This document shows, piece after piece, positions 1-64,000 of a stretch of DNA of 64,000 nt. The notes below the pieces were generated by a model. That model saw only the letters and a list, made by a program, of their open reading frames with translations. It was not told where the DNA came from and ran no database searches. Position numbers and translations under genes: made by a program. The stretch spans positions 10,036,261 to 10,100,260 of the forward strand of contig NC_081212.1 of NCBI RefSeq assembly GCF_902713425.1. Reading direction: 5' to 3'. Within the stretch, counting starts at the first letter, position 1. Each line of letters starts with the position of its first letter. The stretch is from Acipenser ruthenus (Eukaryota).

Positions 1-68
1 AGTTGTAATTAGTGCCTGGTATAAACTGCAGTCTGGGTTACGTGCTTCCCTTTGGTTTTCTTTGTCAG

Positions 69-239
69 ATTGCCTTGCAGGTGATACGGATGGTCTCGCC
101 GGGCTGCAGCTCTGTCTCTGTGAAGTGGCAGCAGTTCAACCCCAACGCCTCCCAGCCTGTCCAGGCCCCGGCACAGCTGCACTCTGTGTTTAGTGGCAAT
201 CAGCTTCTCGTTTATGGATTTGTGCCTCACTGTACACAG
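69..239 (+). CDS. Host-gene exon (phase 0-0), peptide IALQVIRMVSPGCSSVSVKWQQFNPNASQPVQAPAQLHSVFSGNQLLVYGFVPHCTQ
   Basis: ORF in frame of 12..344; acceptor ttttctttgtcag at 56-68; donor CACAG|gtaagc at 239/240. Confidence 0.45.
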
Positions 240-681
240 GTAAGCCTCAATTTACTAACCTTTCAACAACACTGCTTCGCTGCTGTGTGTTTGATGCCAG
301 CCATAAATAAGTTATTCCATTACATTCTTCAGTCAGATTTCTGATATGTTAACCAATGCAGCAGGTTGACACTCTGTTGATTTTGCTACGTTTTGACTGG
401 ATACATTCAGCCTGATTTTCAGAAGGTGCATTTTTAAAGAGAAAATAGAGGTTGCAATGCATTTTCACCAAGTTTTTTTTTTTGCCACCTAATGGTACGT
501 CTCGATTTTCAACAGGGGCAGGTTCATTTCTTGTACTCGCAAAGCCCTTTGCGACTCCTGCTTATGAGTGAACAACAATTGATTTTCAGGTTCATTAACA
601 AAGCCAACTAGTCACATTTCAATAGTCTGGACTTCCATTTAACTGGAAAACAACGAGGCAGCACACATGTAGTCACAACAA

Positions 682-897
682 TTGGAAAAAAGAAAAGAGA
701 AATTCATTCTTAGCACCCAAGTTGAGCTTTTGCTTGATGATATTTTAGCACATCAAACTATTCTTTTTGGCAAAAGGTCCAGAGCCACTGCTAAATTTAA
801 AATATGGAAGGATGTAACTGAAAAAATAAATGCAACCTGTTCCATAAAAAGGTCAAAAAAAGAAGTCCAAAAAAGATTCTGGGACCTAAAGTTGTGA
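682..897 (+). pseudogene. Fragment of a Myb/SANT (MADF)-like TE-associated ORF (ELLLDDILAHQTILFGK...KFKIWKDVTEKINA...KKEVQKRFWDLK) running into a SINE-type tail (gtctctaaattgctttggataaaagcgtctgcc at 903-950)
   Basis: W..V...N...KK..KRFWDLK spacing typical of Myb/SANT-like DNA-binding domains carried by DNA transposons; adjacent conserved SINE tail motif. Confidence 0.3.
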
Positions 898-1988
898 TGC
901 ACCCCTTAGTCTCTAAATTGCTTTGGATAAAAGCGTCTGCCAACCTCCACTTATAAGCCTCTGTTCGAGTTTTCTGAACGAAGCACTGTTCTCTCCATGA
1001 TAAATGAGTTGTGGCATGAGCCAGGGTACTTGGCATCTACATCCATGATAATACATTGAGCATCACATCAAACTTGCACAGGTAAAGAATGATGATGTTT
1101 TCATTCCTTGATCTGGGGATATTGTAACATGTGTGCAGTCTATTACACCGAGCACGTTTGGGAAGCCAGACAACTAATAATGTTTGTGTTTGGTTCTATT
1201 TTGTTTCACATCCCCAATTGGAAATAATCTATATCCTTGCCCTATGGAAAAGTGCTTCTGTGACATCAGTCAGTATTTTGCCTGATCTGTCCCCAGCTGT
1301 TGTCTGGATGGCACCCGTTGCATGAAAATGAAGTAACCTTTACAGGTACAGGTATGGCATGACTGCGGGCTGTTTGTGATTTCTAAATCAAACTTAAGCA
1401 GATCACACAACTTTGTTATAGTGCCTATATCCAATCTGTATCTATGCATAACTTGTTTTAGAGTTAGATCTAGAAATGTCTGACAGGGATGAAATATTCT
1501 GGGTTCAGTGTAGGGTCGTTTTTTCCTCCTCCCTTCCCTCTCGTACTGCAGTTGAAGAATTGGAAATGCTTCGATATTCTCTGTTGTAGATTACAGCTCA
1601 GCAGCCCTGTCAGCGATCACAGTTCAAGACACGAGAGGGGGGCGTGTCTTAATTACAGAGTGTATTTTGGTGTTTTGCACCTTTTAAAAATAAGGCATTA
1701 TTTGCAAAATAGAACCAATTATGAATTTCAATTGCTTAACAAGCTGTAATGCGAGTGTATCTTCAAAAAAGCGCAAAGCCTAAAATTCCATTGCGCCTCC
1801 ACTGACTTACACGACTTTTGCAAATACATTTTGCAACTTATCTGGAGTCGCAAAAGTGTTTTGCGATCTGTTTTTCCTCTGCCCCTTTTGAAAATCAGGC
1901 TGATTATGTGATTTCTATATAAACCTTAAATGCACTGTTTGAAAGAAGTCCTCCCACTGTTTGTTTGTTTGTTTGTTTTTCCCTCAAG

Positions 1989-2069
1989 GCCACTCTGTCT
2001 GGTGTGGTCAGCAATCAGGAGATTCAAACAATGGTTTCAACCACCGAGCTCCAGAAGACTAAAGGCACA
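1989..2069 (+). CDS. Host-gene exon, 81 nt, ATLSGVVSNQEIQTMVSTTELQKTKGT
   Basis: (GTTT)n/pyrimidine tract then ccctcaag|GCC acceptor; donor CACAG|gtaagg; length is a multiple of 3 and in phase with neighbouring exons. Confidence 0.4.
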
Positions 2070-2551
2070 GTAAGGGATTTATCTAGAATCTAATGGCACT
2101 TGTTAGAGAGTTCCTTAGAGTAGCACCCTGCAGTAGAAAACATACCTGCGAGTACATATGTCACATACTTACATACTCACATTTTTATATTCAGTTTATA
2201 TAGTTGATTCCATTATAATGAAATTTGGCAAGGATTTATTTAGCACCAGTAATACAGCGAATCAGGTTGTATCTGTGCCCCTCTGGAAGTATATACATCA
2301 GTATGTCTCGCTTCATCTGTACAACTGATACTGAGAACCGATACTTTTGTTCTTGTTGCACCAGAAGAATTGAAGCAAAATTCTTTAGAAAAATCAATTG
2401 TACATAGAAATAAGAGTATCCCTAATCCAGTTACCAATTCTTTAAGATTTTCTTCAGGATAAATACTTTTTAAATGAAACATTTCATAGAAGACATCATT
2501 ACAACTACATTACATTGACTTGCTGTGGCTTTCCTCTTTGTTATTCTGCAG

Positions 2552-2690
2552 ATGCTTCACAAGCTCACGGCGAGAGCCATCATAAGAGATTATGAATACG
2601 GAAATCTTCATACAGATGAAACGGAACATGAGGCTAGTCTTGGCAAAATCACCCTCAGAAACACTGTTGATAACTCTTTTATGATAATGT
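2552..2690 (+). CDS. Possible host exon (MLHKLTARAIIRDYEYGNLHTDETEHE...); 3' end undefined
   Basis: Good acceptor ttgttattctgcag|ATG; open frame to 2731 but no convincing in-frame GT donor. Confidence 0.2.
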
Positions 2691-3188
2691 ATTTGTTTGT
2701 TGATTTTGATTTGCTTTTACCCCATATGTAACAGCTGGGTGAATCTGTACACAGACACACAGGTAAACCACAATCACTGCTGGGATATGAGCCCAGAAGT
2801 GTTAGGGCCATATTCATAAAGAGTGTGTTTTGCGCATGGCTAGTTATTTAGCACAAGGTTAATTTAGCGCAGTTGCTTTTCTTACTGATTCGTAAAGGGG
2901 TTTATGCATCAGCTATGCGGCTGCTGCTTTTTTAGTATGTTATTTGGCCTCTCCTAAATTAATAACATATCTGAGCCAGTTGACATACGCTAATTTTCAG
3001 GTTTGTTTTATAACATCCTTTTTTGTGATGTTATAAAACAAATAGCCATCTCTAAATCAGTCTCTCCAGAGCAGCAGCACAAACCTGCTGTGCAAGAGGC
3101 TGCAGAAAACAAGAAATGAACATCAAACTCATGTCAGAAGAAACGGAGAGGCAACGCAAACCAACATTTTCCTTTGATTAGCTTCACA

Positions 3189-3222
<34 letters not shown>

Positions 3223-3448
3223 TATTTTTTAGCCGACGCCCTTATCCAGGGCGACTTACAATTGTTACAAGATATCACATTATTTTTACATACAATTACC
3301 CATTTATACAGTTGGGTTTTTACTGGCGCAATCTAGGTAAAGTACCTTTCTCAAGAGTACAACAGCAGTGTCCCCCACTGGGGGATTGAACCCACAACGC
3401 TCCGGTCAAGAGTCCAGAGCCCTAACCACTACTCCACACTGCTGCCCA
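3189..3448 (-). mobile_element. tRNA-derived SINE with (AAT)n tail (seen as (ATT)n at 3190-3232) and tail motif gtcgccctggataagggcgtcggctaa
   Basis: On minus strand: tRNA-like head with box A/B (tggttagggc ... gggttcaatcccc), body, conserved tail, microsatellite tail. Confidence 0.7.
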
Positions 3449-3799
3449 TATTAAACAAAGTACAGCAGTCCCTCACTACACCAGACCAATTTATTTTAAA
3501 TGTACAAGCCATTACATACAATCAACTTTCTTTTTATTTGTAAAAAACAATAGACTTCAAATTCAGAATGTTGCGTTTCAAATCATTGGAGTCCATCAGC
3601 ATTTCTGAGAGCTTCTCACCATTCCGTTCGACTGCAGCTAGTTTAAACTCTGTAGAGTATGAGTTTATATTCCCTCCGTTAATCATGCACTGTACTTCAT
3701 TGTAGTGATTTAGTAGCTACTTGTATCTGTTCAGTTTTTGTTTTCATCCTGTTTTGGTGTCAGTATAACAATAGTTTGTTTGCCTTCTGATTTGTATAG

Positions 3800-3895
3800 G
3801 TAAGAAAAGCAGCACTGAAGTCCTTTGTCATTGACCTCAGCAAGGAGTACTCCATCGTGACTCAATACACAAGCTTTGTAGCAATTGAAAAAAGG
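3800..3895 (+). CDS. Host-gene exon, 96 nt, VRKAALKSFVIDLSKEYSIVTQYTSFVAIEKR (resembles post-vWA motif of VIT/vWA proteins)
   Basis: Pyrimidine tract + tatag acceptor; donor AAAAGG|gtaagt; multiple of 3. Confidence 0.45.
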
Positions 3896-5961
3896 GTAAG
3901 TGTGTAAGGAATAACTTCAGGAGGGAGTTCTCTTCGTGCTAGGTTGCAGAATTTAAAAATATACACTTATATAATTTTTCAAATCCTTTATACTCAATTA
4001 TGAATGCTATTTTGTGAATCAGTATTTTATCTGAGCTTCATTTTCATTACAAGAGGTCAATAGCCACTAATGTGTACACCCTCACAAAAGTGCAGCAGCC
4101 GTGGCAAAACTTACACTGTCAAAACAACAAACAAAAAAAACTGACCTTTCTCTGTACCATCTTCAGACTAAATGAGCTGTAGCGCTTGTGTCTGAGTTGT
4201 AACGGGTCACCAAAATTGGGACTTGAGTCGAGTCATTGGGGAGTAAAGACTTGAGTCGATTCCAGTCTTTGACATGTCAAGCTCGAGTCACTTCGAGTCA
4301 TTCGTTCTGACAGTTCAATATATCTTGATTTAATCAGATTAGCAATCTGTACATAAAAAAAAGAAATGTTAAAAATCCAGAATTAGAATGCACAATAATG
4401 TGGTCATACTCATCCCACTTATTTAATTTCATGTTGAGATATTACTTCAATGTTCAACACCATAGGAGACAAATAGAAAACATTTATATAATTCAGTTTT
4501 CTATAATTCACAGGTAACATAGAATCATGTTACCTGTGAAACATTTAAGTAACAGATACGGTTTCACAAAAGCACAAAACATAATAAAAAGGTGTGTTAT
4601 GGATTCCTAACGGCATTATAAAGCATTATACTGTACTGAAAAAAGAACAGAAACAAATTAATCTTTTAAACTTTCTCTCTGGTCACGTCTTTAATATACA
4701 TATACATCAAACTTTAACTTAAAGTATAAGATGTGACCGGAAAGAAAGAAAAACAAAAGTTTTAAGCCTTAGCTTACTTGAACTAAGACTTTAAACACAA
4801 ACCTCTAGTTTCACAGACCCTGATTAGCACTGACCTTGGACTACCTAATATTAGTTTAGGTAAACTTCCAAATGTTTGTAGTTTTTATTAGTTTGCTTCA
4901 GCTTAATAAATATGTACTGTAAACAATGTTTTCTTCAGAATTGGATTTAAAAGGGAAATTTAAAAATAGCTACAAAGCACCAACTACCTTAAGAGAGATG
5001 GTGTCTGTAAATAAATAGATAAAATACATACAACCATACATACATACATAAACTAAAAAGAGAATAGTGAGCACCAAATACTTCCAAATTATTTACTTTT
5101 CAAGCTTTCACTAGGCAAAATTTTACTTATTAGAAACATTTTCCATACATTCATTACCTTTATTTGTGTGCTAACAAAACCTGAAAAATAACTCCTGATC
5201 AGTGCTTTTTCTGCTGGAATTATTATTATTTTAAAAATATCAAATATCGACCTACCTTATTTTGGAAAAATACAGCTGTTGCATTTTGCTTCATTTTAGC
5301 CGTTGAAAAAAAAAATAAAAGCCTACCGGTATAAATTAGTGGCAGTCACCGGTGCTATGTTTTGAATGCAGTTCATTCATATTGTCGCTTTACAGTGTCT
5401 TCTATAGCTGCTTGTAGTCACTGACAACATGAATAAATGCTAATGATTTGAATTTGACAATTTATTGAATTTGCTGTTACTGTTACTTTTTTTTTTAATG
5501 TATTGAATTGACTTTTATCAACAACAGCAATATAGTAGATGATTTGATACTTTTAATTTATTGAAATTGAGTGTTATTGTCACTGGCAACAGGAATACTT
5601 GCTAATGCCTTGGGTTCATATTTTTGCAAGTTATTGACTGAGGGAGTAAATACTAAGAAATGGTATACATTTATTACGTGATTTATTAAGCTGAAATATT
5701 GAAGCACAAATAAATGCACTTGAAAATGATACTTGAAATTTGCAATCCATGTAATTTGGTCACATTGTGGCCCACGGTCCCACAGTAGCCTTGCGGTGCG
5801 GTCCTCTGCTCTGTAAACTTTGGGCACCCCCTGTTTTAACTAGTCTTTAATTGTTTCTTATTTGCTAATGAAGTTTGAAGTAAATGTGTTGCAGATCACA
5901 GCCAGTAGTACGTGATCCTCTTTAACATGGAGTTCTAGAAGTGTTTCTTTTCTCTGTTTAG

Positions 5962-6087
5962 GGTGAGAATGAAACAACAGAAGGGATTGATGCAGTGACT
6001 ACAGATGAACGGATTGCAGAGGAGGATGTGGACTTTTTACCTTATTTAACATGGGAAAGAGCAGAGGACGACTTTGGCGAGTCCTTG
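5962..6087 (+). CDS. Host-gene exon, 126 nt, GENETTEGIDAVTTDERIAEEDVDFLPYLTWERAEDDFGESL
   Basis: Acceptor ttctctgtttag|G; donor CTTG|gtatgt; multiple of 3. Confidence 0.45.
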
Positions 6088-6282
6088 GTATGTTATTGTT
6101 TTAATTGCAGTCCACTGTGTAGTTTATTATTAATGCTAATCTTTGAAGCTAGTTTGAATGTATGCTTGTGAACAGGATGGCTCAGGCCTGGAAACACACA
6201 GACAACAGTCTTGGTGAGTGAAAAGCTGCTGCACAGAATTCTTATCAATAAAAAGTTTAAACAGAAAACAAAACACTTGCCC

Positions 6283-6775
6283 AAAACAAGACGGCACGGC
6301 GGCCAAAACAGACAGACACTAAACAAACACGGTGAGACAAACCCAAAACAAGTAACGTGTTGATTTAAAATTATTGTCATTCTTTTTAGTTCTCTTTACC
6401 TCCCGATTCCCATTCTTTCCTCCCCGTACACCCAACCCAGAGTAAGTGATTCGTGCCTATACATACATACATACATACATACATACATACATACATACAT
6501 CTGTGCCGGGACTCAATTACTAATTAATCATTCACTTGAATCCCGGGATGTGAACTATTTTGTGCAATCTCCGTGCCCACATACTAATAGACACTTTATC
6601 TGCACATGAAGTGATTGTGCAATCCCTGTGCCTAAATACAAATATACATTCTAAATAACTTGTGCTACATAGCCCAATTTATACCCCGTGCACCAATATA
6701 CATAAACCAACAATAACATACCGCAAACATAAAACACAAAATATGCATAGAGACGGGGCACCTTGCCACATATCT
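6283..6775. repeat. Copy 1 of a locally duplicated ~0.5-kb segment containing a (CATA)n microsatellite at 6463-6500
   Basis: Colinear near-identical match to 7460-7579 + 8050-8375. Confidence 0.7.
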
Positions 6776-6779
6776 TCCC

Positions 6780-7440
6780 CCCATAAAAACCCAACTGTCC
6801 CGGTCATTGTCCTGGGCCTGGAACAGAGGCATCACTGGGCCCATGGGCAGCAATGCTGTCAGCGGAAATGCTGACTGAGGCAAGGCTGGCTCCTTCAGCC
6901 AGGGCAATCCTGGCAGCGGAAATGCTATGCTCTTGACAACACTGGCAGCAGAAATGCTGACAGTGGAGCGAGGTCCACCTCCCGTGGCACCACTGGCAGT
7001 GGAAAGGCTGCCAGTGGCAATGCTGGTAGCTGCAAGGCTGGCTCCTCCAGCCCAAGTGTTTCTGGCAGCAGACATGCTGGCGGTGTAGGCTCGGCAGCCC
7101 CAAGCGATGCAGGCTTTGCAGGCTCGGGCAGGAGTTGATCCTTGGGAGGCAACGCAGTAGCTGATCCTTGAGAGGTAGCTTTAGCTCCTCTTGTGGTTGT
7201 GAGGGGAGCAACAGGTAGTCTCGCTCTGGTGCTGGAGGTGGGAGCAGCTCTTCTTCCTCTGGCGGCGAAGGCGGGAGCAGCGGGTAGTCTTCCTCTGGCA
7301 GTGGAGGTGAGAACAGCAGGTAGTTTCCCTGTATCACTGGGGACTGGTGCAGCTCTCCCTTGGTCGTGGGGGACTGATGTGGCTCTCCCTGTGTCGCGGG
7401 GGACTGATGCGGCTCTCTGGTGCGGTTCGCTAGTAGTGGT
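6780..7440. repeat. Complex GC-rich minisatellite with ~30-36-bp units (ctggcagcRgaaatgctg...; ggcggcgaaggcgggagcagcgggtagtcttcctct; ggggactgatgYggctctccctgtgtcgcg)
   Basis: Visible tandem periodicity; generates repetitive minus-strand ORFs (REPHQSPATQGEPHQSPTTKG...). Confidence 0.75.
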
Positions 7441-7459
7441 TGCACCACCAAAACACTTC

Positions 7460-7576
7460 TCCCAAAACAAAATGGCATGGTGGCCAAAACAGACAGACAC
7501 TAAACAAACACGGTGAGACAAACCCAAAACAAGTAACGTGTTGATTTGAAATCAGCACGAATAGCAATTGTAATTC

Positions 7577-7608
<32 letters not shown>

Positions 7609-8375
7609 TATTTCTTAGCAGACGCCCTTGTCCAGGGCGACTTAGTCGTAAACAAAAATACATTTCAAGAATCACAGTACAAGTAATAATACAATTAAGA
7701 GCACGATAAATACAATGACTTTGTTTCTAGCAAGTACAAGTATGACAAAATACGATTCAATAATGGAACAGATAACAGTGATAGTTACATCAGGATATAA
7801 TTAAATACAAAATACTACAGATTAAATAACACTTGACAGATTACAGTACTCTAAAGTACAGGATTAAATGCAGTAAAATGGGCAGATAAGAGCAAGTAAA
7901 GAGTTCTACAAGTGCTGTCTAAAGAGGTGAGTCTTGAGGAGGCGCCTGAAGGTGGTCAGGGACTGGGCAGTCCTGACATCTGTGGGAAGGTCATTCCCTC
8001 ACTCCGGGGCGAGGGTGGAGAAGGAGCGGGCTCTGGAGGCCGGGGAGCCTTTTTAGTTCTCTTTACCTCCCGACTCCCGTTCTCTCCTTACCGAACACCC
8101 AAGCCTGAGTGAGTGACTCAGTTGCTAATTAATTATTCACTTGAATCCCAGCACGTGAACTAATCCCCGTGCTCACATACTATTACACACTTTATCTGCA
8201 TGTGAAGTGATTGTGCAGTCCCCGTGCCTAAATACAAATATACATTTTAAATCACTCGCTACATAGCCCAACATATACCCCGTGCACCAATATATACACA
8301 CACTAACAGTAACACACCATACAACATAAAACACAAAATACACATGGGCAGGGCACCCCGACACAAGGCTAAATT
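7460..8375. repeat. Copy 2 of the duplicated segment, split by a SINE-like insertion
   Basis: 7460-7579 and 8050-8375 are colinear with 6283-6775. Confidence 0.7.
7580..8049 (-). mobile_element. SINE-like retroposon (different body from the 3189 SINE, same tail motif ttagcagacgcccttgtccagggcgactt + (ATT)n) inserted into duplicate copy 2
   Basis: Interrupts an otherwise colinear duplicate; putative TSD cttttta on both sides. Confidence 0.5.
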
Positions 8376-9037
8376 GATTATTGTTCCTTAAAGAAAGTAC
8401 AATTTTCCCTATACTGGTGCATGACAACCTGCAATTTACAATACATTCAAACTAGTTTCAAGGATTAATTACCTTCTATATGCATTAAATCTACCACACA
8501 CATTGCATTGTTAGAATAGCTGTTAGAAAAAGCCAAAAGTGGATCTAAGTGAAGTGACTGATGTGAATAAGTGGATGTATTCTTATGAGCAGGGATCCTA
8601 GGACTACGTTGATTTTTTACGATAACATGGAAAAACACGGAGTTAATGTTTTTAGAGATTTTAGTTTTACATTTGGGGAGGGACAAATAACATGCAAGGC
8701 TTGTTTTGTTTGTTTGATAATAATCAAACCAATACACATAATATATATAAACATTAACACAGGCAACTTTGCTTTAAATTTACGGTTCACTTTACTTCAG
8801 TATTCAGAGCTGTTCAAAGATAAACAATAAAAATCGAAAACAATAAAAATCACCCCTAAAGATCATGTCTGTGAGTTTGGCAAGGATGAATTTCACGTCG
8901 ATGGTAATGTGCTGTTACACTCATAGGTAGACCATTGTAGAACACAAAAAAGGTACATTTGTTTGTGTTATTGATTAATGGCACTGGTAAGCTTGTAACT
9001 TGCTTAGAATTTAAAAGTGTAACCATTTTAATTTTGT

Positions 9038-9200
9038 ATTTATTTAGTAGACGTATTTTATCCAAAGTGACTTATACGTGTTACACTGTAATACAAGGTT
9101 ACAGTTCAAGAATAATTCAAGTTATAAACTAAAATACAACAGAGAGACACAGCAAGTGTAACAAGAACAACAATAAATACTTCCTGTGGTAACTGTTACC
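9038..9200 (-). repeat. SINE tail fragment (atttagtagacgtattttatccaaagtgacttatacg)
   Basis: Matches the tail motif of the SINEs at 3189 and 7580. Confidence 0.3.
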
Positions 9201-9500
9201 CAGTAGCACTGTTTGTGCGTCTTGTAATGTGGCAGGGAAAACTCATTTTTAGCTCTTTTATTTTATTTGCAGAATAACATAGATTTCTTTTTTTTCCCCC
9301 CCGAGAATTTAATTTTTTTTATTGTGGAAAACTAGGATTCCTGCTTATGAGTGACATAATTCTGTTATGCCATCTGGAAGTCATGCAGACAATTTAAGGT
9401 CTTAGAGTATATTAGTTATTTAATGTTATGTGTTTTTAAAAGACTTTACCAAATATTTCAACTGCACTAATTAAATTAGGCATTTTCCATGGACAAACAG

Positions 9501-9632
9501 GAAGAAGAATTATCCCTCTGTGGCAGCCAAAATGTTCCCACATCAGATTATATGTGGATAGAAGAAGGAGGAGATGCTGTTGAACTTCAGACAAGTTTAT
9601 GGAGGGATCCTAAACATCACGATGCCTTTGCG
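9501..9632 (+). CDS. Candidate host exon, 132 nt, EEELSLCGSQNVPTSDYMWIEEGGDAVELQTSLWRDPKHHDAFA
   Basis: aaacag|GAAGAA acceptor (weak pyrimidine tract); donor TTTGCG|gtaaag; open frame of 44 codons. Confidence 0.3.
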
Positions 9633-10320
9633 GTAAAGATTTACTTTATTATTAACATTTAGTTGTTTCAATACACTGCTTACACCAGTGACATTCATAG
9701 GCACTCGATCATCCAGAAAGAGTTTGCAAAACATCCAGAAAGTATAGTTTCAAGGGATGTACACACACCTGGCAAACAAGCCATTAAACCTATCGGATGT
9801 ACTGGAAACACACAGCCTAACCACAGACATGCATGTGTTCTACAGTTCATCTGAATATTAATGCAGTTTTAAAAGTTACTTTAGTGTACATTCCCAGTGG
9901 GAGATAAATACCTGTGAATAAAAATCCATCGAGAGGCTTCCTGTGAAAGGAGTGTTACTGAACAGACTGAAAAGTTTACAACAAAACCTCTTTCTTTGCT
10001 GCTGTGTTGTATGCATTTACAGGGTCGGATTCAAGGGGGGACATTGGGACATAACTCCAGGGCCCACCAAAACAAAAAACTTATATATTTTTTTTTAAAT
10101 AAAAGTAGTACTGTTTATTCATATTATCATTTAAATCATCAATACTACTTGCATGAATTACTGTTTTAATAGATTATTTTAATTTCATACTCCAACGTTT
10201 CCCCGTCTGACATGGATGCACGCCCTGCCATCACACTCATGGTGCACTACCCTGCTCGCCCCACTCCACTGCATGTCCTATAGCTTGCACATCAAAGTGA
10301 TGCAGCCAAGAAAAGGGTAC

Positions 10321-10348
10321 AGTTTTTTTTTTTTTTTTTTTTTTTTAC
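10321..10348. repeat. poly(T) tract of about 28 nt
   Basis: Direct reading. Confidence 0.9.
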
Positions 10349-10599
10349 TGTTAAGTATGGAAAAACTGAGAGGCACAGCTAAATGCAAGAAACAAAAAGA
10401 AAAGCAATCGAATGAAAAATTGTTTACTTGCTAAACTACCCAAATTATCACATTTTGGGTTTAAATCCTTGCAAGAGGATGATTTTACAGCACAAAAATT
10501 CATAACCAATAACCGTGACGGCGCCATTGCTAAACTGCAGTGCAAAAAAGTTGAAGTCGTCACCTTCCAAGAAGCATTTTTAAACACACGCTGCGGAAT

Positions 10600-12720
10600 G
10601 GGGAAGTCGTCGTTTGTGAGTGGTTGCTGTCCTTGCCTTCTGTTTTACTTTGTGTGCAGGGAATGAAACTCTTGGCTCACCACATAACGGAAACTATCTT
10701 GGAATTGTGGAATTTATTTCCCAGTTTGATCCGTTCCAGTTGGATCACCTTGCTGGGTTGGGAAATCCAGGAAGTGGAACCTCATCATATCGATTCTCCA
10801 GTATCCCCAGAGCTCATTGGACTGATGGGGGCAGCGCTCCAGATAAGGGTTTGGGTCTGGTACCCTCTAATGTTAACACTGAGAGACTAAAATGTACTTT
10901 CAGCAGGTAAATGCAACATTACCTTGAAGTCATGAGTAATCTCGATAAATACTGTACAATCTTTAATGGGAATGGGGTAGGCATTAAAAAAAGAGCCTTC
11001 TATTTTAACTGCAATGTTACTTTGAACTCCTGCACAACCACGTGTGTGTTCTACAAGGTTCTTTATCGGTGCAGCGCATTTTATTCGAGGTGTCACACTG
11101 ACTGTAAATTAATTACGTTATATTTTAACATATTTTTTAATGCGTAGATTGCTGTATGTGGAATTATTATGACAGCCCCACAATAGTAAGGCAGTGTAAA
11201 TATATTTTATTTTATCGTATTTTTATACAGGGCAGTATTTACTGTAAATAGGCAGTTAAGAGTGGGGAACTGTACGTTACAGTTACTGCCGCTAACGAGA
11301 AATTATGGTAACAATTATTTTTCTGTGCAAAGCAGCTAATATTTAATAAAAAAATCTGTACGTAGTTAAAACATGATTTATACTATAATTGATATACATC
11401 TATTTGAGTTGTTTTATTAATGTGTATCTGTAATAAATAAATAAAACAAAATTTGTGAAAAATAAAACGAAAAATTATAAAAAATAAAAATAATTTCCCA
11501 GGGCCTTACATATGACTGTAGCACCCTTCATCAGGAACGTTCCCTCCCCCGCTACAGCATCAAATATGTCTGGAAAATACAAAGGCGTCCAAGCCTGGCT
11601 AAAAGAAATAAACCCACGCTGTTTATATTCTATGTTCTGGACATTCATTACATTTGGTTGGAAACAAAGCAGCTGGATGCCATGTGGATGCCATGTCTTT
11701 CTTTGGGATTCTGTCAGGAATATTGATGGGAAATACATTGGTCTAAAGTGATTGTCAAACACAAAGGGCATTTTAGAAAGGATATTCACAGATAAAGAAT
11801 GCTGTGGACACGGTCGCTCAAGATACAGACCATCAACTACCAGAAAGCAGACGTATGGCTATACACTTCAGCAGTCTGGTGGACCACATAGAAACGGTCA
11901 TTCTTGCGGACTTGTGGGAACAATCCTAGAGAGATTTAACAAAACAATTAAGTAAAATCGAAGCACAAGACCTTGAACTGTCACAGGGGGTTAAATTCCT
12001 GGACTCTAAAATCGTCTCTTCAACACATTCGTGATGATTTCGAAGAACATGCAATGGAAATAGCAGTTGTGAAGACATACCGGGAGAGACGACTGCCCGG
12101 TACTCTGCAGGATGGACCGAGCCACACTGAAGTGCGTCTCCAAGGCAGAGAGAGAGTTTATGTAGAGGCTTTCACAAAAATCCTTCACACCCTTCCAATG
12201 CATTGCCAGCACCAAACAAAAGCCTAATGTCAAGAGTGTACACAACTTGTTTGGCTTTCTGAGTTTCAAAATATGTCAGCATTTGACATTCAGAAGAGTG
12301 CAGCTGCTCTCATGGCCACTTCTCCTTCAGATCGGGATGAATGTTTCTCAGTTGAAATGCTCACATTTGTTGTGGATAAGGAGAAGAGGGCCACTTGGTC
12401 TCATTTTGAATACTCCTGTGATTTCTACATGTTCCCAATGTCGCCACGGCCTTGTGCATGTGGCTTTCCTTGATGTGCACCATCTGCTCCAGCAAGCGGT
12501 CATTCTCTCGTATGAGACTCCTCAAGAATGAGCTGGGATGCTACCCGGCAGCGAGTATTGAGGATTTTGCTTGTGTGTGTCGGGGAGGGGAAGACCTTTT
12601 CTCCTCTTATGTCCCAGGGGCAAAGATACTTAAATCCGGCCTTGTGTATTCCTGCAGCATCTTCAGATGTTATATCGTATTACTTGTTTGTTCAAAATCT
12701 TCAATTCACTGTTTAACGCA
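10600..12720 (+). pseudogene. Degraded hAT (Charlie/Buster-like) transposase, multiply frameshifted
   Basis: GNYLGIVEFISQFDPFQLDHL (matches the ENFLGILELLAKYDPVLKEHL motif), ...SSYRFSSI, ELIGLMGAAL, NMSGKYKGVQAWLKEINPRCLY (SGxxxGVxAxIKExxPxAxYxHC region), C-terminal ATSPSDRDECFSVEML (hAT dimerisation domain, hATC-like). Confidence 0.55.
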
Positions 12721-12840
12721 GGGTTTATTCACCTTTTTTAATCAAGCTCAGTTGAGCAAAACTATGCTATCTGGTAAATTTCATGCCATACTGTTTTATC
12801 TTTTGGCCATATGAATGCTACAGATATTTTCTCACAAATG

Positions 12841-12966
12841 CATTGTGCTTCATGTTTTCATTCCCCTTACATTATTCACATGCATTGTGCTTCATGTTTT
12901 CATTCCCCTTACATTATTCACATGCATTGTGCTTCATGTTTTCATTCCCCTTACATTAATCCCCTG
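12841..12966. repeat. Minisatellite, 42-bp unit x3 (cattgtgcttcatgttttcattccccttacattattcacatg)
   Basis: Three near-identical tandem units. Confidence 0.9.
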
Positions 12967-14491
12967 GAGATGTTGTGTTTTTATTCTCAGTACTCCTGTA
13001 GTTCTCATTTGACATCAGGTCTGTGCTGACAAGCTCATGTCAGTGTCGCAGTATGATTCCTAACTCCACAGGGGGCACACAATGATAACATTAGAAATTA
13101 TTTTTTAGATGTGTCCCTGATCTAACAGGACAGGTCTGTGATTTATAATTAGAGCTTCTGATTTTCACAATTTTATACTCTCCTTTAAGAATTCAGTTGA
13201 CACCTGCAACTGAGAAACGTGTTAATAGTAGAATTGATTTAATTGACGTTTTTTTTTTTTTCTTTCTGTAAAACAACGAAAATTGGCTTTTTAATTGGCC
13301 AAGCCTTCATTTTTGATTTACAAGCAGAACATACAAATGAGATTGCAACGTTAATAAGCAACTCATCTTTATTAAAGCTATAATGAAAAAATAAAGTATT
13401 TTATACTGGAGGCACTTTCTTACAATAGTTATGCGTAATTATATTTACATTAATAAAATTAAGTCGCGTCTGCTTTTAAAAAGACAAAGATTTAAAAGCC
13501 CATTTTAGTTTCACAGAAAAAAAAAAAACATAAATGAAATCAGTTTGACTATTAACGCGTTCCTCAGTTGTGATTGAGATACACGAGTGGCTTAACAGAT
13601 ATCAATTGAATTCTTAAAGGAGAGCAGACAAGTCGGGGTAAAACACTGAAAATTATGTGCACTGGTTAACAAAGATACGGTATGCAAAACATTGGAAAAT
13701 GAACAAGCAGAAGTACGAATTTATATTTAAAAACAGAATTAGACCTACCATTGTTAATAACTTCTAAAATGTTTTTAAAAATGAATAAAAGTAATAAGTA
13801 TTATCAAAAATAATGTATTGATTAATCTCAAACTTGTACATTGTTAATACAACAAAACCAGTTAAAATACACCAAGAGGTTTGTATCTTAACGTAATAAC
13901 TTAATTAAAACAAATATGCATTACATGTAGGCCTACCTTAAATTACGTTTTCTATTATTATTATTTATTAATCCTGAGAGTCACTTTTATCACTTTCACT
14001 TATTAGCAGTTCATTACTGCTCAAGCTCCTCGTCATCTTCCTCAGCTTCAATGGCAATGGCAGAGACCCGGCGTTTATTTAAAATATTTGCCTGCAGACC
14101 CGGTGTGTATTGGAGACAGGCGATTATTTGAGACCCGGCAGTTATTTGAAGTTTTACGGTAATCAGATATGTGAATATAAGAGTACGATTATGTTGAAAA
14201 AGATATTTCAGAAAATGTACAGCAAAAGGCAACAAATAACAGTTTTAGGCGTAAAAAGATTCATATTGTCAGCCTTACAATTCATTTTGGAGATTCTGGC
14301 ACAGTTTGTATAAAAAATTACTTACAAATTTTCTTTGCAGGAGAAGACGTCCAGGAGATGCTGTCACATTTTAGAATGCTTTTCTCCTAAATCCATCAAT
14401 GTGCCCCAATCTTTTCATAGCAATAGCCTTAATGACATTTTGTTTGCTCCCTTCTTATAAATGTAAAACAATATATATTTCTTTTCAACAG

Positions 14492-15294
14492 CAGCAAAGT
14501 TTCCCAGGCCTTGAACCCGTTCCCCAAGTACCGGATGGTCTTCCAGTGCCGGTGATCACCTATCAAGCTGCCAGATGTCTAAAGATGCATTCCTCTCCTC
14601 CTCCTCCTCCTCCTCCTCCTCCTTCTGCTCTCTACTCCAGCAAGACTATTCCTGAAGGCTTTACGCATTCTGCTGTTACAGGAATAGAAAGAGCACAGAA
14701 CACAGTTTCAGCTCCTGTAGTTTTCAGCTCCTATAGTTCTATAGGAGGACCTGCCTTGAAAATGCCTGAACGCAGTGGCTATACTCAACCTTTCTCAGGC
14801 TTTGGCTCTGGACAGCAACTTCCTTCAAATTCCTCTTCAGAATTTTCCAAGGGTGCTTTTGGGGTTGGTAGCGGCAGTGTTTTTGGTAATACCTCTGCAG
14901 TTTCAGATCCTGCAAATGCAGCTTTTGCCAGCGCATCAGGCTTTACATTTGGCGAAAATAGCATCTTTAGTCAGCCAGCGAGTAATTTTGCATTCTCCAG
15001 TGGCAGGACCTTTGAACAGTCTCCCTGCATTGATTTAGGACTTGTAGAATTTGATAGCAGCAGTGATCTTTGTCTGGGAATCTCTAACAAGGCTGTTCCA
15101 GAAGAGTGCAGTTTAGCTAAAAGTAAAAGTAGAAGTAAAAAGTTATCATCGTTAACCTGCTTTAAGCATTTGGTCTGTGATGCTGAAAATACCTCATTGG
15201 CAAATGAGTCTTTATTACCTCCCAAATTTGCTCCAATCCTTGACACAGCTGAGATGAACCAGCTACAAACAAAACTTCGAAAAGGAAAAATGAG
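14492..15294 (+). CDS. Large exon-like ORF encoding a Pro9 run followed by an FG/SG-repeat low-complexity segment (SGFGSG, GAFGVGSGSVFG, SGFTFGENS, FAFSSG); nucleoporin-like composition
   Basis: Perfect acceptor ttcttttcaacag|CAG in frame with the 316-aa ORF 14399..15349; consensus GC donor ATGAG|gcaagt at 15295, or a terminal exon ending at TAA 15347-15349. Confidence 0.35.
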
Positions 15295-16320
15295 GCAAGT
15301 CATTTTTTCACTTGTACATTTTACTTTTTACCTGCAATATTTTGTTTAAATACCCAGTAAAATCAAATGTATTATTATTTTTTTTAAATAATTTGAGTCA
15401 CCATGTGGGATTAAGATGAAACCAGGTTCATAGAGGAAACCAAGAACACCCCATTTCCGGTCACTTAAATGCAACGTTGAACAATTTGTATTGATTAATT
15501 TGATCAAACTTTTGTTCTGATTGTTCTACATTCTGTGTAAAATGGAATCTTTCCATACACTTCCCAATGACTCAAACAGTAGTAACCCGTCGGCCCCAGG
15601 TGCAATCACCCAGTGAACTTGATTTGTATTTAATTCCACATGTATATTCTTCCATCCTCAACAAAGGCGCTCAATAGCAGTGGACTTTAAACAGCGTATT
15701 TTGCGAGTATTACCTTTAAGAAGGATTTGTCGGCAGGTATTAAATAAATCAAAACACACCTATTTACTAATGTGATGATTCCAAAACATTAGAAGCTGTC
15801 CTCCAGTCACCTTTACAGTGAGGGACATTCAATGGCAATTAACTTCTGCATTTAGTTCATGAACTGAAGCCTGAAGTTTGACCGTCCCACTTAAAGGGGG
15901 GGGGTTTGGGGGGGGATTCTAACACCCATTTATAGATGACTCTTATGTATACTTCATGTTCTTCTATGATAGCTTTGCAACAGTGGCAGCTTTCTGGTGA
16001 AATATCATGACATATAGGGACACTGAGTTTTGACAATGCGACAGTATTGACCATTATTTTTTTACTGCTACATGTTGTTAAAAGTATCATTGGGCCAGTT
16101 GCCATGGTCGCTTTTTTGGTCATAACTTTCGGGTAGTGTGGGTTTCCATGTAGTTTTCTTTAAGCCAGGAAATGCCGTTCTAGATGGAAATTGGTCTGTA
16201 ATTTATGGCAGTTATGCAGGGTGCACAAGACAATCAGTTGAGTTTTTAAATGCCAAAAAGTGTTTTATTAGAGCCCTCCTAGTGGAATAACAAATCAAAA
16301 CAATAAAACAAAAAATCAAG

Positions 16321-16372
16321 AAAAAAAAATCAATATTCAATGCAAAGCAAAAAAAAAAAAAAAAAAAAAAAC
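16321..16372. repeat. A-rich tract ((A)9 ... (A)22)
   Basis: Direct reading. Confidence 0.8.
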
Positions 16373-16656
16373 TTAGACAAAAATACCAGGCTGTTTCACA
16401 CAGATCTCCCAAAACAGAGCACTCACAAAATCTATAGTCAGAGCGCACCTCACTCTCTATTTCTCTTCCCAAATGTACCAAAACCCAATTTAATATAAAT
16501 TGTCATTTAATTACATTTACATAGCACCCTATTGGCCTTAACATATAAAATGCTCAAACACATACATTTGTGTTAATCCACATGTAAATTCACAATGCAA
16601 GTATAAATCAACAAACAAATCAAACCACAATAAAGCCTGGTTCCCCACATTAGGCG

Positions 16657-16915
16657 CCCCCGGCTATAACAGCACATGACACCAGCATGCGCACCTCCCA
16701 ACATGGTCCCACCGGCTCGCAGATTCACCACAGTGAGAAAGGCAATCCCCGGCTATAACAGCACATGACACCAGCATGCGCACCTCTCAACATGGTCCCA
16801 CCGGCTCGCAGATTCACCACAGTGAGAAAGGCAATCCCCGGCTATAACAGCACATGACACCAGCATGCGCATCTCCCAACATGGTCCCACCAGCTCGCAG
16901 ATTCGCCACAGTGGT
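16657..16915. repeat. Tandem repeat, ~90-bp unit x2.9 (ccccggctataacagcacatgacaccagcatgcgcacctcccaacatggtcccaccggctcgcagattcaccacagtgagaaaggcaat)
   Basis: Unit starts at 16657, 16747 and 16836. Confidence 0.9.
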
Positions 16916-17289
16916 TACAAGAATTTAATTGTGTTACACAGTGAGTGGTTACAAGAATTTTTGAAATGGCTTAGCAAACAATTTCAGAGTGCTTTAACCA
17001 ACACGCCGACAACATCTTCATCCCATTGTAAGGAATATGTGCATCTATTTCTTACAATATACACACATAGTTACCGCGGCTCAAAACTCCTAACTAAACT
17101 TCTTTCTTTACAGGCGCAAAGTATCGGCAGGACAGCGATCAGAAACCTTCCCCATCAGGTAAGTTTACTGCTTGTAAAAATCCTTGATATTTCTACCCTG
17201 AAAGGTTTTATACTGCCTTAGCAGAGATGCCAACTGCTACGATTTGGCCGTAGCAGCTACCATGTACTCCTGCTTTCTCATTTCGACAG

Positions 17290-18170
17290 ACGTTAACCCT
17301 TTTTGAATAGACCTCATGGAGAGGAATCTCTTCATGAATTAGCAAATATCCATCCTAATATTTTGGTAGGTCTAAGGTGGACAAAATCAGAAATTTAATT
17401 CTTAGATACATTGGTTAAACTTCATCAAGGATGTATTAAAACAGATTTTTACTCAAAACCTACTGATATGCATCAGTACCTACATATATCATCTTCACAT
17501 CCTATCCATACAAAAAGAACCATTCCTAAAGAACTGGGTATAAGGATAAAAAGAATCTGTTCTGATGAATATGACTATAAAAACAGAGAAAGGAATTAAA
17601 TAAATCTTAGCAGATATAAAGAACAGGTAATTGAGAGAATTGAGAAAAGTTGACAAACTCAATAGAAATGAACTACTTGAGTATAATAAAAGGAGAAAAG
17701 GTTAAAAGAGCACCATTAATAATTACATATTCAAAATTATTACCTGACATTTCAGATGTCAGGTAATTCAGATGTGGAAGCATTTATGTATACTTCATAA
17801 TTCAGAGACAATGGAAGAAATATTTCCGAAAGCGCAGATTGTGTTTTTATAAGGGATGCAAATTTAGCTGACATTTTGGTACATAGTAGAATTATACGGA
17901 TCATAGACACATTACAGGACATTCAAACCTGTAAGAGCACATGTATGGTATTCAAGTATATTTGTAAAGATGAAATTGAAATCACAAATAGAGAAAAAAA
18001 GTACTCTGGCTTAAAAAATCCCTCATGCAAAACTAGCAACCTTGTTTATGGTATATTTTGCCAAAAATGTAATAAAATTAAATATGTAGGAGAGACAGGT
18101 AGAACATTATACAAACGCAGACAGAATCACCTATCAAACATAGGAAATACAAAAGTAAATTAAAGTAAGT
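17290..18170 (+). mobile_element. Penelope-like element (PLE) 3' fragment: linker with DFYSKPTDMHQYLHISSSHP...RICS motif plus GIY-YIG endonuclease (LVYGIFCQKCNKIKYVGETGRTLYKRRQNH)
   Basis: GIY...YIG...R..H motif downstream of an RT-type linker; only PLEs combine RT with GIY-YIG. Confidence 0.5.
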
Positions 18171-19899
18171 AGTTCAGCACTTTACAAAGAACAAGCAGAA
18201 TAGGAATGACTTAATTCGTAGTTTTAGAAAAAAATAGACAATGTATAATCTAGAAAGAAAGTAAATTGATAAGGTTTAAATAGAAAGGAATAGTAGATCA
18301 TTACATCATCACCTACAGTATGTGGTGAATGACATCACAATAACAGTAATAGATTTAAATAGAATTAAATGTGTGGTTGCCATGACATCCAAAGCCTGTA
18401 AGTACCTCCACTGTTTGTTTTCAAACACTTTCCCTTGCCAAAGGTATGTAGACATACCAAAATGTTGGGAAGTTGGCTCTTTTGAGCAAAAACTTTTCCC
18501 AATATGTTTTTGTTGCTAATCCACTCTCCATTTTTGTAACTTTCTTGACCTCATTCCGTAAATCCTGCAGTGATGTGAAGCCCCATATTTGTCGTTCTGA
18601 AACAAATTTGCGGAACCAACATTTAATTTTTTCATGATTTTGGTTCTTTTGAAACACATTTCGCTCTATGAATTAGGTTAAAGAGATTTGATTTCAACTA
18701 TGTTGGTTGCTGAAGCAGCAATACAAACCACTGGAACTTAATACATTTTGGAATACAAACGTAATTTTGCTATCAGTTATTGGATGACCAAACAACAAGA
18801 TAGCAAAAGTGTAAAGGATGAAAAAAAAAAATAACTTGTGCTTTGCAAAGGGCTTTGTTATTACAAAGCTATGATTATCGTTTTTCCTTTTATCCGACCT
18901 GAGACAGAGAGAGAGACTACGAACATTAATAGTGTGATTAACAGTATTAATGCGATTTATTGTTACGTGATATTAGTAATTGCTATTTACATGTATTGTG
19001 CACAAAGCCGTGGTTTTCGTTGTTCCCGCAGCGGCTTTGTTCCTCTCGTGAAAGCCGGGAGCAGTCGGGCTGCTTTATTTGTTTGATATTGCAATTCCAT
19101 ATCAGCCGAGCCTGTCTTTCCTCCTCAAAAAGTCTCAGCAGAGCTCCAAACTAGTCAGTTCACACACCACCCCTATTGCATTGCAAGCTTCACTCGCCTC
19201 CGATTTCAGCAACTACAACCCCTCAGTTTTCAATTTCATCTGATCCTTCCTCTGATTTGTGTTATCAGATTTTTAACGATGTCAAGCAGCTCAGTCATCC
19301 TCTTTCCACCACGATTTCTACAGTATCTGATGGCCTTGATGCGCTAGATAGCAGGATCACTCGTTTGGAACCTGCAGCCATTACATCCTCATCAGTGGCA
19401 ACAGCAACAGCATTCGTCTGTCCCGCTGCTTCAGCCATGGCCACACCTACTCTCGAGTCGCCAGTCTTCACTCTAACGACCGCCTCTGGTTCATTTGTTT
19501 ATCGCCACGCTCAACTGAGGTGCAATATTATTGAATGTAAAGACGTTAATTTGGTCTCTAATTGCAACCCCAGAATTTCTTGCTCACAGGGTAGTTGACT
19601 GTGGAGATTTGTCTGTTACTCTAAAATCTTGGGATCCTCAGCGGTGTAAAAAACTCACTCTTGGAGAATTTGTGTTTGCATTTTCTGTTTTTCATGATGT
19701 CCTTTGTGAAGTTTATGCTCACCGACGACAAGAACTGAACTAATTTGTTTAACAGTGTTGATCTCTCGGTCAGATATGGCGGTACCATTTTTTTATGAGT
19801 AACAAAGCTTTTTCAGCCAAAGCAGCTTCTTGGTTAGCATTGGACAATACACAGATTAACTGGTCTCAAACCTGACCCTGATCCGGATCTCTATAATAG

Positions 19900-20700
19900 A
19901 TTCTTCAGTGATCTCCGTGCTTCCACCACCCATTCTACCTCTCTGTGTCCTCATTCTTCAGCTCCGCCTGCTTTTTCAATAAGCAAAGATTCTCATGGAA
20001 AACACATCAAATAAGTGCAAATGCTCATTCACATTCCATCTGCACTTTCATCCAAAATGACATTCACTTTCTCCTTATATCTCTTCCATCAGCTCCTCCA
20101 GCTGAAGCACTCTTAGAACTCAGGCCCCCCTCTCAGAGGAGAAAACCATCAGTCCAGTTCACTGTCGAGTTCTTAGGAATAACTTTGGATACTCTTTGAT
20201 TTGAAGCCTGACTGCCTCCCGATTAAACACATTCACTCTCTCATTCAATCCTTTCAGATCAACTATTCCATTTCTAAACTGAACCTTCTTTCACTCCTGG
20301 GACATTTCAATTTTGCAATTTGCATCATTCCTCAAGCTGAAGCCCGGAAACACATTAGGATGTGGTCCTTTCTCTACAGCAGTGGAATGGCCTTTCTCTG
20401 TTTTTTTATGATTACTTCATTTCTGCCCCCCACAACCTCTCACTCCATACGGATGCTGCTTCTATTTGTTTTGGTGGAATTTTTCTTAAATCAATAGTTC
20501 TCAGATGTCTGGCCTCCAGAAATCAAAAATCTTTCTCCTCTGCTTAAATCCCCTTCCCCTTGGGGGAAGTTCCTTTCTTCCTGGCCTTGGAGGTTGTCAA
20601 GGGGAAACCCCTATTCTGTTACTACAGTTTTATAATGCGATGCATTGTACTGTGATATTTTGTAACAACTGTAAGTCGTCCTGTATAAGGGCATCTGCTA
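19900..20700 (+). mobile_element. Degenerate retroelement pol remnant (RT domain 7-like FLGITLDT...LP, RNase H start LHTDAASICFGG)
   Basis: Motif-level reading only; many stops. Confidence 0.25.
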
Positions 20701-21921
20701 AGAAATAAATAATAATAAGTCACAAGCACTTGGTCTTTATTCTAGTAGTCCCTTTATGCAGGCCTGGCTCCTGCCCCATGAGGTAATGGTTACATTTCTA
20801 TTTCAGGGAACCAGGGTTATGATAAATGGGATTTCATTGCTGAAGTCTCGAAGCTTTCAGACTCCTGTTTCCATGCTTTTTAGTGTGAGAAGGCAATTTA
20901 CTTAGTTGTGCGTTTTGGCCACACACTTCCTATAGTGTGAGGTATACGCGTGCTACGTCACAACTCATGACTGTGAAGAGCTTTTAAACTGCATGGAAAA
21001 CTGGGCCATTGACACACATCGCTGCATTAAGTACAGTGGACATTGGAATATGCTTAGAATGTTGGAATGTTAGGGAGCAAAGTGGAATATGACATCAAAC
21101 TCTGAAAGGCATTCTAACGGATACACCTACTCATTTAGAGGTTTTCCTGGAGTGGTAGAAAGAAGATGATGATATAGGTGTCATTTGCCCCCCCATACCA
21201 TAAACTGATAATGAAAATCCAGTTGCTGGGAATGTGTACTGTGTAACAGAAGTGTAAATGTGAATTGGTTCCAGATGTTCAGAAACGAGGGAAGATCTTG
21301 ATACCCCTTCAAGGAGCAGAGCCTCCTTGCTACCCTGGACACAGCTGTTTGACCTCCAGCATCAGGTAATGAGTTCTCTCAAACACTTTACTCTTCTAGT
21401 TTGTAAAGCTACCTCGTTATGTGAGCATACATCTGACCCGGTTAAGATTAGTGATTTTTGTTGAGAGGAATGATTGTACTCTCCACCATTGTAATACATA
21501 GGAGCTTAACTGAGGTATTTCTTTCTTTAAGAAATGAGTAATTGTTAACATTATTTAAACATTTAGAAGTTACCAATTCATGTGTATGTCTGGACATCAT
21601 TTCATTTATTATTTTATGTTAAACCAGCTGTTTCTTTTGTATTGTACTGAATAATATTAAACCCTGTTTCCTGTTCCTTAAGCCCCAAAGTGAAATATTA
21701 AATGCAGGTACAATAAAAATCTGCCTGCACCTTATCTCCCTGCTTTGTGACATGAAAACATATTAAATATAAAATACACAGCAAGTGCCCTGGCGACAGG
21801 GATATAGTGTCATTTCCTCTTCTAGTACACAACTAAACTGTAATATATTATCTAACTATGGATAATAAATATATTCTGTGCCACTCTACAGCAAGTTTTA
21901 TAGTCTTCCCTTGTTGTGCAG

Positions 21922-22024
21922 GATGGCTACTGGCAGTTCAGTCCAGAGTTAGGCTCTCTACTACACATGGATGTGGATTATTTTGCGAATGTCTTCCTCA
22001 AGGAAAAAGGGATCCTGTCTTTAG
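21922..22024 (+). CDS. Host-gene exon, DGYWQFSPELGSLLHMDVDYFANVFLKEKGILSL
   Basis: Acceptor cccttgttgtgcag|G; donor TTTAG|gtaaag; ends in phase 1, matching the start of the next exon. Confidence 0.45.
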
Positions 22025-22429
22025 GTAAAGTTTTAATTCTGTACTGTGCAAAAGCTTTAGTCCAACTGTGTTTACTATGCATATCCCTGTTAATAGGGAG
22101 AGGCAACAGCAAGTATGTGGAAGTATGCTTATCTGTGTGGTAAAGCTTGGGTTAGAACATTCTTTAGCGCTCGCTATTGAGAGTCTTCGAATCTGAGGTT
22201 ATGAGGAGGTGGTTATGATAGCTCTATGCAATTTCAGCTGGAGAGGGTGTGTGTTACTAACATACTTTTATGTATGCTGTGAATACATTTTGTTTGTGGC
22301 AGCAATTGTAAAGAATATAGGCTATAGGGCAATGCAAAGAGGTATTCAATATTTTACTATTCAGGAAATTATATATAATTTAGACTTTAGAACATCTTTT
22401 AATAAATTCTCTTAGCAACAATACCAACA

Positions 22430-24790
22430 TGTATTACAATGTACGTCACCTTATTCATGAACTGAATGTTTATATTTATGATTTTATGAAGATTACCAAA
22501 AGTAAGAAATGGTCTGCACTGGAAAATGTAAAGCAGCATACACATTCTAACTCTGATCAGAACATCACAAAAGAAAGTACCAGTGCTGAACAATCAATTT
22601 TGTTCAAGGGACTAAGATTTGTACCAACAAAAAAGTAGCTGATGAATTCACAACCATCAATGATATGCAACATTCCCCCCCCCCCCCCCCCCCCCGTCTG
22701 TGTCTACATGCCCACTTCACAGAAACTGATCCTAATAACTCAACACTACTCCCCTTACTAGTTCCATGCATACCGATATTTTTCATCGATACAAATCAAA
22801 CTAAACGATCTAGGCCATCCAATCGTATCAGTCTGTTCCTGTCCCACAGAACTGATCTCCAAATTCCTTGTTGAATCACTGCCCGCCTATGTTAAAGACT
22901 CTACACATTTTCTTAAACAATTGGATAATTTCAAACAGCACCCTTGTGATAATATTATTCTTTTTACAATGGACATTAAAAGCCTCTACACTGTTATACC
23001 AAACAATGAAGGGTTAATTGCAATGAAACACTTTCTTGATGAATGGATAGTGAAAGAACCTCCAACAGATATCCTTCTGAGACTGGCTGAACTTGTGCTC
23101 ACATTTGAATTGTTTTTCCTTTGATGGTAATTTTTACACTGAAGTGTAAGCATGGGAACTAAAATGGGACCATCTTATGCTTGTCTTTTTGTGGGAACAG
23201 TTGAAAACAAATTTTTACAGCAATACAATGGAAACACACCTAAACTATATCTGAAGTACATTGACGACATCTTTGGAATTTTCACCAACTCCAGTGAGGA
23301 TTTAAAACAGTACATTCAGTCGGAAATTAGTGTGTTTTTTGGAAATTGTGGCTTTCCGGACAAGATCATCACTAAAGCTATATCCCGCATTGCAAATATA
23401 AATAGAAAAAATGCTTTATATAATAACAATATCCAACACACAGATGATAGAATCCCTCTGGTCCTCGCTTACCACCCGACCAACAGAAAGATACAGACAA
23501 TTGTGCAAAGAGACTTTACAACAAGACCCATCTACAGCGCCTCTTTAAGACTCCCCCCTTGATGTCATATAGAAGAGACAAGAATATAAGAGAATATGTG
23601 GTACACAGTGCTATTCGTCCTTCTGGGGAACCTTTGAAAGGCACATATCCATGTAATAGATCACGATGTAATACCTGTAAATACATTCATTCTGAAACGG
23701 ATTAGAGGCATTACATCTTCATTCAACATTTATGAACATTTTACATGTACCTCTAAAGTAGTGGTTCTTAACCTTTACTGCAGCCTGCACCCCTTTGGTT
23801 CTCAAAATATGTTCGCGCACCCCTTATCAAAAATCGTTGAAGTACGTCTGTTCTTTAAACTTAAGATACATCATAACTATAGAATGAAAGAGATAGACAT
23901 ATTTATTTTAATTTCACAGTAAAATTAAGAATATATGAAAAATTACACACTTTTTTTTTACCGCTCAGTGACTCTTCTGCTGTTGGGGGGCCTATACACT
24001 TTTAAATGCATATTAAATGTATGTAAAATAGTTGTGTTATTACTCACCACAAATAATAGTACAGTAGGCACACAGAAATACACAAGTACTACCCAGAGAT
24101 GTTGCAGAGTTTTGCTGTGGAAGTAAACTGTAACCGACACGCTAACAGTTAGCAGCTAACTGAATTCAATCAAAGCCGCGGCGCTGCCACATCTGCATAT
24201 GCGTCACGAAATGCAACGTGGCTGTACACTATTTTGTAGCAAGATAATTTCACTACAATTAGCTTAAACTTGAAAAATGTATTGTTTGTATATTACAGTA
24301 ATTGTTAAATGTATAATATTAATAAATACAAAGGTTTGATGAAACAAAGTAGTTGTACTTGCGTGCCTGTGCTTAATTTGTGTTCGATGATTTACCCTCT
24401 AAAAAAATCTGGCATGTCTCGCACCCCGAGAAAGGGCATCTCGCATCCCCAGGGGGTGCGTGCACCCCAGGTTAAGAACCACTGCTCTAAAAGGAATAGT
24501 ATACTGCATTATCTGCAAGAAATGCAACAAATTATATATTGGGGAAAACTAAAAGAAGTTTAGCAGACCGGTTTGTAGAGCACTTAAGAAGCATTCACAT
24601 TAACACCACTGCATATCCAGTAGCCCATCACTTCAACAGTGATGATCACACTGCTGAAGACATCACAGTCTGTGTGATCAATCAGTGCTATGGAACAAAT
24701 GTTGCTCGGAAACAAAAGGAACGAGAGTTTATCTTCAAACTGGGAACTTTGGAACCCCTGGGAATGAACATTCTATTCCTATAATCAAGA
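22430..24790 (+). mobile_element. Penelope-like element: N-terminal LFKGLRFVPT region, RT (FTMDIKSLYTVIP; GPSYACLFVG; YIDDIFGIF), CX2C linker, GIY-YIG endonuclease (GIVYCIICKKCNKLYIGETKRSLADRFVEHLRSIH...HHFNS). Frameshifted, with a (C)23 tract at 22676-22700
   Basis: RT motifs A-C followed by GIY-YIG on the same strand; interrupted by a MITE. Confidence 0.6.
23759..24484. mobile_element. hAT-type MITE (726 bp) with 15-bp TIRs TAGTGGTTCTTAACC / GGTTAAGAACCACTG and an 8-bp TSD CTCTAAAG/CTCTAAAA, inserted inside the PLE endonuclease region
   Basis: The PLE reading frame (FTCTSK|...|GIVYCIICKK) is restored once the element plus one TSD copy is removed. Confidence 0.65.
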
Positions 24791-26293
24791 CCCCATCCAC
24801 AGAATTTTTGTATAATTACAAATCTTGAATAACAAGTTTCCTGCACTGTGTTTACTTTTCTTTTTAAACAGCTGAGGAAGGGCTTAAATATATTTATAAC
24901 ACGGATTGGAAAAATAACCACCTTTGATTGGTTAAACAGCATCACATGGCCGTGCGTATGTAGCGCGTATATAGCACGGCTTGCATACTAATGAGCCGCT
25001 TCACACTGAATAAATCACTACACATTCTAAATTCCATGACAAACTGCCATTTTATTTGTTTATTAGTTACAAAACCACAGCCAAAAATGAGTGGCATTTT
25101 ACCTATTTCCTTTAATATATTTGGGGATGAAACTCCAGAGAACTGGTACAACACCAGCTTTGAGTGAGGACAGCAGACCACCTGAAAAAAATAAATAAAA
25201 TAAGTGCACCAGCAAGTGTAGACACAGAACAGTAGATGAGGACCAGCTAAATGAAATAGAAGAAAACAAAGATTGAAAAAAAAAAAACCCACAGCATGGG
25301 CTGGTTAATGTACTTAAAGAAAAAAAAAATATGGACATTCATTTTATGGAACTAAGGCCAAAAAATCAACAACATGAAGGGAATTTTATGCCAGTACAAG
25401 AAGTTCAGCTGGGGACCAGTATTCAGTCACCAGTTTTATAACGCTGAGCTGGACTAAATACATATTTTTAACAGTATAAGTTTTAACATCTCTGCTGACA
25501 GCGAGTTTAAAACCAGCAATAATCTATTCCTGTCAGTCATGAAAACGCTTAGAAAGGCAGGTAAAGACAAGGCCAGACACCACCCCCGGAATTACCAGCC
25601 TGGATTTGAAGTGTCTGCAAGAAACTGAGGTACTGTCCCCTGACACCGCGGTCGGATTGGTGCGTAAAGTCTGGTTCGATCGTCAGCTTAATCTGGCACG
25701 ACTTGGACGCGAGGGTGTCCGACAACTAACACAAACCTATTTTGAGATCCAAAAGGATGAAAATGTACTAGAATATGTGTGTCTCACATATGAGTTCACA
25801 AACTCGCTTTAAGATCCGGCTTCAGTCTCCATCGCAGCTGCTCCCTTTACTTCCTTAGTGTCATTTGAAACTGTGCCCATCAACACAGCTCATGCTCAGT
25901 TTCAAGTGAGATGGCACTTTCAATGCAGTAATTCACAACAAACAAACACCATTTATTTTTAATAAGCGAACAATTCATTAAATTAAATTTGGGACTATAT
26001 TATACTGCGGATGTATACACAATAAAAGTTTCTGGTTTTGTCTTGATTTAAATGTGTTTTAATTATTTTTCTTCCCCTAAATGACAGGTAGCCGTGTTAT
26101 AAGCGGTATAAACCACTTCGGGCCGTGTGGTTCCGATGATATATACCACTTTTGGCGTGGTTATCACCACCCCAGGCGTGGTATACATCATGGGAACTGC
26201 ACGGCCCGTCGTGGTTTATACCTTATATATATATATATAATATCAAATTTCATGTAAAACCTGTATAAACATACTTCAAATGTCTTTTTATAG

Positions 26294-26426
26294 GTGTCAA
26301 ATCAAGCGAAGAAATATTAAGGCTTGTTGCAACGATGTTAGTACTGCAGCTAATACGATATATGGAGCAACTGGAAGGACTTATTTTCAAGTCTCTCTTT
26401 CAACTAGATGACACGGTACATCAGAG
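26294..26426 (+). CDS. Host-gene exon, (G)VKSSEEILRLVATMLVLQLIRYMEQLEGLIFKSLFQLDDTVHQ
   Basis: Acceptor tgtctttttatag|GT; donor CAGAG|gtatgt; phase-compatible with the exons at 21922 and 31227. Caveat: lies immediately upstream of a hAT remnant. Confidence 0.35.
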
Positions 26427-26439
26427 GTATGTTTACTCA

Positions 26440-27095
26440 TTGCTGTTTTGCAGTTTACAGGCCAGGGGCATAACAGCCACAGTCGAGCACTGTCAAGTAA
26501 AAGCTTGACTCCCTAGATAATACTACCCTCACTGCCACAGACAGACTTGTTCTCCAAGGATTTCATCAGCATCATGATCCCCTTTGAGGAAGTTAGACAG
26601 GATACAGGGAGACCAAGTTGTCACAGCTAGTTTGGGCATCTCCTCTATCCGTGGGATCTAGAGACACCTCCGTTCCCCAGCAGAGTACAACAGCAAGCTT
26701 GTGATTGCACTCATGAGTTCCATTGAAAAGCGCCTGTCAAAGTATGAGGACAGGACCACTTAGCAGAGAGCAGCTGTTCTGGATCCATGCCTGAAGCTTC
26801 ACTGTTATGAAGTGACCAATCATCACACCATCTCATCTTGGCCAGCATCTTCACCATGGATTCACAAGACCAACCCCAGGTAGATGTATTTTTCCCCTCC
26901 GCACAGGAAAAGCTGTATGTTACCCTTTGAAGATGAGCCCCAAGTTGATGTCACCAGTCTACATGCTCAAGAAGTGAAAACCTACCTAAAAGATCCCTGA
27001 ATACCCTACAATCGAGATCCTCTTGTATTCAGGAAAGACAACCAGCACCCATTGTCCCCGGCTTTCCCAGCTAGCTCAGCTTGCTTATTTATGTT
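26440..27095 (+). pseudogene. hAT transposase C-terminal remnant
   Basis: AAVLDPCLKL (hAT LDPRFK hallmark) and EVKTYLKDP-IPYNRDPLVFRKDNQHPL (matches the hAT C-terminal dimerisation motif dPL.WWk.n...yP.L). Confidence 0.55.
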
Positions 27096-27137
27096 TTTTA
27101 TTTGTCATCTTTGGATGCTTTACATTACATTGATATA

Positions 27138-28743
27138 CACTACCGGTCAAAAGTTTTAGAACACCTCCATTTTTCCAGTTTTTATTGAAATTTACACAGT
27201 TTAATGTCTCAATGTACTCTGAAATTAAAGCATAGAACAAATAAACAATTGGAGATAAATCATGGAATCGTTTTGTTTAACAAAATTTAATCTAAATTTT
27301 TGACTCAAAAGTAGCCACCTTTTGCAGATATAATGGCCGAACACACTCGTGGCATTCTTTCTACAATGGAAATCAAATATTGTTCGGAAAGTTCTTCCCA
27401 ACACTGTTGCAGAAGTTCCCACAAATGTGTTGCACTTGTAGGTTGCTTTGCTTTCACCCTTCTGTCCAGTTCATCCCAGACCAGCTCGATGGAGTTTAAG
27501 TCTGGAGACTGTGCTGGCCATTCCATGATTTGAAGCCTACCGTCTTGTTCTTTTCTTCTAAGGTAGTTCTGACATAGCCTGGAGGTATGTTTTGGGTCAT
27601 TATCTTGCTGTAGGAAGAACCCCTGACCAACTAGGCATATAGCAGAGGGTATTGCATGGCGCTGTAAAATGCTGTGGTAGCAGTTTTGGTTCAGGGTGCC
27701 ACTCACTCTGTGCAAGTCGCCGACTCTGGATCCAGCAAAAAAGAGCCCCAGACCATCATGCTTCCTCCTCCATATTTGACAGTTGGTGTCACACACCGAG
27801 GAACCATCCTTTCGCCTACTTGATGGCGTACAAAAACCCTGCGTGATGAACCGAAGATTTCAAATTTTGATTCCAGTCTTCAGTAGTCCACTGGCGGTGC
27901 TTCATGGCCCAGGCAAGCCTCTTTCTTATTTTGCCATCTTAGCAATGGCTTTCTTACTGCCACTCGACCTGTCAAACCTGCAGCTCGAAGTCTTCTCTTC
28001 ACAGTTGAAACTGAGACTTGCTTACTTCGACCAGTGTTGAGCTGTGCTTGAAGCTGTTGTCCTGTGAGCCACCTATCACACAAGCTGTTGACTCTCAGAA
28101 ACTTGTCTTCTGATTCTGTTGTGGCTTTGGGTCTGCCAGACCTCTTCCTGTCAGAGTTTCCTCCAGTTTCCAAGTGCCTTTTGATGGTGTAGGAAACTGT
28201 ACTCACTGACACCTTGGCTTTCTTTGCAATTTCTCTAAAGGGAAGACCTAAACTTTTAAGGGTTATAATGGTCTGTCTGTCTTCCTTTGTTAATTGCCTT
28301 TTTCTTGCCATTATGAGTGCAATATACTACTTCTTGCAGTACAATACTGTCCAAATAATGCTTAAGAGGGTGTAGTAACACAGTCTGTTCCAACACTGCT
28401 TTTATACAGACAGAGGGTTTGTAAGTAATCAACAAAAGTTGGGACACCTGTAGGAATTGTTAGCATCAACTTTCAAAGCTTAATTTACTTCCATTGCTGC
28501 AGAACAGCTGTAAGTTGTTAACCCATTACTTGTTCCCTGAAAAAGGCCTTTTTGTATAACTCTGAAATGTACATTATTTTTCAGTTTTTGGTAACCTAAA
28601 CTTTTTTTTTTTAACCTCTGGCAGTTTACCGCTTACCTTTGTACCATTTCAGGTTATTCACTGGACTTGAACTGCTTAAATTTCAATACAAACTGGAAAA
28701 ATGGGGGTGTTCTAAAACTTTTGACCGGTAGTGTATGTGTGTG
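27138..28743 (-). mobile_element. Tc1-like DNA transposon (1606 bp) with TIRs CACTACCGGTCAAAAGTTTTAGAACAC... and TA TSDs at 27136-27137 and 28744-28745
   Basis: Terminal inverted repeats read directly; internal transposase on minus strand. Confidence 0.85.
27305..28311 (-). pseudogene. Tc1 transposase, frameshifted (HTH ORF 27880..28311 and DDE ORF 27305..27796 with [15 protein letters not shown])
   Basis: Two ORFs in different frames covering the DNA-binding and DD34E catalytic domains. Confidence 0.85.
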
Positions 28744-29146
28744 ATTTAATACATAACCATTGCAGTAAATACAAAAAATGCATAATATAATATGTATATG
28801 ATTTACATATTTACTCATAGCTCAGTTATTTGTTCTATTGTATTGAGAAACCCAAACCTAGTATGAATACACTTTGACAACTGGTGGGGGGGCGGGGGGG
28901 TGAGGACATGATTAAAAAAAAAAAGGTTAGGAAGCCCTGCTGTAGTTCAACAAACATTTTACAAGACAGATTAAAACAGTGGATTGTGTTATATCTGTTC
29001 ACAAACATGTATTACAATGCAGAAGTATTTGCATTTTAATCTGAAAGTTATCAAATGCATTTTCATTTTCATTTTGTGAAGTCTCAATTGCAGTCAAATT
29101 TAGAAGCAACTAACTACTGCATTTGTATTTGCGTTTGTAAGACTTA

Positions 29147-30125
29147 AGCCTGGGACACACATGAGCGGCGCGGCACCGCTAGAGGGGAGCAGCAAAATGC
29201 TGCACATATCGCTCACCTTTTATTTCAAATGGAGTGAACACACATTGACTTAAAAATGAAGTTGCAGAAAAGTGTCGCAGTGGCAGAATTTTAGAATGGC
29301 AAAATAATCGCTCAGTGAGTGATATTTTGCTGCTAAAACATTTTCCCGCAGTGGCAAATCTGGTTCTAGCCAGTCAGGTCCATGGTGTGGGATACGTCAT
29401 GTCATGATAAACTAGAATATCCATCAATATGGAGGAGCTACTGATAGCTGAAGTTTCTCAGCATCCCGAGCGATTATAAAAATAAGAATTTCAAGGATGT
29501 TGGTTCTGGGTCTATTGAATAATCCAAAACAAATACTAACCGCTTACACCTGCATTAATTCAGTTACTTGACATCCTCTATCATTTGTCAGATATTCATG
29601 CCACGTAATTAACCAGTTGCCAGCCTACTGGTTATTGTGTATACAACTGCGAAGAATGTGATCCCTTTTTTTCTTAATAGCAGCTCCTATACAATGTATA
29701 ACTACAAATAGAGAACCACAATCCAGTCTTGGTAAGTGCGGTGCTGGATATATAATAGCTGTTTCTTTGTAGAAAAAGGCTTTCACATTGTATCCCAAAA
29801 TAAATATATTTTGCATACATATCCTTAGGTAAATATAAAAGGGAAATATTTCTAAGTAGTGTTCTGATATGGGAACTTAGTTAGATCCTGATAACAATTT
29901 CTGGAGATGGACATGGTCATTCACTCTGGGTTCAAGCAGTAAAAGTTCAAGAATGATATACATTTTTTGGGTTGTTGTACAGTGCTGGGAGGTGGTAGGC
30001 GGTCTTTTTCTTAAATCGCCGCTTCACAAGGTTGATGTGTGTCCATCAAGCAGAGCGGTATTACCGCTCGCTGCGCCGCTTCACTCCCGTGAGCGGAGCC
30101 GCGCCGCTCACGTGTGTCCGAGGCT
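29147..30125. mobile_element. MITE-like element (979 bp) with 27-bp TIRs AGCCTSGGACACACRTGAGCGGCGCGG and a TTA TSD (PIF/Harbinger-like)
   Basis: Inverted termini at 29147-29173 and 30099-30125; TTA at 29144-29146 and 30126-30128. Confidence 0.5.
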
Positions 30126-31226
30126 TTACAGGTATTTGCATTAAATGCACTTGAACCCAGATCTGGCGAGTGCTATTTTATAGTGCAATAACACACGCCA
30201 GAGTGTTCAAAATGGTCTAAAATCCTTTCACTGTTTAACCATATTGCTTTAATACATTTTCTTAACTGGGGATGTTTTTAAAACCTTGTGAATAATTTGA
30301 GTGATGGGTCAGTATGACATAATAGCTGCATAACACAGATACACTTTTCAAATTGGAGCATTATGGCCTGAGATTAGGAAAGGCCATGGGAATTGTAAGA
30401 AAGGGGGGCTATTCCAACTGAAAGATTGGTGTACGAGGACTTAAGCCTGATTCGCACAGGAGTCAAAATTACCACAAGAGGTGTGAATCGTCCATTTCTT
30501 TTTAGCCCAAATCCTTCTCAGAGGTCCTCCCTGATTTTTTTTTTGTTTGTTTTACAGTCCCTCTGTAAAATGTCAAACCCAGATGTCCTGTGTTATTAGT
30601 CCCGCGTGAATCAGCCATGTCAGTGTTATGTTGGAATTGGTAGAAGCATTTCCAGGGTAGTCACCTAAAGCAATAACAGCCTTTAAAAATGAACCGCGAT
30701 AGAATATTAACATTGGTATGAACGGTCCTGAGATTCTACAGTTCAGTAAAACATTACGATTATGCATAACCAAATTGGAGAGTGGGGAAAATACAACACA
30801 TAAATTGGCAACTCTTTGAAGAAATTGGATGTTTTGAACGAAGCATTTGGAAATAAATGCATATCACTCAAGGGACAAAATGTTTGACATGGTCAAGGTC
30901 TGGTACCCTTGAAAAAGAAGGTACAATGAAATGAAAAGGCACTCTGTTGCTTGCTTCATTCTTCCTCCATCTTACACAAGTTATTTACAGCCGGTTCATT
31001 GTTTACAAATCATGCACAAAAACGCTCTGACCAGTATTGCATTTCATTTTGAATTTAACGACTTTCCTGCTGAAAACTAGTCCACATCTGGGAGGTTACA
31101 AAATGTCTTCAGCTTTTCATCAGCTCTGAGGACGTTTCATTTTTAGTCCCATCCGAATCATACTTTAGTCACTATTTTCTGACTTTCCATCTTACAAAGT
31201 CAAGCCTTTGATTTATTTTCTTGCAG

Positions 31227-31446
31227 ATCAGAACACTGGGGCTCGGTGAAAAAAGCAGTGGATTGGGTAAAGGTGGCAGACTGGCGATATCCATCCATTT
31301 ACTGGAGACTGGAGCTTGGAAGAGACTGGGAATCAACCACACGGCAGCTGCTGTGTATTGACCCAGTGAAGCAGAACTCTCCCCTGCAGCTGGTGCGCAT
31401 CACATGTTTTAAACCTGGCTGCTTCCCAAAAGGTGGACTTAGTTAG
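31227..31446 (+). CDS. Terminal coding exon of host gene, (R)SEHWGSVKKAVDWVKVADWRYPSIYWRLELGRDWESTTRQLLCIDPVKQNSPLQLVRITCFKPGCFPKGGLS*
   Basis: Acceptor ttattttcttgcag|A; phase-compatible with the exon at 26294; stop TAG at 31444-31446; matches ORF 31246..31446. Confidence 0.45.
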
Positions 31447-32027
31447 CCTATTTCCTGCCAATGAAGAAGAGACATTGTATTAATGCTTGGTCCTGAATTT
31501 TTAGTGGGAAGCTCCCCCAGGACCAGGCATTTTTTGGCTGTAGTTGACTCTTCCTATAAAAACTCAGCCGCTTCTTGGAAATGGTGTCCTTTTATTCAGA
31601 ACACTCTGGGGAACATTACAAAAGTACTTCTCAAACCATTCAAGCATGTTGCTTTTTTTTTTTCAATACTATTATATCTATGTATTATATATTCTGCTTA
31701 GAGATACATGTATACAAATGTGTTATTCTATGACCTGGGAGACATTACAATACTTCTGAAAGTTTTGTTAAAATATTGATGTTTGGGCAGATTACAAAAC
31801 ATTGTTTCAGCCGAGTAATTGTAATGACATACACGTTTAAATTCTCAGGCTCTTTAAGCATAATAGACACTACTCACAATTTATTTTCTAAAAACAAATG
31901 TTAGTTACTCACTTCATTATTAATCAGTAATGAGGAAAAGAAAACTTCCTTGATACATTTAGTTCATGAAATAGTATATGCTTATATCCACTTATTTCTT
32001 GATATTTATAAATGTTGTATAAACACA

Positions 32028-33653
<1,626 letters not shown>

Positions 33654-34072
33654 GTATATACACACAAAAGACAGAATAAATGTTCTAATAAAATTATAAG
33701 TCAAATACATCAGATTGACAGTGTTCCCCTTTTTTATTAGCTCTAAACAAGTTCCTGTGATATTTTGTTTCTGCTTTTGTCTCTGCCGGGCTGCTGTAAA
33801 CTGTCTCTGCGCTTTAGACACTAAATGCCCGTCTCAGTGATGTCAGGAAGTGAAGGTCCCTCCCCTATCCATTGATGTGTGTTTCAAGCCTGTACTGCAA
33901 AGTACGGTGGCCCTGTAAGTCATCAAAACAAACTGCTTTTTTTTTTTTTTTTTTTTAAATCGTGTTTGTCGCAGAAGCCCACTTCAGTATAATTGTTAAC
34001 GTGATCCCAGTCCTTAAAGGGTTAAGCTATTGCCACAGTTTAAAGGGATATTTGATATGATCTACACGTCCT

Positions 34073-34804
34073 TGTGGAAGGGTGGTGGGTAATTCACTGA
34101 CGCAGAGACAGACAGGTGTATTTGGCGTCACCACACAGGTGCCCAGTTTTATTTTTGTTGGGAGCAGGGAGTTGATCTCTTTAGCCCGCAGATGGCGCTG
34201 TGGGTCCGTGGTCTGCGTACCACCGATGGTAAACAGAGCCACGGAGAATACCAGGAGTCTGGTAAACCAGGGATCGGACAGTAGCACTCGCAGGTGCCTC
34301 AAACAAAACAATGAAAACAAAAGATCAAAGAAAAAGAGAAAATAAAACACAGTAATAAACCTTCAAAGAAAAAGGTGCTGCCCTTGGCAACAATATCCCG
34401 GTCGCCGCTACCCGCACGACCCGGATCTCCGTCCTACACTACCGGCTCGCTATGCTTGCCTTTTTACTACTGGGGTTCTGCCCAAAGGTACCCCGCTCTC
34501 CCTAATTCTGTCTATCCGGAGGCTCCTTTCTCTCCGCTGATCCTCGCTCCCGGTCAGCACTTTCCGCACCTCCAGCGCGTCTAAAACGGCAGACCTGAGG
34601 AAACAGCAGAGCATTATCTTATAGGGCCAACAATCTCCCCAAGACCCGCCTCGCAGCCATTCAGAGAGAGAGGGAGAGTCCACACCCACTCTCCCACCTC
34701 CCCGTGTCACGGCTTCTGACAGGCGGTTGTTGGACGACTGCCGCCCCCTCCTGCAGCACTGTGAACACGCCAGCAGAGTCAGTACAGATCTCTCCCCTGT
34801 TACA
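34073..34804 (-). repeat. 3' LTR of gypsy element 1
   Basis: Direct repeat of 36482..37213; purine-rich tract (aagggggagga on minus strand) immediately internal at 34807-34820. Confidence 0.85.
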
Positions 34805-34847
34805 TATCCTCCCCCTTAGAATGGCACCACCGGTCCATTCGAAAATC

Positions 34848-35978
34848 CTACAACCCCATGCCTTCCCGAGAAAAAAAATCTGCGTTTTGATGCAGTTTCC
34901 CCGCTCGGTGAACTACCCTGAAGGCATAGGGCTGCAAGGCCAAGTACCACCGCGTGATTCTGGCGTTGCTATCTTTCATTCGGTGAAGCCATGCTAAGGG
35001 GGCATGATCTGTAACAAGGGTGAAGTGTCGCCCCAGGAGGTAGTACCGGAGTGACTCGACTGCCCATTTTACTGCGAGACACTCCTTCTCGATGGTACTG
35101 TAGTTTTTCTCGCGGGGAAGGAGCTTCCTGCTGATGTACAGGACCGGGTGCTCGCTTCCCCGAACCTCCTGAGACAACACTGCCCCGAGACCTGTCTCTG
35201 ACGCATCCGTCTGCAGGGTAAACCTCTTACCGAAATCCGGGCTGCATAGCACTGGCTTGCTACACAACCTCCGCTTCAAGGCGAGAAAGGCCCTCTGGCA
35301 CAGCTCCGTCCACTGAACCGTATTTGGGGCAGCCTTCCGGGTGAGGTCTGTCAAGGGAGCAGCGAGCGTGGCGAAGCTCGGGATGAACTTTCTATAATAG
35401 CCCGCTAGTCCCAAGAAAGAGCGCACCTGGGTTTTAGTCGTAGGGACCGGCCAGTCAGCCAAGGCTTTCACCTTAGCAATCAGCGGTCTGATCTGGCCAC
35501 CCCCTACTCGATACCCCAAATACTCCGACTCACTCTTCCCAATGGCACATTTCTTTGGGTTAGCAGTGAGCCCCGCCTCCCGCAAGGATTGCAGCACCGC
35601 CGCTACCTTACACAGATGACTCGGCCAGTCCTCACTGTGGATAACCACGTCATCTATGTAAGCAGCGGCGTACTGCTGATGGGGCTGTAAAATGTGATCC
35701 ATCATCCGCTGGAAAGTGGCAGGGGCTCCGTGCAACCCAAAGGGCATGGTCCTAAATTGGTACAACCCGAAGGGAGTCGAAAACGCCGTCCTCTCTTTAG
35801 ATTCCGGGGTCAGGGGTATCTGCCAGTACCCCTTCGTTAAATCCAGTGTCGTCATAAAATGAGCGGTGCCTGTCGCTGGACCCACAGCCGAGGACCCGGG
35901 GCCAGACACTCCAGGAAGCGCTCCACCACCACCATCTCCACCAACCTGGCTTTGGTGTTTACGTCCGGGTTCAGCCAA
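34848..35978 (-). CDS. Truncated pol: RT domains 3-7 (FMTTLDLTKGYWQIPL; YIDDVVIH), RNase H (LQTDASETGLGAVL) and the first integrase zinc-finger residues (HQNADFFSR), then stop. Protease, RT domains 1-2 and integrase are deleted
   Basis: 376-aa ORF; motif order as in Ty3/gypsy. Confidence 0.75.
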   Translation of the reverse strand: MAEPGRKHQSQVGGDGGGGALPGVSGPGSSAVGPATGTAHFMTTLDLTKGYWQIPLTPESKERTAFSTPFGLYQFRTMPFGLHGAPATFQRMMDHILQPHQQYAAAYIDDVVIHSEDWPSHLCKVAAVLQSLREAGLTANPKKCAIGKSESEYLGYRVGGGQIRPLIAKVKALADWPVPTTKTQVRSFLGLAGYYRKFIPSFATLAAPLTDLTRKAAPNTVQWTELCQRAFLALKRRLCSKPVLCSPDFGKRFTLQTDASETGLGAVLSQEVRGSEHPVLYISRKLLPREKNYSTIEKECLAVKWAVESLRYYLLGRHFTLVTDHAPLAWLHRMKDSNARITRWYLALQPYAFRVVHRAGKLHQNADFFSREGMGL

Positions 35979-36397
35979 CCTAGGGCGTAATCTTTCAGGC
36001 GGTGGGCAATGGTTCGGGGGTGCTCCTCTGCCGCAAACTGTTCCCCCCGGAATTTTTTCCGATACCCCTCGGGCGTGGCCCCCACGCGATTAAGGATGAC
36101 CGCCTTCAGAGTTGGGTAATCCATCATAGCCTCCGGGGACAGTGTCCTCGCCGCTGCTTGCGCCTCACCCGTGAGCTGAGGCAGTAGGCAGCTAGCCCAC
36201 TGCTCTGGAGCCCACCCGGCCGAGGTCGCCATGGCCTCAAACACCTCCAAGTAGGCTTCTGGTCGATCCTCGGCCGTCATTTTAGTAGGTCTTTGCAACC
36301 GGGGGTCTGGGGCTGTTGATCTAGCCGCCCCCTGCACCGCAGCGGTGAGAGTCTGGCGCAGGAGGTCCATCAGGGCAGCAAACTGCGTGGCATCCAT
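35852..36397 (-). CDS. gag (capsid-like: LKDYALGWLNPDVNTKARLVEMVVVERFLECLAPGPRLWVQR)
   Basis: 181-aa ORF adjacent to PBS/5' LTR. Confidence 0.6.
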   Translation of the reverse strand: MDATQFAALMDLLRQTLTAAVQGAARSTAPDPRLQRPTKMTAEDRPEAYLEVFEAMATSAGWAPEQWASCLLPQLTGEAQAAARTLSPEAMMDYPTLKAVILNRVGATPEGYRKKFRGEQFAAEEHPRTIAHRLKDYALGWLNPDVNTKARLVEMVVVERFLECLAPGPRLWVQRQAPLIL

Positions 36398-36459
36398 TAT
36401 GTTTTGTGGGTTTTTTTTTTTTATCTCTGGGTAGGTGCACTGCTTGGGGCAATGCCAGT

Positions 36460-36479
36460 GAATCCCACTTCTGACACCA
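36460..36479 (-). promoter_or_regulatory. Primer-binding site (PBS) complementary to a tRNA-Leu(CAG)-type 3' end (plus strand reads GAATCCCACTTCTGACACCA), 2 nt from the 5' LTR
   Basis: Matches the recalled 3' end of vertebrate tRNA-Leu-CAG (GAATCCCACTCCTGACACCA) with one mismatch. Confidence 0.5.
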
Positions 36480-36481
36480 CG

Positions 36482-37213
36482 TGTGGAAGGGTGGTGGGTA
36501 ATTCACTGACGCAGAGACAGACAGGTGTATTTGGCGTCACCACACAGGTGCCCAGTTTTATTTTTGTTGGGAGCAGGGAGTTGATCTCTTTAGCCCGCAG
36601 ATGGCGCTGTGGGTCCGTGGTCTGCGTACCACCGATGGTAAACAGAGCCACGGAGAATACCAGGAGTCTGGTAAACCAGGGATCGGACAGTAGCACTCGC
36701 AGGTGCCTCAAACAAAACAATGAAAACAAAAGATCAAAGAAAAAGAGAAAATAAAACACAGTAATAAACCTTCAAAGAAAAAGGTGCTGCCCTTGGCAAC
36801 AATATCCCGGTCGCCGCTACCCGCACGACCCGGATCTCCGTCCTACACTACCGGCTCGCTATGCTTGCCTTTTTACTACTGGGGTTCTGCCCAAAGGTAC
36901 CCCGCTCTCCCTAATTCTGTCTATCCGGAGGCTCCTTTCTCTCCGCTGATCCTCGCTCCCGGTCAGCACTTTCCGCACCTCCAGCGCGTCTAAAACGGCA
37001 GACCTGAGGAAACAGCAGAGCATTATCTTATAGGGCCAACAATCTCCCCAAGACCCGCCTCGCAGCCATTCAGAGAGAGAGGGAGAGTCCACACCCACTC
37101 TCCCACCTCCCCGTGTCACGGCTTCTGACAGGCGGTTGTTGGACGACTGCCGCCCCCTCCTGCAGCACTGTGAACACGCCAGCAGAGTCAGTACAGATCT
37201 CTCCCCTGTTACA
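36482..37213 (-). repeat. 5' LTR of gypsy element 1
   Basis: Direct repeat of 34073..34804. Confidence 0.85.
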
Positions 37214-38748
37214 GTCCTATATTTGTATTTGTTACAGGTTTAGTATTATAGTATGTGTGTTTACATGCAGGGAGGGAGGTTGAAGAGCATGTCAGTGTTT
37301 GCGACAGGAATGGCGTTGTGGTGACGTCAGGCCAGATGCAGGAACCAAACACACTGACAAGTAGGTACTGCAGTGCAAATGCGCACCGAGCGCCGTCTGT
37401 TTAATAACAAAAAATAAATACAAGGTTTTAACAAAAAGACTTTGCTCACAGAGCCAAAACAAAAAGTTTAAACAAAACAAATCTCACAAAAACACAAAAT
37501 AATAAATGTCAAGCTGGCACATCACCTTCACTGTTCCTAGATTATTTTAAAATACATTTCACCCGCTCCTCCTCTGAACACCCACCACCTTGAGTGCAGA
37601 GAACTGCAGGCTTTTATTTACTGTGGCCGAGGGGTTAACTATCAATTCTCTCATTACCCCTTGGACACAATCTGCATGAGGTTTTTAATTATTACTGGCA
37701 GAGGACGAGCACTAATCTTACCTCTGCCAGAACACGTTTTAAATAAATACAATAACAAAACCCGCAGAGCTTCGCCGTCATGTCTACATACATAAATAAA
37801 TCACAAAACAATAAACTGAACAGGGGCAGTTCTAAAAATAAATAAACAATGTCAATGTACAGGGCTACTCTCCCTGTTACAGTGTTGCACAGGCTTCAGT
37901 GCACATTGCAACAGCTTTTGTTTTTAGGGCACATGGCATCAATATGCTTTCCTGCCTCACTTCCCAAAAATCAGCCATGAGGAGTCATTTGAAGCAGAAT
38001 GTGCTGAAAGTTGGTAACCATGGCAAATAGAAACCACAGTAGAGATCAATACCAAATATGATAAGCAGGCAAACATTTACAAATCATAAAAACGATGCAA
38101 ACATTTATAAATGTTTCATGTTTGCTCCATTTCAATAGTTAAACACAAACCCAGAAATTTGAACATGATACTCATGGTATTAGGTGGTCTTGCTGTCTAA
38201 TGCATGTTGGATTGTACATTAGGAGTGAAAATGACTGCAGACCAAGTTTGATAGAGTGGAAGATGAGTTAACAGATGGGTGTGGTGCAGGTGGAAACACG
38301 CATTAGAAAAAGCTTAGTAAATGCAGACTAAAAAGACATTTAAGGGAGATTTCATACGTTTATAAATAAGTGGTGTTATGTAAGCAAAAGTTACTACTTC
38401 AAAATGTGCATAAGAGGGCAGAAATGGAAGTTGCTTAAAGGGCTATAAACACTATTGTTTATTCGCTGTGTTTTTTTTTTTTTTTGTTCTTTTTTACGCC
38501 CGACGTGTCGCTGCTATTTTTGTATTGAGACTTGCACGTCCAATATCACAAGCAAGTAGGGGGAATGTCTCATTATAGCAGGATCTTGATAAATATCTCA
38601 ATAAAAGAATACAGACAAATGATGTGAAAATATGATGAAATTGGAAAGTAAGCACTCTTGGCATTTTAAAATACACGCTGTTTTGACTACAGATTTTAGT
38701 TAACGGTCTAGGTGTAGCTAGAGATACTGCATCCCATTATTGCATATA

Positions 38749-40374
38749 CAGTGCCTTGCGAAAGTATTCGGCCCCCTTGAACTTTGCGACCTTTTGCCAC
38801 ATTTCAGGCTTCAAACATAAGATATGAAACTGTAATTTTTTGTGAAGAATCAACAACAAGTGGGACACAATCATGAAGTGGAACGAAATTTATTGGATAT
38901 TTCAAACTTTAACAAATAAAAAACTGAAAAATTGGGCGTGCAAAATTATTCAGCCCCCTTAAGTTAATACTTTGTAGCGCCACCTTTTGCTGCGATTACA
39001 GCTGTAAGTCGCTTGGGGTATGTCTCTATCAGTTTTGCACATCAAGAGACTGAAATTTTTGCCCATTCCTCCTTGCAAAACAGCTCGAGCTCAGTGAGGT
39101 TGGATGGAGAGCATTTGTGAACAGCAGTTTTCAGTTCTTTCCACAGATTCTCGATTGGATTCAGGTCTGGACTTTGACTTGGCCATTCTAACACCTGGAT
39201 ATGTTTATTTGTGAACCATTCCATTGTAGATTTTGCTTTATGTTTTGGATCATTGTCTTGTTGGAAGACAAATCTCCGTCCCAGTCTCAGGTCTTTTGCA
39301 GACTCCATCAGGTTTTCTTCCAGAATGGTCCTGTATTTGGCTCCATCCATCTTCCCATCAATTTTAACCATCTTCCCTGTCCCTGCTGAAGAAAAGCAGG
39401 CCCAAACCATGATGAAACACCACCATGTTTGACAGTGGGGATGGTGTGTTCAGGGTGATGAGCTGTGTTGCTTTTACGCCAAACATAACGTTTTGCATTG
39501 TTGCCAAAAAGTTCGATTTTGGTTTCATCTGACCAGAGCACCTTCTTCCACATGTTTGGTGTGTCTCCCAGGTGGCTTGTGGCAAACTGTAAACGACACT
39601 TTTTATGGATATCTTTAAGAAATGGCTTTCTTCTTGCCACTCTTCCATAAAGGCCAGATTTGTGCAGTATACGACTGATTGTTGTCCTATGGACAGAGTC
39701 TCCCACCTCAGCTGTAGATCTCTGCAGTTCATCCAGAGTGATCATGGGCCTCTTGGCTGCATCTCTGATCAGTCTTCTCCTTGTATGAGCTGAAAGTTTA
39801 GAGGGACGGCCAGGTCTTGGTAGATTTGCAGTGGTCTGATACTCCTTCCATTTCAATATTATCGCTTGCACAGTGCTCCTTGGGATGTTTAAAGCTTGGG
39901 AAATCTTTTTGTATCCAAATCCGGCTTTAAACTTCTCCACAACAGTATCTCGGACCTGCCTGGTGTGTTCCTTGTTCTTCATGATGCTCTCTGCGCTTTA
40001 AACGGACCTCTGAGACTATCACAGTGCAGGTGCATTTATACGGAGACTTGATTACACACAGGTGGATTCTATTTAATCATCATTAGTCATTTAGGTCAAC
40101 ATTGGATCATTCAGAGATCCTCACTGAACTTCTGGAGAGAGTTTGCTGCACTGAAAGTAAAGGGGCTGAATAATTTTGCACGCCCAATTCTTCCGTTTTT
40201 TATTTGTTAAAAAAGTTTGAAATATCCAATAAATTTCGTTCCACTTCATGATTGTGTCCCACTTGTTGTTGATTCTTCACAAAAAATTACAGTTTCATAT
40301 CTTTATGTTTGAAGCCTGAAATGTGGCAAAAGGTCGCAAAGTTCAAGGGGGCCGAATACTTTCGCAAGGCACTG
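38749..40374 (-). mobile_element. Tc1-like DNA transposon (1626 bp) with long IR/DR-type TIRs (CAGTGCCTTGCGAAAGTATTCGGCCCCCTTGAACTTTGCGACC...) and TA TSDs at 38747-38748 and 40375-40376
   Basis: About 100-bp inverted termini; internal transposase. Confidence 0.85.
39042..39982 (-). pseudogene. Tc1 transposase with one frameshift (ORFs 39308..39982 and 39042..39410; [19 protein letters not shown])
   Basis: ORF track. Confidence 0.85.
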
Positions 40375-40639
40375 TATTCCATGCGCAGTTGAGATCCCCA
40401 CCCTATAGCTGAATGCAATGGTTGTGAAGGGGTCTCTAGTAACAAGGTATCTGAGAAATAAGACACTACAGAATGCATCAAAATGCTTGCATTTGGTAGT
40501 CCTATCTGTATTTCTAATTTTGTTTAAACAATGTTTTTGTAACTAATAACATTTCAGATTATTTGTTTTAAAAACAAAATAGTAATACAATGTCAGACTT
40601 CCTCATGTAAATTTGAACTTGTTTGTTTCATGCAAGGTT

Positions 40640-42960
40640 TAAAAGATGGTGAGGGGGGATGGTAACAGAAAGTAAAGATATGTTAAATGTTGCAAAAAGG
40701 TTTTATGAAGAGTTATATATAAAAAGAGAAACAGAAAGATGTGCAGGATTTGTTTTTGAGGAAACTTGAGTGTGAAATAAGGAAGATAATACAGAGATTT
40801 AATACAACTGGGAATTGAAGTGAAAGAGTTTTCTTCATTTGGAAAGGGAAAGGCTCCAGGTTTAGACCGACTTCACATTGAATTTTATCAAACCTTCTGG
40901 GAAGAAAGATGCCAGAAAGATAATTTAATGGAAATGCTCAATGAATGTTTTGAAATGAAAAGGTTAGGGAAATCTGAGAGAAGACCCGATTATTTTTAAA
41001 TAAAATTAAGGGGACAGAAATTATTTGAGAAATTGGAGGCCAACTACCCTGTTAAAATTGTGATTATAAAAATGAACCAAAATAGTAATGGGCAGACTGC
41101 AACAGGTAACAGGAGAATTAATTAATCCGGATCAAGTGTGTGGTGGCCCGGGAAGAACGGTAGTTGATAATTTGAATTTAATAAGAGATACGTGTTTATA
41201 CTCAGAGAGAGAGAGGGCATCCTGTGTGTTTAATTAATATTGATCAAGAGAAAGCATACGACAGGGTAGACCAGGAGTATTTATATAAAGTTTTTGAACG
41301 TATGGGCTTTAATCCAATTTTTATAGACTGGGTTAAAATGCTTTTTCAAGAGGTCAAAGGAAGGGTGGTGGTTAATGGGATGTTGTCACAGTCGTTCCAG
41401 GTGAACTCAGGCGTAAGACAGGGGTGTCCTTTGTCGCCTCTGTTATACATTTTTGCATTAGAACCTGTGCTGACAAAGATAAGGAGATCAAAGCAAATAA
41501 CAGGGGTAATAATCCCAGGTTCAGGGCAGCAAGAAGTAAAGGTACTAGCTTATATGGATGATTTATCTCTGATTTGCAGAGATGATTACTCTGTTAGTAA
41601 AGCTTTGGATATAATGAGGTTATTCGAGAGAGCTTCCGGTTCAAAAATTAATATAGAAAAGAGTCATGCCATGTGTATAGGGGATTGGAAAGAGAAAGAC
41701 AAAATTAAGAAAGAATTAACGGTGGAAGAGGAGGGGATAAAGGGTTTGGGTGTTATGTATGATACAGATATTAATGTTATAAAAGGAACTGGGTGGAAGT
41801 TTCAGGGAAACTTAAGAAAAAAATATTGTATTGGAAGTAGAGAAAATTGACATTAGAAGGGAAATTATCAATTTTAAAAATGATTTTGATGCCTACCCTG
41901 TTATATGTAGCAAGGGTGTTTCCACCTGACTTTGCATCAAGTAGAACAATAACTAGACACCTGTTTAAGTTTCTTTGGGGAGGGGGATTTGAGAAAGTGA
42001 AAAGAGAAACGGTAATGTTACGAAGAAATCGGGGGGGAAAGGTTTTCCAAATGTAATATTATTTATGGCCTCACTTTCTTTGTTACATGATTAAAGCAGT
42101 TTTTGAAATTAAGAAACAGTTTGCTAGGTTTTATTTTGGACAGTTAAGAAAAATGGGCTTAGTAAAACTAACATACAGTGCCCTATGGTGAGAAGATGCC
42201 ATTTGTATATAGGAAGACAATGAATTTTATTGTGCAAAATAATTTGTGTAAAAAGAGGCGGAAGCCAAGTGGACAGCAAAAGAATTAATGAAAAAGACGG
42301 AGTCTGGTGGAAAGCTATGCAGAATAGGTCTTGAGTGATGAGAGATCAGAAATAACATGGGAAAATGTTAACTATTCAGGATTAAATAGACAAAGATATT
42401 GCATGGTTAACAGCGCAGGCAATGCCCTGTAAAAAATTGTTATATAGAAGACAAATGTCAAAGACAAATACATGTGTTAGGACACAGAGTGCATGGCCAT
42501 AGAAACACTTCAGCATGTGTTTTATGAATGTGGGAAAGAGTAAATAAATGGTCACGAAAAATTAGAGATCAAGACATGTGTTAATTTGATATTGTATGGA
42601 CCGAAAAGGAGGGATTCAAAACAAATAATATAAAAAGGATGGATAATTATAAACTGTAAAAGCAGCATTGTGGATTGTGAGAAATCAAGAAATGTACAAA
42701 TCAAAAAATGACAAATGTGAATGAATTTTGTAAAATTGTAAAGATTTGAGATTATGTATGTCTAGACATTAATGCCACTGGGAAATCTACATTACATGGA
42801 AAATGAATTAATTCTGCGATTCATTTTTGTAAGTAGTGAGATAGAAGATACGTGAAAGAGTATTGTTAAAAGATTGTTTGTTATGAATGTGTTTGTTTTG
42901 TTATTGACTATAATTTGATTTAAATTTTTATAATAAACTTTGTAACTGAGGCATGATCCT
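40640..42960 (+). mobile_element. Non-LTR (LINE) retrotransposon remnant: degenerate 5' RT (GKAPGLDRLHIEFY), intact RT core ORF 41224..41850 (FQVNSGVRQGCPLSPLLY; YMDDLSL), thumb (FKFLWGGGFEKVKRETVMLRRNRGG)
   Basis: Motif order is that of an L1/Tx1-like LINE RT. Confidence 0.65.
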
Positions 42961-43834
42961 TGCTAGTTGAAAACTTTAACCAATACCCCGCCGTGGTGAC
43001 TTGAAATATAGGGTAAGTGCACCTATTAAGCCCATGTACCCATTAAGCCCACTACCATGTTTGACTTCAAATAAAAAAGAAAAAAATATGATATGGGTCA
43101 TTCATCCAATAGGGTGCCTTTTGTGTCCCTGTGCCATATTTTGGTTAAAATAACTGATTATATTCAAAATAATTAACACATCATAAAGTATTAAGTAATT
43201 CCTATACAAAACCACTTGTAAAAACACACTACATAGCATTTAAAGTAAAAAAGGCAACAATATTTAAAGGAAAAATCAGCATTCTCCAATGTCCCTATTC
43301 ATCTTTTTACAAACTTCTTTAAGAATATAATTAATTAAATCCTAATGTATTTTTAAAATCTCACCAGTATTACAAAACACAACTAGTACATTGTTTTTCA
43401 ACTATAAATCTGTACAATCAATGTATATTTATTAATATAAATTGAACTATTTAGTGCTGTCCCTGAATCCACTGTCAACCCTGTTACCGGAGATAAAGCC
43501 CCTGCAGAACAATGAATTATTCCACAAGTCACATGATCTTCAGCATATGACATCATAATAAAGGAGGAAGACATAGGAAGCAACTTCAGGTATGTGTCTA
43601 AGCAGTTTTTCATATATTTTTTTTAAAGCTACTTTGTCTGGGTTCATAAGGTACTTTATAAATGTCAACTATGTTATGCGAAGTTAAGTAGAAAAAAAAT
43701 ATATATACAAAAATGTATAATTAGTTTAATAAACTCCAATAAAGCCTTCACCAGAAGCACACCATGTGCAGCCATGTGCTTTACCAAATTGGACATAAAG
43801 GGCAAACTTTGTTATGTAAGTCAACCCTGTTACT

Positions 43835-45872
43835 GGTCAACTCTGTTACATGTTTAGAGTAACAGAGTTGACTTAAGGTAACATTGTTGATTTAAGAAAT
43901 TACTATGACGTGGTTGTTGCTCATAATTTAATTATATTTAATTACATTTAAAGGTTAAAATTGATTAAAAACATAAATATGTTTATTTACAGGTAGATTT
44001 AGTTAAATGGCACTTACTGCTGCAGAAAAACAACGGCACTATTGTGCACGCCGTGATGCAGATCCATCAAAAAGACAAGAGTATTTGAAAAAAGAACGGC
44101 AGACATGGAAAGCAAGGAAAGAAGCAGGGAAGGTGAAGTCAGTGTCAGAACTTGGCGAAAGAGAGAAGCGTAGCAAAAGGAAATACTGGAGAAAAGCTCA
44201 GCAGAAGTGTAGGGAAAAGAAAGCAGCAATAGACTCCTTGGCAACACCTCCAGAAAGCCCAGGTGAGGTCCATCAGCCAGGACCTTCAAGGTTAGAGTAA
44301 GGCTACAGATTGAAAAACTGCATGCATCCTACATGTATTCGATTTTAAAATATTATTTTTGAATTTAATTGAAATTATTATTCATACTGGCTTTACATAT
44401 GTATTTAATATATTGTTGGCATAATGTATGCTTAAAAATACATTAATCTATGAACAAAATATGTATTTATTTTTATCATACTTTTTTTTTTTATAGGCAA
44501 CGCAATCGAAGAAGAAGAACATCTCAAAAGAGAAAAAAAGATACTTCAAGAATTGGAAGATCTAAAGGTTTCTTTCAAACAGCAAAAGAAAGTTTTGGAA
44601 AAATATAAAAAGCGGTACCAACGCTTGCTTTAGAAAAGTGAATCGCCTAGAGCTAAAACAAACAGGTTGCTGAAGAGCTTTCCTGCAGAAGATGCAGTTC
44701 GGAAAACACTTCTTTTCCATCATTCTTTGATCGAAGACATAAAATTAAAGTATCACACTTCCAGGAAAGAGAGAGAGAAGCAGATTCTATCAAAAATTGT
44801 TACTGGCAAAATAGTGAAAAAATATCGACTGCAGAAATTTGCTCAGGATTCATTTGGGTTTTCAAAGAAGCGATGGTAGAGTAACAAACAGACAAGTGAA
44901 AATGAATCCTTCACATTTGTAAGAAGAAAAGTAAGCAGAGTCACAGATGAGATTAAAATGTGGCCTCCTTTTATGTCAGAGATGACGTGAGCCAAATTAC
45001 TATGGGAAAGAAGCAAACTATTACTCAGAACAAAAGAAAAATGCAGAAGAGATTTCTGACTGACACCATGAAGAATCTTCATCGAAACTATCTATTGGAG
45101 AATCCAAATACATCGATGTCCTATGTCCTATCAAAATGTTATGTTTTCAAATTGAATTCTTACAGCGCTGTTGTGTACTATTATTATAAAGTTTGTATTT
45201 TTACATCAACAATGATAATATGTACATTTAAAAACATTATAGTTCCATATTAAAAACAACCTCCCCAAAAAAACTTACCTTGTTGTTTTGCAGTTGCATA
45301 GTTATACAGGTCTTGGCGTAGTTTCCAAAAATCAGCGGTTACTAATGTAAGACAACAGTCTGTTTATTGCAAATTGTAAATGCAAATATTTTTAGGACTG
45401 TATTACAATGACATTTGTGACTTCTATATCTGTGAAAGCCTGTTAAAAATAAACAAAATAACCACTGCACATACTGTCCTGTCAATTATGTTACTTTTGT
45501 CAATACTGTTACTATGTTGTCAACTATGTTACTTGCAAATATATTACTCCAAAATATTTAATTTTGACCTTTGTAGTAAACTAACTTGATTTATCCAATA
45601 GCAAAAGGTAAGAAAAAGATCAATCCTAAATGTTTTGTGAAAATTAAGCTGGTATCTGACAGTTTTATGTAAAAATGTCAGTGCTTAAAAGTTCTATTTG
45701 TAGATTCCGTAATATTATTGAGACTAAAAATGGAATTCTTTGATAATTATTTTTTATGCTTCAAGAATTGCATTTAGGGACATAGTATTTGTCTAAAAAT
45801 GTTTGAATTGAAATGTATACAGCTTAAACACTTTTTCAGAGAGTTACTTATGTGTCCGTAACAGAGTTGACG
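43835..45872 (+). mobile_element. Nested unclassified unit delimited by inverted GTCAACTCTGTTAC / GTAACAGAGTTGAC motifs, carrying K/R/E-rich ORFs (44007..44300, 44667..44879, 44960..45253)
   Basis: Inverted motifs at 43835-43848 and 45859-45872 (also 43457-43470); ORF track. Confidence 0.3.
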
Positions 45873-46929
45873 CAAAATATAGTTTAAACAGGAATTTATG
45901 GCTTTTAATTTACAGATTTTCTGTTGTTAAGCTTGGCAAAAGTTTTTTTTGGTTCATTTTAAATGTTCTGTTTATGATAGAAAATGTTTATTTCCCCAAA
46001 TACACACTGATTTTCATTTTTTTCACAAGGTCCAAAAGGCACCCTATTGGAAGAATGACCCATATGTTCTGCTGCTTGATTTCTCCACCAATGCATGCAT
46101 TTGTTTTTTCTATACCAGTTTTTATTTTAAGCCAATGAGATGTGTGTTTATTAAGATATGGTTTACCATGTGCCGTCACTTCCTAGTAGCCATTTTGAAA
46201 GTGAAGAAAAAACTTTGCTGTGGAGGCGACCCCCAGAAAAACACTTTTTTCACATCTTTTGAGTTTCTTTTGGGGTAAGTACCAATACTTAATGTAAATT
46301 TAAGAGATTAATGTTCTTAAATATGCATAGTAAAACTGAGAACAATGATATTAATAATAGTTTCCAGCTAAATCAAAAGATTGCATTAGAGAGGTAGCGA
46401 TAGTACCACATGGCACAGTCTACATGCTAGGGAAATAAGGTAGTGTGCGACACCAATATAATACATCAGAAGTATTATTGGCTTGCATTTTCCAAAGCAT
46501 TTTGTCCTATATTAATCTTAAATTAACCTTGAATAGTTGTAATTGTCTATAGTTTTTGTAAAATTCACAATTCTCAGGTGGGCTTAAAGGGTACAGTGCC
46601 ACAAAAAACAGTGTCTGAGTAGAATGTAAATGAAAATAAGATTAACTTATTAAATTATGATCAATATTAATTTGCATAATGTTGTAGTCTACAGTATTTA
46701 TTTATAGCCCAGACAATTGGTTTCTAAATACATAATAGGTAGAGTTTTATACAATGTCTTTTTTACCAAAAACTGCCGCTGTTCCAATTAAGCCCAGTGC
46801 GCTCCTTTTAAGCCCACTTACATAGACTGTATATAAAATGTATGTTAACAGAATATAATCATATTTTGATTGGAAACATGTAGATTTAATCTAAAAAAAT
46901 AGCTAAAATGTTACTTTTACAGCTTTAAG

Positions 46930-48954
46930 ATGGCTAAGGTACGAAGAAACTACAGTTCGTGCCCACGCATGTTAGAGGCATGTCGCCTTTACCGAGAGGG
47001 TACAGTTAGCAACCTGTCTGCACTGTCCAAGAAATTTGGAGTGGACAGGAAATCCTTGAGGCAGAGAGTGACGAATGACATAAGGGTTGAGGCACATCAG
47101 GGACATAAGACCTACCTCAGTACAGAGACAGAGAGGGAGATTTCAGGCTGTCTTCAGGTAGGATAGCCTATAGTAAGCTAAGTTAAACCATATAGCCTAG
47201 GTAAACAAGAATAGGAGTAAGGCAGTTGTTAGGCAGTGTGTAAGGAAATTAGGCACTAAATACCAATTAGAAATATGAATTGATTAAAGCCCTTGTTTTA
47301 AATTTACCAGTTTTCCCCCTCTATCATTTGTAGGTCCTTTGCCAGTGAGGTTGGGGCTTCACAAAATCAGATCTTTTAGATCTAGTTGAAGAGTATGTGA
47401 AGACTAAGGATATGGAGACCCCATTCACAAATGGGAGACCTGGACGGAAGTGGTTTGAGAGGTTTATGAGAGACCACCCAGAGCTTACAGTGCGAAAGTC
47501 TGAGCAGTTTCCAGAAGCAAGAGCCAAGGCATCTGTTGACTCATCAGTACATGCCCACTGGTTCAACCAAGTGCTTGGAAAGGCAATGGATGACACAAAG
47601 CTGCATGACAAACCACAAAATATATATATAATGTGGATGAAACAGGCTTTGACTGACCCCAGCTCTGAGAAGGTCCTAGCCCCTAAGGGCTTGAAAAATG
47701 TCTACCAAAACACAGGAGGGAGTGGTAGAGAGCAAATCACAGTGTGCATTACTGGGAATGCTGCAGGCCAGAGCCTACCCCCCTATGTAGTGTACAAAGG
47801 AAAAAACCTTTACAGCACCTGGTGTAAGGATGGTCCTGAATCGGCCAGGTATGCGGTGTCTGATCATGGGTGGATGGAGAGAGCACTATTTGAGGACTAC
47901 TTCCAAAACCTCTTCTTGAAAGAATCCTCAAAATGGTCTGACATGAGCTCTCCACGGATCCTCATTTTTGATGGCCACGCCTCCCACATCTCCCTGAGAA
48001 TTGCTGAAATGGCAAAAGAAAACAATGTGGTGCTCCTGCGACTCCCCTCTCACCTCACCCACATTCTGCAACCTTTGGACAAGGCAGTGTTTGGGGAGGT
48101 GAAGAGGCAGTGGAGAAAGAAACTACGATGTCACTCACGAGTCTCCAGGGACAAAATCAGGAAAGAAGATTTTCCTTCGAAGTTGAGTGATGTCTTGGAG
48201 ACAGCTATGAAGTCCGAGAACCTGAAGAGTGGCTTTGGGAGCACCGGGATTTATCCCTTGAACCCTGATCGAGTGAGCAGCGAGGTGACAGAGTTACACA
48301 CCATACACTGAAGTGGCTGCTGGCAATGCTGATTCACTGGAGGATCTTACCATACAACTGCCCCTTCTCAAAGCCATGCCAGCGAGGAGTACACCTGACA
48401 CCTTAGTTGTGTCTCCCCCAGCACAATCATGTTCATTACCCTTGCAGACATCTGCCAATGAGGAATCCATGTCCCAGATCATCCTGAGTGTAGAAACCAT
48501 CCCTGGTTCCAACTTTCTAAACATTACTAACATTGAAGTGGCAAGTCATCCACATGAGCAAATGTCAGCACCCCAGCCATCAACTTCAGCACAGTCAAGC
48601 TCGTCTGCCATTGACAAAGACACCATCAAGGATTTCTTTCTAAAACGAATCACACCACGCAATAAAGAAAACATCAAGAAGCAGAGAATCACAACCCTTA
48701 AATATGGGGAATCGCTGACATCTGCTCAAGCCATGGCCAGGCTTGCTGAGAATAAAAAGAAGAGAATGGCAAGAAATAAGAAAAAACAGGTCAAGAAAGG
48801 AAAGACGACAACACAGAAAAAAGGAGATGCGCCAAAACCAGTTGAACCAACTGAGGATGGCAGCAATGAAGATGCAAAATCACATGGCGATCCCCCCTTC
48901 ACCATCAAAAAAGATGTATACTATGCTGTAATGTTTACATCACCTGCAGCTTAA
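46930..48954 (+). pseudogene. pogo/Tigger-type transposase: psq-type HTH (46930..47160), 213-bp intron-like gap with GT..AG, HTH_Tc5 plus DDE_1 domain (47380..48311; DETG motif shifted to another frame at ~47625; ...ILIFDGHASH...LPSHLTHILQPLD), K/E-rich C-terminus (48313..48954)
   Basis: CENP-B/Tigger-type domain order; frameshift in the atatatata slip region; gap bounded by CAG|gtagga and ttttag|A. Confidence 0.6.
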
Positions 48955-50909
48955 TACATTGGAAGATCCATTAATGAGTCCACACCCCCTGAGGGAGAAA
49001 GATATGTGATGAAGTTTCTTAACAGAGGGCCAGACAACACATATTTTATGCCTCCAAGGGACAAAATTGAAGATGTGGAGAGAAGATTCATACTCTGCAA
49101 GGCAGAACTGGAGGGTGCTGGACCATTCCGCTTGAAGAACCATCATGAGATTGAAAGTCAATACAGAAATATGCTTAAAGCAATGAAATAGAGCAAGTCA
49201 AGATGTAGCCTAGAATGGCAAGTCAATGTTAATAAAAGCTGCCACAAAAGCAGAGATTCTGTAGTGCAAATGATAAAGAATGACTGTATTCTAAATGATA
49301 GATTAACCTTGTTCTTTTTCACTGGTTTGGAATACACTAACATGTTATAAGATGTTGCAAACCTGTGTTTTGTATGATGACCATTTTAAATGTTTTAGGC
49401 CGCTTGCATGATGTATTGAAATTACTTTTATGAATTGATTTTAACAGTTAACACTGTTTTCCTGTGAAGGAAATGTATTCAATAGACTTTTTAATGTTTT
49501 AGACCTATTAATTAAAATAGATTTATTGACAAAAATCATGTAGTGGGCTTATTTGGAACATACATGGGCTTAAATGGTACATCAGGTACCCATTAAGGCC
49601 AGTCGGGACTTTTCACTAATATATCTATTTTTTATTTTGAAAATATAAAAATGGAGTAATATAACTTCACATGAGAGATTAATCTTTCATTTTCTCATCA
49701 CTTCTCTTCCAGAAACCAGTGAATTATATCTTTAAAATGTCTCAACTTAGATTTTGGTGGGCTTAAAAAGGTACACATACCCTAGTCGCCGCTGGCAATT
49801 TTTGACAGTCTCACAGGAGTCTGCTATCATGTAGTTGAAAGAACAGAACAAATGTTGACGCTTTGACATTCTGGGTTTGGTTTTGTATTCTACTGATTGG
49901 GCACAACATTTGAGTTGATCTTTTTACTCTTTATAACATACAAGTGTATTTACAAGGTTAGGGGCCGTTTCTCCTGTTGTGTCAATTATATTACTATGCA
50001 GCTGGCAGGCATTCGGAACGCGCACGCTAACAACGCGTCATCTTTCATTTTACAAAACACGGGGCATTCGACACGGAGAAAACCTTCTAGACAACTACTA
50101 AAAGAGCTAAACATCAATTTGCCTCCCCAGCCATGTTAATAGATATCTGGCTTTTTTCCAGTAGCATTAAAGTTGTGGTGACACACAAAAAAGAAACATG
50201 GAAATCTGTTTTGGGGTTGGGGAGTTAACCTACCAAACAATTTACGCACATGAATATACTGTAACGGAACCTGGTAGGTAGGGAACAGTGGGAAGCACCA
50301 TGAAACAGCTATAATCAAAAAGGGATATCTTTTACTTTTAAAAGTATAAAAATGATCTGGGTAACACAGGCAAAGTGGACAATGGTAGAAAAACAATTAC
50401 AACAACCAACAAAAATGTTTGATCCAGTCAGTTCTCGTAGAACAAGTCAAATTAACTGAAGGCCTAACTGTAATATGGTAAATTACCATACATACAGCAA
50501 TTAACCAAACTTCAATATAAAGTAATCAAATATTACATTTAAAACCAATATGTGCAACTAAAATAAAACTTGTGTTGGTACACAAATTAATATTCAAATC
50601 GTGAGAAAAACCACACATTCAAAAGACAGCACTTCAATGCAAAACGATCACACACACATTAATTATAAACACAAGTTAGATTAATTGCTGTATGGATAAT
50701 TGGCAAAATAGCAACTCAATCACTAGGCACAATTGCAGAGTATCACCTAGCGGAGAGTGGCGTTTTTAATAAGTACCCAGTTTTGGTAGTCAGTTTACAA
50801 ATACAATACTATCAGTAATTCATAAACCATTCAGTGCAAATCAGCAGCAGTAAAAGTTGCATTTAAGCAAGCCCAATTATCAGGCATTTCAGCAGTACAT
50901 TTCAGCATA

Positions 50910-51140
50910 GGAGGCTGTGTGGTCCAGTGGTTAAAGAAAAGGGCTTGGAACCAGGAGGTCCCTGGTTCAAATCCCACCTCAGCTACTGACTCATTGTGTG
51001 AACCTGAGCAAGTCACTTAACCTCCTTGTGCGCCGTCTTTCGGGTGGGACGTAATTGTAAGCGACTCTGCAGCTGATGCATAGCTCACACACCCTAGTCT
51101 CTGTAAGTCGCCTTGGATAAAGGCGTCTGCTAAATAAACA

Positions 51141-51176
<36 letters not shown>
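50910..51176 (+). mobile_element. tRNA-derived SINE (GGAGGCTGTGTGGTCCAGTGGTTAAAG...GGTTCAAATCCCACC...gtcgccttggataaaggcgtctgctaaataa + (AAT)n) inserted in the 3' LTR
   Basis: Absent from the homologous position of the 5' LTR copy (58389/58390). Confidence 0.8.
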
Positions 51177-51181
<5 letters not shown>

Positions 51182-51815
51182 ACCCTGCTTATTTGTTTGA
51201 GAACAATAAATACATTAGGAGGTAGGTAACAGATTCAAATGTCCACAGTTACCAGTTTGCTATTACACATAACCCAGCAAAAAGATAACACAAGGAAAGA
51301 AAACAAATAAAATACAGAAAGAAAACTTCCCTTCAATGACAAGTCCCCCCCCCCCCCCCAAAAGAGTCTCGCACAGCGCACAGTTTGATTCAGTTAGTTT
51401 AGTTACGTTTCAGTTCCGCAGGCAGCGCCGAACCCCGTCAGCGGCCCCTCAGCAGCAACAAAAACCAAACGGGAGTCAAAACCCCCAAAATCAGCTCTCG
51501 TAGTCCATCCTGTACATTGCTTTTATTCAGTTTGTTTCTAATTATTCAACAAGTATGCTGTCATTGGTCATAATGCTCAGTCCAATGTTTCAATCAATGC
51601 ATGACCAAGCCAGCTGCCTCATAACACTTCCCCCTCCTGAAGAGAAAAAAAAGGAAGCGTCCCAACATCCCAATTAAGAAATAACATAATCTTGAGCCCA
51701 CCTAGGTGGTCTCTGTTGACGAGCAGGCAGTACAGGTATGGGAATCCCAATTGGGTTTGTTACCTGTGCAGTCCCGGAGCCGTTGGCTCCTGGTAATGTT
51801 CCAGGTAGCGCAGTA

Positions 51816-53325
51816 CTATGTCCAGCATTGGGTTGTCCAATATTGTCCATAGCAAAGGAATGGGGGGGGGGGTCTTTGGAGTCCAATGCCCAGGTCAGGT
51901 CTAGGAGGATTAGGTAGTCGCATCAGATACTCTTTCCAGAACCTTAAAAAGGGGCCTTTAAACCTTCTTTGAAGTTTCGGACACACTCCTCTTTTCCATG
52001 CTTGTTCTTTCACCCAAACCAACTCACCCACCGAGTAATATTGAGAGGAGGCTTTGAAGTCATAGATCTCCTTTTGATGGCCTGATGCTTTTTCCTGGTG
52101 CCTCTGGACTACTTCTGTAACTGTTTGTAAACCCTCAGCCAATCTAGACACATTCACTGCAGAATTCATACTCTGAGGGTTTCAAATTTAACATGACGTC
52201 AACAGGGAGGGCGATTTCTCTTCCAAATAACTCTATACGGGGTAAATCCAGTACTGGATTGAACACTACTCCTATATGCCTGGATTGAACACTACTCCTA
52301 TATGCCATCATTAAATATGGTAGCAATTCATCCCAGTTCGTTTGGTTGGAGTCTACAAAACAGAGACATCATAGCAGTAAGGGTACGGTTAAATCATTCG
52401 ACAAGCCCATCCGATTGCAGATAAGACGAGGTCCTAGAGTTATTTAATTTCTAACATTTCACCAAACAAATTGGATTCAAAGTTTCTCCCCTGATCTGCA
52501 TGTATAGATCGTGGGGTTCCAAAACAGCAAATAACGTGTTCTACTAGTACCCTAGCCACCGTAATTGCTTCTTGATTGGGGAGTGGAAAAGCTTCTGTCC
52601 ATTTTGAAAAAATTTACTTGTTCCCACTAGTAGTGACAGGAAGAGTGCCTAAAATATCTAAAGCCAAACATTCCATGGGTCTAGAAGTTTTAGAAGTGCA
52701 TAATGGCACACAGGGGGCCTTGCCTGGAGCTTTTCTAGATGCACAATCTAGGCATTCTCTACACCACTTTTTTACATCACCAGACCACCCGGGCCAGAAG
52801 AAACAAGTCCTTATCTTTCCCTGTAGTTTCTCTCTACCAAAATGACCTCCTGTGATATTATGCAGCATCTTAATTAAGTATGGAGGGTTTCAGCAGCCTG
52901 GGGAGAACCACCTGTACATCTGAAATTGAATTTGGATGAGGGGGCGGTACCCTTACCAGCAGCTGTTCTTGAAACTAATTGGTCCCACACACCCCTACAA
53001 ACTTTTTCAGAATGGGGTGGGTCTTCAATTGTTCCAGCGTATCGACCCTTGCTTCCATCTTCCACTGGTGCAGCAGGTTAACATCTGGGTCTTCCTTCTG
53101 GGCTTTTTCAAAGTCCCACTCCTGTTCCATCAATCCAGCTGTTGATGGACGTCCCTCTGCATCCATTATGTTCACTGCAACCACTTCCAGCGAGACAACA
53201 GAGTCCGCGTCCCGGCGCTCCTCTCCTACACCTACAGTAGGGATCCTCAAAACAGCATCTGCGTTCTGGTGCAGTCTTCCTGGTCTGTGTATAAGGCGAT
53301 ACAGGAAAGAGGCGAGGCGTTCCAT
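51816..53325 (-). pseudogene. gypsy integrase region in pieces (HHCC finger and core in 52614..52868; C-terminal GELVWVKEQAWKRG...KLQRRFKGPF in 51816..52169) with a 26-bp tandem duplication at 52248-52300
   Basis: ORF track motifs. Confidence 0.6.
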
Positions 53326-53366
53326 CCACCGTGCAAGCTGTCCTTAGAGTAGAACAAACTCTTTAC

Positions 53367-53760
53367 CTAAAAGGCAATGCTGGAAGTACTGTACAAATGT
53401 GTTATCATTGCCAATAGTTCCTTTATAGTTGTAGCATATTGTTGCTCTTGCTTTGTGAGGGCACGGCTTGCATAGGCAACAACTGGTTCACACCCCTCTT
53501 GCGATAGAACCGCTCCTATTCCAGTATCGCTAGCGTCAGTATCTAAAATGAAGACCTTTTTAGGGTCTGGGTATGCTAAAACCGGGGCAGTCATCAGACT
53601 AGTTAATAGATCAAAAGCTTCCTGGCAGCCATTGTCCCACTTAAATTAGATTTTTTTTCTGTCAAATGGTGTAGAGGGTGGGCGATCATAGCAAAGTCCA
53701 CGATAAACCTCCTATAATAGGAAACCAACCCCACTGTGGCGACCGCCACATAAATGATGT
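53367..53760 (-). pseudogene. gypsy RNase H (FILDTDASDTGIGAVLSQ) and RT-RH tether (GLVSYYRRFIVDFAMIAHPLHHLTEKK)
   Basis: ORF 53367..53594 plus hand translation of 53600-53760. Confidence 0.6.
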
Positions 53761-55147
53761 TAAAAATACATCCTTATCTGTTCTTTAATTAGAATGGATT
53801 AAACCTGGCCAGGTTAAAATAAATTGTTCTTCTCTGCCTTATTTATTAACTTCTCCTGGCTTACTTGTCCAGGCTTGAGGGGGATTTATCAGGGTTCATT
53901 GTATTTATTTTTTCTTGTGAAGGCTCTTCTATTATGCCAGTTGTGGTAATTGTTTTAATTAAAGCCAGCTGGGTTTCATTGATAAAAAGAGAGTATTGTG
54001 GGAAATGGGAGTGTGGCCTGAAAGGAGAGCTGAGCTGTGTTTGCAGGAAGCGTGAAACTGCTAGAGAGTTTGTTGCGGTTTCTTTTTTGCTTTTTAAATT
54101 ATTTAAGCTTATCTAGAAACTATGTAACATTTTTTCTGAAGTAGTACTGAGTTAACTGTCACGAATACAGCTCTGGAATGCTGTTCGTTTTTTATATATA
54201 TGGATGATTTGAAACTGAAGAAAACTGAGATCGATTTGCAACCCAGGAATAACGTGCAGCGGGTCCTCGGACACACGGCAGGAAGGGGTGAGACTGTCTG
54301 TTAGACTTTTCCTTTTTTATGCTGGACAATGTTGGATAACAATTTTTTTTTTTTATAGTATTATGGCCATTTGTTTTGATACTTTATTTTTCTTTGGAAT
54401 ATGTTTTTTGCAAGTTTGATTGGTCTTTAAGCACGATTGACTGTTTTTAGGATTGACTGTCTTGTTTGTCGTTTTTTCTGCAATAAGGAACTTTGTATCT
54501 GCATTAATTTACATGGACTGGGTTTTTTTTGTTAATACTTTTTGATTGTGTTTTAAACTGTTTTGTGTACCGTTCTTACCAGCAATATCCAGGGTTAACA
54601 GGATCATTTTGAGTGGTCTTTGCTGTTTCACTTCCAAAATATTTATAGGGGGAGGCTGTGTGGTCCAGTGGTTAAAGAAAAGAGCTTGTAACCAGGAGGT
54701 CCCCGGTTCAAATCCCACCTCAGTCACTGACTCATTGTGTGACCCTGAGCAAGTCACTTAACCTCCTTGTGCTCCGTCTTTCGGGCGAGACGTAGTTGTA
54801 AGTGGCTCTGCAGCTGATGCATAGTTCACACACCCTAGTCTCTGCGAGTCGCCTTGGATAAAGGCGTCTGCTAAATAAGCAAATAATAATAAATAATATA
54901 TCAGTGTATACACTATGCATTCTATTGTGCTATGAGGTTTCTTTAGATCAGTGTTTAAGGCACATTTTGCTTCCTTTGTATTGACATTGTACTGTTCTAC
55001 AGTTTTTTTCCCACTGTAAAAAGGTTACTGGAGATTAAAACACTCTTACCCACGAACTTTTGGTCCCATTATTCGCTGTCAATCAGTCTTTAATTATCCG
55101 TTTTTTGAAATCAGTTAGTTTTGGCTTGTGTCTTAAAAGTCTGGTTG
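53761..55147. mobile_element. ~1.39-kb insertion between the RT (...EVRSF) and the tether (GLVSYYRRFI), including a second copy of the tRNA-derived SINE at 54648..54899 (plus strand)
   Basis: RT ORF stops exactly at 55148; expected adjacent tether sequence resumes at ~53760; SINE 93 percent similar to 50910..51176. Confidence 0.6.
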
Positions 55148-57452
55148 TTACACCACAAAACTCCTCACCTCAGTTTGATTCTTGGGTATAGGCCACACTC
55201 TTACTGTGTTCACTTTCTTAGGATCTGCTGCAATCCCTTCAGCTGAGATTATATGGCCCAGGTATTTCACTTGCGCAGCAAGCAAATGACACTTAGAAGG
55301 TTTGACCTTTAAGTTCGCCTCCTTCAGCTTATTCAGGACTTCACCCAGATCTGCCCAAGTGTTCTCTAACAGTTTTGCCAAACACGATGGTGTCAGAGAT
55401 AGACCAGGCAAGTCGTCCATTGCAGATCTGCTAGCACCAAGTCCATTAAGCTCTGAAATGTGCTTGGTGCATTACACAAGCCAAAACGGAAGTACATTAA
55501 ACTCATACAGTCCATAGCGGGTCGTAAAAGCTGTCTTGCATTTGTCCTTTGGATCAACTTCAACTTGCCAGTATCCGCTGGCCAGGTCCAGTGTAGAGAA
55601 CCACTTGGCAGAAACTAAAGCATCCAAGGGATCGTCCACTCTTGGTAGGGGGTATGCATCCTTAATGGTTACATCGTTCAGTTTTCTATAGTCCACACAA
55701 AAGCGCAGCCCTCTGTCCTTTGTTCGAACCAGTACGACTGAAGCAGCCCAGGGACTGGTAGTTGTATTAGTCCACTCTCCTGCATTTGTTTTACATGCTA
55801 AACAACCTCTTCCTGAAAATGTAAGGGTACCTTCTGAAATACCATTTTTATTGGTCTGGACTGGCCAGTCTCAATTTGATGGTATGTCTGGTGTGTTCTC
55901 TCCAGGTTGTTGTCACTGCAACTAAACACAGAGATGGTATTCTGGAGAAGTTCCCTGACAGAGAGAAGTTCAGAATGAGACAGTCCCCTTTCATCTAATC
56001 CCAGCTCCCTTATTAGTTCAGAAACAGTCCACGAGCTTCGGCTTACACCATCGGTCTCTTCACTCACATACTCATTAAATTAACTCTTTCCCCAATAGTA
56101 ACATTAGAGACAAAGTTCCCAATAGTAGTACCCTTTCTCAATGTTTGTACTTCATTAGCCAGGTATAGTTCCTTGCTCACGACACAGCACCCGCGCTACC
56201 AGCAAGCCATGTTGATTTGGCAAATTCTGATGGCTCCAGCATCCCCTCTACACCCTCCTGTATCAACTCCTCCACATACCCCTGAATGATTATTTTGGAT
56301 CATGGGGGTATGATTACATCATTCCCCACCACAACAGTTTGATTCTGAAGCACTTTTTGCACAAAATAATGGACATTTTCTGCCAATCAGGGAACACTGT
56401 TTAGTCTTTAGATTAATACTATTTCCATATTTACCAAGAAAATCAGGACCCAACAGCACCTCTTGATGAGCATCATAAGCAACTAAAAAGTCTACAGCTA
56501 AAGCTAGGGAATCTACCTGGCATACAGTTTGCCACAAACCCAGAATTTTCATTATTTCCCCACTCTAACTGTGCCTTTGTATTGAGTAAGGTTTGATTGG
56601 TTTTCCTTTAGTAGCCTGCTCCCACATACCACTAGAGAGGGCAGGGGCTTGAACCACAGTGCCAGCCCATTCTAGTTTTCCTGTACATAGGGACAATCTC
56701 TCCTCAAAATGTCTACTGCAGCCACATTCCCAGCAAACCTGGTTATTCTCACCCTCATAGCTACGGGAATTAGATTGTTCTCTAGGGGGGCCTCTTCCTG
56801 TTATGGGCGATTCCCTGCCCCTATTTGTTTTCTGTTCATGTACAGTACTTTGTAATTGTCTATTTTCTTTATGCAACGACTCGGTTTCCATTCGAGAATT
56901 ATATTGTGCTAAAGTGTTCTTGTTTTACTCAGTTACTCCCTGCACTTTACCATCTACACTACTTGCATTTCCCTGCTCAAGCTCTCTAATCAATTCTAAG
57001 TCAGGAGCCAAATTAATAGCCTCTTCTAGACTAGTATGTTTGGCACTGTGCAGTTGTATACGTACATCTCCACTACCAGCGTGTATGAAAGTGAACTCTC
57101 GCTAGCATATCATGTCCCAGGATGAGCTATAGGGTAAGCTTTAGTGACTAATCTCCTAATAACATTACCACACTCCCTCGCAGATTCTTTTGTTAAATGT
57201 TTCCTAGTTTGAAAAATTCACTCTACTCCAATCTTCACTAGCAGACGGAACCAAGTATCTCCCCATGGCCCCTTTCAAGTTTTTCATAACTGTTACAGCG
57301 GCACCCCCCCATATCCGTGCCCAGCCAGACAGCAATAAAGCCATGAATTTCAATTTCAAATTGTCACTCCACTGATTTGCCTCAGCAGCCATTTCAAATC
57401 GCTCTGCCCAATCAGCCCATTTGCATCCAGACCCAGTAAAGGTTTCTGGCAT
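55148..57452 (-). pseudogene. gypsy gag (57204..57452; zinc knuckle CWECGCSRH in 56565..56891), protease (56319..56552), RT (55472..55696 YPLPRVDDPLDAL...DLASGYWQ; 55148..55420 thumb)
   Basis: ORF track; order gag-PR-RT on minus strand. Confidence 0.65.
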
Positions 57453-57574
57453 AAAAATAAAGGTGCTGCGAACCTTGGTTATTTCTGCTAGAGGATTCTA
57501 TTGCACTACCAGTAGCTTCCATAATAGGTTATATATTAAATTTATCAATAAATAAAATTACAACCCCCCCGCCC

Positions 57575-57595
57575 CCCCCCCCCCGCTTGCCACCA
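57575..57595 (-). promoter_or_regulatory. Possible degenerate tRNA-Leu-type PBS next to the 5' LTR of gypsy element 2 (plus strand ...CCCCCGCTTGCCACCA|g|TGTAACG)
   Basis: Plus strand ends in ...GCCACCA one nt before the LTR; resembles the tRNA-Leu(AAG/TAG) 3' end CCGCTGCCACCA with one extra T. Confidence 0.3.
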
Positions 57596-58865
57596 GTGTA
57601 ACGTAACCTGTCCTGGCTAGGTTGTGCTCTAACTGGATTGAAACAGGAGTAGCGTGTAGCTGCCACCACCTTTGGTTAACTGGGATGGTCCGGATAAATA
57701 ACCCCAGAAGTAGAATGTTATATAGTTATGGTAGCTAGGGAAAAGAGTGAGGCTCCTGGAAACAGCTAGAATCAAAAGGGATATCTTTACTTTTTAAAAA
57801 GGAGTATTTAAAAAAAAAAAAAAAAAAAAAAAAATTATATATACAATATGATCTGGGTATACAACTTAATACAGGCAAAATGGACAATGGTAGAAAAACA
57901 GTTACAACAACCAACAAAATGTTTGATCCAGTCAGTTCTCAGAACAAATCAATTACAATATATTACAGTTAGGCCTTCAGTATAATCATCATACAGCAAT
58001 AAACCAAAGCAATCAAATATTACATTTAAAACCAATATGTGCAACTAAACAAATCGAACTATTAAGTGTTGGTACACAACCAAAATTCAAATCTTAAAAA
58101 AAAACACCATACAATCAAAAGACAACGCTTCAATGCAACACGGTCACACACACTTCAATTATAACAAACACAAATAAGTTAGATTAATTGCTGTATGGAT
58201 AATTAGCAAAACAATAGCAACTCAATCACTAGGCACAATTGCAGAGTATCACCTAGCGGAGAGTGGCATTTAAGAAGTTCCCAGTTTTAGTAGTCAGTTT
58301 ACAAATACAATACTATCAGTAATTCATAAACCATTCAGTGCAAATCAGCAGCAGTAAACGTTTATCAGGAGTTCAGGGCATTTCAGCAGTACTTAACCCT
58401 GGTTATTTGTTTGAGAACAACGATAAATACACGGAGGTAGGTAACAGATTCAAATGTCCACAGTTACCAGTTTCATATTACACGTAACCCAGCAAAAAGA
58501 TACACAAGTGTAGCGCCCCCCTCCAAAACACCATTCGATACTTAACCAAGGATAACCCCCTCGGTTATCCCTAGAATTAAATTGACTACGCCAATTTGAA
58601 GCCAATAACAGGTTCTTTAAAAATCAAGACAGCTCAGTGTGTAAAGTGAGGACAAGGTATAAAAACAACAATAATTTTTTTTACACAGAATCACAGCTTT
58701 TACCTATAGCAGCAGATTTGATAGCAGCAACCTTTAAACTATAGCAGCAGATTTTTAACCAAGAGCGATCCCATCAGACCCTAAGCACTAGGATACTTTA
58801 AGCTAGATAACGTCACACCAACACTTCTAAGTAAAAAGATAACACTATGTAACATAATTTTTGTT

Positions 58866-60168
58866 CCTGGGTAGTAAGTGTTATTTCCTAATTGCTTATG
58901 CCTCAAAAGTATAGAAAATGGCTATTATTCCCCACAAACTTTGCTTTTGTGACCAGGAGTGATATTTTGAAATTTACCTATTTCCAATGAGAAAACGGGC
59001 GGATTTGTGTCTTTTCGTTCACATAAAGTCAGAAAAAAAAACATATGAATCCAAATTAACATGTATTTATACTAAAGTAATACAAAAATGACTACAAAAG
59101 ATTTAGAAGCGAGTAGTTTTTCGAGATTTACGATTATACTGTAAATCACTTTCACGAGTCAGCCCCCAAATGTAGTCTCCCATCATGTTCTCGTTATACT
59201 GTCCTTCACCGACAGCTCATCCAGGAGCCTCAAAGCCGTGCTGCTCCATAATGGTAACAAGTACCCATCTCTTCCCCTGGCTCACTCAGTGCACCTCAAA
59301 GAGGATTACAACAGCATCAAGACCTTGCTGGACGCCTTGAAGTATGAGGAGTACGGCTGGGACCCCGGGAAGGTGCTGATGCCACCACTGCACATCAAAT
59401 TGGGCCTTATGAAACAATTTGTCAGAGCTCTAGATAAGGAGTCGGCAGCCTTCAAGTACCTTCAAGACTTCTTCCCTAAGCTGTCCGAGGCAAAGGTCAA
59501 AGTCGGTGTCTTCGTCGGACCACAGATAAAGAAGATCCTGGCGTGCAATGAATTCCCCAAGAAGCTCACTAGTAAGGAGAAAGCGGTTTGGAACAGCTTT
59601 GTCGCAGTGGTTCGGGGCTTCCTGGGCAATCACAAGGCCGAAAACTATGTGGAGCTGGTTGAGACTCTGGTGAAGAACTACGGCACAATGGGCTGTAGGA
59701 TGTCCCTCAAAGTCCATATCCTTGATGCTCATCTTGATAAATTCAAGGAGAACATGGGAGCGTACTCGGAGGAGCAAGGCGAGCACTTCCACCAGGATAT
59801 ACTGGACTTTGAACGCCGCTACCAAGGACAGTATAATGAGAACATGATGGGAGACTACATTTGGGGGCTGATTCGTGAAAGTGATTTACAGTATAATCGT
59901 AAATCTCGAAAAACTACTCGCTTCTAAATCTTTTGTAGTCATTTTTGTATTACTTTAGTATAAATACATGTTAATTTGGATTCATATGTTGTTTTTTTCT
60001 GACTTTATGTGAACGAAAAGACACAAATTCGCCCGTTTTCTCATTGGAAATAGGTAAATTTCAAAATATCACTGTCCTGGTCACAAAAGCAAAGTTTGTG
60101 GGGAATAATAGCCATTTTCTATACTTTTGAGGCATAAGCAATTAGGAAATAACACTTACTACCCAGGA
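58866..60168. repeat. Large palindrome: ~350-bp inverted arms (58866-59215 is the reverse complement of 59820-60168) around ORF 59238..59927
   Basis: Near-perfect inverted match read directly; one arm contains the 3' coding end of the ORF. Confidence 0.8.
59238..59927 (+). pseudogene. C-terminal portion of a hAT (Charlie/Buster-like; ZBED5/FAM200/GTF2IRD2-like) transposase: ...LHIKLGLMKQFVRALDK...VGVFVGPQIKKIL...FLGNHKAENYVELVETLVKNY...SLKVHILDAHLDKFKENMGAYSEEQGEHFHQDILDFERRYQGQYNENMMGDYIWGL
   Basis: Motifs recalled from the hAT-Buster/Charlie C-terminal region; no N-terminal BED or DDE part present. Confidence 0.5.
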
Positions 60169-61234
60169 ACCAAAAAAAAAAAAAAGTGTTACACAGTGTA
60201 ATAATTCACAGCGCAATAACACTTAAATAACACCCTTCAAAGCAAATAGTGATTTCCACAAACACAATTCCAAACAATAAAATATCAAACCTTAAATAAC
60301 ACACTTTAAAAAAACTAATAATCAGTGATTTTCATAGAAAAACAGAAAACTTCATGCAACCTAAAAAATGCCTAATGCTTAAACCCTCCAATAGCCGCTA
60401 TTTTAGTTAATACACAGGTGGATAAAGTGCAAGTGTGCAATCAAAAGTTAACAGGCCTTTTATAACTATACATTGTAAACACATACACAATTACAGTTAG
60501 GATAATCAGGACAAAGACGCTACTCAGTCTAAACCAACCAATAACACAGAAAAGAAGTTCGTATGCAGCGCTCAAATATTACATCAGCATTCACAGGATC
60601 GTAATTACCAACTCAGAATACAGACAATGCACATTCTCTTTTTTAATCAACCCCATACAATTGCGACCGACGTCTAAGAGCACGGGGGATACTTCACTGA
60701 AACCACTCCAATATAGAGCGGACCAAACTATTCAATATGAATAGTAGTAGTTTACCATTAACTTCCAGCGCTTTAGCCAATTCACAGCGCCCCAGTATTA
60801 CTCTACAAAAGTTACAATCCTTACCAAACAGTAGTTCCCCGACCCGTGCTCTCAGCTCACAAATCTCTCAAACCCGGTCGCTCCCTGGCTGATTAACCCC
60901 ACCTGTTTTTATACAGCTGGCCCCATTACGAATTAGCACTGCAATTACTATGGAGACCAGTAGTCTCCCTGGGGTTTAAAGGGACAGTGCAACGGTAAAA
61001 ATGATAAATAAAAAAAATAAAAAATCACACAATAAAACTCACTTATTACATTCAAAAAATAAACAATACTTCCATTGCAGATCCGTTACACAAGCAAAAT
61101 ACAATAAAATAATAAATAAAATACAGAAAAAAAACTTCCCTTCAATGACAAGTCCAACCCAGCGCGCAGTTCGATGCAATTCGGTTAAATTCAACAGGCA
61201 GCACCGAACGCTGTCAGCGAATCCTCAGCAGCAA

Positions 61235-63108
61235 CCAGTGGCGACTCATGTGGCTTGAAAAACTGGTGGGGCACAGCCCACCCCCGCACCCCCCCCCCCC
61301 CAAAAAAAAAACTGTGCTCAAACCCGGATGCCCGATTTTAACCATTTTTATGTAAACATTAAGCTAGCTTTCTAACATTACCAGATCTTTCATCACAAAC
61401 AGTTTTACACCCGATTGTCACAATCTGTAAACAATACTTTACAGGCAAGGGTCTCTTATCGACAGACAGCTGCACCTGCACTAACCTGAGCGTTTGAAAT
61501 AGAAGAATCGTCACAATCTCGTGCTGTTAATAACATACAGAAGTCAGGTTTGGTTTCTGTTGATGTCTCTGGCGTTGGTGGTTTAGCTTTTTTGTTGTAG
61601 AAAAACTCCAAACGTAGCTGTTTTTTTGCCATTTTAACAGGGCTCAAATTCACTCAGTTTTTAGCACATGTTTTCGCTGACTGAAAAAGTGAACGTCTCA
61701 CACGAGAACAAGTATAACGGTGAAGGCTTGACACGCTTTGGTTATGTTATTAAGTTTTGAAAGTTTGAAATAAACTGCGCACTTACGTATTTTTAAATAA
61801 TAAACTCTGGCATCAGAGTCACAGTGGTGCAATTGGCAACCTGATTTCTTATTCATGCACTGACATTTTATTTTCGAAAAATAAAGAACAATCTTTTTTT
61901 TTTTAAGAGAAGATCCAATAACCAAATACACTGTTGTGGAAAAAAAAAAAAAAAATCAGTTTCCGATTAAAAACAAAAAAGGAAATAGAAAGCAAAGGAC
62001 TTGAACTTTTAACATGCGCATCAGATTTCAATTTCACATTATGATAATAAATAAAAATAACTAAATATAATTTTATTTGTACGTATGGTTGTTCATTTTT
62101 GTTAACTAACAGTTGGTGTTCAAAGCAAACCATTTTATTTAATCTCACAAATCCTGACTAATTTATTACCGTTTGACTGACGCAGGACTGTCTGTGGTAC
62201 CTAATCTTCTGGAGGTTCGGGGGAGGGGGTACTTGTGCACACAGTTGCATTAACTACATTGTAAAAAATGTACTAACAACTGATCCAACGAAAAACTTTG
62301 GTTGATTGACAGCAAATCCAGCTACTCGTTTTTATGGTATCGCACTGCACTGACATTCGCTAGCCTATCGGGCTTTGTTGAGCTGATGGACACGCTGTAG
62401 CCTAAACAAATAATCAGAATGAAAACGAATAGGTAACCGAACTCAGGAATTGAAACAGTTTTGACGTTTCTCTCTTAGCAGCGTCCAGAACTGTTTTCAT
62501 TCTAATTTATTTCTTTAGTTATTCAATTAATAATAGGTTGTACATTTACTACTCCATCTCCAAGACCTTGATAGACTTGGTTACCGTGCCTTGATGAAGC
62601 TGGCTGCTCAATCCGTGAAAAATGATAATTTTATTGGTAGGCTGGCCGCTGGAGAGGTCAGCTGGCAGTAAGATATGTCGAGAGGCGAGTGCATTCTACG
62701 TAAATACATAGGTTACTATTACATAGTAAATGTTCTCTACCCCATCTATGTGTGTAGTAGTAGCTAGGATACACAGCCTATACAGTAATCATAGCCTATA
62801 TGTTTCATGCATCTGTGTTTGGGGTTGAGCAAGTACAGCTTGCTTATGTATTCTCATTGGTTGATAGCAACGCGGTAAATAAAAAGTTCGCTCCGTGAGC
62901 GAAAAGAAAAATCAGCGCCGGCCGTGCCGCGTCCGCCCCGCGTCCTGTGTTAACACACAGGTAGACTATAATGGGAAGCTTTTCCCATTTCTTTATTTCT
63001 TATACAGGTTTCAGTGTGAACGATCCTAACGCAGTGGCTAAACCACTGCCTGGCAGAAATCTGGGGGGGGCACGTGACCAGGCGTGCCCCCCCCACGCGT
63101 CGCCACTG
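61235..63108. mobile_element. Non-autonomous hAT-like element (1874 bp) with TIRs CAGTGGCGAC / GTCGCCACTG and a perfect 8-bp TSD GCAGCAAC (61227-61234 and 63109-63116), inserted in the 5' LTR of gypsy element 2
   Basis: LTR copy 1 reads ...CAGCAGCAACAAAAACC... continuously at the homologous site. Confidence 0.8.
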
Positions 63109-63638
63109 GCAGCAACTAAAACCAAACGGGAGTGAAAACACAAAAATCAGCTTTCATAATCCATCCTCTACATTGCTTTTATCCAGTTTGTTTCCAATTA
63201 TTCAATAACAATGCCGTCATTGATCGTAATGCTCAGTCCAATTAAGGTTCCCAATGTTTCAATCAATGCGTGACTGAGCCGGCTGGCACGTCACAATATC
63301 ATGCAAATTATGTAACTACTTTTCAAAGGCAGTTCTAGTATTCAGACTGTAGTTGCAAAAATAATACAATATCTTTTGACTAGAGTTCATCTTTTAAAAA
63401 CAACTACTTTGCCAACAGAAGAAAAAAAGGCTAACAGAAGACGGTTTCGCTCCGTCGACCTCTGGGTTATAAGGCTCAGCACGCTTCCGCTGCGCCACTC
63501 TGATACAGCTTTTTCTTAAATGAAATACCCATCAATAAAATAAAATAAAATAAATCAATTCTCAGTGCAACTTTTTGACGCAGTCTGCTGCTGGACTCAC
63601 AGAGAGCGGAGACCGCAACAAAAAAATGAACAAGCACA

Positions 63639-63711
63639 TGTTTCCACCCGGTTTCGAACCGGGGACCGTTCGCGTGTTAGGCGAACGTGATAACCACTAC
63701 ACTATGGAAAC
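63639..63711 (-). tRNA. tRNA-Val (anticodon AAC), 73 nt
   Basis: Minus strand reads GTTTCCATAGTGTAGTGGTTATCACGTTCGCCTAACACGCGAACGGTCCCCGGTTCGAAACCGGGTGGAAACA; 7-bp acceptor stem; T7 terminator ~16 nt downstream. Confidence 0.9.
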
Positions 63712-63841
63712 TTTCACATGTACATTGTTACATTCAGCTGGGCTTTAAGTGAAGACTGCCTTACACTGCAGGATCCAAAATGGGTAATCGGCACTGTATG
63801 CTTAGAGCGCAACACACGACTCGTTTATTATTAAGCAACAT

Positions 63842-63914
63842 GTTTCCATAGTGTAGTGGTTATCACGTTCGCCTCACACGCGAAAGGTCCCCGGTTCGAA
63901 ACCGGGTGGAAACA
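63842..63914 (+). tRNA. tRNA-Val (anticodon CAC), 73 nt
   Basis: GTTTCCATAGTGTAGTGGTTATCACGTTCGCCTCACACGCGAAAGGTCCCCGGTTCGAAACCGGGTGGAAACA; T7 run at 63934-63940. Confidence 0.9.
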
Positions 63915-63933
63915 CAGCACGGCATATTTTTTT

Positions 63934-63940
63934 CACTGTA
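63934..63940 (+). terminator. Pol III terminator (TTTTTTT) for the tRNA-Val(CAC) gene
   Basis: T7 run 20 nt downstream of the tRNA 3' end. Confidence 0.7.
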
Positions 63941-64000
63941 TGTATTTATTCTCCCCAGGTAAACAGCCACCCAGACCAGAACGATGTATTTGTAGTGTGC

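Follow-up and report, generated by a model that had tools for sequence, protein, structure and literature searches.

The 64,000 nucleotides of Acipenser ruthenus contig NC_081212.1 analysed here (the window) hold about 13 kb in which several mobile elements lie within one another, and the question is whether a single integration underlies them, how many later insertions there were and in what order, and whether the site attracts insertions. The underlying element was delimited by Pfam and tblastn searches, BLASTN and direct reading. Positions 50260-63295 on the minus strand are, judged by their sequence features, a degenerate, dead ~13-kb Ty3/gypsy LTR retrotransposon. This agrees with the original prediction and is borne out by two LTRs, a PBS, a PPT and a gag-PR-RT-RNaseH-IN order.

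BLASTN and direct reading place the 3' LTR at 50260-51626 (minus strand, 1087 bp without the SINE it carries) and the 5' LTR at 57597-63295 (minus strand, 1232 bp without its two insertions). TGTAACG opens both copies (50260 and 57597) and ACA closes both (51626 and 63295); on the plus strand the 3' LTR starts with TGTAACGG and ends in CATAACA. The copies pair by BLASTN at 50272-50343/57729-57799, 50362-50858/57867-58362, 51176-51294/58390-58508, 51302-51346/61111-61155, 51419-51459/61195-61235, 51452-51586/63109-63242 and 51582-51616/63251-63285, with a smallest E-value of 1e-124. With the insertions removed, they align colinearly over 976 nt at 88.7% identity (K2P 0.12), which confirms the piecewise colinear homology predicted for them; the predicted position of the 3' LTR (50260-51636) also stands, but its end is 51626. 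A polypurine tract, AGGAGGGGGAAG (51627-51638, minus strand), directly adjoins the 3' LTR. The primer-binding-site-like sequence TGGTGGCAAGCG (57584-57595, minus strand), which we take to match a Leu-AAG/UAG-like tRNA, begins 1 nt past the 5' LTR, with 57596 as the lone spacer base, and is followed by a G-rich run.

The two LTRs differ by about 11-12% divergence, ~27 indels, a 120-bp indel and a 27-bp micro-inversion. The 120-bp segment (57609-57728) is in the 5' LTR and absent from the 3' LTR, and may be an insertion or a deletion. A TSD of 4-6 bp was sought as a Ty3/gypsy trait, and the putative 4-bp host TSD is imperfect: ATAC on the left (50256-50259) and its partner ATAT on the right (63296-63299) match at 3/4 positions. 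Unequal flanks and diverged LTRs are what speaks for two LTRs derived from separate insertions of one family, which would make the element a recombinant or chimera. Such an origin is highly improbable, as a 3/4 match is the expectation for an old TSD at 12% divergence, and the internal region is one colinear gag-pol whose PBS and PPT correctly adjoin the LTRs.

The internal region of this single host element (51627-57596, minus strand, 4548 bp without its insertion) was resolved by Pfam, tblastn and direct reading. A gag-like ORF (57452-57204), a degenerate zinc knuckle (near 56700) and a protease-like stretch (56564-56322) are followed in pol by RT (55870-55154, with Pfam RVT_1 at 55870-55151), RNase H (53734-53370, with Pfam RT_RNaseH_2 at 53645-53370), the integrase zinc domain (Pfam Integrase_H2C2, 52889-52617) and the integrase core (Pfam rve, 52613-52443), all on the minus strand. 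The Pfam order along that strand, RVT_1, RT_RNaseH_2, Integrase_H2C2 and rve, puts integrase after RT, unlike Ty1/copia. The element resembles animal Ty3/gypsy (Metaviridae) in its TGT...ACA LTRs, its PBS and PPT, its PR-RT-RNaseH-IN order, its RT_RNaseH_2 and Integrase_H2C2 domains and its flanks, which would fit a 4-bp TSD at a target resembling ATAT. It differs from them in being dead, with numerous stops and frameshifts in the coding region, in that the Pfam search detected neither a chromodomain nor a gag domain in it, and in that its nearest database proteins are only ~75% identical. Its best hits are RT-RNaseH proteins, some of which carry the automatic name 'Pol polyprotein from transposon 297 / 17.6' after gypsy-group transposons.

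Every primary insertion into the host either occurs in just one of the LTRs or breaks pol, and the paralogous LTR is a built-in empty site that proves four insertions. The 5' LTR carries a non-autonomous hAT-like element (61236-63108, no strand assigned) with a 10-bp TIR, CAGTGGCGAC, that matches at 10/10 positions. Its perfect 8-bp TSD, GCAGCAAC, lies at 61228-61235 and 63109-63116 and occurs once at the matching uninterrupted position of the 3' LTR. The TIR starts with CAGTG, which fits the YARNG rule for hAT TIRs, and the TSD length and short TIR are those of non-autonomous hAT elements. The window element is unlike them in having neither a transposase remnant nor a second copy in the window. 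Stop-free segments of at least 50 aa gave no Pfam match, to hAT transposase (DDE, hAT dimerisation domain) or otherwise, and the element has no coding capacity; this is compatible with a non-autonomous hAT member and is no positive proof of one.

The insertion in pol (53735-55152; plus strand, from the termini only) runs from TGTGGCG to GTTGTTACA, measures ~1.16 kb without its SINE and has a CCAC TSD at 53731-53734 and 55153-55156. It splits the host pol exactly where the codons of RSFV give way to those of GLVSYYRRF. In the tblastn alignment across it, residue 212 ends at 55154 and the alignment resumes at 53734. The nearest proteins to the host pol, RT-RNaseH sequences that are 74-75% identical, read NQTEVRSFVGLASYYRRF unbroken where the window holds the extra 1.4 kb, and the related element L002 is colinear at the DNA level across the break. 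A 2.6-kb insertion in the 5' LTR (58509-61090; plus strand, from the termini only) runs from TGTAGCG to CCGTTACA, measures 1223 bp without its guest and has a CAAG TSD at 58505-58508 and 61091-61094. The fourth insertion, SINE copy 1, is in the 3' LTR only (50898-51177, plus strand; SINE proper 50910-51177).

The four nested insertions of the original prediction are all real, with proposed coordinates that are off by 1-26 bp. The pol insertion had been put at 53761-55147 and the 2.6-kb insertion at 58511-61103, and in both cases the insertion was right and the limits were not. The hAT element had been given as 61235-63108, which has the element and its TSD correct and the start wrong by 1 bp. 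The SINE had been described as tRNA-derived, at 50910-51176 and in the 3' LTR only; its location holds, and its box-like motifs hint weakly at a tRNA origin, but the Rfam tRNA model does not score its head.

The pol and 2.6-kb units, both candidate solo LTRs, have TGT...GTTACA ends, like the ...CGTTACA end of the host LTR, and at ~1.16 and 1.22 kb they are of the size of the host LTR (1.09-1.23 kb). Their boundaries were set independently, from the paralogous LTR or from the reading frame, and perfect 4-bp TSDs result. Both ~1.2-kb units look like solo LTRs, which are by far the most frequent source of TGT...ACA units with a 4-bp TSD. No full-length element with either unit was retrieved, no other copy of either was found in the window, sequence L001 or sequence L002, and no internal homology was found among the host LTR, the pol unit and the 2.6-kb unit. 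The solo-LTR reading thus draws on the termini, the TSD length and the size. The failure to find a parent or any homology would also suit unclassified repeats or non-autonomous DNA transposons whose class likewise has TGT termini and 4-bp TSDs (Ginger-like elements, for example), and the units do have short imperfect TIRs, 7/10 in the pol unit (TGTGGCGACC vs TGTAACAACC) and 6/10 in the 2.6-kb unit. These TIRs stop after ~10 nt, however, and the asymmetric ...GTTACA end matches the 3' end of the host gypsy LTR in one orientation only. Together with the host-like size and the general prevalence of solo LTRs, this makes DNA transposons or unclassified repeats an unlikely identity for the units, and solo LTRs are the reading retained here.

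Both candidate solo LTRs carry a guest. The guest of the pol unit is SINE copy 2 (54651-54901, plus strand), which is 93% identical to copy 1 over 248 nt, so that the pol insertion does contain a further member of that SINE family, as predicted. Copy 1 combines an A/B-box-like head with an L2/UnaL2-type 3' stem-loop at 51090-51143 and ends in an (AAT)n tail; the UnaL2-type stem-loop of copy 2 is at 54831-54884. The Rfam UnaL2 3' element aligned over its full length (1-54) with scores of 51.4 and 42 bits (E = 2.4e-8 and 7.9e-6), both under its gathering score of 55. In the head, TGGTCCAGTGG and GGTTCAAATCC have tRNA-like A/B-box spacing (the A box was read by eye), and alignment of the B-box region to the tRNA-Val of the window gave a score reached by 1-13 of 500 shuffles. 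The Rfam tRNA model gave no match on the head up to E = 10. TSDs were sought at both copies and none was found; the one duplication seen is in tandem at the 5' junction of copy 1, where the 12 nt of 50898-50909 nearly repeat the 13 nt before them. The A/B-box-like head, the L2-type 3' stem-loop GUAAGUCGCCUUGGAUAAAGGCGUCUGCUAAAU and the short-repeat tail resemble those of the eel SINE UnaSINE1, which has UnaL2 (Rfam RF00436) as its partner LINE. The window copies are unlike such L2-mobilised SINEs in that their UnaL2 scores are below gathering, the tRNA model does not score their head and they have no clean TSD. The SINE centre, CAAGTCACTTAACCTC, presumably resembles the CORE/MIR domain.

The guest of the 2.6-kb unit is an internally deleted DNA transposon (58843-60198, plus strand) with TIRs of ~360 nt that are 98% identical and termini CACTATG...CACAGTG. 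Its TSD, TAA at 58840-58842 and 60199-60201, lies between A and T (A|TAA...TAA|T, 58839-58842 and 60199-60202). A 229-aa ORF (59238-59927, plus strand) is the transposase remnant; many proteins of Acipenser ruthenus match it at 95-96% identity, and lamprey matches are ~86% identical. The ORF contains the motifs LH (PPLHIKLG) and H(4)H (HILDAH), and relatives also have C(2)C (PCYLCLWD), which is deleted here. A Pfam model search with the ORF gave no match. Chapaev3 is marked by CAC...GTG termini, by a TWA TSD placed between A and T, and by the transposase motifs C(2)C, LH and H(4)H; one of its families, Merrow, is shared by lampreys with sturgeon and paddlefish (Zhang et al. 2014, PMC4079192). 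On sequence grounds the guest fits the Chapaev3 type (CMC), and Merrow is only the family to which it is likened. The likeness lies in the termini, the TSD, full-length relatives with all three motifs, and best protein matches in Acipenser and lamprey, in a patchy distribution that extends to insects and tunicates; the window copy differs in lacking ~70 aa of the ORF and exon 1.

Six insertion events are counted rather than the four predicted, because both large units are composite, each an LTR-like unit with its own guest (SINE copy 2 or the Chapaev3-type element); the four primary insertions stand. The original prediction also held that the order of events is datable. This is true only to the limited extent that all primary insertions postdate host integration; the four cannot be ordered among themselves. 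The anatomy is directly observed, with its boundaries, TSDs, domain order and one-LTR-only or pol-breaking insertions, while the solo-LTR nature of the two ~1.2-kb units, the ways in which the elements were mobilised and the ages are inferred from it. A single old gypsy integration, followed by decay and later insertions that include two solo LTRs with guests, is very probably the best account of the locus. Long ago, the Ty3/gypsy element would have inserted in minus-strand orientation at its present site, which is flanked by a U7-like snRNA sequence and a small tRNA cluster, and would then have decayed through stops, frameshifts and ~12% LTR-LTR divergence. As neutral DNA it would later have been struck, independently, by four or more elements. 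The 3' LTR would have received a SINE whose tail is of the L2 type, probably mobilised by the reverse transcriptase of an L2-clade LINE, and the 5' LTR would have received the non-autonomous hAT-like element through a cut-and-paste event that left the 8-bp TSD. Two more LTR retrotransposons would have inserted, one into pol and one into the 5' LTR, and both would have collapsed to solo LTRs through LTR-LTR recombination, each bearing one further element, SINE copy 2 or the internally deleted Chapaev3-type transposon. The two inner elements may have been present in their carriers before the carriers arrived.

The locus had further been proposed as a local insertion hotspot, a proposal that finds no support. 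The original 6.9 kb has taken up six elements of four different classes, gypsy-type LTR sequences that are alike in their termini account for three units, and tRNA genes and the U7-like sequence lie at most 150 bp from the host element ends, as might be seen if the site attracted elements above neutral expectation through chromatin state, nearby Pol III genes or integrase self-targeting. Later-inserted DNA is 47% of the present element, which is close to the genome-wide TE share of 45% in Acipenser sinensis (PMC11425059). The rest of the window, with gypsy, Tc1, pogo-like and other RT remnants, is as TE-rich as the host locus. The inserted elements use unrelated integration mechanisms, and there was ample time for insertions because the host is old (K2P 0.12). 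The host LTR end does not coincide with a Pol III start site; it lies 137 bp downstream of the closest tRNA-like sequence. A true hotspot is thus very unlikely, and it is also very unlikely that the three piled gypsy-type LTRs (...GTTACA) beside the tRNA cluster and U7-like gene reflect directed integration by this gypsy lineage into its own kind, into heterochromatin or near small-RNA genes. To our knowledge, directed integration of this kind is not established for vertebrate gypsy elements.

The locus is ordinary repeat-rich vertebrate DNA of little importance beyond annotation, and nothing points to a new mechanism or class of element. It illustrates nested transposition cleanly, in a fish genome that evolves slowly and is rich in repeats, and could give presence/absence markers for acipenseriform phylogeny or for dating against the sturgeon whole-genome duplication. 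The Chapaev3-type guest adds another genomic copy to a Chapaev3 family, spread by horizontal transfer, that earlier work had reported from sturgeons, and an Acipenser sinensis contig contains an independent copy with identical termini.

Every coding remnant of the host element (window 50260-63295) is carried on the minus strand. Pfam analysis of stop-free segments located, in element order, RVT_1 (55870-55151), RT_RNaseH_2/RT_RNaseH (53645-53370), Integrase_H2C2 (52889-52617) and rve (52613-52443). This order, in which integrase follows RT, is that of Ty3/gypsy elements. RT is preceded by a gag-like ORF, which has a degenerate CX2CX4H knuckle, and by a protease-like stretch (LLGPDFL); Pfam scored neither of them. 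Also on the minus strand, a PBS-like stretch (TGGTGGCAAGCG) begins one nucleotide past the 5' LTR and a PPT-like stretch (AGGAGGGGGAAG) directly adjoins the 3' LTR. The RT-RNaseH-integrase order and the two LTR-adjacent stretches support the Ty3/gypsy class assigned in the original prediction. A stitched RT-RNaseH query returned thousands of RT-RNaseH protein matches, the best being 74-75% identical, and some are automatically named after the gypsy-group transposons 297/17.6. Repeated frame changes and frequent stops indicate that this copy is dead. Directly downstream of the PBS, at 57564-57584, is a stretch of ~20 C residues, which are G on the element strand. In the related gypsy element of a metagenome scaffold (L002), the ORF between gag and RT (1818-2873) has weak aspartyl-protease matches and a dUTPase match just under the Pfam cut-off (E 2e-4), and its host counterpart (~56300-55900) has the same IPP.S...G.LEPS pattern.

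A repeat scan and gapped BLASTN of 49800-52000 against 57000-64000 were used to compare the LTRs. Seven colinear blocks extend from 50272/57729 to 51616/63285 with E values down to 1e-124. Of the large gaps between them, three fall on the upstream-coordinate side and a fourth on the opposite side. Direct reading of the junctions shows that both copies open with TGTAACG (50260 and 57597) and close with ACA (51626 and 63295), which defines the LTRs as 50260-51626 and 57597-63295; the end at 51636 proposed for the 3' LTR was 10 nt too far. The insertion-free LTRs are 1087 and 1232 bp long and are 88.7% identical over 976 aligned positions (K2P 0.12, ~27 indels), so the copies align piecewise as predicted. 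They also differ by a 27-bp micro-inversion (50451-50476 vs 57960-57986), where CTGAAGGCCTAACTGTAATAT faces its own reverse complement, and by a segment of 120 bp close to the U5 end (57609-57728) that is present in the 5' LTR and absent from the 3' LTR. Because similar short motifs (TGGCTAGG and TGGTAGCTAGGG) border this segment, its loss from the 3' LTR by a microhomology deletion would be as likely as an insertion. The divergence corresponds to a very rough host age of 24-61 My at 2.5-1 x 10^-9 per site per year. An equally rough estimate of about 2 x 10^8 years comes from our own arithmetic using the slow sturgeon rate implied by a Ks of 0.132 for a duplication dated at 210.7 My (PMC11425059). 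The tetranucleotides flanking the host, ATAC and ATAT, match at three of four positions, and an imperfect TSD plausibly fits an element of such age.

Comparison of the LTRs exposes the first insertion as 280 additional bases (50898-51177) in the 3' LTR at a point where the 5' LTR retains the empty site (...CATTTCAGCAGTA/CTTAACCC..., the slash marking the insertion point), in agreement with a SINE confined to the 3' LTR. The SINE proper spans 50910-51177 and is 93% identical to the second copy (54651-54901) inside the pol unit, which confirms two members of one family. Both copies match the full length of the Rfam UnaL2 LINE 3' element with scores under the curated cut-off (E 2.4e-8 and 7.9e-6), and both terminate in (AAT)n-type repeats. 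These features lead us to read the family as a SINE probably mobilised by an L2-clade LINE. The SINE has A-box- and B-box-like motifs, and its B-box region is similar to the tRNA-Val of the window, as expected from the proposed tRNA derivation, but that origin stays tentative because the head is not matched by the Rfam tRNA model. A TSD flanking copy 1 was not found in the junctions, and there is no repeat past the tail. Its 5' junction (50885-50909) consists of the 13-nt target CATTTCAGCAGTA followed by the 12-nt near-copy CATTTCAGCATA, and the location of both on one side of the SINE does not correspond to normal TSD geometry. The hAT-like element predicted in the 5' LTR is verified at 61236-63108 by a 10/10 TIR (CAGTGGCGAC) and a perfect 8-bp TSD (GCAGCAAC). 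Pfam on its stop-free segments gave nothing, and the element has no coding capacity.

The two larger insertions were delimited by outside references, the reading frame for the pol unit and the paralogous LTR for the 2.6-kb unit. Relatives have NQTEVRSFVGLASYYRRF unbroken where the window carries the pol unit, a tblastn alignment reaches residue 212 at 55154 and restarts with residue 212 at 53734, and the L002 gypsy element is colinear across the break at the DNA level. The nucleotide junctions place the pol unit at 53735-55152, with CCAC on either side and ends of TGTGGCG...GTTGTTACA. The 3' LTR contains the empty site for the 2.6-kb unit (GATAACACAAG/GAAAG) and the 5' LTR bears 58509-61090, with CAAG on either side and ends of TGTAGCG...CCGTTACA. 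An 8-bp TSD reading (TACACAAG) that suggested a hAT element was rejected since its ends (TGTAGCG... and ...GATCCGT) lack a TIR and the 4-bp reading gives TGT...ACA. Both units thus have TGT...ACA ends and perfect 4-bp duplications at externally set boundaries. GTTACA closes both units in one orientation like the host LTR (...CCGTTACA and ...ACGTTACA), and their guest-free sizes (~1.16 kb for the pol unit, ~1.22 kb for the 2.6-kb unit) are those of the host LTR. No internal direct repeats appeared when each unit was compared with itself, so neither is a small complete LTR element. Pfam returned nothing for stop-free segments of the pol unit, and a sensitive BLASTN comparison of the host LTR, both units and the hAT-like element gave low-complexity matches only. 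On this structural evidence, the units are most probably solo LTRs that derive from two additional, related gypsy-type families, and LTR-LTR recombination would have removed the retrotransposon bodies.

The guest of the 2.6-kb unit, at 58843-60198, is 1356 bp long and has ~360-nt inverted repeats that are 98% identical. It contains a 229-aa ORF in which Pfam detected no domain. Matches to the ORF include many 'uncharacterized' Acipenser ruthenus proteins at 95-96% identity and lamprey proteins at ~86%; piranha, tunicate, frogs and flies also have matching proteins. The element ends are CACTATG...CACAGTG, its flanks are A/TAA...TAA/T, and full-length relatives bear C-x2-C, LH and H-x4-H motifs. 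Such termini, flanks and motifs are the published hallmarks of Chapaev3 (PMC4079192), and the match indicates that 58843-60198 is an internally deleted Chapaev3-type element. An independent copy in an Acipenser sinensis contig (L001) is 97.6% identical and its homology ends at the same termini. The 350-nt inverted repeats at first suggested that a retro-copied gene with a poly(A) tail had undergone palindromic rearrangement, a reading that was discarded because the A. sinensis copy has the same CAC...GTG termini and TWA flanks. The absence of a Pfam domain and the patchy lamprey/sturgeon/insect spread were likewise considered as signs of an uncharacterised protein family, but novelty was rejected because exactly such horizontal transfer is described for Chapaev3, whose Merrow family is reported to be shared horizontally by lampreys, sturgeon and paddlefish (PMC4079192). 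The assignment of 58843-60198 is at the level of Chapaev3, with Merrow as one candidate family.

The count of insertion events is six instead of four. The four primary insertions originally described are all present, and two of these units each carry a guest of their own. All four are younger than the host, since each one either has no counterpart in the paralogous LTR or interrupts pol. This much of the predicted datable order stands, but nothing orders the four among themselves, and the inner elements (SINE copy 2 and the Chapaev3-type element) could already have been in their carriers before the carriers arrived.

Later-inserted DNA makes up 6169 of the 13036 bp of the host span (47%) compared to a TE share of 45.3% in the A. 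sinensis genome (PMC11425059), and the guests use four unrelated integration mechanisms. The remaining window is TE-filled, with another gypsy RT/RNaseH accompanied by a SCAN-type gag, a Sleeping-Beauty-like Tc1, and ORF remnants of two DDE_3, one further RT (RVT_1) and one pogo-like DDE_1 (27305-27796, 32821-33438, 41224-41850 and 47397-48311). The proposed insertion hotspot gains no support from these values. Neutral accumulation in a dead element of this age is enough to account for the guests, and there is no sign of targeting. All components are of known kinds (gypsy LTR element, probable solo LTRs, L2-tailed SINE, non-autonomous hAT-type element and Chapaev3), and the finding is ordinary.

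Small-RNA sequences flank the host. A U7 snRNA-like sequence (50060-50116, minus strand) lies 144 bp away from the end of the 3' LTR and scores 35.6 bits in Rfam against a cut-off of 34. It has an intact histone-binding CUCUUU, a terminal hairpin and, at AGUUGUCUAG, an Sm-like site close to consensus. A tRNA cluster (63432-63914) starts 137 bp past the 5' LTR and consists of an initiator-Met-like pseudogene (63432-63504, minus strand, 33.6 bits) with a disrupted anticodon loop, tRNA-Val(AAC) (63639-63711, minus strand) and tRNA-Val(CAC) (63842-63914, plus strand); the two tRNA-Val genes are a divergent pair forming a 97% inverted repeat. The host LTR sits downstream of the nearest tRNA-like sequence and away from any Pol III start site, unlike Ty3-type targeting, although a single case permits no inference.

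Other repeats were noted in the window. Direct repeats of 300 nt that are 100% identical (34073-34372 and 36482-36781) surround a GC-rich 2.1 kb, in which a gypsy RT/RNaseH ORF of 376 aa looks intact and another ORF encodes a gag-like SCAN domain; 34073-36781 may be a young truncated LTR element, a duplication or an assembly artefact. The Tc1/Sleeping-Beauty-like transposon at 38819-40303 has 105-nt inverted repeats (94%) and an ORF with HTH_SB and HTH_Tnp_Tc3_2. An interspersed repeat with an (AAT)n-type tail at 3210-3452 is 90% identical to 6469-6700 of the A. sinensis contig L001, as would fit a window of acipenseriform origin. An 89-bp tandem repeat is present in three copies at 16658-16924 (89-99% identity).

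Follow-up and report, generated by a model that had tools for sequence, protein, structure and literature searches.

A palindrome in the Acipenser ruthenus genome is very probably a rearranged, non-autonomous copy of the Chapaev3 transposon Merrow

The window analysed here is a 64-kb stretch of the Acipenser ruthenus genome. It contains a palindromic element in which an ORF lies between two long inverted arms (Table 1). The initial annotation had placed this palindrome at 58866-60168, with near-perfect arms of about 350 bp. The palindrome is real, and a repeat search returned three abutting inverted pairs at 98-99% identity. In BLASTN, the 352-column alignment of 58858-59206 with 60175-59824 has 98.0% identity, 2 gap openings, and 4 mismatches, and its E value of 9e-173 is far from anything that chance would give. 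The identity is above the ~80 percent that had been set as the lower bound for the arms. The proposed range was slightly narrow, because the true ends are 58843 and 60198. A global alignment anchored at the tips gave arms of 364 nt (58843-59206) and 375 nt (60198-59824). The outermost 23-34 nt of the arms have a different T-run length and one A/G difference, which is why the first search missed them. Within the arms there are three substitutions, each of them G/A at a CpG, plus one 2-nt and one 1-nt indel. These CpG-type substitutions and small indels suggest that the arms are two distinct, aged genomic sequences rather than an assembly fold-back. The right arm spans the final 104 nt of the ORF and the sequence downstream, so one arm is indeed the reverse complement of the ORF 3' end and what follows it, as had been noted.

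We determined the ends of the element by direct reading. The left tip at 58843 is CACTATG and the right end at 60192-60198 is CACAGTG; the longer ends are CACTATGTAACA and CACTGTGTAACA. The element is bordered by a 3-bp TAA duplication, with A outside it on the left and T outside it on the right. From these flanks, the preinsertion site would read …AAAAAGA-TAA-TAATTCAC…. The flanking 8-mers are aaagataa and taataatt, so there is no 8-bp target site duplication (TSD) and the duplication is the 3-bp TAA only. For comparison we used 83 fetched loci, 80 of them from a metagenome scan and many on contigs of 2.5-2.9 kb, which is the size of the element. CAC ... GTG termini were found in the window element and in 10 other loci, and the metagenome loci with recognizable ends have tips of the form CACTG(G/T)..CAACA. 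A TWA duplication between A and T was present in the window element and in seven of eight other clean-ended elements. It is TAA/TAA in L001, L014, L038, and L054 and TTA/TTA in L005 and L013, and the exception is L026 (TTA and TAA). In all elements with an intact flank (all but L077 and L079), the left repeat is preceded by A and the right one is followed by T. One related element of 2.6 kb, on an ENA contig (L001), has terminal inverted repeats (TIRs) of ~160 bp and aligns past 58866-60168. It shares with the window the ends CACTATGTAACA... and ...TGTTACACAGTG, with TAA on either side.

These features match a published family. The text of Zhang et al. 2014 (PMC4079192) gives the hallmarks of Chapaev3 transposons as CAC/GTG termini, a TWA TSD between A and T, and a transposase with C(2)C, LH, H(4)H, and DDE motifs. 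It describes Merrow as a Chapaev3 transposon of 2451-2455 bp in lampreys, with two exons encoding 78 + 484 = 562 aa, and as common to lampreys and white sturgeon/paddlefish at ~98% nucleotide identity. The members it names are Merrow_PM (which is Repbase Chapaev3-1_PM), Merrow_LC, and Merrow_AT. Its supplement prints the ends of Merrow_PM as GATTA followed by CACTGTGTAACAA-TTTT ... TGTTACATAGTG followed by TTA, and an end of Merrow_LC as CACTATGTAACA. The window tips, CACT[A/G]TGTAACA, are identical to these Merrow_PM and Merrow_LC ends over the terminal ~13-17 nt that were compared. Reference sequences for Merrow are Repbase Chapaev3-1_PM and GenBank KF965286 and DR976541, and our comparison covers the printed termini.

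To compare coding capacity, we used a composite full-length sturgeon copy made of locus L006, which is 96-99% identical to the window element and has a normal 5' region, and the 3' part of the window element. The composite is 2459 bp and encodes 70 + 492 = 562 aa; its exon boundary was taken from RefSeq model P0010, and hence the split is unlike the published 78 + 484. These totals agree with those published for Merrow and, together with the tips, the TSD, and the motifs, indicate that the element is a Merrow copy. The window element and Merrow as published (PMC4079192) are alike in their tips (CACT[A/G]TGTAACA...TGTTACA[C/T]AGTG of the CACTRTG type), their TWA duplication between A and T, their two-exon 562-aa transposase with C(2)C, LH, H(4)H, and DDE motifs, their full length of ~2.45 kb, and their occurrence in lampreys and sturgeon/paddlefish. 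However, the window copy is only 1356 bp long, because it is missing 1131 bp of the 5' part and 62 internal codons, and its TIR is lengthened from ~143 bp to ~364 bp. A search by term of the same article found no derivative of this type. Therefore, going by sequence, 58843-60198 is very probably a rearranged, non-autonomous Merrow copy that has kept both tips and both ~143-bp TIRs, with the anatomy mapped in Table 1.

Several other kinds of element were considered. PIF/Harbinger was considered for its TWA TSD, but there was no DDE_Tnp_4 match, the tips are CAC...GTG, and Chapaev3 motifs are present. Plain CACTA/EnSpm was considered for the CACTA/G tips and 3-bp TSD, and GDFKMVAFLMGLQGGFTKFPCYLC presumably resembles the plant CACTA motif; the match to the literature refined this to Chapaev3. 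A Foldback (FB-type) element was rejected because there are no tandem repeats within 58843-60198 and the arms are made of Merrow's own TIR and 3' sequence. In size the element is also unlike a MITE. It is 1356 bp with an ORF remnant of 182 or 229 aa, whereas MITEs are noncoding, under ~600-800 bp, homogeneous, and of high copy number.

The 229-aa ORF of the initial annotation exists at 59238-59927, although it begins with GTG (by the bacterial start rule). The first ORF beginning with ATG is at 59379-59927 and encodes 182 aa. The 229-aa ORF had been described simply as the C-terminal third of a transposase. Instead, it corresponds to approximately residues 272-562 of the 562-aa protein, minus 62 internal residues between ..KYEEYGW and DPGKV... 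Two family alignments (A1 and A2) have conserved PCxLC, PPLHIKLG, H-x4-H, D (FIDSS), D (GDFK), and E (EEQGERF) motifs. The window ORF retains LH (PPLHIKLG), H(4)H (VHILDAH), and the E region (EEQGEHFHQD). It does not have the Chapa zinc finger, the HTH region, the second D (GDFKM), or C(2)C, and the first D is upstream of every start codon and so outside the ORF. With the second catalytic D and C(2)C deleted and the first D left out, the predicted product cannot be an active transposase. With its TAA duplication and its two tips still intact, the element is mobilizable in principle, and it could at best be moved in trans by an autonomous Merrow. Compared to the Acipenser sinensis copy (L083), the ORF has 6 synonymous and 10 nonsynonymous differences. 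These numbers are too small for a selection test and are compatible with neutral decay.

A database search with the ORF found 767 homologues. The best were Acipenser ruthenus proteins (95-96% identity), and lamprey homologues from Lethenteron reissneri (P0005, P0028, and P0101) were 84-90% identical. Further homologues are from piranha and frogs, from a tunicate, and from a moth, a fly, and a horseshoe crab. A patchy host spread of this kind is typical of horizontally transferred DNA transposons. The lamprey protein P0005 starts with the peptide ..SLTAHPGASKPCCSIMVTST.., which is the window's +1-frame ORF at 59185-59340 (+). This implies that the lamprey copy is near-identical in DNA and frameshifted, which would fit the published lamprey-sturgeon horizontal transfer of Merrow. 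Among the 120 homologues listed of the 767, the named proteins are all "uncharacterized" or "hypothetical," and none has a Pfam domain in the part that matches the ORF. Chapaev3 transposases have no Pfam or NCBIfam model, and hundreds of family members in the database are without a Pfam domain. Merrow fragments are also fused into host gene models, including PEX7 isoform X1 of A. ruthenus (P0052) and an Ig-domain protein of Serrasalmus (P0033).

The initial annotation had assigned the transposase fragment to the Buster/Charlie type of the hAT superfamily and had proposed GEHFHQDI...RYQG...DY.W as the identifying motif. That it is a transposase fragment is supported by the Chapaev3 motifs and the homologues. 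However, the motif, GE[H/R]FHQDI...RYQG...DYIW, belongs to the Chapaev3 (Merrow) transposase. In Pfam the ORF had no match at an E value of ≤10 to the hAT dimerization domain PF05699 or to any other hAT or BED domain, and nothing was above the cutoff. Five longer homologues had no hAT or BED match at an E value of ≤1. NCBIfam produced nothing meaningful, and matches to GRAS and Nop52 in the Pfam and NCBIfam scans were below the cutoff. In sequence searches of the PDB, neither the ORF nor a 45-sequence family profile matched any transposase, whether Hermes or another hAT member. The window element and hAT elements such as Hermes do share a DDE transposase in which an RNase H-like core is combined with an alpha-helical insertion. 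However, the 8-bp TSD, the short TIRs, and the dimerization domain of hAT elements are all missing from the window element. Because hAT transposases make an 8-bp TSD, this superfamily cannot account for a 3-bp TWA duplication and CAC...GTG tips. With the TSD length, the tips, and the missing hAT domains all against it, a hAT fragment in a fold-back structure has practically no probability.

We also compared the fold with solved structures. The highest values were for the RAG1 core (16.3, with 327 residues aligned) and amphioxus RAG1L (16.1), followed by P element transposase (10.9), Transib (9.2), and Hermes (8.5). Therefore, the closest solved fold is not that of Hermes, and the ranking agrees with the placement of Chapaev and Chapaev3 with Transib and RAG1 by Kapitonov and Koonin (2015). 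No sequence similarity to RAG1, RAG1L, or Transib was detectable with the profile against the PDB, and the TSD of Transib/RAG is 5 bp, whereas that of the window element is the 3-bp TWA. According to a citing paper, Yuan and Wessler put Chapaev in the CMC megafamily. Under either classification, the element is not hAT.

Alignment to the composite and to the closest copies defined the anatomy of the window element. The missing 1131 bp run from the 5' untranslated region through exon 1, which encodes the Chapa zinc finger, and the intron into exon 2, of which the first ~200 codons, with the HTH-like region, are gone. This gap is filled by ~220 bp of the element's own 3' end in inverted orientation. 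The inverted repeat is thereby lengthened and takes in 104 nt of coding sequence. Whereas the left tip has the 5' form (CACTATG, short T-run), the sequence inward of the TIR has the 3' form, which places the switch at some point within the near-identical TIR. In L006 and L083, the 5' and 3' ends resemble each other for ~143 bp, after which a normal 5' region begins. Judged by these alignments, the arm extension of the window copy is not common to its closest full-length copies. Thus, the proposal that this is a rearranged or unusual nonautonomous derivative was borne out by the 1131-bp loss, the inverted filler, and the 186-nt deletion.

Table 1. Features of the Merrow copy and their correspondence to the composite full-length sequence
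Feature	Window position	Strand or orientation	Basis
Left TSD, TAA, preceded by A	58840-58842		Direct reading
5' TIR (ancestral, ~143 bp), tip CACTATGTAACA of 5' type	58843-58986	+	Composite nt 1-147 at 98%; tip type and inner boundary from L006/L083 alignment
Inverted duplicate of 3' subterminal region and final 104 nt of coding sequence (reverse complement of 59824-60046)	58987-59206	-	Composite nt 2085-2436 in reverse on 59206-58858
Junction 1, microhomology CTT, at the ..FIDSSSRSLK codons of exon 2	59204-59206		Window versus right-arm reverse complement versus L006
Transposase exon 2 remnant	59207-59927	+	ORF, homologue, and composite comparison
Junction 2, 186-nt in-frame deletion (62 codons, composite nt 1438-1620), microhomology GGA	59360-59362		Composite/homologue alignment
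Source segment of inverted duplicate: final 104 nt of coding sequence, stop codon (59925-59927), 3' noncoding sequence	59824-60046	+	BLASTN, arm alignment
3' TIR; tip reverse complement CACTGTGTAACAC, then long T-run, 3' type	60047-60198	-	Composite and arm alignments, printed Merrow ends
Right TSD, TAA, followed by T	60199-60201		Direct reading
Composite nt 1-147	58843-58986	forward	
Composite nt 2085-2436	59206-58858	inverted	
Composite nt 1279-1437	59204-59362	forward	
Composite nt 1621-2459	59360-60198	forward	

The length of the TIR is very labile in the Chapaev3 group. It is 74-231 bp in most lineages, and the arms are 675 bp in one element (L005:2998-7563). In a divergent Chapaev3 element with ~47% identity (L054:2334-4499), a 231-bp TIR overlaps the final 34 nt of the transposase ORF.

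The Acipenser sinensis copy (L083:2483-4822; VSKV01008299.1) also contains an inverted filler, of independent origin. It is 145 bp long (L083:3462-3606), was derived from the copy's own 3' region at L083 4510-4654, which is equivalent to window 59888-60032, and replaces 264 bp of exon 2 (composite nt 981-1244). All of its junctions are unlike those of the window copy. A 5' fragment of a separate Merrow copy is just upstream, at L083 1538-2261. The outer flanks of this compound structure are TTA, and the inner left flank is TAA. This mismatch suggests a nested or recombined structure. Inverted copying from the 3' end has therefore occurred at least twice in sturgeon-lineage Merrow.

How did the inverted segment arise? 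The tips, segments, breakpoints, and microhomologies are as read from the alignments, and from them we infer the order of events and the repair pathway. A template switch is the explanation that we favor, and we consider it somewhat better than an even bet. The setting would be repair synthesis after excision (abortive gap repair, or SDSA) or replication at a stalled fork. A nascent strand that had copied the 5' TIR could reanneal to the near-identical, oppositely oriented 3' TIR, copy inward for ~220 nt, and then be joined to the other end at the 3-nt microhomology CTT. The 186-nt deletion might be a second, similar microhomology-mediated slip (at GGA). The pathway is deduced from 3-nt microhomologies that are short enough to occur by chance (~1 in 64 each).

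Abortive gap repair is the classic origin of Ds from Ac and of KP from P. The window copy is like Ds, KP, and the Pack-TIRs (PMC8277862) in that both ends are kept, there are internal deletions with microhomology at the junctions, and the filler comes from a nearby template. However, its filler is not captured foreign DNA. It is the element's own 3' end, inverted and contiguous with the TIR, and so the result is a longer TIR. Microhomology-guided template switching has been documented in TIR elements (PMC8277862).

We weighed three other accounts of the palindrome. It might be an assembly artefact, either a fold-back chimeric read or a misjoined repeat. Palindromic joins are known in long-read data, and L083 is an example of how complex a Merrow region can look once assembled. 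However, an artefact predicts identical arms, whereas these differ by the three CpG-type substitutions, the two internal indels, and the T-run length. The two tips are also of different types (5' on the left, 3' on the right), and an artefact would leave the intact ends, with their correct A-TAA...TAA-T bounds, unexplained. Therefore, we consider an artefact very unlikely. Descent from an L083-like intermediate is less improbable than this, although it is still unlikely. Here, a copy with a 145-bp inverted 3' filler would later have undergone repeat extension and 5' loss. The two sturgeon-lineage fillers do come from overlapping 3' source segments, and their right junctions are only 34 bp apart (composite nt 1245 versus 1279). 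However, the window filler is longer on both sides, all four junctions differ, and at least two further template switches and a deletion would be needed. It is more parsimonious to derive the window copy from a full-length one in a single event.

The remaining account is that the long palindrome defines an amplified nonautonomous Merrow subfamily with ~360-bp TIRs, which arose once and then transposed to this site. The intact tips and TAA duplication allow for mobilization, and the wide variation of TIR length among Chapaev3 elements, up to the 675 bp of L005 and the ORF overlap in L054, is also in its favor. On the other hand, BLASTN found no second copy in the 64-kb window, neither junction 1 nor junction 2 was in any of the 83 fetched loci (with ≤3 mismatches allowed), and the 62-aa deletion was in no database protein among the homologues listed. 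All of this is weak evidence, for the loci and the proteins because sturgeon genomes are very poorly sampled. We regard an amplified subfamily as a possibility of some weight, but doubtful.

A palindrome of this kind might have consequences for the family. If the element is transcribed through, the RNA is predicted to form a stem of ~360 bp (MFE of -803 kcal/mol) that covers the final 104 nt of the Merrow coding sequence and the 3' untranslated region. Maize Mu killer is an inverted-duplication derivative of a transposon that triggers silencing. By analogy, the window copy might be a "killer" locus, with double-stranded RNA from the stem feeding small-RNA silencing of autonomous Merrow elements in the sturgeon germ line, but we think this very improbable. 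Inverted-duplication derivatives also silence Ac/Ds, as with composite insertions in maize (bioRxiv 10.1101/2020.01.07.897926). The window copy resembles these loci in having an inverted duplication that includes transcribed transposase sequence, and in its predicted stem. However, their hosts are plants rather than a vertebrate, and the window element is known from its sequence alone. With inverted 3' fillers having arisen at least twice, in the window and in A. sinensis L083, the pattern suggests that self-silencing loci may form readily.

The locus represents ordinary transposon decay, in a published family and in a host group already known to carry Merrow. It corrects an annotation, from hAT to Chapaev3/Merrow. 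It provides one clear case in which a long TIR might have supplied the homology for a template switch and been extended by it into the coding region, and it adds one more data point to the published lamprey-sturgeon horizontal transfer of Merrow. Beyond annotation, its importance is little.

The surroundings of the element contain other features. Flanking sequence at 57750-58250, 60250-60500, and 61000-61250 has a strong excess of A (0.44-0.47) and little G (~0.10) on the + strand, and the element itself does not have this skew. It could come from an old strand-biased repeat or an edited retroelement. Other transposon remnants are dense in the window and were recognized from ORF translations only, at 23152-23562, 27305-28311, 32821-33438, 34848-36397, 39308-39982, 41224-41850, and 47397-48954. 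They include Tc1-like transposase fragments, LTR-retrotransposon gag/RT, LINE-type RT fragments, and a pogo/Tigger-like DDE ORF. A U7 snRNA match at 50060-50116 (-) scored 35.6 bits, compared to an Rfam gathering score of 34 bits. Finally, there is a small tRNA cluster at 63432-63504 (-), 63639-63711 (-), and 63842-63915 (+). Two divergent tRNA-Val genes in it (anticodons AAC and CAC) account for inverted repeat I4, and the third, weaker tRNA match came from Rfam only.
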